From: a virus | Lineage: Duplodnaviria; Caudoviricetes | Strand: one strand, 5' to 3' | Length of the DNA stretch: 50,653 bases | IMG/VR virus record: IMGVR_UViG_3300032322_001385 | Span: 1 to 50,653 of that record | Shown here: piece by piece, positions 1 through 50,653 of the stretch | Layout: each line of letters opens with the position of its first letter | Numbering within the stretch: the first letter of the stretch is position 1 | Program-made: the position numbers and the translations under genes | Notes under the pieces: generated by a model | What the model saw: the letters and a program-made list of their open reading frames with translations, nothing else | Told to the model about the DNA's origin: nothing | Databases searched by the model: none

Positions 1-123
1 AACCACAACGCGGTTTATGCCACAAGCATCAGCGCCACTAGCGGAACATTCATCGCCGCAGAGGGCACGATTGCAGGAACCAATTTCATAGGCGGCGGGC
101 AAGCTGCTCCAATTTTTACCAGA
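1..123. repeat. Terminal direct repeat (assembly overlap of a circular genome), left copy
   Basis: Positions 1-123 are identical to 50531-50653 (aaccacaacg...aatttttaccaga). Confidence 0.97.
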
Positions 124-423
124 TCACGCGCATCGGCTGGCACTGCATTTGCGTCTAACCCAGTGGCAGGGTTAATCGGTACTTCCAGGGCGGCATCGGG
201 ATCGTACACAATACGATGCAACGGATCAAATGCCACTGGCTCGGTAGCATCCACCGCAACAGAATCGTCTTCTGTTCTGATATTCAGGAGAGGAAGCGTG
301 GCCAGCCCTACCTATGGCTCACACCGCTTAGCCTTCTACTCCATTGGCGAATCTCTAAATCTTGCTCTACTTGAATCGCGACTGATAACGCTGAGCAACG
401 CGTTTAATGCTGCTATCCCATGA
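1..423 (+). CDS. 3' part of a 259-aa virion-associated (fibre/lectin-like) protein that starts at 50174 and wraps the origin
   Basis: Frame 1 is open from 1 to TGA 421-423 and is in frame with ATG 50174 across the overlap. The stop overlaps the next ATG (ATGA). Confidence 0.75.
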   Translation, partial: NHNAVYATSISATSGTFIAAEGTIAGTNFIGGGQAAPIFTRSRASAGTAFASNPVAGLIGTSRAASGSYTIRCNGSNATGSVASTATESSSVLIFRRGSVASPTYGSHRLAFYSIGESLNLALLESRLITLSNAFNAAIP

Positions 424-1010
424 CCCACCCCCGCACCCAGCTACGCGCAGAGTTCGTCACTCGGCTGCTCAACGTCACAGCCGCAGCAGATCAAGTTCAC
501 AGCGGCCGGCTCATGCCGATCGAAGAACCCCTGCTGCCCGCGATCGTTATCCACACTCGCGAACCTGACGAGCTCCAGGAGCGAAGCCCCTCCGGCTGGA
601 ACGGTTTCGAGCGCCGTCGCTGCATCGTCTCCGTGGTCTGCATCGCGCAAAGCTTCGACGACATCGACGCGGAGCTTGACGCCATGGCCGACCAGGTGGA
701 GGTCGCGCTGCAGAGCTGGACCATCCCTGGGTTCGAGTCGAGTGATGCGCTCTACCTTGACACCAAGAGCGACGATCCGGAGTTCGACGGTGAGCTCACT
801 ACCGGCGCCACAACGCTGCGCTACGAGGTGATCTACCGCAAGCCTTACCGCGAATGCAGCAACCCCTACGTCATCAGCGGCGGCAGCCTGGAGCGCAGCG
901 GCGCCTATCCTGGTGGCCAGGTCACGCCGGGCTGTCCGGCTGGCAATACAGGCGAAGCCTGCCCCATTGGTGACGCCCAGCTGTTCAGCCAAGAGGAGCC
1001 GATTAACTGA
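420..1010 (+). CDS. Putative tail terminator/completion protein with a Cys/Gly/Pro-rich C-terminal extension
   Basis: HPRTQLR...LPAIVIHTRE...ELDAMADQVE pattern; lies upstream of the baseplate genes; translationally coupled. Confidence 0.6.
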   Translation: MTHPRTQLRAEFVTRLLNVTAAADQVHSGRLMPIEEPLLPAIVIHTREPDELQERSPSGWNGFERRRCIVSVVCIAQSFDDIDAELDAMADQVEVALQSWTIPGFESSDALYLDTKSDDPEFDGELTTGATTLRYEVIYRKPYRECSNPYVISGGSLERSGAYPGGQVTPGCPAGNTGEACPIGDAQLFSQEEPIN

Positions 1011-1378
1011 TGGCCACTACCCGCAAACGCGCCCGCACCGAGGATGGCAAGTTCCAAGCGGACGACCCGGCGACGCCTGAGCGCAACGAGGCCTTCGCGC
1101 AAGACCTGCCGGTGAGCATCGACAGTCTGGCTGCCTTCATGGCGATCGATCAGCCGGACCGCGAGCGGCTCGGCCTCGCCCTCAACCTGGCCAAGGATGC
1201 TGCCCTGGCCGTCACCGGCCAGCCCGTTGGCGACACTGCCGCCCACAGCATCCGCCACGGCGTCCACATGCTCGCCGCGCAGTTGCTCATCAAGGATCAG
1301 CTCGAGGCCACGCCCCAGGGCGCCGAGATCCCGGGCGTGATCCGCTACCTGTGGAAGGCCGCTGATGCTGGGCGTTAA
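1010..1378 (+). CDS. Head-tail connector-like protein with N-terminal RARTEDGKFQADDPATPERNEAF motif
   Basis: Helical core (SIRHGVHMLAAQL...IPGVIRYLW) resembles gp6-like connectors; coupled start and stop. Confidence 0.5.
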   Translation: MATTRKRARTEDGKFQADDPATPERNEAFAQDLPVSIDSLAAFMAIDQPDRERLGLALNLAKDAALAVTGQPVGDTAAHSIRHGVHMLAAQLLIKDQLEATPQGAEIPGVIRYLWKAADAGR

Positions 1379-1889
1379 CCGCAGCGACCAGACCACCAGC
1401 GGCGTCGGCTCGGCGGAGAGCACCGACCACGCGCGGCGCCTCAGCAACGTCGCCCGCTACGGCACCGTGGCCGAAGCCGACTACACCGGCGCAACAGCAG
1501 GCTTCCCCGCGATCCGTGTGCAGCTGCAAGACGGTGAGATCCTCTCCGACTGGGTACCCTGGTTCTCCCCCCGCGCAGGCAAGGATCGGGTCTGGGATCC
1601 GCCTGAGGTCGGCGAGGTGGTCATGCTGCTGGCCCCGTCGGGCGAGCTTGCCAATGGCGTCGCCATCCCTGGCCTGTTCTCCAACGGCAACTCCAACGGC
1701 GACCGGGCCGGCCTGCAGCGCCGCACCTATGACGATGGCACGGTGATCGAATACGACCGCCAAGCCCACAAGCTCACGATCGACGCGACAGCATCCAGCG
1801 GCCAGGTGGTGGTGAAGGGCCAGGCGGTGCAGGTGCAGGCCACTGGCGCCGTCACGATCAAGGGCGCCACGGTCAACCTCAACCCCTGA
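1365..1889 (+). CDS. Baseplate assembly/spike protein V (P2 gpV-like)
   Basis: SDWVPW...RAGKDRVWDPPEVGEVVMLLAPSGEL and YDDGTVIEYDRQAHKL are gpV motifs. Confidence 0.93.
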   Translation: MLGVNRSDQTTSGVGSAESTDHARRLSNVARYGTVAEADYTGATAGFPAIRVQLQDGEILSDWVPWFSPRAGKDRVWDPPEVGEVVMLLAPSGELANGVAIPGLFSNGNSNGDRAGLQRRTYDDGTVIEYDRQAHKLTIDATASSGQVVVKGQAVQVQATGAVTIKGATVNLNP

Positions 1890-1892
1890 GCC

Positions 1893-2150
1893 ATGCCCGT
1901 CATCATCCGCATCGGTGACCCCGGCAGCCACGGCGGCAGCATCACCACCGGCTCACCCGACACCTTTGCCAATGGTCTGAAGGTCGCGCGCGTGGGCGAC
2001 ACCTACAACTGCCCGATCCACGGGCCCAACCCGATTGCCACCGGCAGCCCCAACACCACCGCCAATGGTCAGGCTGTTGCCAGAGTGGGAGACACGACCA
2101 CCTGCGGCGCCACGCTGCAGACCGGCAGCCCTGATGTGGAGGTGAACTGA
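1893..2150 (+). CDS. PAAR-domain spike tip protein
   Basis: RIGDPGSHGG, VARVGD...CPIHG and VARVGDTTTCGA repeats with His/Cys zinc ligands; follows gpV. Confidence 0.92.
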   Translation: MPVIIRIGDPGSHGGSITTGSPDTFANGLKVARVGDTYNCPIHGPNPIATGSPNTTANGQAVARVGDTTTCGATLQTGSPDVEVN

Positions 2151-2488
2151 TGGCTGGCATGAGCCGCACAACAGGCGAAGCGCTCGGCGGCTTCGACCAT
2201 CTGCGCCAATCCATTCAGGACATCCTGACCACACCGATCGGGACGCGGGTGCATCGCCGCGACTACGGCAGCCGCATCCCTCGGCTGGTGGATCGACCGA
2301 TCAACAACAGCCTGATCGCTGAGTTGGTGGCCGCCACTGCCGAGGCGCTGGAGCGGTGGGAGCCGCGGCTGAAGTTGGAGCAGGTGAAGATCGACAGCGT
2401 GACCGCCGAAGGTCAGATCAGCCTTAGCCTGGTTGGGTACTACCTGCTCAACGGGCAGCGTATCGAGATCGAGGGGTTGGTGATCTGA
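2150..2488 (+). CDS. Baseplate wedge protein W (gp25-like)
   Basis: HLRQSIQDILTTPIGTRVHRRDYGS...WEPRLKL signature. Confidence 0.95.
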   Translation: MAGMSRTTGEALGGFDHLRQSIQDILTTPIGTRVHRRDYGSRIPRLVDRPINNSLIAELVAATAEALERWEPRLKLEQVKIDSVTAEGQISLSLVGYYLLNGQRIEIEGLVI

Positions 2489-3327
2489 TGGCGACGATCG
2501 ACTTCAGCGCCATTCCGGCACCAGAGATCATCGAAGCGCTCGACTTCGAGACGATCCTCGCGGAGATGATCGCCGACCTGCAGGCGCGTGACCCGTCCTA
2601 CACCGAGATCCTGGAGAGCGACCCAGGAGTGAAGATCCTGGAGGTGGCGGCAGCCCGGGAGCTGATCATCCGCCAGCGGATCAACGACGCGCTGAAGGCG
2701 ACGCTGCTGCGCTACGCGGAAGGCGGCGACCTGGACAACCTCGTAGCGTTCTATGGCGTCACCAGGTTGGCGGCTGAGGCTGATGCGGCGCTTCGCGCGC
2801 GGGTAATCGAGCGCATCATGGGCAGCAGCACGGCCGGCGGCGCCGCTTGGTATCGCTACCAGGCGCTGAGCGCGAGTGAGCTGGTGAAGGATGCAGCGGT
2901 CTCCAGCCCGGCCCCGGGGCAGGTGCTGATCAACATCCTCTCCACCCAAGGCGATGGCGCGGCCAGTCCGGCACTGCTGGTCTCCGTGAACGACGTGCTG
3001 CAGAGCGACAGCGTGCGAGTGATTACCGACGTGGTCACCGTGGCCGGCGCGACGATCAGCACAGTGCCGGTCACCGCGCAAGTGTACCTCTACCCCGAGA
3101 CACCGATCGAGGTGTTCAACGGTCTGCAGGCCAACCTGGCAAGCGCCTTCGCCGCGGCATCCGGCCTGGGTTGGGACGTCACCCGCTCGTGGCTGATTGC
3201 CCAGCTGCACCCGGCCGGCGTGCAGCGTGTGGTCTTGACGGCGCCTGCAGCTGATGTAGTGTGCGGCCCCAGTCAAGCTCCGGCCCTGGGCACGATCACG
3301 TTGACGATGGCGGGGCGTGACCGATGA
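2488..3327 (+). CDS. Baseplate assembly protein J
   Basis: IDFSAIPAPEIIEALDFETIL, ESDPGVKILE, STAGGAAWYRYQALSA motifs of P2 gpJ. Confidence 0.95.
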   Translation: MATIDFSAIPAPEIIEALDFETILAEMIADLQARDPSYTEILESDPGVKILEVAAARELIIRQRINDALKATLLRYAEGGDLDNLVAFYGVTRLAAEADAALRARVIERIMGSSTAGGAAWYRYQALSASELVKDAAVSSPAPGQVLINILSTQGDGAASPALLVSVNDVLQSDSVRVITDVVTVAGATISTVPVTAQVYLYPETPIEVFNGLQANLASAFAAASGLGWDVTRSWLIAQLHPAGVQRVVLTAPAADVVCGPSQAPALGTITLTMAGRDR

Positions 3328-4169
3328 GCCGCCACGATCTCCTCCCCCCCAACGCAACGCAGCTGGAGCGTGATTTCAGCCGCGTCAGCTCCAGCCTGCA
3401 GCGTGCTGGCGCACCGGTGCCGATCATCCGCACGGCGAAGCGGGTCAATATCCCCGACTCGGTGGTGCCATGGCTGATCTACGAATACGGCCTCGGCGAG
3501 ATTCTGCCCTACCTGGGGAACAACCAGCGCCTAGCGCTTGAAGATGGGGTGCTGTGGCAGCGGATCCGGGGCACGCCCGAAGCGGTCCGCATCGCGCTGA
3601 GCTGGATCAACGTCACCGGCCTCATCGACGAATCCGAGGGCGGCTCCGCCCGCTGGGCTGAATACCAGCTCGGCCTGTCGGCCGGGACGTCAGGCGAGCA
3701 GATCATCGACGACATCGTCGGTGTTGCTCGCATTAGTTCTCCGGTGCGCAGCAGGCTGCAGCGCATCTACGCGGTCTACGACTTCCGTCGCTTTGTGCTG
3801 GATGACAGCCTGCTGAGCGACGGCGGGATGCTCAGTGATCACAGCGGCGTCAGGCCGCGGCCGGACTGGCCACAGATCAGCTACGGCCAGATCATCTCCA
3901 GCCTGGTCGAGGAGGATGCGACGGTGGCCAGCGCACACACCGACGTGATCGGCGTGCTGGTGAAGAACTTCGATCGATTCCAGCTGGATCACAGCCTGCT
4001 GGATGAGGAGTGGCACACGATTAACCACCCGAGTTTGCTCACCGAGCTTGAAGGTGTGAGCGGCAGATACCAGGGCCAGACCTGGGCGAACATCACCTGG
4101 CAAGCCACAACCACCTGGCTGACCACGAACGCAGTGGCATCGAGCACCGTCACAACGCAGACGGCGTAG
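3324..4169 (+). CDS. Tail/baseplate protein I (P2 gpI-like)
   Basis: LLPPNATQLE, VPWLIYEYGL, WQRIRGTPEAV; follows gpJ. Confidence 0.85.
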   Translation: MSRHDLLPPNATQLERDFSRVSSSLQRAGAPVPIIRTAKRVNIPDSVVPWLIYEYGLGEILPYLGNNQRLALEDGVLWQRIRGTPEAVRIALSWINVTGLIDESEGGSARWAEYQLGLSAGTSGEQIIDDIVGVARISSPVRSRLQRIYAVYDFRRFVLDDSLLSDGGMLSDHSGVRPRPDWPQISYGQIISSLVEEDATVASAHTDVIGVLVKNFDRFQLDHSLLDEEWHTINHPSLLTELEGVSGRYQGQTWANITWQATTTWLTTNAVASSTVTTQTA

Positions 4170-4194
4170 CATGGGAAGCGACTAAGGGGCGAGC

Positions 4195-4680
4195 ATGGCG
4201 GCGATCCTTACAACGAGCGGGCGCATCGCCATCGCTACGGCGATCAAGGCGCGCACCGCGCACCTGGCCTGGGGGTCTGGTGATGCGGCCTGGGGCAACA
4301 CGCCTCCGGAGCCTGCAGCTAACAGCACAGCACTGCTCGCCGAGGTCGGCCGGCGCAAGGCCAGCCAGGTGGAGTACTGCGTGGCAGATGTGAACGGCGC
4401 GATCAGTGTGCCCGAGGGCAAGTTCAGCATCACCAGCACGCCGACCAACAACCTCTACTTCAAGTTTCACTTCGAGTTCACGGAAGCGGTTGGCTCCACC
4501 ATCCGCGAGCAGGCGATCTTTCTCGACACCGTTGCCGCCGCTGGTGTCCCTGCCGGGCAGTTCTACCTGACCCCGGCGCAGGTAGCGCAGCCTGGCACGC
4601 TGCTGGTGATTGAGCGGCGTGCGCCGATCGTGCGAGCGATTACAACCCGTCAGCTGTTCGAGTTCGTGGTGACCTTCTGA
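4195..4680 (+). CDS. Baseplate/tail-fibre attachment protein
   Basis: AILTTSGRIAIA...HLAWGSGD...TIREQAIF pattern seen before DUF4815-type genes; position in tail module. Confidence 0.65.
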   Translation: MAAILTTSGRIAIATAIKARTAHLAWGSGDAAWGNTPPEPAANSTALLAEVGRRKASQVEYCVADVNGAISVPEGKFSITSTPTNNLYFKFHFEFTEAVGSTIREQAIFLDTVAAAGVPAGQFYLTPAQVAQPGTLLVIERRAPIVRAITTRQLFEFVVTF

Positions 4681-6629
4681 TGACGCTGACCGGCTACTAC
4701 AACCGCTTCGACGCGGCCGACCGTTACGACGAGCTGCTCTTCCGCGCGGGCAAGGGCCTGCAGTCGGCTGAACTCAACGAGGTGCAGAGCACCGTCATCG
4801 ACCGACTGAAGCGGATCGCTGATGCGGTCTTCAAGGATGGCGCCGTGATCAGCGGCACACCGCCTGCGATCACCGGCACCACTGCCTCCTGCCCGCTCAG
4901 TCTGATCTACCTGCGCGGCGCAGTCCGTGAGGTGGCAGCTCGCAGCTTCACGATCCCCACGACAGGCTTGACACGGATCGGCGTCTACCTGCTCGATGCG
5001 GAGATCACCGAGGTCGATGACGCGACGCTGCGCGACCCTGCAGAGGGCACCCGCAACTACAACGAGCCCGGCGCCGGCCGCCTCCGCGTCACCGCGACCT
5101 GGGGCCGCGAGGGCGACGGTGGCACTGGCGTCTTCTATCCGGTTTACACCGTCATCGACGGCGCGCTGCTCAACCAAGGCGGCGGCAACGTCGGCGACTC
5201 CTTCTCCGAGGCGCTCGCCCGCTACGACCGCGAGAGCAACGGCAACTACATCGTCACAGGCCTCAGCGTCACCGCCCTGGGCCTCGCGGCTGGTGTCAAC
5301 GCCTTCTCGGTCAAGGACGGCACCGGCAACATCTTTGGCTACAAGATCGACAAGCTGGCCTCGACCCGGCTCAACTACACCGAGGACCCTGACCTCGAGG
5401 TGGTCGACTCGGAGCCTGACACCTTTACTGGTGCGACCGGCGGCAGCGCCACCATCCAGCTGAACCGCTTCCCGGCCGAGAGCATCCTGGAGGTGGTGAT
5501 CACCCAGGAAAAGACCGTCACCATCACCCGTGGCGGCGTGAGCGGCGGCCAGGACACGTTGCCCGACGTGTCGGTGCTGAGCATTCAAAGCATCACCCAT
5601 GCCAGCATCACTTATCAATCGCCTCGTGATTACTTCCTGAACGGTGACAAGGTGGACTGGAGCCCCTCGGGCGCCGGTGCCATTGAGCCCGCTCCCGGCT
5701 CGACCTACTCGATCACCTACCGCTACTTGGGGAACGCGACGCCTTCGGCGGTGAACCTTCAGGCTGGCACGTTCACGGTGACGGGCGCCGTCAACGGCAC
5801 CCTGGTGCTGACCGACTACCGGTGGAAGCTGCCGCGCTACGACCGGCTGTGCATCGACCGCGACGGCAACTTCTCTCGGGTGAAGGGGATCAGTTCTCGC
5901 TTCACCGCCCTGCCGCCCGCCGTGCCCCCCAATCTCTTGGGCCTGGCGACGATCGAGCAGCGGTGGGGGTTGACGCCAACCATCACCAACGACGGCATCC
6001 GGGCCATCCCGTTCGATCAGCTGGAGCGGATGCGCTCGCTGATCGTTGACCTCTTTGACCTGGTGGCGCTGGAGCGGCTGCGCAACGACATCAGCTCGCG
6101 CGAGCCGAGCAGCAAGCGCGGCGTGTTTGTCGATCCGTTCCTCGACGACGACCTGCGCGATCAGGGCATCACCCAAACCGCTGCGGTGGTCGACGGCACC
6201 CTGCAGCTGCCGATCGCGCCAACGGTCTATCAGGCGCCGACCAACAACGCCCAGGACTGGATGCTGGCCTACACCGAGGAGATCATCCTCGAGCAGACGC
6301 GCCAGACCGGCAGCAGCAAGATCAACCCATACCAGGCCTTCGATCCGATCCCCGCCGCCATCACACTGACGCCAGCCGTTGATCGCTTCACCGTGATCGA
6401 CACCATCTGGACGTCGCCGGCGACCCAGCAGATCCGTATCTTCATGGGTGGCACCGGTCGGTTCTCTGAAGGCAGCACTACCTCGACCCGCACCGAGCTG
6501 CTGAGCGAGACTCAGCGGCCAGCCGAGTTCCTGCGGCAGATTCAGATTGCCTTCACCCTCGCGGGCTTCGACCCCGGTGAGACTCTCACCGAGGTCAAGT
6601 TCGACGGGATCGACGTTACTCCCGCCTGA
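4680..6629 (+). CDS. Large baseplate/tail structural protein (DUF4815-like)
   Basis: YYNRFDAADRYDELLFRAGKGLQSAELNEVQ N-terminus, NYNEPGAGRL, GVFVDPFLDDDLRDQG. Confidence 0.8.
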   Translation: MTLTGYYNRFDAADRYDELLFRAGKGLQSAELNEVQSTVIDRLKRIADAVFKDGAVISGTPPAITGTTASCPLSLIYLRGAVREVAARSFTIPTTGLTRIGVYLLDAEITEVDDATLRDPAEGTRNYNEPGAGRLRVTATWGREGDGGTGVFYPVYTVIDGALLNQGGGNVGDSFSEALARYDRESNGNYIVTGLSVTALGLAAGVNAFSVKDGTGNIFGYKIDKLASTRLNYTEDPDLEVVDSEPDTFTGATGGSATIQLNRFPAESILEVVITQEKTVTITRGGVSGGQDTLPDVSVLSIQSITHASITYQSPRDYFLNGDKVDWSPSGAGAIEPAPGSTYSITYRYLGNATPSAVNLQAGTFTVTGAVNGTLVLTDYRWKLPRYDRLCIDRDGNFSRVKGISSRFTALPPAVPPNLLGLATIEQRWGLTPTITNDGIRAIPFDQLERMRSLIVDLFDLVALERLRNDISSREPSSKRGVFVDPFLDDDLRDQGITQTAAVVDGTLQLPIAPTVYQAPTNNAQDWMLAYTEEIILEQTRQTGSSKINPYQAFDPIPAAITLTPAVDRFTVIDTIWTSPATQQIRIFMGGTGRFSEGSTTSTRTELLSETQRPAEFLRQIQIAFTLAGFDPGETLTEVKFDGIDVTPA

Positions 6630-6634
6630 TCGCC

Positions 6635-8062
6635 ATGCCACTCACCGCAAACGGATCTGGACAGATCACGGGGTCGTTCACGATCCCCGCCAACGTGCCC
6701 GTCGGCTCGAAGCGCGTCACCTTCCTGGGTAACCAGGGCAGCTTCGGCGCGGCCCGCTTCATCGGCTCCGGCACGATCCTCACGCGCACCCAGCGTCAGC
6801 TCACCACGATCGAGACCCGGTTCTGGGATCCGCTGGCGCAGACCTTCCGCCTGGATGAGTCGCGGCACGTCACCGGCGTCGACTTCAAGTTCACGGCGGT
6901 CGGCAACACCGCCAACAAGGTCTACCTGGAAATCCGCGAGACCGAGCTGGGCCTGCCCAACGCCACCACGCTGGCCGAGGGCGTGATTCAAGGCACGGCG
7001 ATCACTGTCAACGCCTGGAACAAGATCAGCCTGACGCGGCCCGTCTACCTGCAGGCCGGCGTCGAATACTCGATGGTGCTGCTGACCGATGACGCCAACC
7101 ACGCAGTTGGCCTGGCTGAGCTCGGCAAGTTCGACATCGCCGCCCAGCAGTTCGTCACCTCGCAGCCCTACACGATCGGCACGCTGCTCAAGTCGAGCAA
7201 CGCCTCGACCTGGACGCCTGTGCAGGAGTCGGACCTGACCTTCCGCATGTACGGGGCTCGCTTCACCAGCACCACGCGGACGATCAACCTGGGCCAGCTG
7301 CGGGGCACTGCAGTCGCAAGCCTCACCCGCTCTGGCGGGACTGCGACGCTCACCACCAGCACGCCGCACGGCTTCGTCACCGGCCAGAAGGTGGTGATCA
7401 GCGGCGCGACGCAGACCGACTACAACGGCGCTTTCACGGTCACCGTCACCGGCCCGACCGTGTTCACCTACACGGTGGCGAACAGCCCGGCGACGCCCGC
7501 CACCGGCACGATCCTGATCTCGGCTGGCGACATCACCGACCTGGTGGCGCTTGCAGGCGTTGAGCGGATCAGCTCGGAGACCGACGCCGAGTTCATCTTT
7601 ACCAAGCCCGACAGCAGCCAGATCCGCGGCGCCGACAACGCCCGCATCCAGCTGGCCGAGGATGTGAACGTGCCGCTGACCCTCTCGGCAGTACTGCGCG
7701 GCACTACCACCCTTAGCCCCTACCTGTTCGCTGGCAGCCAGGCGGTCTACGGCAACCTCGGCGAGACCGGCACCTACGTGAGCCGTGCGATCCCATGCGC
7801 CGCCAACGCTAAGGTCTCCTGCACCTTCGAGTCGCTGCTGCCCGGGGCATCAAGCGTGCTGGTGGAGTTTGAGACCAGCACCGGCACATGGCAAACGGTG
7901 TCGCTCACCAGCAGCTCGCCGGTTGGCGACGGCTGGATCGAGCAGATCCACACCGTCGCCTCCTTCGCCGCTGGTGGCACGACCACCCGCGTGCGCCTTA
8001 CCCTCACTGGAACGGCTGCCGCCCGCCCGCAGCTGCGCCAGCTCCGTCTCGTGGTGATCTGA
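6635..8062 (+). CDS. Tail structural protein (C-terminal partner of the DUF4815-like protein)
   Basis: GSFTIPANVPVG, DPLAQTF, LLKSSNASTWTPVQESDLTF motifs. Confidence 0.75.
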   Translation: MPLTANGSGQITGSFTIPANVPVGSKRVTFLGNQGSFGAARFIGSGTILTRTQRQLTTIETRFWDPLAQTFRLDESRHVTGVDFKFTAVGNTANKVYLEIRETELGLPNATTLAEGVIQGTAITVNAWNKISLTRPVYLQAGVEYSMVLLTDDANHAVGLAELGKFDIAAQQFVTSQPYTIGTLLKSSNASTWTPVQESDLTFRMYGARFTSTTRTINLGQLRGTAVASLTRSGGTATLTTSTPHGFVTGQKVVISGATQTDYNGAFTVTVTGPTVFTYTVANSPATPATGTILISAGDITDLVALAGVERISSETDAEFIFTKPDSSQIRGADNARIQLAEDVNVPLTLSAVLRGTTTLSPYLFAGSQAVYGNLGETGTYVSRAIPCAANAKVSCTFESLLPGASSVLVEFETSTGTWQTVSLTSSSPVGDGWIEQIHTVASFAAGGTTTRVRLTLTGTAAARPQLRQLRLVVI

Positions 8063-8066
8063 TCCC

Positions 8067-10037
8067 ATGCCCATCGACGACCGCACAACGAACCGCAGCT
8101 ACAAACTGCCGAACGCTGGCAACCTTCTCAGCGACGACGTAACGCGTCTGCGCGAGTCGCTGACGGCGATCGACGCAGATGTCTTCGCTCGCTACACCAA
8201 GACCGAGACCGATCAGAAGCTGGCGGATCTGATCAACGGCGCCCCTGGCGCGCTCAATACCCTGCAGGAGCTGGCCACGGCGATGGGAAACGACCCCAAC
8301 TTCGCCACGACAATCACCAATGCGCTCGCTGGCAGGCCCGTCTTCGCCGACGTGTGGACCCGTACCCAGGCGGATGCGCGCTACGTGCAGGGGATTGCGC
8401 AGACCGAGAACATCTTCACTGGCACGGGCAGTCAGACGACCTTTGCGCTCAGCCAGACGCCACCCAGTCGCGAGTCGCTGCTGGTGACGGTCGACGGCGT
8501 GGTGCAGCCCGTCAGCGAGTACAGCCTGAGCGGCTCAGCGCTCATTCTGAGCGAGGCCCCGGCCAGCGGTTCAAAGATCCGCGTGCTCATGTTGGGCGTT
8601 GCAGGGCCGGTGCAGAGCGCGAGCACGCTGAACTTTGCGCATGCCGGCGCTGGAACCGTCACGCGAACGGTTGAGAGCAAACTGAGAGATGTGCTCCATG
8701 TCAAGGATCTTGGCTGCGCGTGCAACGGAATAGCAGACGACGGCGCAACACTCAACGCAGCGATTTATGCGAGATACAACGGCCTAGCAACCAGCCAAAG
8801 CCAAGAGTATGTAGAGATCCACGCAAGCCCAGGTGACGTTCTCAAGTTTGCTACCCCCGTCACGGTGCGCCAAAACCGGATTCGATTCATTGGCAATGGT
8901 GCCAAGATTGTCTGCACTGGGCAATACGCCTTTGACTTTACTCAAGACAGCAGCGGCAACATTAACGAAGACGGTGGGGTAATTGGATGGAAGATTACTG
9001 GTGCAACCCTTGCAGCCATTCGTGGCCGCGCATGTGCGTTTACCCGAATTGAGAATAACTGGTTCACTGGCAACAATGCTGCAATCGACCTGCAGGCAGT
9101 AGGTGCCATTATCCGTGATAACTACATCAGGGAGAACACTGGGGCAGGAATCACCCTGCTGTCTGCTATTGTCGTCGGAGGCGGCAGATCGGAAAGCCAG
9201 CGATGCGTTGTTGAGCATAATCGTGTTTACCTCAACGGCGGCATTGGCATATTCCTTAAAGACGGTGGCGGGCACTATCTTGGTGGCAACGACCTTGAGG
9301 TAAATACCTCGGTTGAACTGCTCGTCAGGTCTTCCTTTGGAAATACCATCTTCGGGTTGTACTCAGAGCCTACTGCTGGCATCCCGATCATTCAAATCGA
9401 CAACGCATCCACTGATGTTCCTGGGCGTAACTCAGAAAGCAACCAGATCATAGGTGGCACATTTGGTGGTGGAGCGGTTTGGGACATTAACATATCAGGT
9501 GGAAACAGCACGGTTGTATCGGGGGTGCGCTTTGGAACTGGAAACATCAACATCTCTGCGGGTGTTAATGGTACGGTTCTTCTTCCTTGTAATGGCAACA
9601 CTCCGACTGTCACAAACAGTGGCAACGGCACGTTGGATATGACAGCGCCGGGTAAGATCAAGATGTACTCAGGAACCTTCAACCGTATCCTGTTAGATGC
9701 AACTGACGCAAGTGGCGGCGTCATTAGTGGTGTTGACAACCTGCTGCACTTTGCGGGCATCAAAGGCATCAGCACATCACAAACAAAGTCTAAAAATCTT
9801 TTCGGCTTTGTTGACATTACCGGCACAGCTACTACGGCAGCGGTCACGTTTGGCACAGCGGAAACCGATGCGGCATACGGGACGTTTTTCGGCGTGTGGC
9901 ATGCTGCCGGGACACCTGCTAGTGGGTCGGAAGCTGTCTACATGACAGCACGGGCCACATCTGGATTCACGATCAACCTGCGAGCCGCACCAGGCGCCGG
10001 GAATACGGTGCGAGTGCATTGGATGATTGTTCGATAG
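8067..10037 (+). CDS. Tail fibre/tailspike receptor-binding protein with a right-handed beta-helix (pectate-lyase-like) domain
   Basis: APGALNTLQELATAMGNDPNFATT fibre motif; RTVESKLRDVLHVKDLGCACNGIADD tailspike motif; Asn/Gly/Ile-rich repeats. Confidence 0.85.
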   Translation: MPIDDRTTNRSYKLPNAGNLLSDDVTRLRESLTAIDADVFARYTKTETDQKLADLINGAPGALNTLQELATAMGNDPNFATTITNALAGRPVFADVWTRTQADARYVQGIAQTENIFTGTGSQTTFALSQTPPSRESLLVTVDGVVQPVSEYSLSGSALILSEAPASGSKIRVLMLGVAGPVQSASTLNFAHAGAGTVTRTVESKLRDVLHVKDLGCACNGIADDGATLNAAIYARYNGLATSQSQEYVEIHASPGDVLKFATPVTVRQNRIRFIGNGAKIVCTGQYAFDFTQDSSGNINEDGGVIGWKITGATLAAIRGRACAFTRIENNWFTGNNAAIDLQAVGAIIRDNYIRENTGAGITLLSAIVVGGGRSESQRCVVEHNRVYLNGGIGIFLKDGGGHYLGGNDLEVNTSVELLVRSSFGNTIFGLYSEPTAGIPIIQIDNASTDVPGRNSESNQIIGGTFGGGAVWDINISGGNSTVVSGVRFGTGNINISAGVNGTVLLPCNGNTPTVTNSGNGTLDMTAPGKIKMYSGTFNRILLDATDASGGVISGVDNLLHFAGIKGISTSQTKSKNLFGFVDITGTATTAAVTFGTAETDAAYGTFFGVWHAAGTPASGSEAVYMTARATSGFTINLRAAPGAGNTVRVHWMIVR

Positions 10038-10075
10038 CCATGAACATCTCCGCGACCTATCACTCCCACTGACCC

Positions 10076-10738
10076 ATGCCACTCCAAAGGATTCCCGGCG
10101 CCATGGTGTCGGACTCGACGATTACCTCAGCCGACGTTCAAGACGGCACGCTGACCGGCGCTGATGTGCAAGACGGCAGCATCGGCACCGCCGATGTTCA
10201 AGACGGCTCGCTAACCGGCGGTGACGTTCAGGACGGCACCATCGCTCAAGTTGATCTGGCAGATGGCGCGGCATCGCCGCGACAAGGCACCAGCGTTAAC
10301 ACCACAAGCGGCACATCTCAGCCCTTCAACATTCCAGCCTGGGCAAACAGAATCACGATCAACCTGGCAGGCGTGTCGCTCAGCGGCACTGCGCTCCTGC
10401 GCTTCCAGCTGGGTACCAGCGGAGGGTTCGTCACCAGCGGCTACAGCGGCGCTGGATCGGTGTTCAGCTCCGGCGCCGCAACCGTCAACCAGACCGCCGG
10501 ATTCGACGTTTACACCAACGTCCCCGTCGCCACCTACACCTACACCGGCACGCTCACCCTGAACCGGCTGACTGGCAACACCTGGGTGGCCAGCGGCGTG
10601 TTCTCCGCATCGATCGGGTGGACCCACACGGTCGCCGGCTCAATCGCCCTGGCAGCCGCGCTCACCCAGGTGCGATTGTTCACCAGCAACGGCACTGACA
10701 CCTTCGACGCCGGTTCCATGAACGTGCAGTTCGAGTAA
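10076..10738 (+). CDS. Short tail-fibre-like protein with 10-aa DVQDG repeats
   Basis: DVQDGTLTGA-type repeats then a beta-rich C-terminal domain (NGTDTFDAGSMNVQFE). Confidence 0.65.
   Translation: MPLQRIPGAMVSDSTITSADVQDGTLTGADVQDGSIGTADVQDGSLTGGDVQDGTIAQVDLADGAASPRQGTSVNTTSGTSQPFNIPAWANRITINLAGVSLSGTALLRFQLGTSGGFVTSGYSGAGSVFSSGAATVNQTAGFDVYTNVPVATYTYTGTLTLNRLTGNTWVASGVFSASIGWTHTVAGSIALAAALTQVRLFTSNGTDTFDAGSMNVQFE
10132..10267 (+). repeat. Imperfect 30-bp coding tandem repeat (DVQDGxxxxx, about 4.5 copies)
   Basis: gacgttcaagacggc / gatgtgcaagacggc / gatgttcaagacggc / gacgttcaggacggc at 30-nt spacing. Confidence 0.85.
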
Positions 10739-10875
10739 TGGCAGTCCGTTCCAAGACCGGCGTCGCCCGCATTGACCACCAGCCCGGCCCGCCCAAGACC
10801 ACCAGGCAAGGCCAAGGCCAGCGTTCACGCCCCCGCCGCCGCGGCCGCAAAAAGCTGCGCGGTCAAGGCCGCTAG
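10738..10875 (+). CDS. 45-aa highly basic protein MAVRSKTGVARIDHQPGPPKTTRQGQGQRSRPRRRGRKKLRGQGR (not in the ORF track)
   Basis: ATG overlaps the upstream TAA (TAATG); fills the gap before the sheath gene. Confidence 0.75.
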   Translation: MAVRSKTGVARIDHQPGPPKTTRQGQGQRSRPRRRGRKKLRGQGR

Positions 10876-10905
10876 ACTCAACCCGACAGGAGGACTCTCC
10901 TACCC

Positions 10906-12321
10906 ATGACAACGACTTTTCTCCACGGCGTAGAGGTCCTCCAGATCGACACTGGGGCCCGGCCTATCCAGACCGTTCGATCATCCGTGATCGGCATCGT
11001 CGGCACCGCACCGGCCGCTGATCCGCTGGCGTTCCCTATCAACACCCCGGTGTTGGTGACCACCCGCTCTGAGTGGGCATCGCTCGGCGCGACCGGCACT
11101 CTGCCTGCCGCGCTCGATCTGATCTACGACCAGGCCGGCGCAGTTGTCGTCGTGATCCGCGTCACAGCAGGCGCCGACGACGAGGCGACCATCACCAACG
11201 TCGTCGGTGGCGTGAACCCCACCACCGGCGCCTATGAAGGCATCCACGACTTCCTCGCCGCTGAGAACATCGTCGGGTTCGCGCCTCGCGTTCTCATCGC
11301 TCCGGGCTTCACCCATCAGCGGCACACCAACGGCATCCTCTCGATCGCCGTCACCACCCAGGGCAGCGGCTACACCACTGCCCCTGCCGTCACGATCGCC
11401 GCCCCTGGTGCCGGTGGCGTTCAGGCCACAGCCGTGGCAGTGCTCGGTACCGGCGCCAACGCCGGCAAGGTGCTCAGCATCACCATCACTAACCCTGGCC
11501 AGGGTTACGCCACCAACCCGACCGTCACGATCGCAGCGCCCACCTCTGGCACGCAGGCCGTTGCCGGCACCGTCACCCGCGGCACCGTGCGCAACCGCGT
11601 GCTGGCGGAGCTGGTCGGCATCGCTCAGCGCCTCCGCGCCGTGATCATCGCCGATGGCCCCAACACCACCGACGCTGACGCGATCCAGCTGAAGAACGAC
11701 TTCGGCTCTGACCGCATCTACGTTGTCGATCCTTGGGTGATCTCCAACGGGGTAAGCATCCCCGCCTCATCCGCTGTCGCCGGCCTGATCAACAAGGTCG
11801 ACAATGAGCGCGGCTTCTGGTGGAGCCCCTCGAACAACGAGATCAATGGCATCCAGGGCACTGCCCGCGCCATCGACTTCGCCCTGGGCGACTACACCTC
11901 CCGCGCCAACCTGCTCAACGAGCAGAAGATCGCCACCATCATCCGCGAGCAAGGCTTCCGCCTCTGGGGCAACCGCACCCTCGCCACCGATCCGCTCTAC
12001 GCCTTCCTGTCAGTGCGGCGCACCGCTGACATGATCAACGAGTCGATCCTCCGCGGCCACCTCTGGGCCGTCGATCGCTGCATCACTGCCACCTACCTGG
12101 AGGAAGTGCAGGAGTCGGTGCGCGGTTATCTGCGCAGCCTCAAGGCCCGGGGCGCAATCCTCGGCGGTGATGTCTGGGTGGATCCCGAGCTCAACTCGCC
12201 CACCAGCATCGCCAATGGCCAGGTCTTCTTCGACTTCGAGTTCACACCGCCCTATCCCGCAGAGCGCGTGACCTTCCGCAGCCACCTGGTCAACTCCTAC
12301 GTTGTCGATCTCTTCCGTTGA
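10906..12321 (+). CDS. Contractile tail sheath protein (P2 FI-like)
   Basis: FLHGVEVLQI, GFWWSPSNNEING, GFRLWGNRTL, FLSVRRTADMI, FTPPYPAERVTF; AGGAGG RBS. Confidence 0.97.
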   Translation: MTTTFLHGVEVLQIDTGARPIQTVRSSVIGIVGTAPAADPLAFPINTPVLVTTRSEWASLGATGTLPAALDLIYDQAGAVVVVIRVTAGADDEATITNVVGGVNPTTGAYEGIHDFLAAENIVGFAPRVLIAPGFTHQRHTNGILSIAVTTQGSGYTTAPAVTIAAPGAGGVQATAVAVLGTGANAGKVLSITITNPGQGYATNPTVTIAAPTSGTQAVAGTVTRGTVRNRVLAELVGIAQRLRAVIIADGPNTTDADAIQLKNDFGSDRIYVVDPWVISNGVSIPASSAVAGLINKVDNERGFWWSPSNNEINGIQGTARAIDFALGDYTSRANLLNEQKIATIIREQGFRLWGNRTLATDPLYAFLSVRRTADMINESILRGHLWAVDRCITATYLEEVQESVRGYLRSLKARGAILGGDVWVDPELNSPTSIANGQVFFDFEFTPPYPAERVTFRSHLVNSYVVDLFR

Positions 12322-12332
12322 GGACCTGACCC

Positions 12333-12842
12333 ATGGCACAAATCCCCCGCGTTCTAAAGAACTTCAGCCTGTTCGTTGACGGTCGCGGCCTTGCCGGCAC
12401 CATCTCAACGCTGACCTTGCCCACCCTTACCACCAAGATGGAGGAGTTCCGTGGCGGCGGCATGGACGCCCCCGTGGACATCGACATGGGCATGGAGAAG
12501 CTGGAAACCAGCTTCGAACTGTTCGACTACGAGGAGAACGTCCTCAGCCTCTACGGCCTGGCCGATGGCGCCGCCACCCAGGTGACTGCCCGGGGTGCTC
12601 TCCGTCGTGATGGCGAAGCCGCTGTGCCGATGATCGTCAACATGACCGGCGTCATTAAGGAGATGGATCCCGGCGACTGGGCTGCCGGCGATCAGACCTC
12701 GATGACCTGCTCGATGTCGCTCCGCTACCTGAAGATCACGATCGGCGGCCGCGAGGTTGTCGAGATCGACAAGGTCAACATGATCCGCCGCATCAATGGC
12801 GCTGATCAGCTCGAGTCCATCCGCAACGCAATCGGAGTCTGA
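12333..12842 (+). CDS. Major tail tube protein (P2 FII-like)
   Basis: PRVLKNFSLFVDG, KMEEFRGGGMDAPVDIDMGMEKLE, EIDKVNMIRRING. Confidence 0.97.
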   Translation: MAQIPRVLKNFSLFVDGRGLAGTISTLTLPTLTTKMEEFRGGGMDAPVDIDMGMEKLETSFELFDYEENVLSLYGLADGAATQVTARGALRRDGEAAVPMIVNMTGVIKEMDPGDWAAGDQTSMTCSMSLRYLKITIGGREVVEIDKVNMIRRINGADQLESIRNAIGV

Positions 12843-12847
12843 TCTGA

Positions 12848-13123
12848 ATGGCTGGCAAGAACCTGCACCCGAACACCGCCAAGATCGACCTTGACTTCCC
12901 GATCACTGTGTCGGGCGTCGAGGTGTCTCACCTGATCATGCGCCGCCCCAAGGTGCGCGATGACCTGGCGGCATCCAAGTCTGGCGGCAGCGACGAGGAC
13001 AAGGCGGTGTTCCTGGTAGCCAACCTCTGCGAGGTGGCGCCTGAAGACTTGATGGATGTCGACGCTGCTGACTGGAGCAAGCTGGAGCGGCAGGTCCAAA
13101 CTTTCAGACAGGCCAGGTCCTAG
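12848..13123 (+). CDS. Tail assembly chaperone (gpE/gp41-like)
   Basis: LDFPITVSG...MRRPKVRD...LVANLCEV...MDVDAADW; between tube and tape measure. Confidence 0.9.
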   Translation: MAGKNLHPNTAKIDLDFPITVSGVEVSHLIMRRPKVRDDLAASKSGGSDEDKAVFLVANLCEVAPEDLMDVDAADWSKLERQVQTFRQARS

Positions 13124-13278
13124 AAGACCGGCTGAGGCAGGCGATCATCGTCCTGTCGAAGCTGACCAACTGGGGCCTGGCCGAAGTGCTCGACCTGGAG
13201 ACAGATGAGTTCTGGGCCTACTTCAAGCAAGCCCAGATCGTTCAGACTGAGATCAACAAGCAGGTGGCAAGCAAATGA
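13102..13278 (+). CDS. gpE'-like C-terminal extension read in the -1 frame (FQTGQVLEDRLRQAIIVLSKLTNWGLAEVLDLETDEFWAYFKQAQIVQTEINKQVASK)
   Basis: Open -1 frame with no ATG, ending in TGA that overlaps the tape measure ATG; W..AEV.DL...EFW resembles P2 GpE'. Confidence 0.75.
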   Translation, partial: FQTGQVLEDRLRQAIIVLSKLTNWGLAEVLDLETDEFWAYFKQAQIVQTEINKQVASK

Positions 13279-15266
13279 TCGGCGGCGGTGCGCAGAAGAT
13301 CACGGTTGAGATCGGCGGCAAGATTGCCGCCAGTCTCGGCGCGTCGCTCCGTTCCGCTCAGACTCAGGTCAGCAGCTTCGGGCGGAACGTTAACCGCAAG
13401 CTGAATGATGCGGCGATCGCTGGCCGCAAGGGCTTCAAGGGGATCTTCGACAATGCGCTCTGGCAGCAGGCCGCGGCCGGCGCTGCAGCGATCGGTGTCG
13501 GCATGGCGGCCAGCGTGCGCGTGGCGGCCACCTTCGAAGGCGTGCTGACGGAGATCGGCAAGACCGCCAACGCCAGCCAGGGTGAGCTAAAGACGCTGAG
13601 CGGCGAGATCCTCAAGCTCTCCAGCCGGAGCACCACCAACCTGGGCCCGGCCAAGCTGGCCGAGGGCATCCAAGACCTGGTTGCCCAGGGCCTGGAGTTG
13701 AAGGACGCAACCGCGTCGATCGAGACGCTCGGGCGAGTGGCGACCGCCACCGGGTCAGATCTGCTCGACGTGACCAAGACCGGCTTCCAGCTGCAGAACG
13801 CGCTGAAGATCCGTCCGACGGAGCTCAAGGCGACGTTCGATGCGCTGGCCTTCGCCGGCAAGCAGGGCGCCTTCGAGCTGCGGGACATGGCGCAGTTCAT
13901 GCCGACCATCGCTGCAGCTGCCGGCAGCCTGGGGATCCAGGGCCGCGAGGGTGCGGTGAGCCTGGCGGCGATGATGCAGATGGTGCGAAAGGATGCGCCT
14001 GACGCGGGCCAGGCCAGCACCAGGCTGACCGACGCAATGCTGAAGCTGACCGCGCCGGATGCGGTGAAGCGGTTCGCCAAGTTCGGCGTCAATATCGAGC
14101 AGGTGCTGAAGGACGCGCGGAAGAAGGGCGTCAACCCGATGGAGGCTGCACTGGATCAGCTGCAGCGCGTCACCGGCGGCGACGTGTTCAAGCTCTCGCA
14201 GATTTTCGGCGACAAGGAAGCCAAGTTGGCCCTGATGTCGCTGATGAAGTATCGGAAGGAGTACGAGAAGCTGAAGGGCGAAGCAGGCGGATCGGCCGCG
14301 GCCGGCACCGTCGACAAGGACTATGAGCGCTCGATCAAAACCTTTGCCGGCACGCTCGCGAGCTTCCAGAACTCATCGCAGCGGCTTGGCATCGCGGTCG
14401 GCAATGCACTCCTGCCACCCCTGACGCGGATGGCCGAGGTCATCACGCCGATTGTTGAAGGCATCGCCAACTGGGCAGCGGTCAACCCCGGCCTGGCCAA
14501 GAACATCGTCGCGATCGGCGCGGTCCTTTCCGGCCTAACCCTGGCGCTGCCCGTGATCGCTGGCGTGGTCGGCGCGATCGGCGTACTCGGGGGGCCTGTC
14601 ACGTGGACAATCCTCGGGATCGGCGCAGCGATCGCTTTGGTCGTCGCCAACTGGGGCACGATCAAAACCGCAGCAGCTGCAGCATTCCAAGGTGTGACCT
14701 CACTCTGGGGCAGCTTTACAACCTGGATCGGCAACGTCTTCAAGCAAGCGGTGGGCATCATCCGTCAGTGGGGGCCCAAGGTGCTCGGCGTGATGTTCCC
14801 GATCCCGGGGATGATTATCCGGATGTTCAGCGGCAGCAACATCGGGCAGCGGATCATCACCTCGATCATCGATGGCCTCAAGGCCAGGTTCGGCGCGCTG
14901 GTTGGCTGGGTCCGTGGCGCATGGAGCAACATCTCCGGCATCTTCGGCGGCACTGCGCCGGCCGCTTCTGCTACTGGTCAGCCGGCTACACCCCCCGGCC
15001 GCGCAGCTGGCGGCAAGGTCAACGCCGGCCAGCCCTACGTCGTCGGCGAGCGGCGCCGTGAGCTGTTCGTGCCCGGCATGGATGGAGCGATCATCCCCCG
15101 CATCGCCAGGCCCGCCACGGGCGGCGGCGGTGTCACTATCCACGCTCCCGTTACGATCCATGCAGGCGGCGGCGACGCAATGGCGATCCGCGATCAGGTG
15201 CGCATGGCCTTCGAGGATCTGATCGCTCGCGCCTACGGCGACTACCGGGTGGCGCTCAATGACTAA
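13275..15266 (+). CDS. Tail tape measure protein (TP901-type core)
   Basis: 663 aa, Ala/Gly-rich; AGKQGAFELRDMAQFMP core; hydrophobic segment; RAAGGKVNAGQPYVVGE C-terminus. Confidence 0.95.
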   Translation: MIGGGAQKITVEIGGKIAASLGASLRSAQTQVSSFGRNVNRKLNDAAIAGRKGFKGIFDNALWQQAAAGAAAIGVGMAASVRVAATFEGVLTEIGKTANASQGELKTLSGEILKLSSRSTTNLGPAKLAEGIQDLVAQGLELKDATASIETLGRVATATGSDLLDVTKTGFQLQNALKIRPTELKATFDALAFAGKQGAFELRDMAQFMPTIAAAAGSLGIQGREGAVSLAAMMQMVRKDAPDAGQASTRLTDAMLKLTAPDAVKRFAKFGVNIEQVLKDARKKGVNPMEAALDQLQRVTGGDVFKLSQIFGDKEAKLALMSLMKYRKEYEKLKGEAGGSAAAGTVDKDYERSIKTFAGTLASFQNSSQRLGIAVGNALLPPLTRMAEVITPIVEGIANWAAVNPGLAKNIVAIGAVLSGLTLALPVIAGVVGAIGVLGGPVTWTILGIGAAIALVVANWGTIKTAAAAAFQGVTSLWGSFTTWIGNVFKQAVGIIRQWGPKVLGVMFPIPGMIIRMFSGSNIGQRIITSIIDGLKARFGALVGWVRGAWSNISGIFGGTAPAASATGQPATPPGRAAGGKVNAGQPYVVGERRRELFVPGMDGAIIPRIARPATGGGGVTIHAPVTIHAGGGDAMAIRDQVRMAFEDLIARAYGDYRVALND

Positions 15267-16209
15267 GCCGCTCTTCCAGCTCGGCAGCTTCCAGTTCGAT
15301 CTGCCGAACGGCGTCCCGCAGACGCTCGACCGCACGGCCGAGTTCCGCTGGGAGAGCCAGGAGCGGCTGCTGCGCGATCCAGCGGTGCAGTTCCTCGGGC
15401 CCGGCAGCCAGGAGATCACCCTCGACGGCCAGCTGTTCCCCGGCTTCTCCGGCCGCCAGAGCACGATGGAGACGCTGCGCGAGCTCGCCACCCAGGGCCA
15501 GCCGCAGATGCTCACCGACGGCCTTGGCCGCGTCTACGGCAAGTGGGCGATCAGGCAGATCCGCGAGGGCCTCGGCACCTTCGCCCCTGGCGGCGGCGCC
15601 AGACAGATCGGCTTCAGCATCAGCCTGGTCCGCTACGTCGAGGACAACCCGGGCCAGTCCGCCAGCCCACTGGCGCTGGCGTTCAGTTCCGCACCAGACT
15701 TTGGCATCAGCTCAGCACTCTCTAGCGGATTTACCGGCATTGGTTCAGCATTCGATGTCGCAGCATGGGCAAAGACCAACCCGTTGGCAGTAACCGCGCA
15801 GAACGCTGGGTTCAGCCTGGGGCAACTCGGCGGCATCGCTCGATCAGTTGGTAACGGCAACTACGTGAGCGCTGCATTAGGAGCCTTCGGCATCGCTGGC
15901 CTTAACCTCAATCAGAGCAACGCATGGACGCAGCTCGGCATCGATACCGTTGGCATCCTCAGCAACATGGCCCAAGGCCGCGGCGCACCGACCATGGCAG
16001 TGCTGTTGGAGACGCTCCGGCCCGTGAGCTACCAGACCATGCAACAGCTGGCCGGCAGCGTCGGTGGTGCTGACGGCATTCAGAACCTGGCGCGTGATGC
16101 GGCAACCATCGTCACCATGCTGGACGTTGATCCATTCGTGACGGCTGACGTGCGGCAGGTGCTGCAGGGCGTCTCCGTGCTCAGCTCGTCCTATGCCGTG
16201 ACGCCATGA
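15259..16209 (+). CDS. P2 gpU-like tail protein with a ~185-aa C-terminal extension
   Basis: LFQLGSFQF...RW..QERL..PAVQFLGPG.QEITLDG..FP...LTDGLGRVYGKWAI gpU domain. Confidence 0.88.
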   Translation: MTKPLFQLGSFQFDLPNGVPQTLDRTAEFRWESQERLLRDPAVQFLGPGSQEITLDGQLFPGFSGRQSTMETLRELATQGQPQMLTDGLGRVYGKWAIRQIREGLGTFAPGGGARQIGFSISLVRYVEDNPGQSASPLALAFSSAPDFGISSALSSGFTGIGSAFDVAAWAKTNPLAVTAQNAGFSLGQLGGIARSVGNGNYVSAALGAFGIAGLNLNQSNAWTQLGIDTVGILSNMAQGRGAPTMAVLLETLRPVSYQTMQQLAGSVGGADGIQNLARDAATIVTMLDVDPFVTADVRQVLQGVSVLSSSYAVTP

Positions 16210-16451
16210 GCCAGCTCTACGTCACCCGCCAGTTCGACGAGCTCGATGAGATCTGCTGGCGCTACTACGGCCGCACGCAGCAGACCGTCGAGGCGGTGAT
16301 GCTGGCGAACCCCAACCTCGCCGAGCTCATGCCGATCCTGCCCGGCGGCGTGACGATCCTGCTGCCTGATCTGCCGGCGCCGAGCACCAGCGAGACGGTC
16401 CGCATCTGGGATCCGAGCCCGACCGCAACCCCTGGCACTGGAGCAGCATGA
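16206..16451 (+). CDS. Tail protein X (LysM-like)
   Basis: YVTRQFDELDEICWRYYG...VEAVMLANPNLA...LPGGVTILLPDL. Confidence 0.93.
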   Translation: MSQLYVTRQFDELDEICWRYYGRTQQTVEAVMLANPNLAELMPILPGGVTILLPDLPAPSTSETVRIWDPSPTATPGTGAA

Positions 16452-17842
16452 GCACGCCAGGCTTCAGGATCGAGGCGAACGGCGGCGACATCACCCAGCT
16501 GGTCGCGGATCGGCTCGTCAGCCTGCGCATCACCGACCAGGCGGGGCAGCAGAGCGACAGCCTCGAGATCACCCTCGACGACCGCGACAAGCGCATCCCC
16601 GTCGCCAACAGCGGCACCTGGATCCGCGTCTGGCTGGGCTACAGCACCGGCGGCCGCACGCCCGTCTACATGGGCGCCTTCGCCGTCGATGAGGTGGAGC
16701 TCAGCATGGGCTCGCGCTCGATGGTGATCAAGGCGACCGCGAGCAACACCGCGCCAACGCTGGTCAAGGAGCAGAAGACGAAGAGCTGGCACAACACCAC
16801 GCTCGGGCAGATCGTGCAGGAGATCGCCCAGCGCAACAACCTCACCACGGTCCTCAAGGGCAACTTAGCCAGCACGCAGATCAAGCACGAGGACCAAACC
16901 AACGAGAGCGACCAGAGCTTCCTCACCCGCCTGGCCGAGAAGTACCGCGCGACCATCAAGCCCGCCGACGGGCGCCTGGTGGTGGTGCCCCGGGGCAGCA
17001 ATGACAACGCCGGCAACGTCACCATCAAGCAGGAGGAGGTCACCAGCTGGCGCGCGACGCTGAAGAACCGTGGCGCCTATGGCGCGGTGAAAGCGAAGTG
17101 GCTCGATCGATCCGTCAACAAGGAGAAGGTCTACACCGCTGGCGAGTCGGGCGGCTCGCTGCCGGCCTTCGAGGAGAAACAGCTGTTCAAGACCCAGGCC
17201 GAGGCGCAGAAGGCGGCCGACAGCCGGCTGCAGTCGCTGCGCGCGGGCGAGGTGCGCATCAGCCTGCAGATGCCAGGATGGCCGGATGTGAACGCCGAGG
17301 GCCTGGTGACGCTCACCGGCTTCCGCGAATATGTCGACGGCACCTGGAACGTGAAGACCGTCACGCACGACCTCACCGGCTCCGGCTATGTGACGACCGT
17401 CGACTGCGGCACGCAGGGCGAAGAGAGCAGCGACTGGAGCACCGGCCGCGACAGCCAGGGCCGCTTAATTGCAGGCGGCACAAAGGGCGTGATCGCGCGC
17501 ACCGGCAGCAGCGGCGACAGCACCGGACCACACCTAGATGCACGGTGGGCAGACAAGCGACGTATCACCGCAGCTGATGCCGATCGATACCTGCGCATCA
17601 ATGGCAGGGCCCCCAGTTCCTTCGGCGTCACCAGCGGTTACGGGCCCCGCAATTTGTTTGGCCGCACCTTCCACTACGGCATTGACTTCGGCACTCCAGC
17701 AGGTTCATCTATCACCCTGATCAACGGCGCGACCTATACCAGCAATCTTGGATACACCGGCGCCGGCGGCTATGCCGTTCAGATCAATACCCCCGAAGGA
17801 CCTATGCGGCTACTGCACCTGCAGGCAGGGTCCGCCAAGTGA
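16448..17842 (+). CDS. Baseplate hub/late control protein D fused to a circularly permuted M23 peptidase-like domain
   Basis: gpD motifs SLRITDQAGQQSDSLEITLDD and DQTNESDQSFLTRLA; C-terminus has TGSSGDSTGPHLD before TSGYGPR...HYGIDFG...LLHL. Confidence 0.9.
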   Translation: MSTPGFRIEANGGDITQLVADRLVSLRITDQAGQQSDSLEITLDDRDKRIPVANSGTWIRVWLGYSTGGRTPVYMGAFAVDEVELSMGSRSMVIKATASNTAPTLVKEQKTKSWHNTTLGQIVQEIAQRNNLTTVLKGNLASTQIKHEDQTNESDQSFLTRLAEKYRATIKPADGRLVVVPRGSNDNAGNVTIKQEEVTSWRATLKNRGAYGAVKAKWLDRSVNKEKVYTAGESGGSLPAFEEKQLFKTQAEAQKAADSRLQSLRAGEVRISLQMPGWPDVNAEGLVTLTGFREYVDGTWNVKTVTHDLTGSGYVTTVDCGTQGEESSDWSTGRDSQGRLIAGGTKGVIARTGSSGDSTGPHLDARWADKRRITAADADRYLRINGRAPSSFGVTSGYGPRNLFGRTFHYGIDFGTPAGSSITLINGATYTSNLGYTGAGGYAVQINTPEGPMRLLHLQAGSAK

Positions 17843-17893
17843 ATGCTTTGCATTTGCAGTTGAACTGCAGCTAAACTGCAGTTTGCGGAAGCC

Positions 17894-18181
17894 TTGCATG
17901 TGGCAGATCCAAGTGGCGGCAATACTGGCTGGAAAGGCCGACTTGGTGATCTGTCGGTCGAATTGATTGCTGTCGGCACTATCGCATTGGTCGGCACCTG
18001 CATCCGGGTGTGGGCTGGAATGGATGTAATCCAAACGCAGATCAACAACCTAGTTAAGAACGACAACCAGCAGGACACACGGATCGAGACTGTACGAGGC
18101 GAGGTAAACAACCTAAGGATTCAGGTTGGCATCATCCGTGCTCAAATGGGCTCAGGTCCATCGGGATATGGCCGGCCATGA
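17894..18181 (+). CDS. Single-TM plus coiled-coil membrane protein, possible holin/antiholin (start uncertain)
   Basis: Hydrophobic LIAVGTIALVGTCIRVWAG then heptad-like region; coupled to the downstream peptidase. Confidence 0.5.
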   Translation: MHVADPSGGNTGWKGRLGDLSVELIAVGTIALVGTCIRVWAGMDVIQTQINNLVKNDNQQDTRIETVRGEVNNLRIQVGIIRAQMGSGPSGYGRP

Positions 18182-18879
18182 TTAATGACCTGATCCCTTA
18201 CTTCCAGCACTGGAAGGATCTGCCGCATCAACGTGCCGCCATCACGCAGCTGTGGCAGGCAGTACCTGAGAGCCTGAAGCAACCTGAAAGCAACTGGGTG
18301 CAGACCTGGAAAGCAGCCGGGAAACAAGAGCAGCCGCGCACGCTGAGCAACCCAATCCAGGTGCGCTATTTCAGCCAGCGCGACAGCAGCACTGAGCACG
18401 CGCTTCGGATGTGCTTCAGCAGCTCCTGCGCCATGCTGCTCGAAACGCTCAAGCCTGGGACGTTGGCCGGGCCCAACGGCGACGATGCCTACCTGGGCCG
18501 CGTGCTGCGCTACGGCGACACCACTGAGGCGACGAGCCAGATCAAGGCGCTGCAGAGCTACGGCGTCGAAGCGCACATGGTGCGCAACGCCAGCTGGAAG
18601 ACGATCGAAAGCCAGATCGACCAGGGCATCCCGGTGCCGATCGGCATCCTTCACAAGGGCCCCGTTGGCGCACCGACTGGCGGCGGCCACTGGATCTGCG
18701 CCATCGGCTACACCGACGACGCGATCATCGTCCACGATCCTTTCGGCGACCTGGATCTGCTCACCGGCCGCTACGTCAACAACTGGGGCGCCCGGCTGCG
18801 CTACTCCCGCCGCAACCTCGGCCCGCGGTGGATGGTTGAAGGGCCCGCAACCGGCTGGGCCATAGTGGCCGAACCCTGA
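18178..18879 (+). CDS. C39-like cysteine peptidase, putative endolysin
   Basis: VRYFSQRD...RMCFSSSCAMLL (Cys), GGGHWICAIGY (His), IVHDPFG (Asp). Confidence 0.85.
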   Translation: MINDLIPYFQHWKDLPHQRAAITQLWQAVPESLKQPESNWVQTWKAAGKQEQPRTLSNPIQVRYFSQRDSSTEHALRMCFSSSCAMLLETLKPGTLAGPNGDDAYLGRVLRYGDTTEATSQIKALQSYGVEAHMVRNASWKTIESQIDQGIPVPIGILHKGPVGAPTGGGHWICAIGYTDDAIIVHDPFGDLDLLTGRYVNNWGARLRYSRRNLGPRWMVEGPATGWAIVAEP

Positions 18880-18889
18880 GAACACATCC

Positions 18890-19441
18890 ATGCGCCTGGC
18901 TGATCTCGTGATGGTCTATCCCGATCGACTGCCGCCGGCGCAATGCCAGGAGCTCATCCAGGGCTTCGAGGCCCGCGCTGCTGATCAGGTGATCCGCCAG
19001 GGTGAGGGCAACGCGCCACGGTTCACCGAGCTCAACCTGACGCAGTGCTGGCCGGAGGGCCATGAGCTGGCGTTCGGCGCCATCTTGCCGGTGTTCGAGA
19101 CCTACAGCCGCGACCTGCAGATCAACACCGTGCAGTGGCCGGCAGAGCTGGCGTTCGAGGAGCTGCGGATCAAGCGCTACTGGCCCGGCGGCGAGGACGA
19201 GTTCCCCGACCATGTGGACGTGGGCGATCACGCCAGCGCCAGGCGGTTCGTGGCAGCGATGCTCTACCTCAACGATGTCGAGGATGGCGGCGCCACCGAG
19301 TTTCCGCTGTGGGGCCAGCAGATCCAGCCACGCGCTGGATCGGTGGTGGTGTTCCCGCCGCTGTGGCCCTGGCTGCACGCCGGCCGGCCGCCGCAGTCGG
19401 GCCCGAAGTACATCCTCAGCACATACCTCCACTACACCTAA
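18890..19441 (+). CDS. 2OG-Fe(II) oxygenase (prolyl-4-hydroxylase-like)
   Basis: HVD...LYLNDVEDGGATEF...VVFPP.WPWLHAG...KYILSTY: HxD...H triad and distal Lys. Confidence 0.93.
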   Translation: MRLADLVMVYPDRLPPAQCQELIQGFEARAADQVIRQGEGNAPRFTELNLTQCWPEGHELAFGAILPVFETYSRDLQINTVQWPAELAFEELRIKRYWPGGEDEFPDHVDVGDHASARRFVAAMLYLNDVEDGGATEFPLWGQQIQPRAGSVVVFPPLWPWLHAGRPPQSGPKYILSTYLHYT

Positions 19442-19456
19442 CCTGGAGAGAACGAC

Positions 19457-19651
19457 ATGATCTCAATGGAACACCTTCCTCAATACGTCGCCCTCGCTGT
19501 CGCCATTCACAGCGTGGCGCTGATCATCGTGAACCTCACCCCCACCCCGAAGGACGACGAGGCGCTCGGGACCATCAGCGCCCTGGCGGTGAAGGCCTAC
19601 CGCGCGCTGGAGATCGTCGCCGGCATCGTCACCCCCCTGGCGAAGCGCTGA
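19457..19651 (+). CDS. Small membrane protein, putative holin
   Basis: 64 aa, hydrophobic helix then IVNLTPTPKDD; directly upstream of the lysozyme. Confidence 0.65.
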   Translation: MISMEHLPQYVALAVAIHSVALIIVNLTPTPKDDEALGTISALAVKAYRALEIVAGIVTPLAKR

Positions 19652-20088
19652 TGATCAACCGCGCCGCGATGACGCGCCAGCTCCGCCTCCACGAGGGGGA
19701 GCGGCTGAAGCCCTATCGCTGCACCGCCGGCAAGCTGACGATCGGCGTGGGCCGCAACCTCGAGGACCGTGGCATCACGGCAGAGGAGTCGGCCTACTTG
19801 CTCGCCAACGACATCAGCCGGGAGGAGCGCGAGCTGCTCCGGGCACTGCCCTGGGCGGCGACGCTGGACGAGGTGCGCCAGCGGGTACTGCTCGACATGA
19901 GCTTCAACATGGGACTGGGCACGCTGCTGACGTTCAAGCGGACGCTGGCGGCGGTGCAGGGCGGCGAGTTCACGAAGGCCGCGGCGATGATGCTGGAATC
20001 GCGGTGGGCGGGCCAGGTGGGCGAGCGCGCGCAGCGGCTGAGCCGAATGATGGCGACAGGGCAAAATCCGCGCGAACTGCTCTCGTAG
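19651..20088 (+). CDS. Phage lysozyme (GH24/T4-lysozyme-like endolysin), 145 aa
   Basis: QLRLHEGERLKPYRCTAGKLTIGVGRNL, LLDMSFNMG, MLESRWAGQVGERAQRL; ATG overlaps holin TGA. Confidence 0.93.
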   Translation: MINRAAMTRQLRLHEGERLKPYRCTAGKLTIGVGRNLEDRGITAEESAYLLANDISREERELLRALPWAATLDEVRQRVLLDMSFNMGLGTLLTFKRTLAAVQGGEFTKAAAMMLESRWAGQVGERAQRLSRMMATGQNPRELLS

Positions 20089-20107
20089 CATGATGCAGGG
20101 ACTACTG

Positions 20108-20142
20108 AGCCCCCGGGACTGGTGGACCGGGGGCTTTTCTTT
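20108..20142 (+). terminator. Rho-independent terminator ending the late operon
   Basis: agcccccgg-10 nt loop-ccgggggct followed by tttcttt. Confidence 0.85.
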
Positions 20143-20149
20143 GCGGCGC

Positions 20150-20416
20150 TCAGCCAGGGTGGCGCGCGGTGATGTTGGGCCCAGGGCCGCCGGGCCGCTC
20201 CTCGACCTTGACCCCTTCGATTCGGGTTACGTCGAACCACTGGCTGTAGGGCATGCCATTGGCGTCCCGTGCCGCCAGCTGGATCTGATCGCAGCCGGTG
20301 AGATAGGTGGCCGATGCGACGGCAGTTCCTTCGATGCCTAGGACTGTGTCGCGGTACTTTTTGCCCAGCGTGAACTGGGTGCCGTTCAGGATGACGGTGC
20401 GGTTTTCAAGTGCCAT
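20150..20416 (-). CDS. Phage hypothetical protein (88 aa, MALENRTV...)
   Basis: LGKKYRDTVLGIEGTAVASATYLTGCDQ...WFDVTRI resembles a common small phage family; internal ATG of the 190-aa track ORF. Confidence 0.7.
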   Translation of the reverse strand: MALENRTVILNGTQFTLGKKYRDTVLGIEGTAVASATYLTGCDQIQLAARDANGMPYSQWFDVTRIEGVKVEERPGGPGPNITARHPG

Positions 20417-20475
20417 TGCAAGATGCGGATGAGGGGTGATGCCGGATTGGGTGCGGCTCCGGCGTGCCGCGGCGG

Positions 20476-20664
20476 TCAAGCCGCCAGCAGCCGGCGCACC
20501 GTGGTGCGCGAACAGCCGAGGCGATCGGCGATAACCTGCTGGGTCATGCCGGCGCGGCGCCAGCGGCGGGCACGGGCCTGGCGATCCTCCGTGGCCCAGA
20601 GCAGGACCAGCAGGGGGAGCAGTAGCAGGGCGACGGCCCAGGCGGTGAGGCAAGCGATGGACAT
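20476..20664 (-). CDS. Membrane-anchored helix-turn-helix protein
   Basis: N-terminal hydrophobic helix followed by GMTQQVIADRLGCSRTTVRRLL HTH. Confidence 0.75.
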   Translation of the reverse strand: MSIACLTAWAVALLLLPLLVLLWATEDRQARARRWRRAGMTQQVIADRLGCSRTTVRRLLAA

Positions 20665-20767
20665 GGGGCGAAATGCGATGGGGTGGTGATCGGCGGCGCG
20701 CTCGGCCGGCCGATGAACCCAAAGTAAGGGCGCAACCGTGGGGGTGCTGCGCTGGCGTAATAATCCT

Positions 20768-21931
20768 TCACACTTCCAGATCGTCGCTCACCCTCGCCAC
20801 GGCCCGCCGCGCTGCGTCGTCGATCAGGTGCGCATACCGGCTCGTCGTCTGCGTGCTCCGGTGCCCCAACAGCTGGCCCACCGTGCCCAGCGTCTGGCCG
20901 CCACTGAGCGCATAACTGGCGAACGTGTGCCGCAGGTCGTGGATCCGCAGGTCGCTCACACCAGCCTCCTGGAGCAGCGCCAGCCACAGCCGCCGGTAGC
21001 CCACCAGCGGCTTCTCTCCACTCTCGCCGGGGATCACCCACCGATTTTCGGGGAGCTGCCCCCCGATTTTCGATCGCAGCTCCCCGATTATCGCCAGCGC
21101 CCGATCGCTCAGCTGCACCTCGCTGGCCCCGGTCTTACCTCGCTCTGCCGGCACCCGCAGCACGCCCCGGGCCCAGTCGATCTCCGACCACTCAGCGCAC
21201 ATCACCTCCCGCAGCCTGGCCCCAGTCAGCAGCAGCAGCCGCACCAGCTGCGCGAACCGCCACCGCATCGACAGCGGCCCCTGGGCCTCCCACCGGGCCA
21301 GGGCCGCCCGCAGCTGGGTCAGCTCCTGTGCGCTCAGGTATCGCCGCCGCGCCGTCTCCCGATGCGGCTTCACCCCCTTGCATGGGTTGCTGTTGTGCGG
21401 CCGCCACCCCCACTGCTCCGCCAGTCGCATCGCGACGCTCAGCGTCCGCAGCGCACGGTTGGCGGTGATCGGCTGCCGGTGCGCGGCGTGCCACTTGGCG
21501 ACGTCCTCATGCCTGACGGCCGCCACCTTCGTGGTGGGCCCCAGGGCCGGCAGCAGATGCACTCGCCAGTTCGCCTCGTCGCATCCTCCGCTGCGCTTCT
21601 TCGAGGCGTGACGCTCCATGTGCTCGCGCGACAGATCCGCCAGCGTGGCGGCCAGCCGTGTGGCGCGTCGTTCCTCCGTCGGCCGCCTTCCCTCCCGCAC
21701 CTGGGCGAGGGCCTCGCGCGCGAGGCGCCGCGCATCATCTGGGGTGAGCTCTACCGGCGTGCCCAACTTCATCTCCAGCTGGCGGCCGTCCAGCTGCCGG
21801 AACCGCAGGTAATAGGTGCGGGCCCCCGAGGGCAGCACCAGCAGGCAGAGCCCGGGCACCAGGCTGTCGTTCAGCCGGTAGCGCTGGGCCCGGGGGGCGG
21901 CTCCCTCAACGAGCGTCTTGGTCAGCTTCAT
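20768..21931 (-). CDS. int: Tyrosine integrase with N-terminal arm-binding domain (387 aa)
   Basis: MKLTKTLVE...DSLVPGLCLLVLPSGARTYYLRFR arm domain; catalytic TGAR, K, HDLRH, LLGH, RYAH all present. Confidence 0.96.
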   Translation of the reverse strand: MKLTKTLVEGAAPRAQRYRLNDSLVPGLCLLVLPSGARTYYLRFRQLDGRQLEMKLGTPVELTPDDARRLAREALAQVREGRRPTEERRATRLAATLADLSREHMERHASKKRSGGCDEANWRVHLLPALGPTTKVAAVRHEDVAKWHAAHRQPITANRALRTLSVAMRLAEQWGWRPHNSNPCKGVKPHRETARRRYLSAQELTQLRAALARWEAQGPLSMRWRFAQLVRLLLLTGARLREVMCAEWSEIDWARGVLRVPAERGKTGASEVQLSDRALAIIGELRSKIGGQLPENRWVIPGESGEKPLVGYRRLWLALLQEAGVSDLRIHDLRHTFASYALSGGQTLGTVGQLLGHRSTQTTSRYAHLIDDAARRAVARVSDDLEV

Positions 21932-21932
21932 T

Positions 21933-21953
21933 GTTCCCACACCTTTCCCACAA
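21933..21953 (+). promoter_or_regulatory. Putative integrase arm-type site, left arm of attP
   Basis: gttcccacacctttcccacaa, 20/21 identical to 22175-22195; internally a tandem TTCCCACA. Confidence 0.7.
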
Positions 21954-22056
21954 AACTCCGGGAGCGGGAGGGATACCACGGGAAGCGGCGTGAGGCCATG
22001 CTCAGCAAAATCAAGGGGAAAGGAAAGCGCGGGATCCCCGAGGATAGCGGAACGCA

Positions 22057-22104
22057 TGACTTTTAATCAGGGGGTCCTGGGTTCGAGTCCCAGCGCGCTC
22101 ACCA
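22057..22104 (+). other. attP core: 3' half of a tRNA-Lys(UUU) gene
   Basis: tga-cttttaa-tca anticodon arm, ctggg-ttcgagt-cccag T arm, cgcgctc-a-cca acceptor strand; no D arm or 5' strand upstream; next to int. Confidence 0.92.
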
Positions 22105-22174
22105 CCCAAAAGCCATCCACGTCAACGACTTACAGCCGCGACAGCGTGACAGGCCTGCCGGCCTTGGCAGGATC

Positions 22175-22204
22175 GTTCCCACACCATTCCCACAAGCCCA
22201 CAAA
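22175..22204 (+). promoter_or_regulatory. Putative integrase arm-type sites, right arm of attP
   Basis: gttcccacaccattcccacaagcccacaaa: three CCCACA units. Confidence 0.7.
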
Positions 22205-22233
22205 AAAAGCCCCCGGTCATCACTCCGGGGGCT
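22202..22233 (-). terminator. Rho-independent terminator of the leftward early operon
   Basis: Minus strand agcccccgg-agtgatga-ccgggggct then a T run. Confidence 0.85.
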
Positions 22234-22259
22234 GCCGCTTTCTCGTCTGCTCATCCATT

Positions 22260-22466
22260 CTATCTTTGGCGGAACTCGATCTCGGCTGCCATCTCAACAG
22301 CCACCTGGTGTGCCACCTGCTGATCATCCTGAGCAAAGCCCCAGTGCACCACCCGGCCGTCATGCACGAACGGCATGAACCGGGTGGTCTGCCCCCAACC
22401 AATCGGCTGCACGCCGAAGCATGGCCAGGTCTGCCCGGCGTAGCGAGGCACTTCAGCCAGGATCAC
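22260..22466 (-). CDS. Hypothetical protein (68 aa, GTG start)
   Basis: GTGA overlap with the upstream stop; last gene before the terminator. Confidence 0.6.
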   Translation of the reverse strand: MILAEVPRYAGQTWPCFGVQPIGWGQTTRFMPFVHDGRVVHWGFAQDDQQVAHQVAVEMAAEIEFRQR

Positions 22467-22720
22467 AGCTCCAGCCCCCGCATGTGCTGTTCCACCAGGT
22501 CGAGCAGGTCCTGGGGCACGATCGGGAACCGGGGCACCCACCGGCTCGGGTCCCACCCGAAGATGGTCCAACGCGAGGTCTGGTTCAGCAGGGTGCGGAT
22601 GTTGTTCCGCTTCCGCCAGTGCACCAGCATCGGGTCGATGGTGCCCGCCGGCTGCCGCGTGATCGTCCACCGTGGGCTGGCCTGAGGATCTGTGTCCTCG
22701 TGGATGAGGTGCTGCATCAT
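22463..22720 (-). CDS. Hypothetical protein
   Basis: Coupled overlaps at both ends within the leftward operon. Confidence 0.6.
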   Translation of the reverse strand: MMQHLIHEDTDPQASPRWTITRQPAGTIDPMLVHWRKRNNIRTLLNQTSRWTIFGWDPSRWVPRFPIVPQDLLDLVEQHMRGLEL

Positions 22721-22947
22721 TCCAACTCCTGCAGAGGCAAGCGGCTGAGGTGCATCTGCGGCAGATCCCAGCTCACTCCGTCGCCATCGAGGACGTAGTA
22801 GTGCGGGCAGCCATTGGCCATAAAGGTGCCGACCACCTTCCCGGTGTGACCTTCAGGCCACCCCTGCACTAGCGCTGTGTTGCGCACATACACCGTGTCG
22901 CCTGGCACGAACCGCCACGGCTGCGCATTCAGCAGTCGCGTGTTCAT
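22717..22947 (-). CDS. Hypothetical protein, SH3/KOW-like beta barrel
   Basis: WRFVPGDTVYVR...GCPHYYVLD; ATGA overlaps. Confidence 0.65.
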   Translation of the reverse strand: MNTRLLNAQPWRFVPGDTVYVRNTALVQGWPEGHTGKVVGTFMANGCPHYYVLDGDGVSWDLPQMHLSRLPLQELE

Positions 22948-23150
22948 CGGATTGCCCTCACCTCAGTGGTCAGACCGAACGCCATGCGCAGCAGCTGCTG
23001 ACGTTCGATCGCTTCATCAATCGTCGGCACCACCCAGGCGACGTCGCGGTCGCTGTCGGCAGCGAGCACCGGCGGCACCACCTGACCGGGTTGGCCGAGG
23101 CCTTGCGGTGCGGTGATCCACTGCTGGCCGCGGCGGAGTGCGTAGCTCAC
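22944..23150 (-). CDS. Hypothetical protein (68 aa, GTG start)
   Basis: GTGA overlap with the upstream 52-aa gene. Confidence 0.55.
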   Translation of the reverse strand: MSYALRRGQQWITAPQGLGQPGQVVPPVLAADSDRDVAWVVPTIDEAIERQQLLRMAFGLTTEVRAIR

Positions 23151-23305
23151 AGCTTCACCCCGTCCTTCTTGAGCTGAGCGCAGGCGCTGAGCGCGCCGGC
23201 CTTGCAGTCCCTGATCGTCAGGTCGGTCAGGGTGCTGGTGAGCGCGTACCAGAACCCGGCAAGCAGGGTCGCGCATAAGGTCGCGCTGATAAAAGTCGTC
23301 CGCAT
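23147..23305 (-). CDS. 52-aa membrane protein MRTTFISATLCATLLAGFWYALTSTLTDLTIRDCKAGALSACAQLKKDGVKL (not in track)
   Basis: ATG at 23305, TM helix and DC.AG...AC motif; stop overlaps the next GTG. Confidence 0.65.
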   Translation of the reverse strand: MRTTFISATLCATLLAGFWYALTSTLTDLTIRDCKAGALSACAQLKKDGVKL

Positions 23306-23332
23306 GGTAGATGGGTGGATAGTGGACAGGAA

Positions 23333-23348
23333 GGGCCCCGAAGGGCCC
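23333..23348 (-). terminator. C(UUCG)G hairpin, weak terminator or mRNA stabiliser
   Basis: Minus strand gggccc-ttcg-gggccc followed by ttcct, intergenic. Confidence 0.55.
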
Positions 23349-23356
23349 GTAATGGA

Positions 23357-23587
23357 TCAGTCCGCCTTCAGGTAGGCGAAGCTCATGTCGAGCTCGGCGT
23401 CGTACACCGTGTCGTCTTCAATCCGGCAGAGGTTGTGCTCGATGCAGAAGAGCACCGCGCGATTGACTGACACGCAATCGCCGCTGATCGTGAAGCGATC
23501 GGCAGTGCGGAAGGTCCACTCGATCACGACGCCGCAGCCTTTGCGAATCTCAGCTTCGATCTCAGTGCCGAGTTGCTGGAGGTTCAT
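23357..23587 (-). CDS. Hypothetical protein
   Basis: 76-aa ORF with its own upstream intergenic region. Confidence 0.65.
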   Translation of the reverse strand: MNLQQLGTEIEAEIRKGCGVVIEWTFRTADRFTISGDCVSVNRAVLFCIEHNLCRIEDDTVYDAELDMSFAYLKAD

Positions 23588-23721
23588 GGCCTATTCCGGG
23601 GTGGTGGGCGTCTCCGCCCTTGCCTTGCAATCATCCCCCCGCCAAACCCCAACCGTTATGCTGTTGTAACAATCGTTCACACACTCGCAGCCGCTACGAT
23701 CGCCTTAGCGGCTCCTCTCGG

Positions 23722-24021
23722 ATGCAGGCACGGATCGATGGCACCGAGTTCATCCCAGCCCGCACCGCACGCATCCGATTCCGGCAGGCCATCTTCGAGG
23801 CCTGGAACTGGCGCTGCGCATACTGCGGCGACACCGCCGAGAGCCTCGATCACATCCAGCCAAAAACACACGGCGGCATGACGGTGTCGCGCAACCTGGC
23901 GCCCTCGTGCCTTCCTTGCAACCGTCGCAAGGGGCACAGGGAGGTGTTCAGCTGGTGGCGGGAGCAGCCCTTTTGGACCGAGATCGGTCAAGCTCAGCTC
24001 ATCGACTGGCTCACCTTGTAG
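23722..24021 (+). CDS. HNH endonuclease (99 aa)
   Basis: CAYCG...SLDHIQPKTHGG...NLAPSCLPCNRRKG. Confidence 0.93.
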   Translation: MQARIDGTEFIPARTARIRFRQAIFEAWNWRCAYCGDTAESLDHIQPKTHGGMTVSRNLAPSCLPCNRRKGHREVFSWWREQPFWTEIGQAQLIDWLTL

Positions 24022-24400
24022 AGGTCGCAGTCGGCGGCGCATCAACGTGAGCCCAAATCTTGCGGTTGACGATGCGAGAGACATGGGCCGGGTGGACGCC
24101 GTACACAGCAGCGATGGCGCGGTGGGACGCACCGTCCTTGGAGAGGCGGCGCATATCACGGATGTTTTGTTCAGTGAGAACGGCGCATCCGTTGCGCTCA
24201 CCTTGCGTGGATGGCAGCTTGCGTCCGGGTTCCGGCCCAGGCTTGGGCTTGGACTTGGGCTTGGGGAAAAAAAGGCTCTCCAGGGTGCGCTGAGCAAACT
24301 TGCAGCTGATGCACCGCCGCCAACGGTGGGTGCCATCGGCGCGGTGTTCAGTCACTACAACCCGGAGCGTGCGGCGTCCGTTGCATTTAGGGCAGTCCAT
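24011..24400 (-). CDS. Zn-ribbon (NrdR N-terminal-like) plus HTH DNA-binding protein
   Basis: MDCPKC...RWRRCISCKFAQRTLE; PK-rich linker; GERNGCAVLTE...IAAVYGVHPAHVSRIVNRKIWAHV. Confidence 0.75.
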   Translation of the reverse strand: MDCPKCNGRRTLRVVVTEHRADGTHRWRRCISCKFAQRTLESLFFPKPKSKPKPGPEPGRKLPSTQGERNGCAVLTEQNIRDMRRLSKDGASHRAIAAVYGVHPAHVSRIVNRKIWAHVDAPPTATSTR

Positions 24401-24518
24401 CAAATTGAGGTAATAGTTGCTGGGCCTCCGATGCCTCACGCTGCGGCAGCCGCCCACCCCTGGCGCGGTTGCGGAGACGCTCGCCCTTACGGGTGGAGCC
24501 GACCCGGTGGTGGTCAAA

Positions 24519-25097
24519 TTACTGGGGTAGGCGGCTGGCCTCGTGTTCAAGCCACGCGGCAGCTTCCCATGCGGTGTTGACCACGTGGTCGGAGTATTGC
24601 CGCCCCTTCAACCATTTCGCCACCTCGCGGATTACATCGCAAGATGTTTCCTCCCAAGTGCCTCCTAATCCCTTGATCAACCGATGCTTGACCCGCTCCA
24701 CCAGCGAGCCGGCGGGGACTGGGGTGGTGGCTTCGGGCATGAGGTCGTCGCGGTACTGCTTTGCGGCCTGAATCTGATCTTCCGTCATCCGCTCAAATTG
24801 ATCCATCCCGAGGTATTGCCGGATGGGCTGCCCTATTGGGCTGCTGCCGCCCAGGTGATTCCACAAAACCCAAAGCAGCGGGGCGGTATTTGCCAGGTCG
24901 TGCGTGACCGGCGCTGGTATGAACTCGCGGACTTCCGTCATCGGCTCCAGCGCCCTGGGCATCGCCGCCTCCAGCAGATTCAGCCGGTGATCCTGCTCCA
25001 TGCGCCAATCCACGGCGGTGTTGTGCATGGTCTGCAATTCATGGGTCAGCGCCTGCAGCGCCTCGACGCGGGCGCGGAGTTCTTCAATCTCGGTCAT
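24519..25097 (-). CDS. Hypothetical protein with N-terminal coiled coil
   Basis: MTEIEELRARVEALQ start with ATGA overlap. Confidence 0.65.
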   Translation of the reverse strand: MTEIEELRARVEALQALTHELQTMHNTAVDWRMEQDHRLNLLEAAMPRALEPMTEVREFIPAPVTHDLANTAPLLWVLWNHLGGSSPIGQPIRQYLGMDQFERMTEDQIQAAKQYRDDLMPEATTPVPAGSLVERVKHRLIKGLGGTWEETSCDVIREVAKWLKGRQYSDHVVNTAWEAAAWLEHEASRLPQ

Positions 25098-25210
25098 GGC
25101 TTCAAGTTCGAGTGAAATACAGGATGTTGCTGGCACCGCCGCTGGCCATCATCGGCAGCAGCAGCGGAGATCAAGGCCAGGGTGAGCAGCAGGACGATGG
25201 AGCGGGTCAT
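25094..25210 (-). CDS. 38-aa signal-peptide-like ORF MTRSIVLLLTLALISAAAADDGQRRCQQHPVFHSNLKP (not in track)
   Basis: ATGA overlaps at both ends fill the gap exactly. Confidence 0.55.
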   Translation of the reverse strand: MTRSIVLLLTLALISAAAADDGQRRCQQHPVFHSNLKP

Positions 25211-25593
25211 GGCTGAGCCTCTGCCCGTAGGTGCAGCGCCTTGCCAGTGCCGTCACAGGAGACGCACTGCCGGTAGGTTGTGCCGCTAATTCCAATTGAC
25301 TGGGGCTGTTGGCCGCTGCCGCCGCAATAACTGCATAGGCCGGTTTCGTTCTCCCACTGAATGCGCGCTTGGCGCACTTCATCGGCAGTGATAACAACGC
25401 GCTGCAGCTCGGCCAGCCGTGGCCATTTCGGACGGCCTTTGCGTGGTCCGCGTGAATAGGTGCCGATCGGCACTGATCCGCGAAGTTCAAACCCTAGCCC
25501 GCGATCTAGGGATGAATAGATCCGTGGCTGCCAGTTGTCGGGTAGTCCGTGAACCCGCCGTGCAGCCAATGTGTGGATGTCAGGCGCTGTCAC
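25207..25593 (-). CDS. Hypothetical protein with DnaJ-type CxxCxGxG zinc finger
   Basis: CSYCGGSG and CVSCDGTG motifs. Confidence 0.75.
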   Translation of the reverse strand: MTAPDIHTLAARRVHGLPDNWQPRIYSSLDRGLGFELRGSVPIGTYSRGPRKGRPKWPRLAELQRVVITADEVRQARIQWENETGLCSYCGGSGQQPQSIGISGTTYRQCVSCDGTGKALHLRAEAQP

Positions 25594-25739
25594 GCCTGCA
25601 CCTCCGCCAGCTCATGCAGCAGGCGTTTGATCAGGCAGGTGAACCCCTCGTCCTCACGCAGCAGCGGCCTAAGGCGCTCCACGTCGGACGCTGGTAACAC
25701 GATGGTGAGCTTTCGGGTTTCGTGGGAGGGGGGGTTCAT
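25590..25739 (-). CDS. 49-aa possible ribbon-helix-helix protein MNPPSHETRKLTIVLPASDVERLRPLLREDEGFTCLIKRLLHELAEVQA (not in track)
   Basis: Overlap-coupled at both ends; RKLTIVLP strand then two helices. Confidence 0.55.
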   Translation of the reverse strand: MNPPSHETRKLTIVLPASDVERLRPLLREDEGFTCLIKRLLHELAEVQA

Positions 25740-26050
25740 GGCAAAAAGTCCTCACGGATAAGCCGTGGTGGCGGGAATTGTGGTTTGGGGATGATGTTTG
25801 GCTTCGACGTAGCAGGGCCGCTGCTGTAGCTGTCACCGCTTCGCCTGAGCTTCAGTGGCGGTTCACCCGTGGGGCGGTTGATGTTTTCGTGGGTGAAGCT
25901 GCGGCGCCAGTCGGGGTCGAGGTCGCGGCGATACGGCGGCGCTGGTGGCCGGCTGAGCGCACCCCTAGCCCGCCAGCCAGCCCAATAGGACAGCAGTGCG
26001 CCAGTGCCGCCGACAATGGAGCCAAGCAAGATCTGTAATTCGGGGGTCAT
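25736..26050 (-). CDS. Hypothetical membrane-anchored Pro-rich protein
   Basis: N-terminal TM; ATGA overlaps. Confidence 0.6.
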   Translation of the reverse strand: MTPELQILLGSIVGGTGALLSYWAGWRARGALSRPPAPPYRRDLDPDWRRSFTHENINRPTGEPPLKLRRSGDSYSSGPATSKPNIIPKPQFPPPRLIREDFLP

Positions 26051-26343
26051 GGCTGCACCTCCGCATCAGTTGACGGTTTCATGCCCTTAATCCGGCCGTG
26101 GTCGCCTTGCGCACGCTCAAGCTCCCGGCGGTAGTAAGCCAGCTTGTCCTCGGCCCGCGCTAAAGCCGCCTGATGCGCCTCCTCCCATGTTTCGTAGTAG
26201 CTGTGCCGATCAGAAGCGCGTGCCTCTCTGCCGCCCCAGCTGCGGGGATCTGCCGGCCACACGTAGCAAGCGGTGACCTTGGTGCATTCAACTCGCTCGA
26301 TTTCGCCCCATTTAAGGCGCCACATGATGATCGGCTGTGTCAC
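26047..26343 (-). CDS. Hypothetical protein
   Basis: Coupled ORF in the leftward operon. Confidence 0.65.
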   Translation of the reverse strand: MTQPIIMWRLKWGEIERVECTKVTACYVWPADPRSWGGREARASDRHSYYETWEEAHQAALARAEDKLAYYRRELERAQGDHGRIKGMKPSTDAEVQP

Positions 26344-26618
26344 GCCACCACCTCCACCACCATCCGGCGCAGGGTGGTGAGCACTTGGTGGCTCACTGAG
26401 CTGGCCTGCAGATATGTCATTTGGTGATCGATCAGGGCAACCACCTTCCAGCGCATCGCCTCGCCGCCTGGCAGCAAGGCGGCGAGGCCCTCGGTAGTAG
26501 TGGTGAGCCGCTCAAATGCTCGCGCCACGACCGCGGCCTCCGCATCAACTGCCGCGCGATCGGCGATCAGCTCATCCAGCAGCGAATCCAGCTGCTGGCG
26601 GGTTTCGGTGAGGGTCAT
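26340..26618 (-). CDS. Hypothetical helical protein
   Basis: Coupled ORF in the leftward operon. Confidence 0.65.
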   Translation of the reverse strand: MTLTETRQQLDSLLDELIADRAAVDAEAAVVARAFERLTTTTEGLAALLPGGEAMRWKVVALIDHQMTYLQASSVSHQVLTTLRRMVVEVVA

Positions 26619-27169
26619 CAGAACGGCACCGCACCGGGCCGGCTGCCCGGCTTGGTAAGCCGGACCATGCCGATCTCGCAGCGGGTGGTGCGCTCGGCGT
26701 CCTCGAACACTGGGCCCAGGTTCTGGCCGTTGCCATAAGCCGAGATCAACGTGCGCAGCTCCCGGCTAGCCCTGGAGCTCCAGCGGTCAGTGGAGATGGT
26801 GTTCCAGTTGCACAGCGCCACGATCTCGCAGCCGGCCGGGGCCACCTTCCAGGCATGGAGGATGTGGTGCTCGTCGGCGCTGAAGGGCGGGTTCATCACC
26901 ACTAGGTCAGCGTGGCTGATCTGGTCGGCGGTGACCTTGAGCCAGTCGGCGCTGATCAGGCGGCTGTCGGAGATGCCGGCCAAGATCGACCTGAGCTTCG
27001 GTTCGGGCTCCACCGCCAGCACTTCAGCGGCGCCGCGCTCGAGGCAGGCCTTGATCAGGTTGCCGCTGCCAGCGGATGGCTCGACAACGGTGCGGCCGCG
27101 CAGATCGAGCGGGTCGAGCATCATGGCCGCCACCAGCTCAGGCGTGGGGTAGAAGTCGGGGTTGAACAT
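26618..27169 (-). CDS. SAM-dependent amino-methyltransferase (N6-adenine type), short 183-aa form
   Basis: DFYPTP, VEPSAGSGNL (motif I), VVMNPPFS (motif IV). Confidence 0.85.
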   Translation of the reverse strand: MFNPDFYPTPELVAAMMLDPLDLRGRTVVEPSAGSGNLIKACLERGAAEVLAVEPEPKLRSILAGISDSRLISADWLKVTADQISHADLVVMNPPFSADEHHILHAWKVAPAGCEIVALCNWNTISTDRWSSRASRELRTLISAYGNGQNLGPVFEDAERTTRCEIGMVRLTKPGSRPGAVPF

Positions 27170-27456
27170 CAGGCCACCTCCCGAGGCTTGCCCAGGAGTT
27201 CCAATCGGTCGAGCCACACGATGGTGTGCGCCTGCTGCTCTTCGATCGGCCGCAAGGTGCCGATCACGCCAACGAGGCTGTCCTCGTCCATCGACTCAAA
27301 GCTTTCGATGTCGGTTTGGCGGTGCGCGTGGCACTCGACAACAAGCTCAGGCCGCTGGTCCTTGTCATTGAAGGTCAGCAGAAACGAGACGTGATCGGAG
27401 TGGCATTGCAGCCGCGAGGCGCGGCCGACGAGGGTGATGCTGAAGCGCTTGGCCAT
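27169..27456 (-). CDS. Divergent SSB-like OB-fold protein lacking the acidic tail
   Basis: SITLVGRA...SLVGVIGTL...DRLELLGKPR mirrors the SSB core. Confidence 0.6.
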   Translation of the reverse strand: MAKRFSITLVGRASRLQCHSDHVSFLLTFNDKDQRPELVVECHAHRQTDIESFESMDEDSLVGVIGTLRPIEEQQAHTIVWLDRLELLGKPREVA

Positions 27457-27492
27457 GGTGCTGATAGCGATGAGGTGAAGATGGGCTGCCGC

Positions 27493-27678
27493 TCAAGCAG
27501 CGAACAGAACTGACTCGCAGCAAGGGCAATGGGTGTCAGGGTCTACTTGCACAAGGCTGATCACCGCGTCAGGGCGGGCATCGCGAGCTTGATCGGCTGC
27601 CTTCATGGCACGGCCGTGGCTCATGTCACGGCTGGCAGCCATGCCGTTGACGCGGATGAAATATTTGGTGCGGGGCAT
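27493..27678 (-). CDS. Hypothetical protein (61 aa)
   Basis: MPRTKYFIRVNG internal start of the track ORF, downstream of a short intergenic gap. Confidence 0.55.
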   Translation of the reverse strand: MPRTKYFIRVNGMAASRDMSHGRAMKAADQARDARPDAVISLVQVDPDTHCPCCESVLFAA

Positions 27679-27755
27679 TTGCTTAATGGGGTGGGTGGCC
27701 GTCTCCGGCCGTGAGTGAATCATCCCCCGCCACACCCCCGCCCGAACAGCGTCGT

Positions 27756-28217
27756 TCACACGCTGTAACAATCCATTGGTGTGGAGACGAGCTGCCACTG
27801 CTTTCGCATCACCAGCTGCCTGCCGATCAGAAAGCTCTTCATCGTTGCTTGCGGAATCTTCCGCCTTCGAGCCCACTCCCATCGGTCGCTGATCGGCACC
27901 CTGTAGTGGATACGGCAGCGGATGTTCTTCACCACCCAGGCGGGCTCATCGTCCGGCCGCGGCCGATCGCCCTCGGCCTTCTTCACCCACCAAATCCAGG
28001 TGCCATTGCTGACGAGCGTCGATCGCCGCAACAGGCCCATGGACTCCAGCTTCAGGATGCTGTTGTTCAGCGTCTCCCGTTCGGTGCCCAGCTGCTCAGC
28101 CAGGTCGCCCAGCGTCGGCCACCACCCTGGGCACAGCTGCTCGATCTGAACCAGGACAAGTAACAGTTCAGACCGGTGGCGCCGCCGCAGCGACGCCAGA
28201 AACTCCGGTTCGATCAC
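27756..28217 (-). CDS. Winged-HTH DNA-binding protein
   Basis: PTLGDLAEQLGTERETLNNSILKLESMGLL. Confidence 0.7.
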   Translation of the reverse strand: MIEPEFLASLRRRHRSELLLVLVQIEQLCPGWWPTLGDLAEQLGTERETLNNSILKLESMGLLRRSTLVSNGTWIWWVKKAEGDRPRPDDEPAWVVKNIRCRIHYRVPISDRWEWARRRKIPQATMKSFLIGRQLVMRKQWQLVSTPMDCYSV

Positions 28218-28220
28218 GGC

Positions 28221-28787
28221 TCAGAACGGCGGGTCGTCGTATCCGCCGGCCGGGGGCTGGCTGTTCCACACCGGCGGCGGCTGGAGCGCCGGCTGCCCTT
28301 GAGGCTGTTGCTGCTGTGGAGGGGCTGCTGCTGCCGCGATCTCTGCAGGGCTGTATGCCCGGGTGAGGTCGTAGCCACCGTTGGCCGCCGCCGCTTGAGC
28401 TGGAGCGGCTGCAGTCGCCGGGGCCGCGGCAGTCTGCTGCTGGCCCTGCTGCTGCTGGCCGCTCTCGCCCAGCTTCTCGAACGCCTCCACCGTGAACTTT
28501 TCCGCCAGACCCTGTTGACCATCACGCCGCGTGAACAGCTCCGGGGCCTCCACCCTGCCCACCAGAAACACCTTGTCCCCCTTCCGGAGGATGTCCGTGA
28601 TGATCTCCGCCGTCTTGCCCCAGGCCGTGCACTTCACCCACCGTGCTGGCTGCTCACTCCCCTGGCGGCGCGGCTGTCGCACCGCCAGGGAGAAGTCGAC
28701 TACCACCCGTGGTTGACCATTGATCTCCAGCGTCCTCAGCTCGGGGTCTCGGCCGAGGTTGCCTGTGAGTTGTCCGATGAAAGCCAT
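28221..28787 (-). CDS. ssb: Single-stranded DNA-binding protein
   Basis: LTGNLGRDPELR, WVKCTAWGKTAE, LRKGDKVFLVGR, Q/P-rich linker, YDDPPF tail. Confidence 0.95.
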   Translation of the reverse strand: MAFIGQLTGNLGRDPELRTLEINGQPRVVVDFSLAVRQPRRQGSEQPARWVKCTAWGKTAEIITDILRKGDKVFLVGRVEAPELFTRRDGQQGLAEKFTVEAFEKLGESGQQQQGQQQTAAAPATAAAPAQAAAANGGYDLTRAYSPAEIAAAAAPPQQQQPQGQPALQPPPVWNSQPPAGGYDDPPF

Positions 28788-28960
28788 GATGAATCGAGTT
28801 TCTCGTATGCGTGAATCCCCTCTGCGGGGTAGAGCACCCGGCTGCCAACCCGGATGAATGGCGGGCCCTTGCCCGCATAGCGCCAGTTGGCCAACGTCTG
28901 GTCACTAAGCCGCCACCGATCGGCGACTTCCTTACTCGTCAGATACGCACGTTCAGCCAT
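28736..28960 (-). CDS. Excisionase/AlpA-like HTH protein
   Basis: YLTSKEVADRWRLSDQTLANWRYAGKGPPFIRVGSRVLY. Confidence 0.85.
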   Translation of the reverse strand: MAERAYLTSKEVADRWRLSDQTLANWRYAGKGPPFIRVGSRVLYPAEGIHAYEKLDSSWLSSDNSQATSAETPS

Positions 28961-28972
28961 AGGCCGCACTCC

Positions 28973-29881
28973 TTAGAAGGGGTCATCAGCAACCACTTCT
29001 GGCTGCAATACTTTCTGCTCCGCAACATCCGCGACAGGCGAGGTTTCGTCAGAATCCGCCGGCGACACTGCAACGGTTTCGTTGGCAGCTGCGATCTGAC
29101 GGTTGAGCGCCGCCACTGTCACCGGCTCCGCCTCAAGCGCGGGCTGCGCGGGCTGCGCGGGCTGCGCGGGCTGCTCATCGACCACCGCCACCTGCGTCAC
29201 ACCCTGGCTCAGCGCGTTGTCGCTCTGCAGCACCTGGTCGAGGTCGTTGCTGCTCGGCAGACGCTTCGCCAACCTGCGGATCACGGTCTTCTTCGCCATC
29301 TCGCCCCACTCGCTCGCCCAGCAAGCCTTGCCGATGCCCGTGGCCTTCGCGCGGATCTTCTCCACCTGCGCCACGCTCATCACCTCGCGCTGGATGTCGC
29401 CATCCCGAAATTTGGCAATGGCGTAGACGCACAGTGACTTGCCCCCCTGCTGGGCCAGGTTTGGCTTGTGGTGGATCCGCTCGTTGTCGCCCAGCTCGAA
29501 GTCGAACTCATCGCCTTCGTAGACGACGTGGGCCCTGATGCTGCTGATCTCGCCCGACTGACGGATCTTTTTCAGGATGCCTCCCACCATCGGCAGGTAA
29601 GCCACCGTTTTCCCGCCGCTCTGGCGGTCGTTGTAGACGCTCAGGCCGGCCTCACGGCCATCGAGCAGCAGGCCATCCTGAGCAGCCTTCATGCAGGCGC
29701 TCATCAGCGTCCGCCGGTCTGCTCCCAGCAGGTCCGGCTGCATCTGCACCGCCGTGACGACAGTGCGAATGAAACGGTCGGCAGGGATCGCAGACGGCAG
29801 GGCCGTCTCGAACTCCCGGGTCATGCGGCCCAAATCAGCGCGAAGCTGACTTACCTGGGCTGGTAGTTGAAGCTGGCTCAT
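28973..29881 (-). CDS. recT: RecT-family single-strand annealing protein
   Basis: ALPSAIPADRFIR, AAQDGLLLDGRE, VVYEGDEF, EMAKKTVIRRLAKRLP. Confidence 0.93.
   Translation of the reverse strand: MSQLQLPAQVSQLRADLGRMTREFETALPSAIPADRFIRTVVTAVQMQPDLLGADRRTLMSACMKAAQDGLLLDGREAGLSVYNDRQSGGKTVAYLPMVGGILKKIRQSGEISSIRAHVVYEGDEFDFELGDNERIHHKPNLAQQGGKSLCVYAIAKFRDGDIQREVMSVAQVEKIRAKATGIGKACWASEWGEMAKKTVIRRLAKRLPSSNDLDQVLQSDNALSQGVTQVAVVDEQPAQPAQPAQPALEAEPVTVAALNRQIAAANETVAVSPADSDETSPVADVAEQKVLQPEVVADDPF
29138..29173. repeat. Perfect 9-bp tandem repeat (cgcgggctg)x4 encoding QPA x4 in the RecT tail
   Basis: Read directly. Confidence 0.9.
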
Positions 29882-29918
29882 TGCAAATGGTTCTCAGGAA
29901 CGAATGGTGTGATGGTGC

Positions 29919-30734
29919 TCAGTCTTTGTTCCAGCCGGGGAGATCGATCGGCTCTTGGATCTGGTCGCCGTAGCCCGGCCACAGGTTGTTCTTCCAGCAC
30001 TCGGCCAGCAGCGTCATGCCGGCAGCGATCCGACGGCGGCCGGCGTCGAGCAGGGCCTCGGAGGCGGGGTAGACCGCGACCCCATAGGGGCGTGCGTTCT
30101 CAACCACCAGGCTGAGGAACAGCTCCCCGCCCTGGGCGTCCAGGTTCCAGGCTGCTTGCACGTGGTAGTCGTAGTTGCTGATCGATCGGCAGAACTCCGC
30201 CCGGCTGGCGTCGGTTGCCGTCTTCACGTCGACCACGATCCGCCGATCCTCGCTGTGCCAGTCCGGCCGGGTCTTGCACTCCAAAGTCGTAGCCTCATCG
30301 GTCCACGTATAGGAGGCCTCACGGCGGCCAGGCAGCTCCAGCAGGAAGGCCGCGGCAGGATGCTTGCGCACCGCATCAGCCATCCGGCGCACTTCGTCCG
30401 CATCGTCGGGCGTCAGCACGATCTTGCCTTTGCTCTCGGCTTCGAACTCTGCAGCCAGTTCCTTGCCCACCTTGGTGCGGCGGTCGAAAGTCTGCTTCGG
30501 CACCGCGATGGTGCTGTCCCAGAGCTGCGGCTCCAGGATCGCCGTGTGGAGGGCTGTGCCCTTGAGCATGGCGTCGGTGGGCGGCTTCTTCTCTCGATCC
30601 TCAGCGAGGAAGCGATCGAAGTAATGAAGCGGGCTGCGCTTCAGCTCTTTGATCTGGCTCGGGCTGACGGCCTTGAGGTGGTGGTAGTCCTCATTGCTGA
30701 GGTCGGTGTGATGAATGAGCTTCGGGGCCATCAA
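29919..30734 (-). CDS. RecE/exonuclease VIII-like PD-(D/E)XK nuclease (DUF3799-like)
   Basis: SNEDYH, GTALHTAILEP, CKTRPDW, VDVKT, YHVQAAW; adjacent to recT. Confidence 0.9.
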   Translation of the reverse strand: MMAPKLIHHTDLSNEDYHHLKAVSPSQIKELKRSPLHYFDRFLAEDREKKPPTDAMLKGTALHTAILEPQLWDSTIAVPKQTFDRRTKVGKELAAEFEAESKGKIVLTPDDADEVRRMADAVRKHPAAAFLLELPGRREASYTWTDEATTLECKTRPDWHSEDRRIVVDVKTATDASRAEFCRSISNYDYHVQAAWNLDAQGGELFLSLVVENARPYGVAVYPASEALLDAGRRRIAAGMTLLAECWKNNLWPGYGDQIQEPIDLPGWNKD

Positions 30735-30967
30735 ATGAGCCCCTCCTGCACACGACGAACCAGCTCTTGATTCACGTCGTTCAGGCGGGAAAGCAGCTGG
30801 TGCGTGGTCAACGCACGCTCAGACATCAGCGGGCTTCCACGCAAAGACTCGGCCTGCGCTTTCAGCAGTTCAGTCTTGGCTTTAAGGTGCTCCAGCTCGG
30901 CTTGGTCAATGTCCATACCCTGTGAATAGCGGGGGTCGCTTTGAACCATAACTGCCTCCCTGCCCAT
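30731..30967 (-). CDS. Hypothetical coiled-coil protein, first gene of the leftward operon (start uncertain)
   Basis: Stop overlaps the exonuclease start. Confidence 0.55.
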   Translation of the reverse strand: MGREAVMVQSDPRYSQGMDIDQAELEHLKAKTELLKAQAESLRGSPLMSERALTTHQLLSRLNDVNQELVRRVQEGLI

Positions 30968-31075
30968 ACTTCCGCCTCCCGCTGAATCCCGTTACATACT
31001 GTGACAAAGCATTGATTTCGGCTGATAATCTGCGATCCTTGACGCTACGTCAACCGCCAACCTCTCGCCTCTCGC
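30968..31075. promoter_or_regulatory. Divergent early promoter region with an HLR1-like direct repeat (30991-31008)
   Basis: AT-richer gap between divergent operons; GTTACATA-CT-GTGACAAA. Confidence 0.55.
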
Positions 31076-32554
31076 ATGCTCGCGCTCAGGCCCTTTCAGG
31101 TCACCGCAACAGAGGAGATCCGCCATGCCTACAGGCTCGGGCATCGCACCCTCTTGTTCGTGCTGCCCACCGGCGGCGGCAAGACCTTCACCTTCGTCCA
31201 CGTCGCCGAGCGGGCCGCCGCGCGCAACAACCGCACGCTCATCCTCGTGCACCGTCAGGAGCTGGTCGATCAGGCTTCACGCGCTATCGATGCCGTCGGC
31301 TGCCCCCATGGCGTCATCGCCTCCGGCTACCGCATGGACCTGCGCTTCCCCGTGCAGGTCGCATCCGTGCAGACACTTGTGAAGCGGCTGCACCTCATCC
31401 CACCGGACTGGTTCCAGCTGGTGGTCGTCGACGAGGCCCACCACGCCGTCGCCGGCACCTGGGCCACCATCCTCACGGCCATGCCCAACGCCCGGGTGCT
31501 TGGCGTCACCGCCACGCCAGAGCGGCTCGACGGGAAGGGCCTCAGCGGCATGTTCCAGGTGATGATCCTCGGCCCCGACGCCGCATGGCTCACGGACGAG
31601 GGCTTCCTTACCCGCGCGAAGATCTACCACCCCAAGGGCCTCGACCTGTCGATGGTCAAGCGGGTCGACAGTCGCAAGGGCAAGCAGGAGGCCGGCGAGA
31701 TCCTTCGCCGCCGGCAGTTCATGGGCGATGCCGTCACCCACTACCGACGCACCATCGCCCCGCTCCACAACGGCACCGCCATCGCCTTCACGCCCAACCT
31801 GGAGGTGGCCACCACGCTCTCCGAGGCATTCCGGGATGCTGGCATCACCTCGGCCGTCATCGACGGGAAGCTCGATCGTGGGCACCGCCGGCGCATGATC
31901 CGCGACCTCGGCGATGCTTCCCTCAAGGTGCTCGTCAGCGTCGACGTGATCTCAGAGGGCACCGATATTCCCTCCGTCGCTGGCGCGATCCTCTACAGGC
32001 CCACCGACTCGCTCACCCTCTTCCTGCAGCAGGTCGGCCGCGTGCTCAGGCCTATCTACGCACCAGGCTTCGATCTCGACACCACCTCCGGCCGCCTGGC
32101 CGCCATCGAGCGCGGAGGCAAGCCCTTCGCCGTCATCAACGATCACGTCGGCAACAGCTACATCGGCGACGTCCTCAAGCACGGCACACCCACCGACTAC
32201 CGCCCCTGGTCTCTCGAAGGGAAGGTGGCCCGCGAGAAGTCACAGTCCGCAGCGCCACCGATCAAGATCTGCCCGTCTTGCCTTTGTCAGATCCCAGCGA
32301 TCTCCAACCCCTGCCCTGAGTGCGGACATCAGTTCCAAGTGGTCGTCCGAGAGATGCAGGTCGTCGAAGGTGACCTTGAAGAGCTCGATCCCGAGCTGGC
32401 CAAGCGCCAAAGTCGACGCGAAGTGGCCCAGGCCCGCACCAAGGAAGAGCTCGAAGCGATCGCCAAGGAGCGCGGCTATAAGGCAGGCTGGGTTACTCAC
32501 ATGCTCAACGCCCGAGGGGGCCGTAACAGTTATGCCCAAGCGCAGTTCCGATGA
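31076..32554 (+). CDS. Superfamily 2 DEAH helicase with C-terminal zinc finger
   Basis: LRPFQ, LPTGGGKT, DEAHH, TATPERLDG, EGTDIP, QQVGRVLR, CPSC..CPEC. Confidence 0.96.
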   Translation: MLALRPFQVTATEEIRHAYRLGHRTLLFVLPTGGGKTFTFVHVAERAAARNNRTLILVHRQELVDQASRAIDAVGCPHGVIASGYRMDLRFPVQVASVQTLVKRLHLIPPDWFQLVVVDEAHHAVAGTWATILTAMPNARVLGVTATPERLDGKGLSGMFQVMILGPDAAWLTDEGFLTRAKIYHPKGLDLSMVKRVDSRKGKQEAGEILRRRQFMGDAVTHYRRTIAPLHNGTAIAFTPNLEVATTLSEAFRDAGITSAVIDGKLDRGHRRRMIRDLGDASLKVLVSVDVISEGTDIPSVAGAILYRPTDSLTLFLQQVGRVLRPIYAPGFDLDTTSGRLAAIERGGKPFAVINDHVGNSYIGDVLKHGTPTDYRPWSLEGKVAREKSQSAAPPIKICPSCLCQIPAISNPCPECGHQFQVVVREMQVVEGDLEELDPELAKRQSRREVAQARTKEELEAIAKERGYKAGWVTHMLNARGGRNSYAQAQFR

Positions 32555-32924
32555 AGGCAAGGTCTCGGCTGACATCGCCCTGGCCTTTGGCCACGGAGAC
32601 TGCCGCCTGCTCCGCAACAACGTCGGCGGGCTCTACGCCAAGGATGGCCGCTTCGTCGCCTACGGCCTCGGCTCGATGGGCGGGAAGATCTTGCCCGGCA
32701 CCCTCGACTGGATCGGCTGGCGCACCATCACCATCACGCCCGACATGGTCGGCCGTCGCGTCGCGATCTTCGCCGCCATCGATGCCAAGGATCTGGCGAA
32801 GCCGCGGACCGAGCAGATCACCTTCACCAACAACGTCATCGCCGCCGGCGGCCTGGCCGGCTTCGCGCACAACGTCGAAGAGGCCCGGGCCATCCTCTAC
32901 CCCAGCTGGCTGCCTCCTGCGTAA
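32532..32924 (+). CDS. VRR-NUC-like nuclease
   Basis: RLLRNNVG...YGL...GTLDWIGW...AIDAK...EQITF...AGGLAG. Confidence 0.85.
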   Translation: MPKRSSDEGKVSADIALAFGHGDCRLLRNNVGGLYAKDGRFVAYGLGSMGGKILPGTLDWIGWRTITITPDMVGRRVAIFAAIDAKDLAKPRTEQITFTNNVIAAGGLAGFAHNVEEARAILYPSWLPPA

Positions 32925-32994
32925 CGCATTGTTACCACCGACGTGCAGCAGGGACACTCTGCCCGTAGCGTTCATGGGCACCAACGCACGCCCC

Positions 32995-33246
32995 ATGACA
33001 CTCTCCCTCGAAACCGCTCAGCATCGCCTGCGCAAGCTCTACCGCGACGCTCACCACTGCGAACCACCCTCCGAAGGGCACCTCTACAACTGGGCCGGCA
33101 AACCCGAACTCTGGGCTGAGCATCAGATCCGTTTCCGCGGCTGGTCCTACCACGCCACCGAGGCCACCGTCCGGGAGGCCCGCCGGCTCTTCAATCGCGT
33201 CAGCGTCATCACCCTCCCCCAGGAGCAAGACGAGCCCACACCATGA
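32995..33246 (+). CDS. Hypothetical protein (83 aa)
   Basis: MTLSLETAQ start after a short gap; coupled downstream. Confidence 0.55.
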   Translation: MTLSLETAQHRLRKLYRDAHHCEPPSEGHLYNWAGKPELWAEHQIRFRGWSYHATEATVREARRLFNRVSVITLPQEQDEPTP

Positions 33247-33428
33247 CCGCCCCCAGGCTGCTCGCCTACACCGTCACTGCGCACCGCCAGGGCCGGCCCA
33301 CCCCGGCCCGCTACACCTTCATGGCAACCGGGCCCGCTGCCGCCATCACCATGGCGCAGGAGCTGCTCCCTGATCACCTCATCTCCACCGCCCTGCTCCA
33401 CCCCGACTGGGACGACGAACTCGCATGA
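33243..33428 (+). CDS. Hypothetical protein
   Basis: ATGA overlaps at both ends. Confidence 0.65.
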   Translation: MTAPRLLAYTVTAHRQGRPTPARYTFMATGPAAAITMAQELLPDHLISTALLHPDWDDELA

Positions 33429-33616
33429 GCACACCCGGCGTTCAAGCATTCCGCGACTCGGTCACCTTCACCGCCGGCATCGGCTACGAGCGCCGACGCA
33501 TGACCGAGCGACTCCTCCAGCGGGCCGCCGATCTGCGCGACCTCCCAGGCCCTACCTCACGCTCCGTTCAGGCAGAGCTTCGCCGCCTGGCCGATGAGCT
33601 GGAGGCCATGCCCTGA
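33425..33616 (+). CDS. Hypothetical protein
   Basis: Coupled to the primase start (TGATG). Confidence 0.6.
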   Translation: MSTPGVQAFRDSVTFTAGIGYERRRMTERLLQRAADLRDLPGPTSRSVQAELRRLADELEAMP

Positions 33617-35886
33617 TGGATCTGCTGCAGGAGCTCGGCCGCCTCCCAGATCACTGGGCCTTCGTCGCCATCGGCCCTAACAAGCGCCCCTACATCAAGG
33701 ATTGGGACTGGGCAGAGCAGCCCATGACCAAGGCGCAGATGGCTGCAGAGATCACCGCTGGCCGCGCACAGGCCATCGGCGTCGTGGCAGGCCCCGCATC
33801 AGGCGTCCTCTTCGTCGATCACGACGGGATCTCCGCCACCACCCAGCTGGAGCGCCTCGGCATTCCCCTGCGCTCCCTCCCCAAGTCCTGGGCCATGACC
33901 TCAGGCCGCGACGGCCGCTTCCAAATCATCTATTCCGTCCCTGAGCAGTTCTGGCCCGCGCTTCGCAACCGCCGCTACTGGCACACAGGCGACCCCGACC
34001 CGACCACCGGCAAGCCCACCAAGGTGCTCGGCCCCGATGGCAAAGCCGAGCAGATCGACCTTCGTTGGGCGCGTCACTATTCCGTCGTCGCCGGCCGCCA
34101 CCCCGAAACCTCCGGCTACCGCTGGCTCAAGGACCGCGGCCCCGGTGAGCAAGACCTGGCCACCGCACCCACAGAGCTGATCGAGCTGCTCCTCAACGAG
34201 CCCGAGCCCGATCCAACTCCTCTCCTCACACCCGCGCCATTGGTCGCCACACCAATGCCACCACCACCTGGCCCCGGGAAGCTCCCCTTGCTCGACTTCG
34301 TCTGCAAGGCCTCCCGTGAACTGATCGATTCCGGTGGCACCCCCGGCTCATGGAACGACGATCAGCTCAAGCTCTCACTCGACCTTCGCGGCACCGAGGA
34401 ATGGATCCGCTCACAGGGCCACCAGTCCGACATCACCGCATCGCAGGCCTTCGCTCTCCACATCCAGGCCGCAGCGGCCAAAGCCAAAGACTTCGATGAG
34501 CGCAAAGCCTGGCGGCGCTTCGATGGCGCTGATGACCGCACACCCAGGCCGTCGACGCCCGTCGAAAAGCTCGAGGAGCGGCTGCGCTACCACAACCGCC
34601 ACTCGCTCCCGATCCTTCCACCGCCGCCGCGCGAGCGCTCAGCCAACCATCTGGAATCGCCAGGGAGTTCCCGCACCACAGCAGCATCACCACAGCAGCT
34701 GGACAACCAGCAGCACCAGCAGTCCTACGCACCAACCCTCGGCAAGCCCATCAAGCTCGAGTCGGCTGAGGTGCTCGCCATGCTCCGCGCACAGGCCGCT
34801 GGCGGACGCCTTCGCTACAACACCTTCTCCCAGCTCATTGAGCTTGATGGATCAGTGCTAGACGGCGTTGAGCGCTTCTACCTCACCCTCGCTGATCAGG
34901 GCTTCAAGGTCGGCAAGGAGAACGCACTTGACTGCCTCGTGCACGTCGCCAACGAAAATCCCTACGACCCCGTGCGCCTCTACCTCGAACACGTCGAGGC
35001 CACCGTTCAGCCCGCCTACATCGGCGGCCTTGCATCTGCCTACCTCCGGCCCGAAGACACCGCCCTGGGCCAACCCACCCTCTACGACCACATGCTTCGC
35101 TGCACGCTCATCGCAGCCGTTCGCCGCGCCTTCATGCCCGGCTGCAAGCACGATGAAGCCTGCGTCCTCACCGGCGGCCAGGGCCTTCGCAAGTCATCCT
35201 TCTGGAAAGCCCTCGGCGGGCCATTCTTCTCCGATTCCCTCGGCGACCTCTCCTCGAAGGACGACCTGATGGTGCTCCACCGTTCATGGGTAATGGAGTG
35301 GGCCGAGCTCGATCAGGTCACCTCAAAGAAGCACGCCGGCCACATCAAAGCCTTCCTCAGCCGCTCTACCGACACCTTCCGCGTGCCCTACGGCAAAGCT
35401 ACCGAAGAGCACCCACGCCGCGGCATCATCGTTGGCTCCGCAAACCGCCAGCACGGCCTCCTCGTCGACGACGAAAACCGCCGCTTTTGGATCATCCCCG
35501 TCACCAAGACCAAAGCTGATCCGATCGACACCGGCGCACTCATGCACGAGCGCGACGCGATCTGGGCCGGCGCTATGGCCGCCTTCCGCGCCAATGAGCC
35601 CGATCACCTCCCCAGCGATCTTCTCGACCTGGTGGACCAGGAGAACGAGGCCTACGTCATCACCAACCCATGGGAGCCCGCCATCACACAATGGCTCAAC
35701 CAGCGCATTCCGGGCGAGCAGATCACCACCGAGCGCATTCTCGTCGAGGCCGTGGAGAAGCCCGTCGAACGCCAGACGCGCATTGACCAGATGGCCGTGG
35801 CCGACATCCTCCGCTCCTTGGGCTACGAGCGCCGAAGGGTCATGAGCAACGGGCAACGCGCCTGGCGGTGGTTCCACACCGGCTGA
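33616..35886 (+). CDS. Bifunctional primase-polymerase fused to a VapE/VirE P-loop helicase domain
   Basis: NKRPY, GVLFVDHDG, SVVAGRHPETSGYRW; LTGGQGLRKSSF, WVMEWAEL, DTFRVPYG, ENRRFW. Confidence 0.92.
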   Translation: MDLLQELGRLPDHWAFVAIGPNKRPYIKDWDWAEQPMTKAQMAAEITAGRAQAIGVVAGPASGVLFVDHDGISATTQLERLGIPLRSLPKSWAMTSGRDGRFQIIYSVPEQFWPALRNRRYWHTGDPDPTTGKPTKVLGPDGKAEQIDLRWARHYSVVAGRHPETSGYRWLKDRGPGEQDLATAPTELIELLLNEPEPDPTPLLTPAPLVATPMPPPPGPGKLPLLDFVCKASRELIDSGGTPGSWNDDQLKLSLDLRGTEEWIRSQGHQSDITASQAFALHIQAAAAKAKDFDERKAWRRFDGADDRTPRPSTPVEKLEERLRYHNRHSLPILPPPPRERSANHLESPGSSRTTAASPQQLDNQQHQQSYAPTLGKPIKLESAEVLAMLRAQAAGGRLRYNTFSQLIELDGSVLDGVERFYLTLADQGFKVGKENALDCLVHVANENPYDPVRLYLEHVEATVQPAYIGGLASAYLRPEDTALGQPTLYDHMLRCTLIAAVRRAFMPGCKHDEACVLTGGQGLRKSSFWKALGGPFFSDSLGDLSSKDDLMVLHRSWVMEWAELDQVTSKKHAGHIKAFLSRSTDTFRVPYGKATEEHPRRGIIVGSANRQHGLLVDDENRRFWIIPVTKTKADPIDTGALMHERDAIWAGAMAAFRANEPDHLPSDLLDLVDQENEAYVITNPWEPAITQWLNQRIPGEQITTERILVEAVEKPVERQTRIDQMAVADILRSLGYERRRVMSNGQRAWRWFHTG

Positions 35887-35887
35887 T

Positions 35888-36205
35888 TGCCTCACCCCCC
35901 TACTTGATGCCCCCATCTCCTGGAGAGGTGAGGCACCCCGAAACCCCAGGCCACACCTGGGGTTTTCTACTTGCTGCCACCTTTGCCAGGTGTCCTACCT
36001 ATGTCGCAAAACTCTCTCGCGCCCTTACCCGCACCCCCTGCTATGGCCTCTCCTCCCCTTCTCTTTCTTTATTACTTCTTTAGAGGGTAGGTAGGGTAAT
36101 AGATAGAAAGGCCAGTCGTGGGCAGGGTTTTCGGCCTGCCTCACCCCCTCAGACGTGGGGCAATACTTGGGGGCAGGTGGGGCAGCGCTCTCCAGACCTA
36201 CCCTG
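35888..36205. promoter_or_regulatory. Putative replication origin with iteron-like TGCCYCACC repeats and a pyrimidine/AT-rich tract
   Basis: TGCCTCACC at 35888 and 36137; reverse copies at 35927 and 36176; T-rich tract 36058-36082; directly after the primase. Confidence 0.5.
35941..35968 (+). terminator. Hairpin terminator after the replication operon
   Basis: aaaccccagg-ccaca-cctggggttt then tct. Confidence 0.7.
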
Positions 36206-36225
36206 GACCCCAGGAGGGCTCACCC

Positions 36226-36837
36226 ATGGCATCCATCGACATCAGCGCCAAAATCATTGGGGACAAGGAGCTCTCTGCTGCCCTCGCCCGCCTCTCCAGC
36301 CACGACATCCCCAAGGCCATCACTGCCGGTGTGCGCCTTGCTTCCCGCGGCGCCAAGACCGCCCTGGGCAAGAACATCAGCGCCATCACCCCGATCCCTT
36401 CCGCCCGCATCAAGCAAGACGTCTTCGTCTCCATCGCTGGCGATGGGCAAAGCGCCAAGGTCTACACCGCAAGCGATCCCATCTCGGCCCTGCGCTTCAA
36501 GCCCAAGCAGACACGCACAGGCCTTCAGCTCACCCTCTACAAGGGCGAGCGCACCGTCATCCGCTCAGGGTTCATGCAGACCAACCGTGCTCAGTCCGGT
36601 CGCGGCAAGCTGCCCTTCAAGCCCACCTCTGAGCGCCCTTACTCCTACGACGGCCGACGCAAGAACAAGCGCAAAGGCATGCAGTTCGTCTTCGGTCTCT
36701 CCATCGCATCCATCTACCTCGGTGGACGTCACAGCTCACGCCTGCAGAAGCTCACCGAAGCACGCGTCGAAGAGCAGCTCGTCAAGGGCATTCTCCAGCG
36801 CCTGGGGGCCATGGGGAGGGGCTTTGGCAACGCCTGA
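36226..36837 (+). CDS. Minor tail protein Z-like (neck/tail completion) protein, 203 aa
   Basis: GGAGG RBS; IPKAITAGVRLASRGAKT...PISALRFKPKQTRTGL...SGFM; basic. Confidence 0.6.
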   Translation: MASIDISAKIIGDKELSAALARLSSHDIPKAITAGVRLASRGAKTALGKNISAITPIPSARIKQDVFVSIAGDGQSAKVYTASDPISALRFKPKQTRTGLQLTLYKGERTVIRSGFMQTNRAQSGRGKLPFKPTSERPYSYDGRRKNKRKGMQFVFGLSIASIYLGGRHSSRLQKLTEARVEEQLVKGILQRLGAMGRGFGNA

Positions 36838-36876
36838 CCGGCACTGCACCGGGGCCCAACCCCCCCCCACAGCTTT

Positions 36877-36929
36877 GGGTCCTCCTGGCGCTACCTACCT
36901 GCGCGCCACCGCGCCCCGATTTTTCGCTA
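36877..36929 (+). other. Putative cos site (cosQ-like GGGTCCT ... TTTTCGCTA)
   Basis: GGGTCCT at 36877-36883 and TTTTCGCTA at 36921-36929 match the words flanking lambda cosN as I recall them; genome has a gpA-type terminase. Confidence 0.7.
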
Positions 36930-37140
36930 GAGCCAGCCTGAAAAGCGGGTTCCCAAAGCCTTACGGGGACAGGGTTTCTCAATAGCCCGGCGTTATTGCG
37001 ACAAGTCAGCGCGAGTGCGACGAGTCTCACGAAACGTTTTTTGATCGCAAAGGAGCCGCCGGTAGTTGCGCAACCGGTTGCGCACCCAGCGCTACCGTGG
37101 CCCAATCAGGGCCTGTCCCTCGTGAGACTGCAGACGCCGC

Positions 37141-37860
37141 ATGACTTCTTCCAAGATCCCGGCGATGGCCAAGCGCATCGAGCTCTGGCCCGTCGAGAAG
37201 CTGGTGCCGTACGAGCGCAACGCACGCACGCACTCTGAAGCGCAAATTGCGCAGCTGGCAGCGAGCATCGTCGAGTTCGGCTTCCTCAATCCGATCCTGG
37301 TGGACACCTCGGCCGGGATCCTGGCGGGCCATGGCCGGCTGGCCGCGGCGCAGCAGCTGGGCCTGGCGAAGGTGCCGGTGGTGGTGCTCGACCACCTGGA
37401 TGAGCGGCAGCGCCGCGCCTACGTGCTGGCGGACAACAAGCTGGCGGAGAACGCGGGGTGGGACCTGGAGCTGCTGCGCCAGGAGATCAACGCGATGGAG
37501 ATCGACCCGGCGGTGCTGGGCTTCGGCGAGGACGACCTGAAGCGACTGCACGACGGGCTGGAGCTCGAGGCGTTCGAGGGCATGGCGGAGGCCGGCACGG
37601 AGCGGGCGGAGCCTGAGCACCAGCAGGGCCTGGGGCTGCCGGATGGCGACGACGAGGATGAGGCTGCAGACGCGACAGCGGAAAGCGGCGAGGTGGAGGA
37701 GCGGCACATCTTCAGCGTGAACCTGCTGTGGGATCACCGCGAGGTGGTGCTGGCTGCGGTGCGCGCGGCGAAGGAGCGTCATGGGCTGGAAGGAACGCCC
37801 GAGGCGCTGGTGCAGATCTGCAGGGAGTGGCTGGATGAGCAAGACGCTGGAACTGATTGA
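37141..37860 (+). CDS. ParB/Srx-like N-terminal domain protein with acidic linker
   Basis: LVPYERNARTHSEAQIAQLAASIVEFGFLNPILVD...ILAGHGRLAAA...YVLADNKLAENAGWD. Confidence 0.92.
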   Translation: MTSSKIPAMAKRIELWPVEKLVPYERNARTHSEAQIAQLAASIVEFGFLNPILVDTSAGILAGHGRLAAAQQLGLAKVPVVVLDHLDERQRRAYVLADNKLAENAGWDLELLRQEINAMEIDPAVLGFGEDDLKRLHDGLELEAFEGMAEAGTERAEPEHQQGLGLPDGDDEDEAADATAESGEVEERHIFSVNLLWDHREVVLAAVRAAKERHGLEGTPEALVQICREWLDEQDAGTD

Positions 37861-38539
37861 GCTGGCCCATGGGCTGCTGCGCGACCTGCCGGATTGCCGG
37901 TTGTGGGGCGTGGATGACGGGGCCCTGGTGCTGGGTGAGGACGCGACGCAGTTTGTGTTCTGCTGGCACGGTGCGCTGACGATTCGTCAGCAGGGGTGCT
38001 GGCCGCATGTGCTGACGGCGGGGATGTATGCGGCGGCCCCGGGCAGGTGCGAGGTGCGGCCGGTGGGCACGGATCTGAGCCGGGGCATCGTGATCAGCCG
38101 ACATGGGTGGCTGGGGATGATGTCGATCGGCGGCCCGCTCGAGGAGCGCGGTCGGCTGCGGTACATCGACGGCTGCACCGACAGCCTGCTGGTACCGCCG
38201 GTGCGACTGGGCGATCCCTGTCTCAATGGGCTGTGGTTCCCGATGGGCACCGAGCAGACGATGCACACGCATCCGAGCGTGCGTGTTGGGATGGTGGTGC
38301 ACGGGCGTGGATGGTGCGAGACGCCAGAGGGCGAGTTCGAGCTGCGGCCTGGGATGGTGTTCGTGATCCACCCGCACGGCGAGCACCGGTTCAGGACGGG
38401 GCGTGATGCAGGGCTGACGGTAGTGGCGTGGCACCCGGACAGCGACACGGGCCCAACGGACGTGGATCACCCGATGGTGAGGAAGACGATGGTTGCGGGC
38501 GTGTCGGCGGCGACGATCCCGGAGCTGCAGACGCGATGA
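37835..38539 (+). CDS. Cupin-domain protein (234 aa)
   Basis: QTMHTHPSVRVGMVVHGRG...LRPGMVFVIHPHGEHRFRT metal-binding cupin motifs. Confidence 0.85.
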   Translation: MSKTLELIELAHGLLRDLPDCRLWGVDDGALVLGEDATQFVFCWHGALTIRQQGCWPHVLTAGMYAAAPGRCEVRPVGTDLSRGIVISRHGWLGMMSIGGPLEERGRLRYIDGCTDSLLVPPVRLGDPCLNGLWFPMGTEQTMHTHPSVRVGMVVHGRGWCETPEGEFELRPGMVFVIHPHGEHRFRTGRDAGLTVVAWHPDSDTGPTDVDHPMVRKTMVAGVSAATIPELQTR

Positions 38540-39708
38540 CGCTGCGTCCGACGACCACCGATCAGGACGTGATGAGTGCAGCGCTGGATCGGATCCGGCG
38601 GATCTACGACCTGTTCGACCGCGTGGTGGTGAGCTTCAGCGGGGGGAAGGACTCGACGACGGTGCTAAACCTGACGGCGATGGTGGCGCGCGAGCGCGGC
38701 CGGCTGCCGCTCGATGTCTACTTCGTCGATGAGGAGGCCTGCTACCCGGAGACGATCGAGTATGTGGAGCGGGTGCGCGCGCGTGATGAGCTGAGGTTTC
38801 TGTGGTGCTGCTTGCCGATCAAGCATCGGAACGCCTGCGCGCGGTCGCAGCCGTGGTGGAACTGCTGGGATCCGGCGGCGCGTGACCGGTGGATCCGACC
38901 GCTGCCGGCCGGCGCGGTGACGGTGAAGGATGCGCCGCGGTTCCGGATGGGGATGCAGCTCGACGATGTGGGCCCGGTGCTGTTCGGGCCGGAGTGCGGG
39001 ACGGTGGCCGACCTGACAGGGATCCGTGCGCAGGAGTCGGTGCGGCGGCTGCAGACGGTGACCAAGAAGGTGCGGGACAACTACATCGCTGGCGCGCGCG
39101 AGGGCTACTACTTCAACTGCAAGCCGATCTACGACTGGAAGGCTGAGGACGTGTGGGTGGCGGCGAGCCGCGAGGGGTGGGACTACAACCGCGCCTACGA
39201 CGTGCAGGCAATGATGGGCACGAGCGTGAGCCTGCAGCGGGTGACGCCGCCGTTCGGCGAGGAGCCGCTGGGCGGGCTGTGGAAGTATCCGCAGGGATGG
39301 CCGGAGCTGTGGGAGCGAATGCTGCGGCGTGTGGAGGGTGTGAGCACGGCGGGCCGCTATGCGCGCACGGATCTCTACGGGGCGGCGATGAATGAGCCGC
39401 CGCCAGGAATGACCTGGCAGCAGTGGACGCGGAGCCTGCTGGATCTGTATCCGGCGAAGGAGCGTGCGGAGATCGCGAAGAGCATGGCGGGTGTGATCCG
39501 GATGCACCAGAAGAAAACGCACCGGCCGATCCACGAGACGAAGGACGACGTGATGTCGGGGCTGAGCTGGAAGTACATCTGCCAGATGGTGAGCCGTGGT
39601 GATCTGAAGGGCCGGAAGAAGGGCCAGCTGACGCAGCGCGCGATCACGGCGGCGAAGAAGGCGGGGCTGACGTTCGACGAGGTGAAGGCGCTGGAGGCGA
39701 AGCGATGA
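38536..39708 (+). CDS. PAPS-reductase-like PP-loop protein (IbrA/YbdN, DUF3440 type), 390 aa
   Basis: VVVSFSGGKDS PP-loop, YFVDEEA, WCCLP..HRNAC, GIRAQESVRR, PIYDWKAEDVW, YNRAYD. Confidence 0.92.
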   Translation: MTLRPTTTDQDVMSAALDRIRRIYDLFDRVVVSFSGGKDSTTVLNLTAMVARERGRLPLDVYFVDEEACYPETIEYVERVRARDELRFLWCCLPIKHRNACARSQPWWNCWDPAARDRWIRPLPAGAVTVKDAPRFRMGMQLDDVGPVLFGPECGTVADLTGIRAQESVRRLQTVTKKVRDNYIAGAREGYYFNCKPIYDWKAEDVWVAASREGWDYNRAYDVQAMMGTSVSLQRVTPPFGEEPLGGLWKYPQGWPELWERMLRRVEGVSTAGRYARTDLYGAAMNEPPPGMTWQQWTRSLLDLYPAKERAEIAKSMAGVIRMHQKKTHRPIHETKDDVMSGLSWKYICQMVSRGDLKGRKKGQLTQRAITAAKKAGLTFDEVKALEAKR

Positions 39709-40229
39709 GCGTGGCGGAGCAGCCGGTGTCGAGAGTGCGATGGCTGCCGCGCGAGCAGCTGCGGGGCAATTCCTACAACCCGAACCATGTCGCGGCTCCG
39801 GAGCTGGAGCTGCTGGTGGTGAGCATCCTGGAGGATGGCTGGACCTCGGCGATCGTGACGCTGCCCGAGGACAAGGACGGCAGCTTCCAGATCGTGGATG
39901 GGTTTCACCGGTGGACGGTGAGCGCGGATCCGCGATTGCTGGCGCTGACCGGCGGCCAGGTGCCGACGGTGCAGGTGCGGTTGGATCCGGTGCACCGGAT
40001 GATGAGCACGATCCGGCACAACCGTGCGCGTGGCACTCATGCGGTGCTGAAGATGGCGGGCATCGTGCGGAGCATCGCCGATGATGGCGTGCCGCAGCGA
40101 CAGATCCAGAAGCGCCTCGGGATGGAGTCGGAAGAGGTGGTGCGGCTGGTGAATCGGGCAGGGATGCCTACCCAAGTGCGCAAGGTGGCGCCAGGATTGA
40201 ACAAGGCCTGGGTGCCCGGAAAAGGATGA
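39705..40229 (+). CDS. ParB-like nuclease-domain protein (IbrB/YbdM type)
   Basis: NSYNPNHVAAPELELLVVSILEDGWT...IVDGFHRW...STIRHNRARGTH...LGMESEEVVRL. Confidence 0.92.
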   Translation: MSVAEQPVSRVRWLPREQLRGNSYNPNHVAAPELELLVVSILEDGWTSAIVTLPEDKDGSFQIVDGFHRWTVSADPRLLALTGGQVPTVQVRLDPVHRMMSTIRHNRARGTHAVLKMAGIVRSIADDGVPQRQIQKRLGMESEEVVRLVNRAGMPTQVRKVAPGLNKAWVPGKG

Positions 40230-40597
40230 TCCTGCAACTCACCTGGGCCGGCTTCGATGCAGCGGTTGACCTGCTGGCGGCGCAGTGCCCACGCGATCGC
40301 GTTGGCGTGCATGGCGTCGATCGCGGCGGCCAGCTGCTGGCGTGGGCGCTGAGCGAACGGCTGGGTGTGGAGCTGATGCGCCGGCCCGGGGCCGGGATGC
40401 TGCAGCTGCATGGCGTGATGGTGTCGCAGCCGCGGTTGCTGTGGGGCGATGCGCTGGTGCTGGCATGGATCGATGCGACGCCCGGGCAGAACCTGATGGC
40501 GGTGTGCAAGGCGACGCCGGGCACCACGGTGCTGATGCCCTGGCAGAATGCGAGAGGGTGCCGCCCACGTCCGTTTGTCCCCGGGTTCGATGATTGA
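40226..40597 (+). CDS. Degenerate purine phosphoribosyltransferase-like protein
   Basis: LTWAGFDAAVDLLA...GVDRGGQLLAWALSERLG and terminal VLMPWQ resemble Gpt; the DD-containing PRPP loop is missing. Confidence 0.6.
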   Translation: MILQLTWAGFDAAVDLLAAQCPRDRVGVHGVDRGGQLLAWALSERLGVELMRRPGAGMLQLHGVMVSQPRLLWGDALVLAWIDATPGQNLMAVCKATPGTTVLMPWQNARGCRPRPFVPGFDD

Positions 40598-40874
40598 GGT
40601 CGCCAGCATCCGATATGGCTGTGAGTGGGACGAGCGGGGGCACGTGAGAGCGTGGCCGATGCGAATCGAGTTCGGCCCCACTGGCGCTGAGGTGACGGTT
40701 GATCAGATGCTGGAGGGCCGCGGCCACACGGTGATGCTGACCGACCAGTTGGTTGAGCTGGTGAACGGGATGACGCCGCAGGAGACGCCGATCCAACTGG
40801 TGTGCCCTGCGCCGCCAGGTCTGGCGCGCAAGCTGATTGAGCGCGGTTTCTACGTCGAGTTGCTCCATCACTGA
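40590..40874 (+). CDS. Hypothetical protein (94 aa), possibly a QueE/radical-SAM remnant
   Basis: IRYGCEWD, EVTVDQMLE, LIERGFYVEL weakly recall QueE; no CxxxCxxC. Confidence 0.5.
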   Translation: MIEVASIRYGCEWDERGHVRAWPMRIEFGPTGAEVTVDQMLEGRGHTVMLTDQLVELVNGMTPQETPIQLVCPAPPGLARKLIERGFYVELLHH

Positions 40875-41440
40875 TGCTGATCAAGCTGGCCGACTACGCC
40901 GAGCGCCATGGGGTGAGTCCGCAGGCGGTGCGAAAGGCGATCAACACGGGCCGTCTGCAGCGGAGTGTGCAACGCGAGGGGAAGCTCTACTGGATCGACC
41001 CGGAGGTGGCGGACATCGAGTGGGGGCGCAACACAGCGCCGGAGCAGCAGCGCAGCAAGGATGCGATCAAAGCGGGAAAGAGCGCAGCGCGCGGCGAGGG
41101 TGAGCCGCTGCCGCCAATGGGCCCGCCGGTTGGAAAGGGCGGCGCCACCTATGCGAGCGCCAAGGCAGCGGCCGAAGGCTACAAGGCGATGCTGCTCAAG
41201 CTCGATTACGAGGAGCGGGCTGGGAAGCTGGTCGACAAGTCAACGGCTGAGCGTGGGTTCGCTGCTGCTGGGATGCAGGTGCGCGATGCTGTGATGCGCA
41301 CGAGTCAGCAGATGGTGGGTGATATTGCATCAGCGGTGGGCGGGCTGAGCCAAGAGCAGCGAGCAGCGGTGATGCAGGTGATCGACCGGCATCATGTAAG
41401 GGCCCTCGAGGAGTTGGTGCGTGCAGCTGGCGTCAGCTGA
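40874..41440 (+). CDS. terS: Terminase small subunit
   Basis: N-terminal HTH (LADYAERHGVSPQAVRKAI), LKLDYEERAGKLVD coiled coil, upstream of TerL. Confidence 0.85.
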   Translation: MLIKLADYAERHGVSPQAVRKAINTGRLQRSVQREGKLYWIDPEVADIEWGRNTAPEQQRSKDAIKAGKSAARGEGEPLPPMGPPVGKGGATYASAKAAAEGYKAMLLKLDYEERAGKLVDKSTAERGFAAAGMQVRDAVMRTSQQMVGDIASAVGGLSQEQRAAVMQVIDRHHVRALEELVRAAGVS

Positions 41441-43337
41441 AGAAACGCTGAAGGCGTTCTGGCGGACGCTGCGGCCCGACCCGCTGTTGACGGTGAGCGA
41501 GTGGGCGGATCAGCGGCGAGTGTTGAGCAGCAAGGCGAGCAGTGAGCACGGGCCGTGGAGAACGGCGCGAACCCCTTATCTCCGCAAGGCCATGGACGAC
41601 CTTTCGGCGACGAGCACGGTGCAGGAGGTGGTGCTGGTGTTCGGGGCGCAGATGGGAAAGAGCGAGATGCTGAACAACTGGATGGGCTACGTGATGGACA
41701 TCCAGCCCGGGCCAGCGCTGTTCGTGCAGCCGACGATCGACATGGCGAAGCGCTACTCGAAGATGCGCATCGCGCCGATGATCGAGGCAACGCCGAGCCT
41801 GCAGGAGAAGGTGAAGGCGCCGCGCGAGCGCGACTCGGGCAACACGCAGCTGATGAAGGAGTTCACCGGCGGCTTCCTGATCTTGGGCGGCGCCAATGCA
41901 GCGAGCGGGCTGGCGTCGATGCCGATCCGCTTCCTGGGCGGCGACGAGATCGACCGCTGGCCTGCGGACGTTGATGAGGAAGGCAGCCCCCTGGCGATTG
42001 TGAGCGCGCGGACGCGGACGTTCGGCGTGCGGAAGAAGCAGGCCTGGACGAGCACACCGACGCTGGCGGGGCGGAGTGCAATCTGGGGCAAGTGGGAGGA
42101 CAGCAACCAGCAGCGGCTGCTGTTGCCCTGTCCGCACTGCGGGCACCGGCAGATGATCGAGTGGGACCGGATCCGGTACGACCCGAAGGATCCGGGCCTG
42201 CCGAACACGCTGCGGCAGCCACCGGTGCTGATCTGCGAGGAGTGTGGCGTCGGGATCGAGGAAGACGCGAAGGCCTGGTGGTACGACCCGGATGTGTTTG
42301 ACGACGACTGGTGGGAACCGCTGTTCCCTGATCGCCAGGCGCAGGGGTACCACTGCTCTGCGCTCTACAGCCCGCTGGGTTGGTTCAGCTGGACTGATGC
42401 AGCGGTGGATCACGAGAAGGCGAAGGACAATCCGGCGGAGCTGAAACCGTGGACCAACACGGTGTTGGCCGAGTGCTGGAACGACGACGGCGAAGCGCCG
42501 GATTGGGAGGCGCTCTACAACCGGCGGGAGCTCTACGAGCTGGGCACGGTGCCTGAGCAGGTGGCGTTCATCACCTGCGGGGTGGACGTGCAGATGGATC
42601 GCCTCGAACTGGAGGTGGTGGGCTGGGGCCCTGGGATGGAGAGCTGGAGCCTGGATTATCAGGTGCTGGCGGGCGACACGGCGCAGCCGGCAGTGTGGCG
42701 CGAGCTGACGAAGTTCGTGCGGTCGGAGTTCGGCCGCGGCGATGGGCAGCGGCTGCCGATCAGGATGACGGCGATCGACTCGGGATTCAGGAGCCAGGAG
42801 GTCTACCGGTGGGTGCGTGGCCAGGCCGGTAACCGTGTGATTGCGATCAAGGGCGGCGGCGACAGCCAGACCTCGATCATCGGCACACCGGGGCGGGTGG
42901 AGGTGCTGCGGAACGGCAAGGCGTTAAGAGGTGGCGTGAAAGTGTGGCCGGTGGGGGGCAGCACGGCGAAGAGCGAGCTCTATGGCTGGCTGCGGCGGCC
43001 GATGCCTGATGACGGTGACGGGCTGCCGCATGGCTGGTGCCACTTCCCGCAGTATGGCGAAGAGTGGTTCCGGCAGCTGTGCGCCGAGCGGCTGACGAAC
43101 ACGATCGACCGGCGGGGCTATAACCGGTTCGAGTGGATCAAGACGCGGCCGCGCAACGAGGCGCTCGACTGCAGGGTGTATGCGCGGGCGGCAGCAGCGC
43201 TGGTTGGCGCTGATCGGTGGAGCGATGAGCGGTGGGATGAGGAGCGAAGCGGTAGTGCGGTGCGTGACGTGCCACGACCTGCGCAGGTGCAGGATGACAG
43301 CGCGCCAGCGCCATCAGGGGGAAGCTTCTGGGACTGA
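41421..43337 (+). CDS. terL: Terminase large subunit, lambda gpA family
   Basis: LTVSEWAD, RTPYL, GAQMGKSE, DEIDRW, STPT, CPHCG, GVDVQMDRLE, RNEALDCRVYA. Confidence 0.97.
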   Translation: MQLASAEETLKAFWRTLRPDPLLTVSEWADQRRVLSSKASSEHGPWRTARTPYLRKAMDDLSATSTVQEVVLVFGAQMGKSEMLNNWMGYVMDIQPGPALFVQPTIDMAKRYSKMRIAPMIEATPSLQEKVKAPRERDSGNTQLMKEFTGGFLILGGANAASGLASMPIRFLGGDEIDRWPADVDEEGSPLAIVSARTRTFGVRKKQAWTSTPTLAGRSAIWGKWEDSNQQRLLLPCPHCGHRQMIEWDRIRYDPKDPGLPNTLRQPPVLICEECGVGIEEDAKAWWYDPDVFDDDWWEPLFPDRQAQGYHCSALYSPLGWFSWTDAAVDHEKAKDNPAELKPWTNTVLAECWNDDGEAPDWEALYNRRELYELGTVPEQVAFITCGVDVQMDRLELEVVGWGPGMESWSLDYQVLAGDTAQPAVWRELTKFVRSEFGRGDGQRLPIRMTAIDSGFRSQEVYRWVRGQAGNRVIAIKGGGDSQTSIIGTPGRVEVLRNGKALRGGVKVWPVGGSTAKSELYGWLRRPMPDDGDGLPHGWCHFPQYGEEWFRQLCAERLTNTIDRRGYNRFEWIKTRPRNEALDCRVYARAAAALVGADRWSDERWDEERSGSAVRDVPRPAQVQDDSAPAPSGGSFWD

Positions 43338-43365
43338 GTAGCATGACCACGAGGAGGTGGCCGGA

Positions 43366-43575
43366 ATGAGCACGTTTACGCAGGCGCATCTGGCGGCCAT
43401 CGAGGAAGCGATCGCCGGCGGCTACCTGGAGGTCAGGTACGACGACAAGGTGGTGCGCTACCAGTCGATGAGCGACCTGATGAGGGCGCGGAATCTGATC
43501 GCCAGCAGCCTGGCGGCCGCCACCGCGCCGGTCGTGCGGATCGACTACCCGGCCGTGGTGCGGGACTACGAATGA
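43366..43575 (+). CDS. Head-to-tail joining protein gpW-like
   Basis: FTQAHLAAIEEAIAGG.LEVRYDDKVVRYQSMSDL; GAGGAGG RBS; between TerL and portal. Confidence 0.9.
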   Translation: MSTFTQAHLAAIEEAIAGGYLEVRYDDKVVRYQSMSDLMRARNLIASSLAAATAPVVRIDYPAVVRDYE

Positions 43576-45125
43576 ACCCATTTGAGCAGCTGCTGGCCGC
43601 TATCTCCCCGCGCGCGGCGCTAAAGCGTCACGCGGCGCGAGTCCAGCTGGACCAGATGCGCCGGTATGACGCGGCGGCGCGCGGCCGGCGGACTGATGCG
43701 TGGGTGACGCAGGGCAGCAGCGCTGATGCAGCGAGCGCGCGTGGGTTCGGCATTCAGCGTGATCGTGCACGCGACCTGGTGCGCAACAACCCCTATGCCA
43801 AGAAGGCGATCGAGTCGTGGGTGAGCAACCTGATCGGCGCGGGGTGGAGCTTCAAGGCGAAGCAGAGCCGGCGCAACGGTCGCCAGGGCGAGCGCGTCAC
43901 GGAGGTGATGCGGGCGTGGATGGCCGACCCGAAGCAGTGCGACTACAACGGCCTGCTGAGCTTTGACGGCTTGATGGCCCAGGCGGTGCGCTGCTGGAAG
44001 GAGTCTGGCGAGGTGCTGATCCGGATGCGGACGCCGAGCGAGGCGAAGATGCGCGGGCTGAAGCTGGTGGTGCCGCTGCAGCTGCAGGTGCTGGAAGGCG
44101 ACTGGATCGACGAGACGCACGACACCCCAGGGGTGACCGGCAATGGCTGGACGAAGCGCGGGATCGTCTATGACGACGAGGGCCAGCGGGAGAGCATCTG
44201 GCTTTACAACTACCACCCAGGTGAGTCTGCGGTGCAGGCGACGAGCATCGTGAGCAACACGGTGCCGGCGGAGCAGATCATTCACTTATTCACGCCAGAG
44301 CGGCCCGGGATGACGCGGGGCGTCAGTTGCCTGGCGCCGGTAATGATCAGGCTGCGAGACCTGGGCGATCTGCTCGACGCCCGGCTGATGAAGGAGAAAG
44401 TCGCGGCCTGCTTGGCAGCGGCGGTGGTGGACCTGGATGGCACGAGCGACCAGAAGAGCACGATCGGCGATCGGATCGAGCCGGGCGGGATTGTGCGGCT
44501 GGGCCCCGGCCAGGACATCAGGACGATCAACCCGCCGGCTGCGGGTGAGATCGACCGAGTGATCAAGACCTACCTGTTGGAGATCGCGGCGGGGATCGGC
44601 ATCACCTACGAGGAGCTGACGGGCGACTATTCGGGCGGCAGCTTCACCCAGGGCCGGATGGGCTGGATCGGGTTCCAGCGGCGACTGCAGAGCGACACGT
44701 GGCAGATCTTGGCGCCGATGGCGTTCGACCGGATCGCGGGCTGGGCGTTCAACGCCATGAGCGCGGCGGGGATCCCCACCGATGGGCTGAGCGCCGATTG
44801 GACACCGCCGCGTCGTGAGCTGTTCGACCCCCAGAGCGAGACGAACAGCACGATCTCGCGGGTACGTGCCGGCCTGCTGCCGCCGCAGGAAGCAATCCGC
44901 GCTGATGGGTATGAGCCCGACGAAGTGATCAGGCTGATCGTGGAATGGAACAAGCTGCTCGATGCGGCCGGCATTGTGCTCGACACCGATCCTCGGAAGG
45001 TGTCGGCGGCTGGTCTGACGCAAGCCAGGCCGATTGGATCAACCATGCCACCGGTAGGCGAACCACCGGCTGAAGCCGAGCAACCGCCGGCCCCTGCGGC
45101 GCCAAGGCCCGCTCCTGCCGGCTGA
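43572..45125 (+). CDS. Portal protein, lambda family
   Basis: RYDAA, RARDLVRNNPYA, RPGMTRGVS, GITYEELTGDYS. Confidence 0.97.
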   Translation: MNPFEQLLAAISPRAALKRHAARVQLDQMRRYDAAARGRRTDAWVTQGSSADAASARGFGIQRDRARDLVRNNPYAKKAIESWVSNLIGAGWSFKAKQSRRNGRQGERVTEVMRAWMADPKQCDYNGLLSFDGLMAQAVRCWKESGEVLIRMRTPSEAKMRGLKLVVPLQLQVLEGDWIDETHDTPGVTGNGWTKRGIVYDDEGQRESIWLYNYHPGESAVQATSIVSNTVPAEQIIHLFTPERPGMTRGVSCLAPVMIRLRDLGDLLDARLMKEKVAACLAAAVVDLDGTSDQKSTIGDRIEPGGIVRLGPGQDIRTINPPAAGEIDRVIKTYLLEIAAGIGITYEELTGDYSGGSFTQGRMGWIGFQRRLQSDTWQILAPMAFDRIAGWAFNAMSAAGIPTDGLSADWTPPRRELFDPQSETNSTISRVRAGLLPPQEAIRADGYEPDEVIRLIVEWNKLLDAAGIVLDTDPRKVSAAGLTQARPIGSTMPPVGEPPAEAEQPPAPAAPRPAPAG

Positions 45126-45149
45126 CCTTAGAATCGTGACGATGAAGGA

Positions 45150-47045
45150 GTGCACATGAGCGACGGTCTCCTACAGACCAGGGCAATGTTTGCCCCCGAG
45201 ACGATCAACGTCGAGGAGCGAACTGTTGAGCTGGTCTGGTCGACCGGCGCCCAGGTGCGGCGCGCCAGCTGGTCGCGCGGCGACTACATCGAAGAGCTAA
45301 GCATGGCGCCCGGCGCTGTGCGCATGGAGCGTCTGAACAAAGGCGCACCGCTGCTCGATGCGCACGACTCCTTTTCGCTGCGCAGCCAGATCGGCGTGGT
45401 GCAGCGAGCATGGCTGGATGGCAACGAGGGCCGCGCCCTGGTGAAGTTCAGCCGGCGTGATGACGTGGAGAGCATCTTCCAGGATGTAATCGACGGCATC
45501 TACCGCAACGTGTCTGTGGGCTACAAGGTCCACAAGACCGAGCGTGATGAGACTGGCGCAGTGCCGGTTGAGCGCGCAGTGGACTGGGAGCCTTACGAAC
45601 TCTCGCTGGTCCCGATCCCGGCTGATGCCGGAGCCCAGGTGCGTTCTGAGGAACCGCCTGCAACCCAACCTTCCGAACAGGAACGATCCATGACCCTTCC
45701 CGAGAATGGGGTGCAGGCTCCCGAGCCCACCCAAGAAAACCAAACCCGAGCTGATCTCAGCATGGCTGTTTCGGTGGTGAATGCCGACGAGGTGCGCGCT
45801 GAAGAGCGCCGCCGCGCCGCCGGGATCCTCGACGCTGCCAGCAAGCTGCAGGTGAGCGACGAGCTGGCGCACAAGCTGATCGCTGACGGCGTGGCGCTTG
45901 ATGACGCCCGCATGGCGCTGATCGACGCACGCTCAACTGAAGAGCGCAAGACCCCGGCCCATAGCCGCGTGGAGGTGACTCAGGATCACGGCGAGAAGCG
46001 CGCCGCGGCCAAGCTGGATTACCTGAAGGTACGCGCCAACCTGGCCAGCCTTGATGACACTCCTGGCGCTCGCGAGTATCGCGGCACCACGCTGCTGGAC
46101 ATGGCCCGCGAGTCGCTGGACATGGCCGGCATTAACTGCCGCGGCATGGACAAGAGCGAGATCGCAGTGCGTGCTCTGCACAGCACCAGCGACTTCCCGC
46201 TGCTGATGGCGAGCATCCAGCGCGTGACGCTGAAAGCTGCCTACGGCGAAGAGGTGCAGACCTGGCGGCCCTTAGCGGAGCAGCGCAACCTGCCCGACTT
46301 CCGCGAGATGAAGGAGATCGAAGTAGGCGGCCAGATGCTGCCTGAAGAGATCAAGGAAGGCGGCGAGTACAAGACCGGCACGCTGCAGGAGCAACAGGGC
46401 GCCTGGAGCCTCACCGAGTACGGCAAGAAGCTGGTGATTGGCCGCCGGCTGATCATCAACGACAACCTGGGTTACATCACTCGCGCTGTGCAGGTGCTGG
46501 CCCGTGGCGTCTCGGTGCTTGAAGCCAACCTGATGTGGGGTCTGATCACCGGCAACGCCAAGTGCATGAGCGACGGCGCAGTGCTGTTCAGCTCTGGGCA
46601 CAAGAACATTGGCACCGGCGTGATCGGCGAGACGTCGATCTCGGAAGCGCGTCAGAAGATGCGCAACCAGACGGACTTCACCGGCAAGAATCCGCTCTAC
46701 GTGGTGCCGCAATACATCCTGCTGCCGACCACGCTGGAGACGGCGTTCGACAAGTTCAACGCGACGATCACTCCTGCTCAGACCACCAACGTCAACATCT
46801 TCTCGGGCTACCTGCAGAAGATCGTTGAGCCCCGGCTGGACGTGAGCAGCACTGCGCAGTTCTACATCGTGGGCAACTACCCCGGCGTGGACAAGCTGGT
46901 GTACGGCTATCTGGAAGGCGAAGCAGGGCCCACCATCGAGAGCGAGATCAAGCGCGACCCTGATGGCATCACGACTTACCTGCGGCATGACTTTGGCTGC
47001 ATGGTGAGCCAGCACCAGGCGTTCTACCGCTCCACCGGCGCCTGA
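45150..47045 (+). CDS. Prohead protease / major capsid protein fusion
   Basis: APLLDAH, NVSVGY, WEPYELSLVPIPAD protease; HSTSDFPLL, EGGEYK, IINDNLG, YGYLEGE capsid. Confidence 0.95.
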   Translation: MHMSDGLLQTRAMFAPETINVEERTVELVWSTGAQVRRASWSRGDYIEELSMAPGAVRMERLNKGAPLLDAHDSFSLRSQIGVVQRAWLDGNEGRALVKFSRRDDVESIFQDVIDGIYRNVSVGYKVHKTERDETGAVPVERAVDWEPYELSLVPIPADAGAQVRSEEPPATQPSEQERSMTLPENGVQAPEPTQENQTRADLSMAVSVVNADEVRAEERRRAAGILDAASKLQVSDELAHKLIADGVALDDARMALIDARSTEERKTPAHSRVEVTQDHGEKRAAAKLDYLKVRANLASLDDTPGAREYRGTTLLDMARESLDMAGINCRGMDKSEIAVRALHSTSDFPLLMASIQRVTLKAAYGEEVQTWRPLAEQRNLPDFREMKEIEVGGQMLPEEIKEGGEYKTGTLQEQQGAWSLTEYGKKLVIGRRLIINDNLGYITRAVQVLARGVSVLEANLMWGLITGNAKCMSDGAVLFSSGHKNIGTGVIGETSISEARQKMRNQTDFTGKNPLYVVPQYILLPTTLETAFDKFNATITPAQTTNVNIFSGYLQKIVEPRLDVSSTAQFYIVGNYPGVDKLVYGYLEGEAGPTIESEIKRDPDGITTYLRHDFGCMVSQHQAFYRSTGA

Positions 47046-47085
47046 TCGCGCTGACGATTCCAACTAATCATCTGAGGATTGATCC

Positions 47086-47412
47086 ATGAAGAACTTCGTT
47101 CAGACCGGGCACTACGTGGAGGTGACGCTCCCGTACGCCCGCCTGTCAGGTGAAGGCGTACTGGTCGGCCAACTGTTCGGCGTGTGTGTGGTGGACGGCG
47201 CCCTTGGCGCTGTCATCAACGTTCACCGAGAGGGCGTGTATGACCTGACTGCCGCCACTGGCGCCGGCACTGATGCCACGGCCTGGGCTATCGCCTACTG
47301 GGACAACACCAACCGGCGCGTGACACCTGTGGCGACGAGCAACACCCGGATCGGGCTGTTTGCCGCGGCCAAGGCCACCGCTGATGCAGTGGCCCGTGTG
47401 GCGCTCGACTAA
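47086..47412 (+). CDS. Capsid cement/decoration protein (DUF2190-like)
   Basis: MKNFVQTG...SGEGVLVGQLFGV...GVYDL...AYWDNTN. Confidence 0.9.
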   Translation: MKNFVQTGHYVEVTLPYARLSGEGVLVGQLFGVCVVDGALGAVINVHREGVYDLTAATGAGTDATAWAIAYWDNTNRRVTPVATSNTRIGLFAAAKATADAVARVALD

Positions 47413-47804
47413 TGAGACCTGACCTGGCGGGCATTGCTCTCCGGGCGGTGGTGAAGGTGATGGGGGAGCGATCCCCTATCACCTACCGCCGAGGAGCTGC
47501 TGTCTACCAGGTGGGCGGCGTGTTTCAGGCGAGCCATGTTGGGCTTGATCCTGAGAGCGGGATTCAGGTGCGATCAACGCAGCCGGTGCTGCTGATTGAT
47601 GGGCGTGACCTGGCGGTTACTCCGAAGCCGGGTGACGAGCTGGAAGTGCGCGACGGCCTATTCAAGGTGCGTGATGCGCAGTCTGATGGGCACAGCGGGT
47701 GGCTGCTGATGCTGCATCGCCTGCCGTCCGCAGCTGAAACGATTGGGATGATCTACGGCAACACAGTCATCCGGGCGAACACGATGATCACGGCGGGAAC
47801 ATGA
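47412..47804 (+). CDS. Head-tail joining/closure protein (FII-like)
   Basis: ITYRRG...GVF...QPVL...PKPGDELEV..FKVRDAQSDGHSG..LML. Confidence 0.75.
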   Translation: MRPDLAGIALRAVVKVMGERSPITYRRGAAVYQVGGVFQASHVGLDPESGIQVRSTQPVLLIDGRDLAVTPKPGDELEVRDGLFKVRDAQSDGHSGWLLMLHRLPSAAETIGMIYGNTVIRANTMITAGT

Positions 47805-48217
47805 CGACGATTCCGGCTTTACCGTTTAGTGGGCAGCAGCTGCGGGACACGCTTGCAGCGCTGGATGCTGCGATTGATGAAATCGCTCTGACGCCCGGCG
47901 ATGATGGCCGTGAGGTGCAGCTGCAGGCCAACTCGACGCACATCCAGTGGCGTTACGTCGGGGATGCAGCATGGACCGATCTGCTGCCGCTGAGCGCGAT
48001 TACAGGCCCGCCCGGTGGGCCCACGATCGTCTATGTGCACACGCAATCCACACCATCGACGACATGGACGATCAACCACAACCTTGGTTATCGCCCCAGC
48101 GTCGAGCTGCTTAACAGTGGAATGCAAGAGATCGACGCAGAGATCGCGCATCCAAGCGTGAATCAAGTCGTCGTTACACTTAATCCAGCAACTGCGGGTC
48201 TTGCCCGCCTGATCTGA
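47801..48217 (+). CDS. Virion fibre/decoration-like protein
   Basis: DGREVQLQANSTHIQWRYVG and YVHTQSTPSTTWTINHNLGYRPSV modules. Confidence 0.65.
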   Translation: MTTIPALPFSGQQLRDTLAALDAAIDEIALTPGDDGREVQLQANSTHIQWRYVGDAAWTDLLPLSAITGPPGGPTIVYVHTQSTPSTTWTINHNLGYRPSVELLNSGMQEIDAEIAHPSVNQVVVTLNPATAGLARLI

Positions 48218-48224
48218 GGAACCC

Positions 48225-49016
48225 ATGGCCCGCAACATTTTCACCGACTTCGACTTCCAGGGGACATCCAAGGTCACTGGCCTGCCTGCGCCGACGGCGA
48301 GCGGTGATGCAGCGAACAAAGGCTATGTGGACTCGGCGGTTGAAGGCCTGGCGTGGAAGGACAGCTGCCGCGTTGCGACGCAGGCGAACCTGAACCTGGC
48401 CAGCCCTGGCGCGACGATCGACGCCATCACGATGGCGAGCGGTGATCGGGTTCTGGTGCGTGCGCAGACCGCAGGCGCTGAGAACGGCATCTACATCTGG
48501 AACGGCGCCGCGTCGGCGATGACCCGGGCGCTTGATGCCAACACCTTCCCCGAACTGGAGCAGGCCACCACCACGGCGGAAGAAGGCACCAGCGCCGGTG
48601 TGACGTATCGCCAAACAGCGGTGAATGGCACGCTGGGCAGCACGGCGGTGAGCTGGACGGTGATGGGCACCAGCGCCCCGACGGCGAGCACGACGCAGTC
48701 CGGCATCATGCGCCTGGCAACGCAGGCCGAGGTTGATGCTGGCACTGCCGCCGACCTGGCAGTTTCCCCGCAGACGCTGGCGGGCTGGTCTGGGCGGATG
48801 CGGAAGTTCTCTGCGAACGTGGGCGATGGCAGCGCCACCAGCTACACGGTCACGCACAACCTCAACACCCGTGACGCGCTGGTGCGGGTCTTCCCTAACT
48901 CGGGGCAGTTTGATGATGTGGAAGTGGACGTGCAGCGCACCAGCGTGAATGCGGTGACGGTGATCTTTGCGACGGCTCCTGCGGCTAACGCGTTCCGTGT
49001 GGTGGTGATGGGCTGA
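48225..49016 (+). CDS. Fibre-like structural protein
   Basis: DAANKGYVDS, CRVAT..N, GDRVLVRAQT..AENGIY, GIMRLATQAEV, VTHNLNT. Confidence 0.75.
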   Translation: MARNIFTDFDFQGTSKVTGLPAPTASGDAANKGYVDSAVEGLAWKDSCRVATQANLNLASPGATIDAITMASGDRVLVRAQTAGAENGIYIWNGAASAMTRALDANTFPELEQATTTAEEGTSAGVTYRQTAVNGTLGSTAVSWTVMGTSAPTASTTQSGIMRLATQAEVDAGTAADLAVSPQTLAGWSGRMRKFSANVGDGSATSYTVTHNLNTRDALVRVFPNSGQFDDVEVDVQRTSVNAVTVIFATAPAANAFRVVVMG

Positions 49017-49522
49017 TGGCAAGAGAGTTCCTGACTGATGTAGACCTGAAGGCGAGGTTGCTGCTCGGCGGCTCAGCCGGCATTGCAGGGCAGCAGCCAA
49101 TCAGTCAGGGCCCCGGACAGCCTGCGGCGTGGGGCACCCCGACGATCGGCGACGGCATGATCCTGGTGATCAGCAACCGTGGCGAAACCGCGACTGCTGG
49201 CACTAACTATGCGGAGGTGCCGGTGCCAGTGCCGTCAGGCAACTTCACTCTGGTGGCAGTGCGGTTCGGCTGCCACATCGACACGACTGGCAGCAGCAGC
49301 ACGACGTTTAACGCCTATCGCCGCACGGCAGCGGGCGTGAAGACGAGCGTGCTGACGGGCAACGCCACGTTGGTATCAGGCGCGAGCCTGATTGATGTGT
49401 CGGCCAACATTACCGGCGGAACATTCACCGCTGGTGATCGTATCGGCGTCGATCTGGTTGGCCTGGGCACTGGTGCCCAGGGCCTGTTCGCTCAATTTCT
49501 GTTCACCCGTTCTGCAGTCTGA
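49016..49522 (+). CDS. Beta-rich structural protein
   Basis: Coupled ORF; FTAGDRIGVDLVGLGTGAQGL C-terminus. Confidence 0.65.
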   Translation: MAREFLTDVDLKARLLLGGSAGIAGQQPISQGPGQPAAWGTPTIGDGMILVISNRGETATAGTNYAEVPVPVPSGNFTLVAVRFGCHIDTTGSSSTTFNAYRRTAAGVKTSVLTGNATLVSGASLIDVSANITGGTFTAGDRIGVDLVGLGTGAQGLFAQFLFTRSAV

Positions 49523-49524
49523 TC

Positions 49525-50139
49525 ATGGCCGACAACATCAAGACCAATCCCGAAACCGGCATCCGGTATTACGAAGAGCAAGGTCCGCTTGAGGGCCAGA
49601 GCGTCGATCTGTTTGTGCCCATGAGGGGCGATGTGCCGACGAATCCAGGCGGCAGGCGGTGGCCGAATCTGTTCGGGCTGCCGTATGACGGTACGGACCT
49701 GAAGTTCTACCTGAAGGGTCAGTCGAAGGTGCGGGAGTACGACCCGAATATGTTCTTCGAGGAAGCGACATGGGGCCCGGTTGAGTACGCGAACCCGAAG
49801 GCGGGCGGCCCTGCGGGGACGTGGGAAGAGACGCTGGAGGTGAAGCGGCGGCCACTGGAAGAACTGCTGAATCAGGTGGAGGCGGCACGGCTACAGGCCA
49901 ATGCGCGGCTGTATCCGAGCAACGAGGATCCGATGCTGGGCGTGCTGCTCGCTGAGGCGATCCGGCGCGATCAGGAGGGCACCGCGACGCCGTTCATGAT
50001 CGCGCTGCTGCAGCGTCATCAGGCGCTAGTGCAGGCGGGGTTCCAGAATATGGAGCGTGCGGCGGAGCTGCGTACGCAGATCGAGGCAGGGCAGCCGTTT
50101 GACCTGAACGCAGGTTGGGTCACTGCGGTTTCGTCATGA
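49525..50139 (+). CDS. Hypothetical protein, possible fibre assembly chaperone
   Basis: 204-aa ORF in the late operon; helical C-terminus ending FDLNAGW. Confidence 0.6.
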   Translation: MADNIKTNPETGIRYYEEQGPLEGQSVDLFVPMRGDVPTNPGGRRWPNLFGLPYDGTDLKFYLKGQSKVREYDPNMFFEEATWGPVEYANPKAGGPAGTWEETLEVKRRPLEELLNQVEAARLQANARLYPSNEDPMLGVLLAEAIRRDQEGTATPFMIALLQRHQALVQAGFQNMERAAELRTQIEAGQPFDLNAGWVTAVSS

Positions 50140-50173
50140 CTGGAGACGCGGCCCGTATGCGGGAGGGAGCCGG

Positions 50174-50653
50174 ATGCTGATTGTTCCGAGGAGGAGAGTT
50201 GTGTCGTCCGACTACGACAGCGACGCCCAGGCGTATATCACTGCTGTTGAGACTGCCGACACGCAAGCGCTAGAAACTGGCGTAACGGATGCGATCAACG
50301 CCTTTGTGGTTGGCTGCAAGGCTGACGGAATCTGGGCCGCAATTAAGGCAAGCTGCATCCTATCCGGCGCCCGCACGTTGGCCGGCGCATTGGTGCCGCT
50401 GGTAGGTGGAGCGCCAACTAATTTTAGTTTTGTATCTGGCGACTACAACCGCAAGACGGGGCTGGTAGGTAACGGAACCACAAAATACTTGAGCAGCAAC
50501 AGAGCAAATAATGCCAATCCGCAGAACAGCAACCACAACGCGGTTTATGCCACAAGCATCAGCGCCACTAGCGGAACATTCATCGCCGCAGAGGGCACGA
50601 TTGCAGGAACCAATTTCATAGGCGGCGGGCAAGCTGCTCCAATTTTTACCAGA
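50174..50653 (+). CDS. 5' part of the 259-aa protein that wraps to position 423 (MLIVPRRRVVSSDYDSDAQAYITAVETAD...)
   Basis: GGGAGGGAG RBS, ATG 50174, frame open to the window end and in frame with 1-423. Confidence 0.75.
   Translation, partial: MLIVPRRRVVSSDYDSDAQAYITAVETADTQALETGVTDAINAFVVGCKADGIWAAIKASCILSGARTLAGALVPLVGGAPTNFSFVSGDYNRKTGLVGNGTTKYLSSNRANNANPQNSNHNAVYATSISATSGTFIAAEGTIAGTNFIGGGQAAPIFTR
50531..50653. repeat. Terminal direct repeat, right copy
   Basis: Identical to 1-123. Confidence 0.97.

What the first reader, a model, noticed from the sequence alone, without database searches (positions are those of the whole stretch)
20768..22204. attP targets a tRNA-Lys that looks alphaproteobacterial, in a phage that otherwise looks cyanobacterial
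Seen: a 48-bp tRNA 3' half with encoded CCA whose acceptor strand CGCGCTC implies a host gene starting GAGCGCG, with anticodon arm TGA-CTTTTAA-TCA. The integrase has all catalytic residues. From recall (unverified): GAGCGCG...CGCGCTCACCA is the alphaproteobacterial tRNA-Lys(UUU) type, while picocyanobacterial tRNA-Lys starts GGGTCGC with a CGG-CTTTTAA-CCG arm and usually no encoded CCA. Inference: either a cross-phylum capture of a whole int-attP cassette, which might then lack a target in the host, or a phage whose real host or host range is unexpected.
Basis: partly seen in the sequence, partly recalled or inferred. Interest (0 to 1): 0.75.

Follow-up and report, generated by a model that had tools for sequence, protein, structure and literature searches.

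The report
Phage attP matching an alphaproteobacterial tRNA-Lys
This is an ordinary-looking phage integration site, but its tRNA-derived core points to an alphaproteobacterial host, while the phage's closest named relatives and its DNA composition point to freshwater picocyanobacteria.

Summary
Window 22057-22104 is a 48-bp 3' part of a tRNA-Lys(UUU) gene with encoded CCA, not a whole tRNA. It lies beside a complete tyrosine integrase (20768-21931, minus strand). Two pairs of TTCCCACA repeats flank it, 242 bp apart. Together this is a lambda-type attP (21934-22194) in a complete 50.6-kb temperate myovirus.

A scan of one genome each from 185,579 species found the 45-nt core exactly in 14 places. 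All are Alphaproteobacteria and none is cyanobacterial.

The integrase and arm scaffold is native to a large freshwater phage group. Only the roughly 48-bp tRNA core differs between members. The second core type is an initiator-tRNA 3' part carrying the A29:U41 mark, which a paper reports for all alphaproteobacteria. So capture of a whole int-attP cassette is not supported.

The "cyanobacterial look" is partly real:
- TerL nests among Synechococcus prophage TerLs.
- The replication genes resemble those of cyanophage S-LBS1.
- Tetranucleotide usage matches picocyanobacterial phages.
- Labels of binned metagenome genomes conflict with each other.

No integrated copy was found, and I could not read any cyanobacterial tRNA. 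My best reading is that the phage lysogenises an alphaproteobacterium (about 0.75), although its lineage has picocyanobacterial kin.

The parts
20768..21931 (-). Tyrosine integrase, 387 aa. It has an N-terminal arm-binding domain and a C-terminal catalytic domain.
   Evidence: Pfam Arm-DNA-bind_3 1.2e-15 and Phage_integrase 2.3e-21. R / H-x-x-R / H / Y align to XerA 5hxy. Relatives at 68-88% identity match residues 1-387.
21934..21952 (+). P-arm: two direct TTCCCACA repeats 11 bp apart, abutting the integrase start codon. I infer they are arm-type integrase binding sites.
   Evidence: TTCCCACA occurs only 4 times in the window, against 1.04 expected; 4 of 100 shuffles reach 4. The same pair sits at the same place in relatives.
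22057..22104 (+). attP core: the 3' part of tRNA-Lys(UUU), from the anticodon stem through the T arm and acceptor strand to the encoded CCA.
   Evidence: The 45-mer 22057-22101 is exact in 14 alphaproteobacterial loci and nowhere else among 185,579 species genomes. The core is conserved in 7 distinct attP sequences.
22176..22194 (+). P'-arm: a second pair of direct TTCCCACA repeats 11 bp apart, 242 bp from the first pair.
   Evidence: The spacing is 242-244 bp in 12 distinct related attP sequences, 10 of them exactly 242, and 196 bp in 2 short-core variants.
21934..22194 (+). The whole attP: P arm, 104 bp, 48-bp core, 71 bp, P' arm.
   Evidence: Assembled. Recombination itself is inferred and was not observed.
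20476..20664 (-). Small helix-turn-helix protein (62 aa) just downstream of the integrase. It may be a regulator or directionality factor; this is inferred from position only.
   Evidence: Pfam HTH_23 / HTH_7 at about 1e-6. Function not tested.

Best explanation
This is the functional attP of a temperate myovirus. The integrase binds the four TTCCCACA arm sites through its N-terminal domain and the 48-bp core through its catalytic and core-binding part. It then recombines the core with the identical 3' part of a host tRNA-Lys(UUU) gene. Because the phage copy carries everything from the anticodon stem to CCA, the tRNA gene is rebuilt at the junction next to phage position 22105. The partial copy remains beside the integrase at the far end of the prophage.

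The integrase and arm scaffold belongs to this freshwater phage group. Within the group only the tRNA core has been exchanged, between tRNA-Lys and initiator tRNA. Both core types carry alphaproteobacterial sequences. So the bacterium that this phage lysogenises is most likely an alphaproteobacterium whose tRNA-Lys matches that of Methylocystis and a few other lineages. This holds even though the head and replication genes have picocyanobacterial relatives.

Shown: the anatomy, its conservation, and the tRNA matches. Inferred: recombination, which sites are bound, and the host.
For: Anatomy:
- establish the parts.
- The core is kept while the flanks diverge in 7 distinct Lys-type attPs: 6 identical, 1 with one mismatch.
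- The geometry is fixed at 242 bp.

tRNA-Lys core:
- The exact 45-mer occurs in 14 loci, all Alphaproteobacteria: Methylocystis and Methylocystaceae, Microvirga, Ferrovibrionaceae, Hyphomicrobiales and uncultured alphaproteobacterial genomes.
- 12 of the 14 are full tRNA-Lys genes starting GAGCGCG.
- The two Microvirga copies are partial. One lies between a helicase/IS66 region and a host-like gene, so an alphaproteobacterium appears to use the same segment as an island-border repeat.

Second core type in relatives (integrase 68-77% identical):
- It is an initiator-tRNA 3' part with T at position 41.
- It matches within 2 mismatches in 201 of 401 sampled Alphaproteobacteria, many exactly.
- Passages of PMC5389676 state that the A29:U41 pair occurs in all alphaproteobacteria and a few mycoplasmas.

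Core exchange and binning:
- L168 (Lys core) and L038 (Met core) have homologous flanks on both sides of the core.
- Two integrases about 90% identical to the same Lys-type phage are labelled Pseudomonadota in one binned genome and Cyanobacteriota in another, so bin labels are unreliable here.
Against: - No integrated copy was seen. All 12 close metagenome integrase loci whose upstream region I read (11 of them 71-84% identical; L142, 75%, carries a short core plus a full tRNA-fMet) are attP-type rather than prophage junctions, with both arms read in 8. All 3 viral contigs holding the core are also attP. The full-tRNA 55-mer is in 0 viral contigs.
- None of the 13 species genomes that hold the exact core carries a close relative. 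Across all 13, TerL did not reach E 1e-20 in 10, is 33% identical in G002, and was not queried in G003 or G004. Integrase, queried in only 5 of the 13 (G001-G005), is at most 39% identical.
- In 401 sampled Alphaproteobacteria the best TerL is 50-51% identical, or 45-48% by BLASTP.
- All 6 organism-named TerL relatives in the top 120 are cyanobacterial, including one at 89% in a Synechococcaceae binned genome.
- In the TerL tree the window's clade sits inside a 76-row clade with all 5 named cyanobacterial prophage TerLs included in the tree, and the alphaproteobacterial ones lie outside.
- The primase-polymerase is 58% identical to cyanophage S-LBS1 over 99% of its length. The helicase, VRR-NUC gene and several small ORFs are shared too.
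- Tetranucleotide usage correlates 0.86-0.94 with four picocyanobacterial phage or prophage references. It correlates 0.18-0.75 with 20 alphaproteobacterial genome pieces and 0.38-0.68 with 11 exact-core genomes. One non-cyanobacterial control also reaches 0.87.
- The Lys core is rare even within the class: 10 of 401 genomes within 3 mismatches.
- Cyanobacterial tRNA genes themselves could not be read.
Confidence: 0.65

Rival explanations
1. The phage really infects and lysogenises freshwater picocyanobacteria (Cyanobium or Synechococcus). Either those hosts have tRNA genes near enough to the cores, or integration needs only the shared anticodon-loop stretch.
For: TerL nests among cyanobacterial prophage TerLs. 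The replication module is S-LBS1-like. Tetranucleotide usage correlates 0.86-0.94 with S-LBS1, S-CBS1, S-CBS3 and a provirus whose TerL is 80% identical to that of Synechococcus CBW1107. Three of four organism labels on binned TerL or integrase contigs are cyanobacterial.
Against: No cyanobacterial record among 185,579 species genomes holds the exact 45-mer. A hybrid tRNA needs a 5' acceptor strand GAGCGCG. The relatives' second core carries the A29:U41 mark, reported only for alphaproteobacteria and a few mycoplasmas. Two independent cores both pointing to the wrong phylum is unlikely for sites under visible selection. The composition measure also gave 0.87 for an Acidithiobacillus phage. Bin labels conflict for near-identical integrases.
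Confidence: 0.17
2. A cyanophage captured a complete integrase-attP cassette from an alphaproteobacterial phage, and the cassette may have no target in the present host.
For: The integrase region has the highest GC of the window, 0.693 in 20001-22000 against about 0.64 elsewhere. The best integrase hits among sequenced phages are proteobacterial at 37-38%.
Against: Integrase relatives of 58-88% identity fill the same phage group. They sit in the same genomic position between the lysozyme and early genes, with flanking homology on both sides. The arm repeats and 242-bp geometry are shared by Lys-type and Met-type members. Integrase homologues in 5 of the exact-core alphaproteobacterial genomes are at most 39% identical. 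The 48-bp core is conserved across diverged members, which argues for use rather than decay.
Confidence: 0.05
3. The stretch is a phage-encoded working tRNA-Lys gene, as the ARAGORN call suggests, or a chance tRNA-like fragment with no role in integration.
For: ARAGORN reports a tRNA-Lys at 22025-22104.
Against: The call is 80 nt long with the anticodon at position 38. Rfam scores it below the cut-off with no D arm and broken acceptor pairs. ARAGORN finds no tRNA in the Lys-type relatives L027-L029. The fragment sits precisely between arm repeats next to an integrase.
Confidence: 0.02

Closest known systems
Lambda-type (arm-binding) tyrosine integrases that target the 3' part of tRNA genes, as in P4, P22, HP1 and many genomic islands (general knowledge, recalled)
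   Same: A two-domain integrase with an Arm-DNA-bind_3 N-terminus. Repeated arm sites lie on both sides of a core that copies the 3' part of a tRNA gene, so the gene is rebuilt after insertion.
   Different: No attL/attR or attB was seen for this phage. The arm repeat TTCCCACA and the fixed 242-bp spacing are specific to this group. Within one scaffold the core alone has been exchanged between two different tRNAs.
Synechococcus phage S-LBS1, a freshwater cyanosiphovirus with an integrase (PMC6157547; passages read)
   Same: Primase-polymerase 58% identical over 99% of its length, SF2 helicase 46%, VRR-NUC 45%, and several small early ORFs. GC is similarly high, 60.2% by the paper, and tetranucleotide usage correlates at r = 0.86.
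   Different: S-LBS1 is a siphovirus. Its TerL, portal and capsid are only 28-33% identical. Its integrase is a different, shorter gene. The paper proposes a 14-bp att motif, not a tRNA.
Wolbachia phage WO and other lambda-head, P2-tail temperate myoviruses
   Same: gpA-type TerL at 45-47% and the DUF4815 baseplate protein at about 44% are the best hits among sequenced phages. The head and tail gene sets are the same.
   Different: These are distant relatives only. Unnamed environmental relatives reach 75-96%, and named cyanobacterial prophage TerLs (51-55%) are closer than WO.

Membership tests
Tyrosine recombinase / phage integrase with arm-binding domain | C-terminal catalytic domain (Pfam PF00589) | tested here: met
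   2.3e-21, residues 198-369.
Tyrosine recombinase / phage integrase with arm-binding domain | Catalytic residues R, K, H-x-x-R, H/W, Y | tested here: met
   TGARLRE, HDLRHT, LLGH and SRYAH align to the matching motifs of XerA 5hxy. The K in ERGKTG I read by eye and did not confirm by structure.
Tyrosine recombinase / phage integrase with arm-binding domain | N-terminal arm-type DNA-binding domain | tested here: met
   PF13356 at 1.2e-15, residues 3-90.
tRNA-targeting attP | Core identical to the 3' part of a host tRNA gene | tested here: met
   The 45-mer is exact in 12 full alphaproteobacterial tRNA-Lys genes.
tRNA-targeting attP | Repeated arm sites on both sides of the core | tested here: met
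   Two pairs of TTCCCACA at 21934/21945 and 22176/22187, conserved in relatives. Binding was not tested.
tRNA-targeting attP | Integrated form (attL/attR) in a host genome | tested here: not met
   No integrated form among the 12 close metagenome integrase loci whose upstream region I read (11 of them 71-84% identical; L142, 75%, has a short core plus a full tRNA-fMet), in viral contigs, or in the exact-core genomes checked (TerL in 11 of 13, integrase in 5 of 13). Logan contigs simply break at the core.
Phage of picocyanobacteria | Closest cellular relatives of hallmark genes are cyanobacterial | tested here: met
   All 6 organism-named TerL hits in the top 120 are cyanobacterial. The window's clade is nested among them in the tree. 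This was tested for TerL only.
Phage of picocyanobacteria | attP core matches a cyanobacterial tRNA | tested here: not met
   No cyanobacterial record holds the exact 45-mer. Near matches could not be tested, because no cyanobacterial genome was reachable.
Phage of picocyanobacteria | Cyanobacterium-type genes (photosynthesis genes, cyanobacterial sigma factor) | tested here: not met
   None among the 57 window ORFs scanned with Pfam. S-LBS1, S-CBS1 and S-CBS3 do carry a sigma factor.
Phage of Alphaproteobacteria | Close prophage relatives in alphaproteobacterial genomes | tested here: not met
   The best TerL is 50-51% identical in 401 sampled genomes, and no close TerL in the 11 of 13 exact-core genomes queried. 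This is a sample, not the whole class.

The most novel reading that the evidence does not exclude
A widespread freshwater lineage of temperate myoviruses descends from the same stock as Synechococcus/Cyanobium prophages and cyanosiphoviruses. It has crossed into Alphaproteobacteria, retargeting itself by exchanging only the 48-bp tRNA core inside an otherwise fixed attP scaffold. If so, composition-based and binning-based host calls for this whole group (Cyanobium) are wrong.
Probability: 0.4. Interest if true: 0.7.

Novelty: new member of a known kind. Interest (0 to 1): 0.5.

Why it matters
The site itself is textbook. The interest lies in the conflict between host signals.

The att core is the one sequence that must physically match the host. 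It points to Alphaproteobacteria for two different tRNA targets. Marker-gene kinship, k-mer composition and three of four bin labels point to picocyanobacteria.

The phage group is common: 170 TerL relatives in the viral collection. Whichever answer is right, it either documents a cross-phylum move of a temperate phage lineage or exposes a systematic error in host prediction for freshwater viromes.

The group also gives a clean natural series for studying how a tyrosine integrase changes its target. The arms and spacing stay the same while the cores differ.

Tried and rejected
**Reaching cyanobacterial genomes**
- 'of' takes no taxon name.
- Cyanobacterial plasmid loci gave only record handles without relatives.
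- So cyanobacterial tRNA-Lys and initiator tRNA were never read.
- A plasmid BLAST with a relative's tRNA-fMet gave enterobacterial-type best hits and no cyanobacteria in the 60 rows shown.

**Searches that gave no host information**
- The protein atlas gave only viral clusters for the primase.
- The DUF4815 homologue search listed 120 unnamed environmental proteins at 74-100% identity and no outgroup.
- Megablast of 15000-25000 against sequenced phages found nothing.

**Sequencing runs**
- One run holds the whole phage and may be its source. The others hold small shares.
- Laying contigs showed only that the assemblies break at the core and that other low-depth contigs share it. There was no junction.

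**Genome-derived viral records related to Synechococcus TerL (G414-G418)**
- No close integrase in any of the five. ARAGORN found no tRNA in the stretches of G414, G417 and G418 that I fetched; G415 and G416 were not scanned.

**Sequence signals that did not discriminate**
- The cyanobacterial HIP1 palindrome is not enriched: 5 observed against 4.9 expected.
- GANTC: 95 observed against 110 expected.
- Shine-Dalgarno strength with naive start calls does not separate the cyanophage and alphaproteobacterial phage controls.

**Other**
- Earlier notes of this scan were empty.
- PMC6337551 (passages read) has no bearing.
- Two literature searches found no description of this phage group. This was not an exhaustive search.
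Full report
**What the window is.** The window is a complete virus record of 50,653 bp with direct terminal repeats; the repeat is 123 bp. GC is about 64%. Pfam annotation shows a temperate myovirus:
- a P2-like baseplate, sheath, tube, tape measure, gpU and gpD (420-17842);
- lysis genes and a 2OG-Fe(II) oxygenase (18178-20088);
- a small HTH protein and the integrase on the minus strand (20476-21931);
- minus-strand early genes (RecT, a PD-(D/E)XK nuclease, SSB);
- a helicase and a primase-polymerase/VapE gene (31076-35886);
- a lambda-type head module (gpA TerL 41421-43337, portal, capsid, cement, head-tail attachment).

**The observation.** The letters at 22057-22104 are as the finding describes. 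ARAGORN forces an 80-nt tRNA-Lys(ttt) at 22025-22104 with the anticodon at position 38. Rfam gives nothing at gathering score. With the E-value threshold it scores 24.8 bits against a cut-off of 29, with the D arm missing and broken acceptor pairs. So only the 3' part of a tRNA is present.

The integrase has both expected domains, and its catalytic motifs align to XerA. Its start is most likely ATG 21931 rather than the upstream ATG 22057. Relatives align from that residue, and the first arm repeat begins 3 bp upstream.

**attP anatomy.** TTCCCACA occurs four times in the whole genome: at 21934 and 21945, and at 22176 and 22187. The expected count is 1.04, and 4 of 100 shuffles reach four. The count alone is weak evidence; the arrangement is not. 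There are two tandem pairs with an 11-bp period, one on each side of the core, 242 bp apart.

The same layout recurs in relatives. Twelve distinct related attP sequences have a spacing of 242-244 bp, ten of them exactly 242, and two short-core variants have 196 bp. I read these repeats as arm-type sites for the N-terminal domain. Binding was not tested.

**Conservation of the core.** There are seven distinct Lys-type attP sequences: the window, L027 (same as L028), L029 (same as L135/L136), L132, L133, L134 and L168. Six carry the identical 48 bp and one has a single mismatch. The flanks diverge immediately before TGA and after CCA or CCAC. This pattern indicates selection on the core.

**Whose tRNA it is.** An exact scan for the 45-mer 22057-22101 over one genome for each of 185,579 species found 14 places. 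All are Alphaproteobacteria by record title: six Methylocystis or Methylocystaceae, two in Microvirga sp. BT688, one Ferrovibrionaceae, one Hyphomicrobiales, and four uncultured Alphaproteobacteria.

Twelve of the 14 are full 76-nt tRNA-Lys(UUU) genes that begin GAGCGCG and encode CCA. The two Microvirga copies lack a 5' half. One lies between a helicase/IS66 region and a PAS-cyclase gene, and the other lies next to a TctA transporter gene. They look like border repeats of integrated elements that begin at the same base.

Within the class this tRNA variant is uncommon. Ten of 401 sampled genomes match within three mismatches, and only the centre genome matches exactly.

**The scaffold is native and only the core moves.** Integrase relatives of 58-88% identity abound in environmental data. 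In their contigs they sit in the same place as in the window, between homologues of the window's lysozyme region and its early genes.

Members whose integrase is 68-77% identical carry, at the same position in the same scaffold, a 3' part of an initiator tRNA (CAT anticodon) instead of tRNA-Lys. L168 (Lys) and L038 (Met) share homologous sequence on both sides of the core, so essentially only the tRNA segment was replaced. This argues against recent capture of a whole foreign int-attP cassette.

**The second core is also alphaproteobacterial.** Its 42-nt pattern matches within two mismatches in 201 of 401 sampled Alphaproteobacteria, with many exact matches. The tally includes G045, flagged as unpublished; the result does not depend on it.

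The core has T at position 41, that is an A29:U41 first pair in the anticodon stem. [quoted passage not shown] I did not see that paper's supplement.

**The case for a cyanobacterial phage.** This case is real and I report it in full.
- *Replication genes.* Among sequenced phages, the only full-length hit to the primase-polymerase is Synechococcus phage S-LBS1, at 58% over 99% of its length. The helicase (46%), VRR-NUC gene (45%) and several small ORFs are shared too.
- *Named TerL relatives.* In the large protein collection, TerL relatives of 75-89% identity are unnamed. All six hits that carry an organism name in the top 120 are cyanobacterial:

| Organism label | TerL identity |
|---|---|
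| Synechococcaceae binned genome (partial protein, 4.3-kb contig) | 89% |
| Cyanobacteria bacterium J06638_7 | 55% |
| Synechococcus elongatus | 53% |
| Synechococcus sp. CBW1107 | 53% |
| Synechococcus sp. CS-205 | 52% |
| Synechococcus sp. 1G10 | 51% |

- *TerL tree.* I built a FastTree of 128 TerLs. The window's 36-row clade (support 100) lies inside a 76-row clade (support 95) that holds the five named cyanobacterial TerLs included in the tree (the 478-aa Synechococcaceae fragment, P0057, fell outside the length filter). Six alphaproteobacterial genome TerLs and Rhodobacter phage RcKemmy fall outside a 116-row clade (support 97). Caveats: only the six best TerLs from a 401-genome sample represent the class, proteins outside 560-720 aa were left out, and most rows are unlabelled.
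- *Composition.* Tetranucleotide usage of the window correlates as follows:

| Reference | r with window |
|---|---|
| S-CBS1 | 0.94 |
| S-CBS3 | 0.94 |
| Provirus with TerL 80% identical to Synechococcus CBW1107 | 0.91 |
| S-LBS1 | 0.86 |
| Acidithiobacillus phage AcaML1 (non-cyanobacterial control) | 0.87 |
| Cyanophage S-2L | 0.69 |
| Acidovorax phage Alfacinha1 | 0.67 |
| Acetobacter phage phiAP1 | 0.49 |
| RcKemmy | 0.33 |
| 20 alphaproteobacterial genome pieces | 0.18-0.75 |
| 11 genomes with the exact Lys core | 0.38-0.68 |

The AcaML1 control shows that this measure is not specific.

**Bin labels conflict.** One integrase 86% identical to the window's is labelled Pseudomonadota bacterium. 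One at 81% is labelled Cyanobacteriota bacterium. One at 69% is labelled Cyanobium sp.. The first two are both 90-91% identical to the same Lys-type phage, L133/L134. So near-identical phages were binned into different phyla. Given the composition result, contigs of this group binning with Cyanobium-like genomes is expected whatever the host.

**The case against an alphaproteobacterial host.**
- No lysogen was found.
- Of the 13 species genomes with the exact core, TerL did not reach E 1e-20 in 10, is 33% identical in G002, and was not queried in G003 or G004. Integrase, queried in 5 of them (G001-G005), is at most 39% identical.
- The best TerL among 401 sampled Alphaproteobacteria is 50-51% identical.
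- All 12 close metagenome integrase loci whose upstream region I read (11 of them 71-84% identical; L142, 75%, has a short core plus a full tRNA-fMet), and all viral contigs with the core, are attP forms.
- A 55-mer spanning the host-type 5' side and the core is in no viral contig.
- Public runs gave one full holder, which may be the source, and small shares in freshwater metagenomes. Their contigs break at the core and show no junction.

**Weighing the evidence.** Kinship, composition and bin labels are indirect and are inherited from ancestry. The att core must match the host physically, because the phage half becomes part of the host's tRNA gene. It is visibly conserved. In this group two different cores both carry alphaproteobacterial sequences, one of them exact only in that class across all species genomes scanned. 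I therefore put about 0.75 on an alphaproteobacterial lysogenic host and about 0.17 on a picocyanobacterial host. The remainder goes to other readings.

The main gap is that no cyanobacterial tRNA gene could be read here. The absence of an exact match does not exclude a near match.

**Comparison and novelty.** As a mechanism this is a standard arm-binding tyrosine integrase with a tRNA-derived attP, so it is a new member of a known kind. What is unusual is the group-level picture. The attP frame is fixed while the tRNA cores are exchanged, and the host signal contradicts marker-gene, k-mer and binning signals. Two literature searches found no description of this phage group; they were not exhaustive.

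Noticed in passing
L031, L032, L036 (same as L142) and L044, upstream of the integrase: Some relatives have a truncated Met-type core of about 18-21 bp and a 196-bp arm spacing. A full-length initiator tRNA gene with the ordinary three G:C pairs follows directly after the P' arm. Integration would break the host tRNA gene, and the phage copy may replace it. The phage tRNA is closest (93.5%) to the enterobacterial type among plasmid records.
   Followed up: partly
L168 against L038 (attP regions): The two attP sequences are homologous on both sides, including a hairpin after the tRNA end. They carry different tRNA cores, Lys and Met. This is a clean exchange of only the tRNA segment.
   Followed up: partly
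window 8067-10037 (+): This 656-aa beta-helix protein (Beta_helix, NosD hits) has third-position GC of 0.62 against about 0.85 in its neighbours. The local GC dips to 0.567. It is probably a recently acquired tail spike or fibre.
   Followed up: no
window 37141-39708 (+): A ParB_N protein is followed by a PAPS-reductase/DUF3440 protein. This pairing recalls the IbrB/IbrA-like gene pairs of phages; the name is recalled and was not tested.
   Followed up: no
window 22208-22233: A G+C-rich hairpin (stem AGCCCCCGG / CCGGGGGCT) preceded by a run of A sits just outside the P' arm. A similar hairpin is present in relatives L029 and L133. It is probably a terminator between the attP and the early genes.
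   Followed up: no
window 22072-22101, run X1: Public contig assemblies of the run that holds the phage break inside the core. One contig ends at 22101 and the next starts at 22072, at depth of about 320. Several contigs at depth 3-10 share the core and continue into tRNA 5' halves. Bacteria with a near-identical tRNA-Lys are therefore present in that sample at about one fiftieth of the phage's depth.
   Followed up: partly
L010 and L015 (Microvirga sp. BT688): This genome has two partial copies of the same tRNA-Lys 3' part, starting at the same base as the phage core and followed by near-identical downstream sequence. One is next to a helicase/IS66 region. They are probably borders of integrated elements unrelated to this phage.
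   Followed up: partly
window 23620-24021 (+): An HNH endonuclease gene lies on the plus strand among minus-strand early genes.
   Followed up: no
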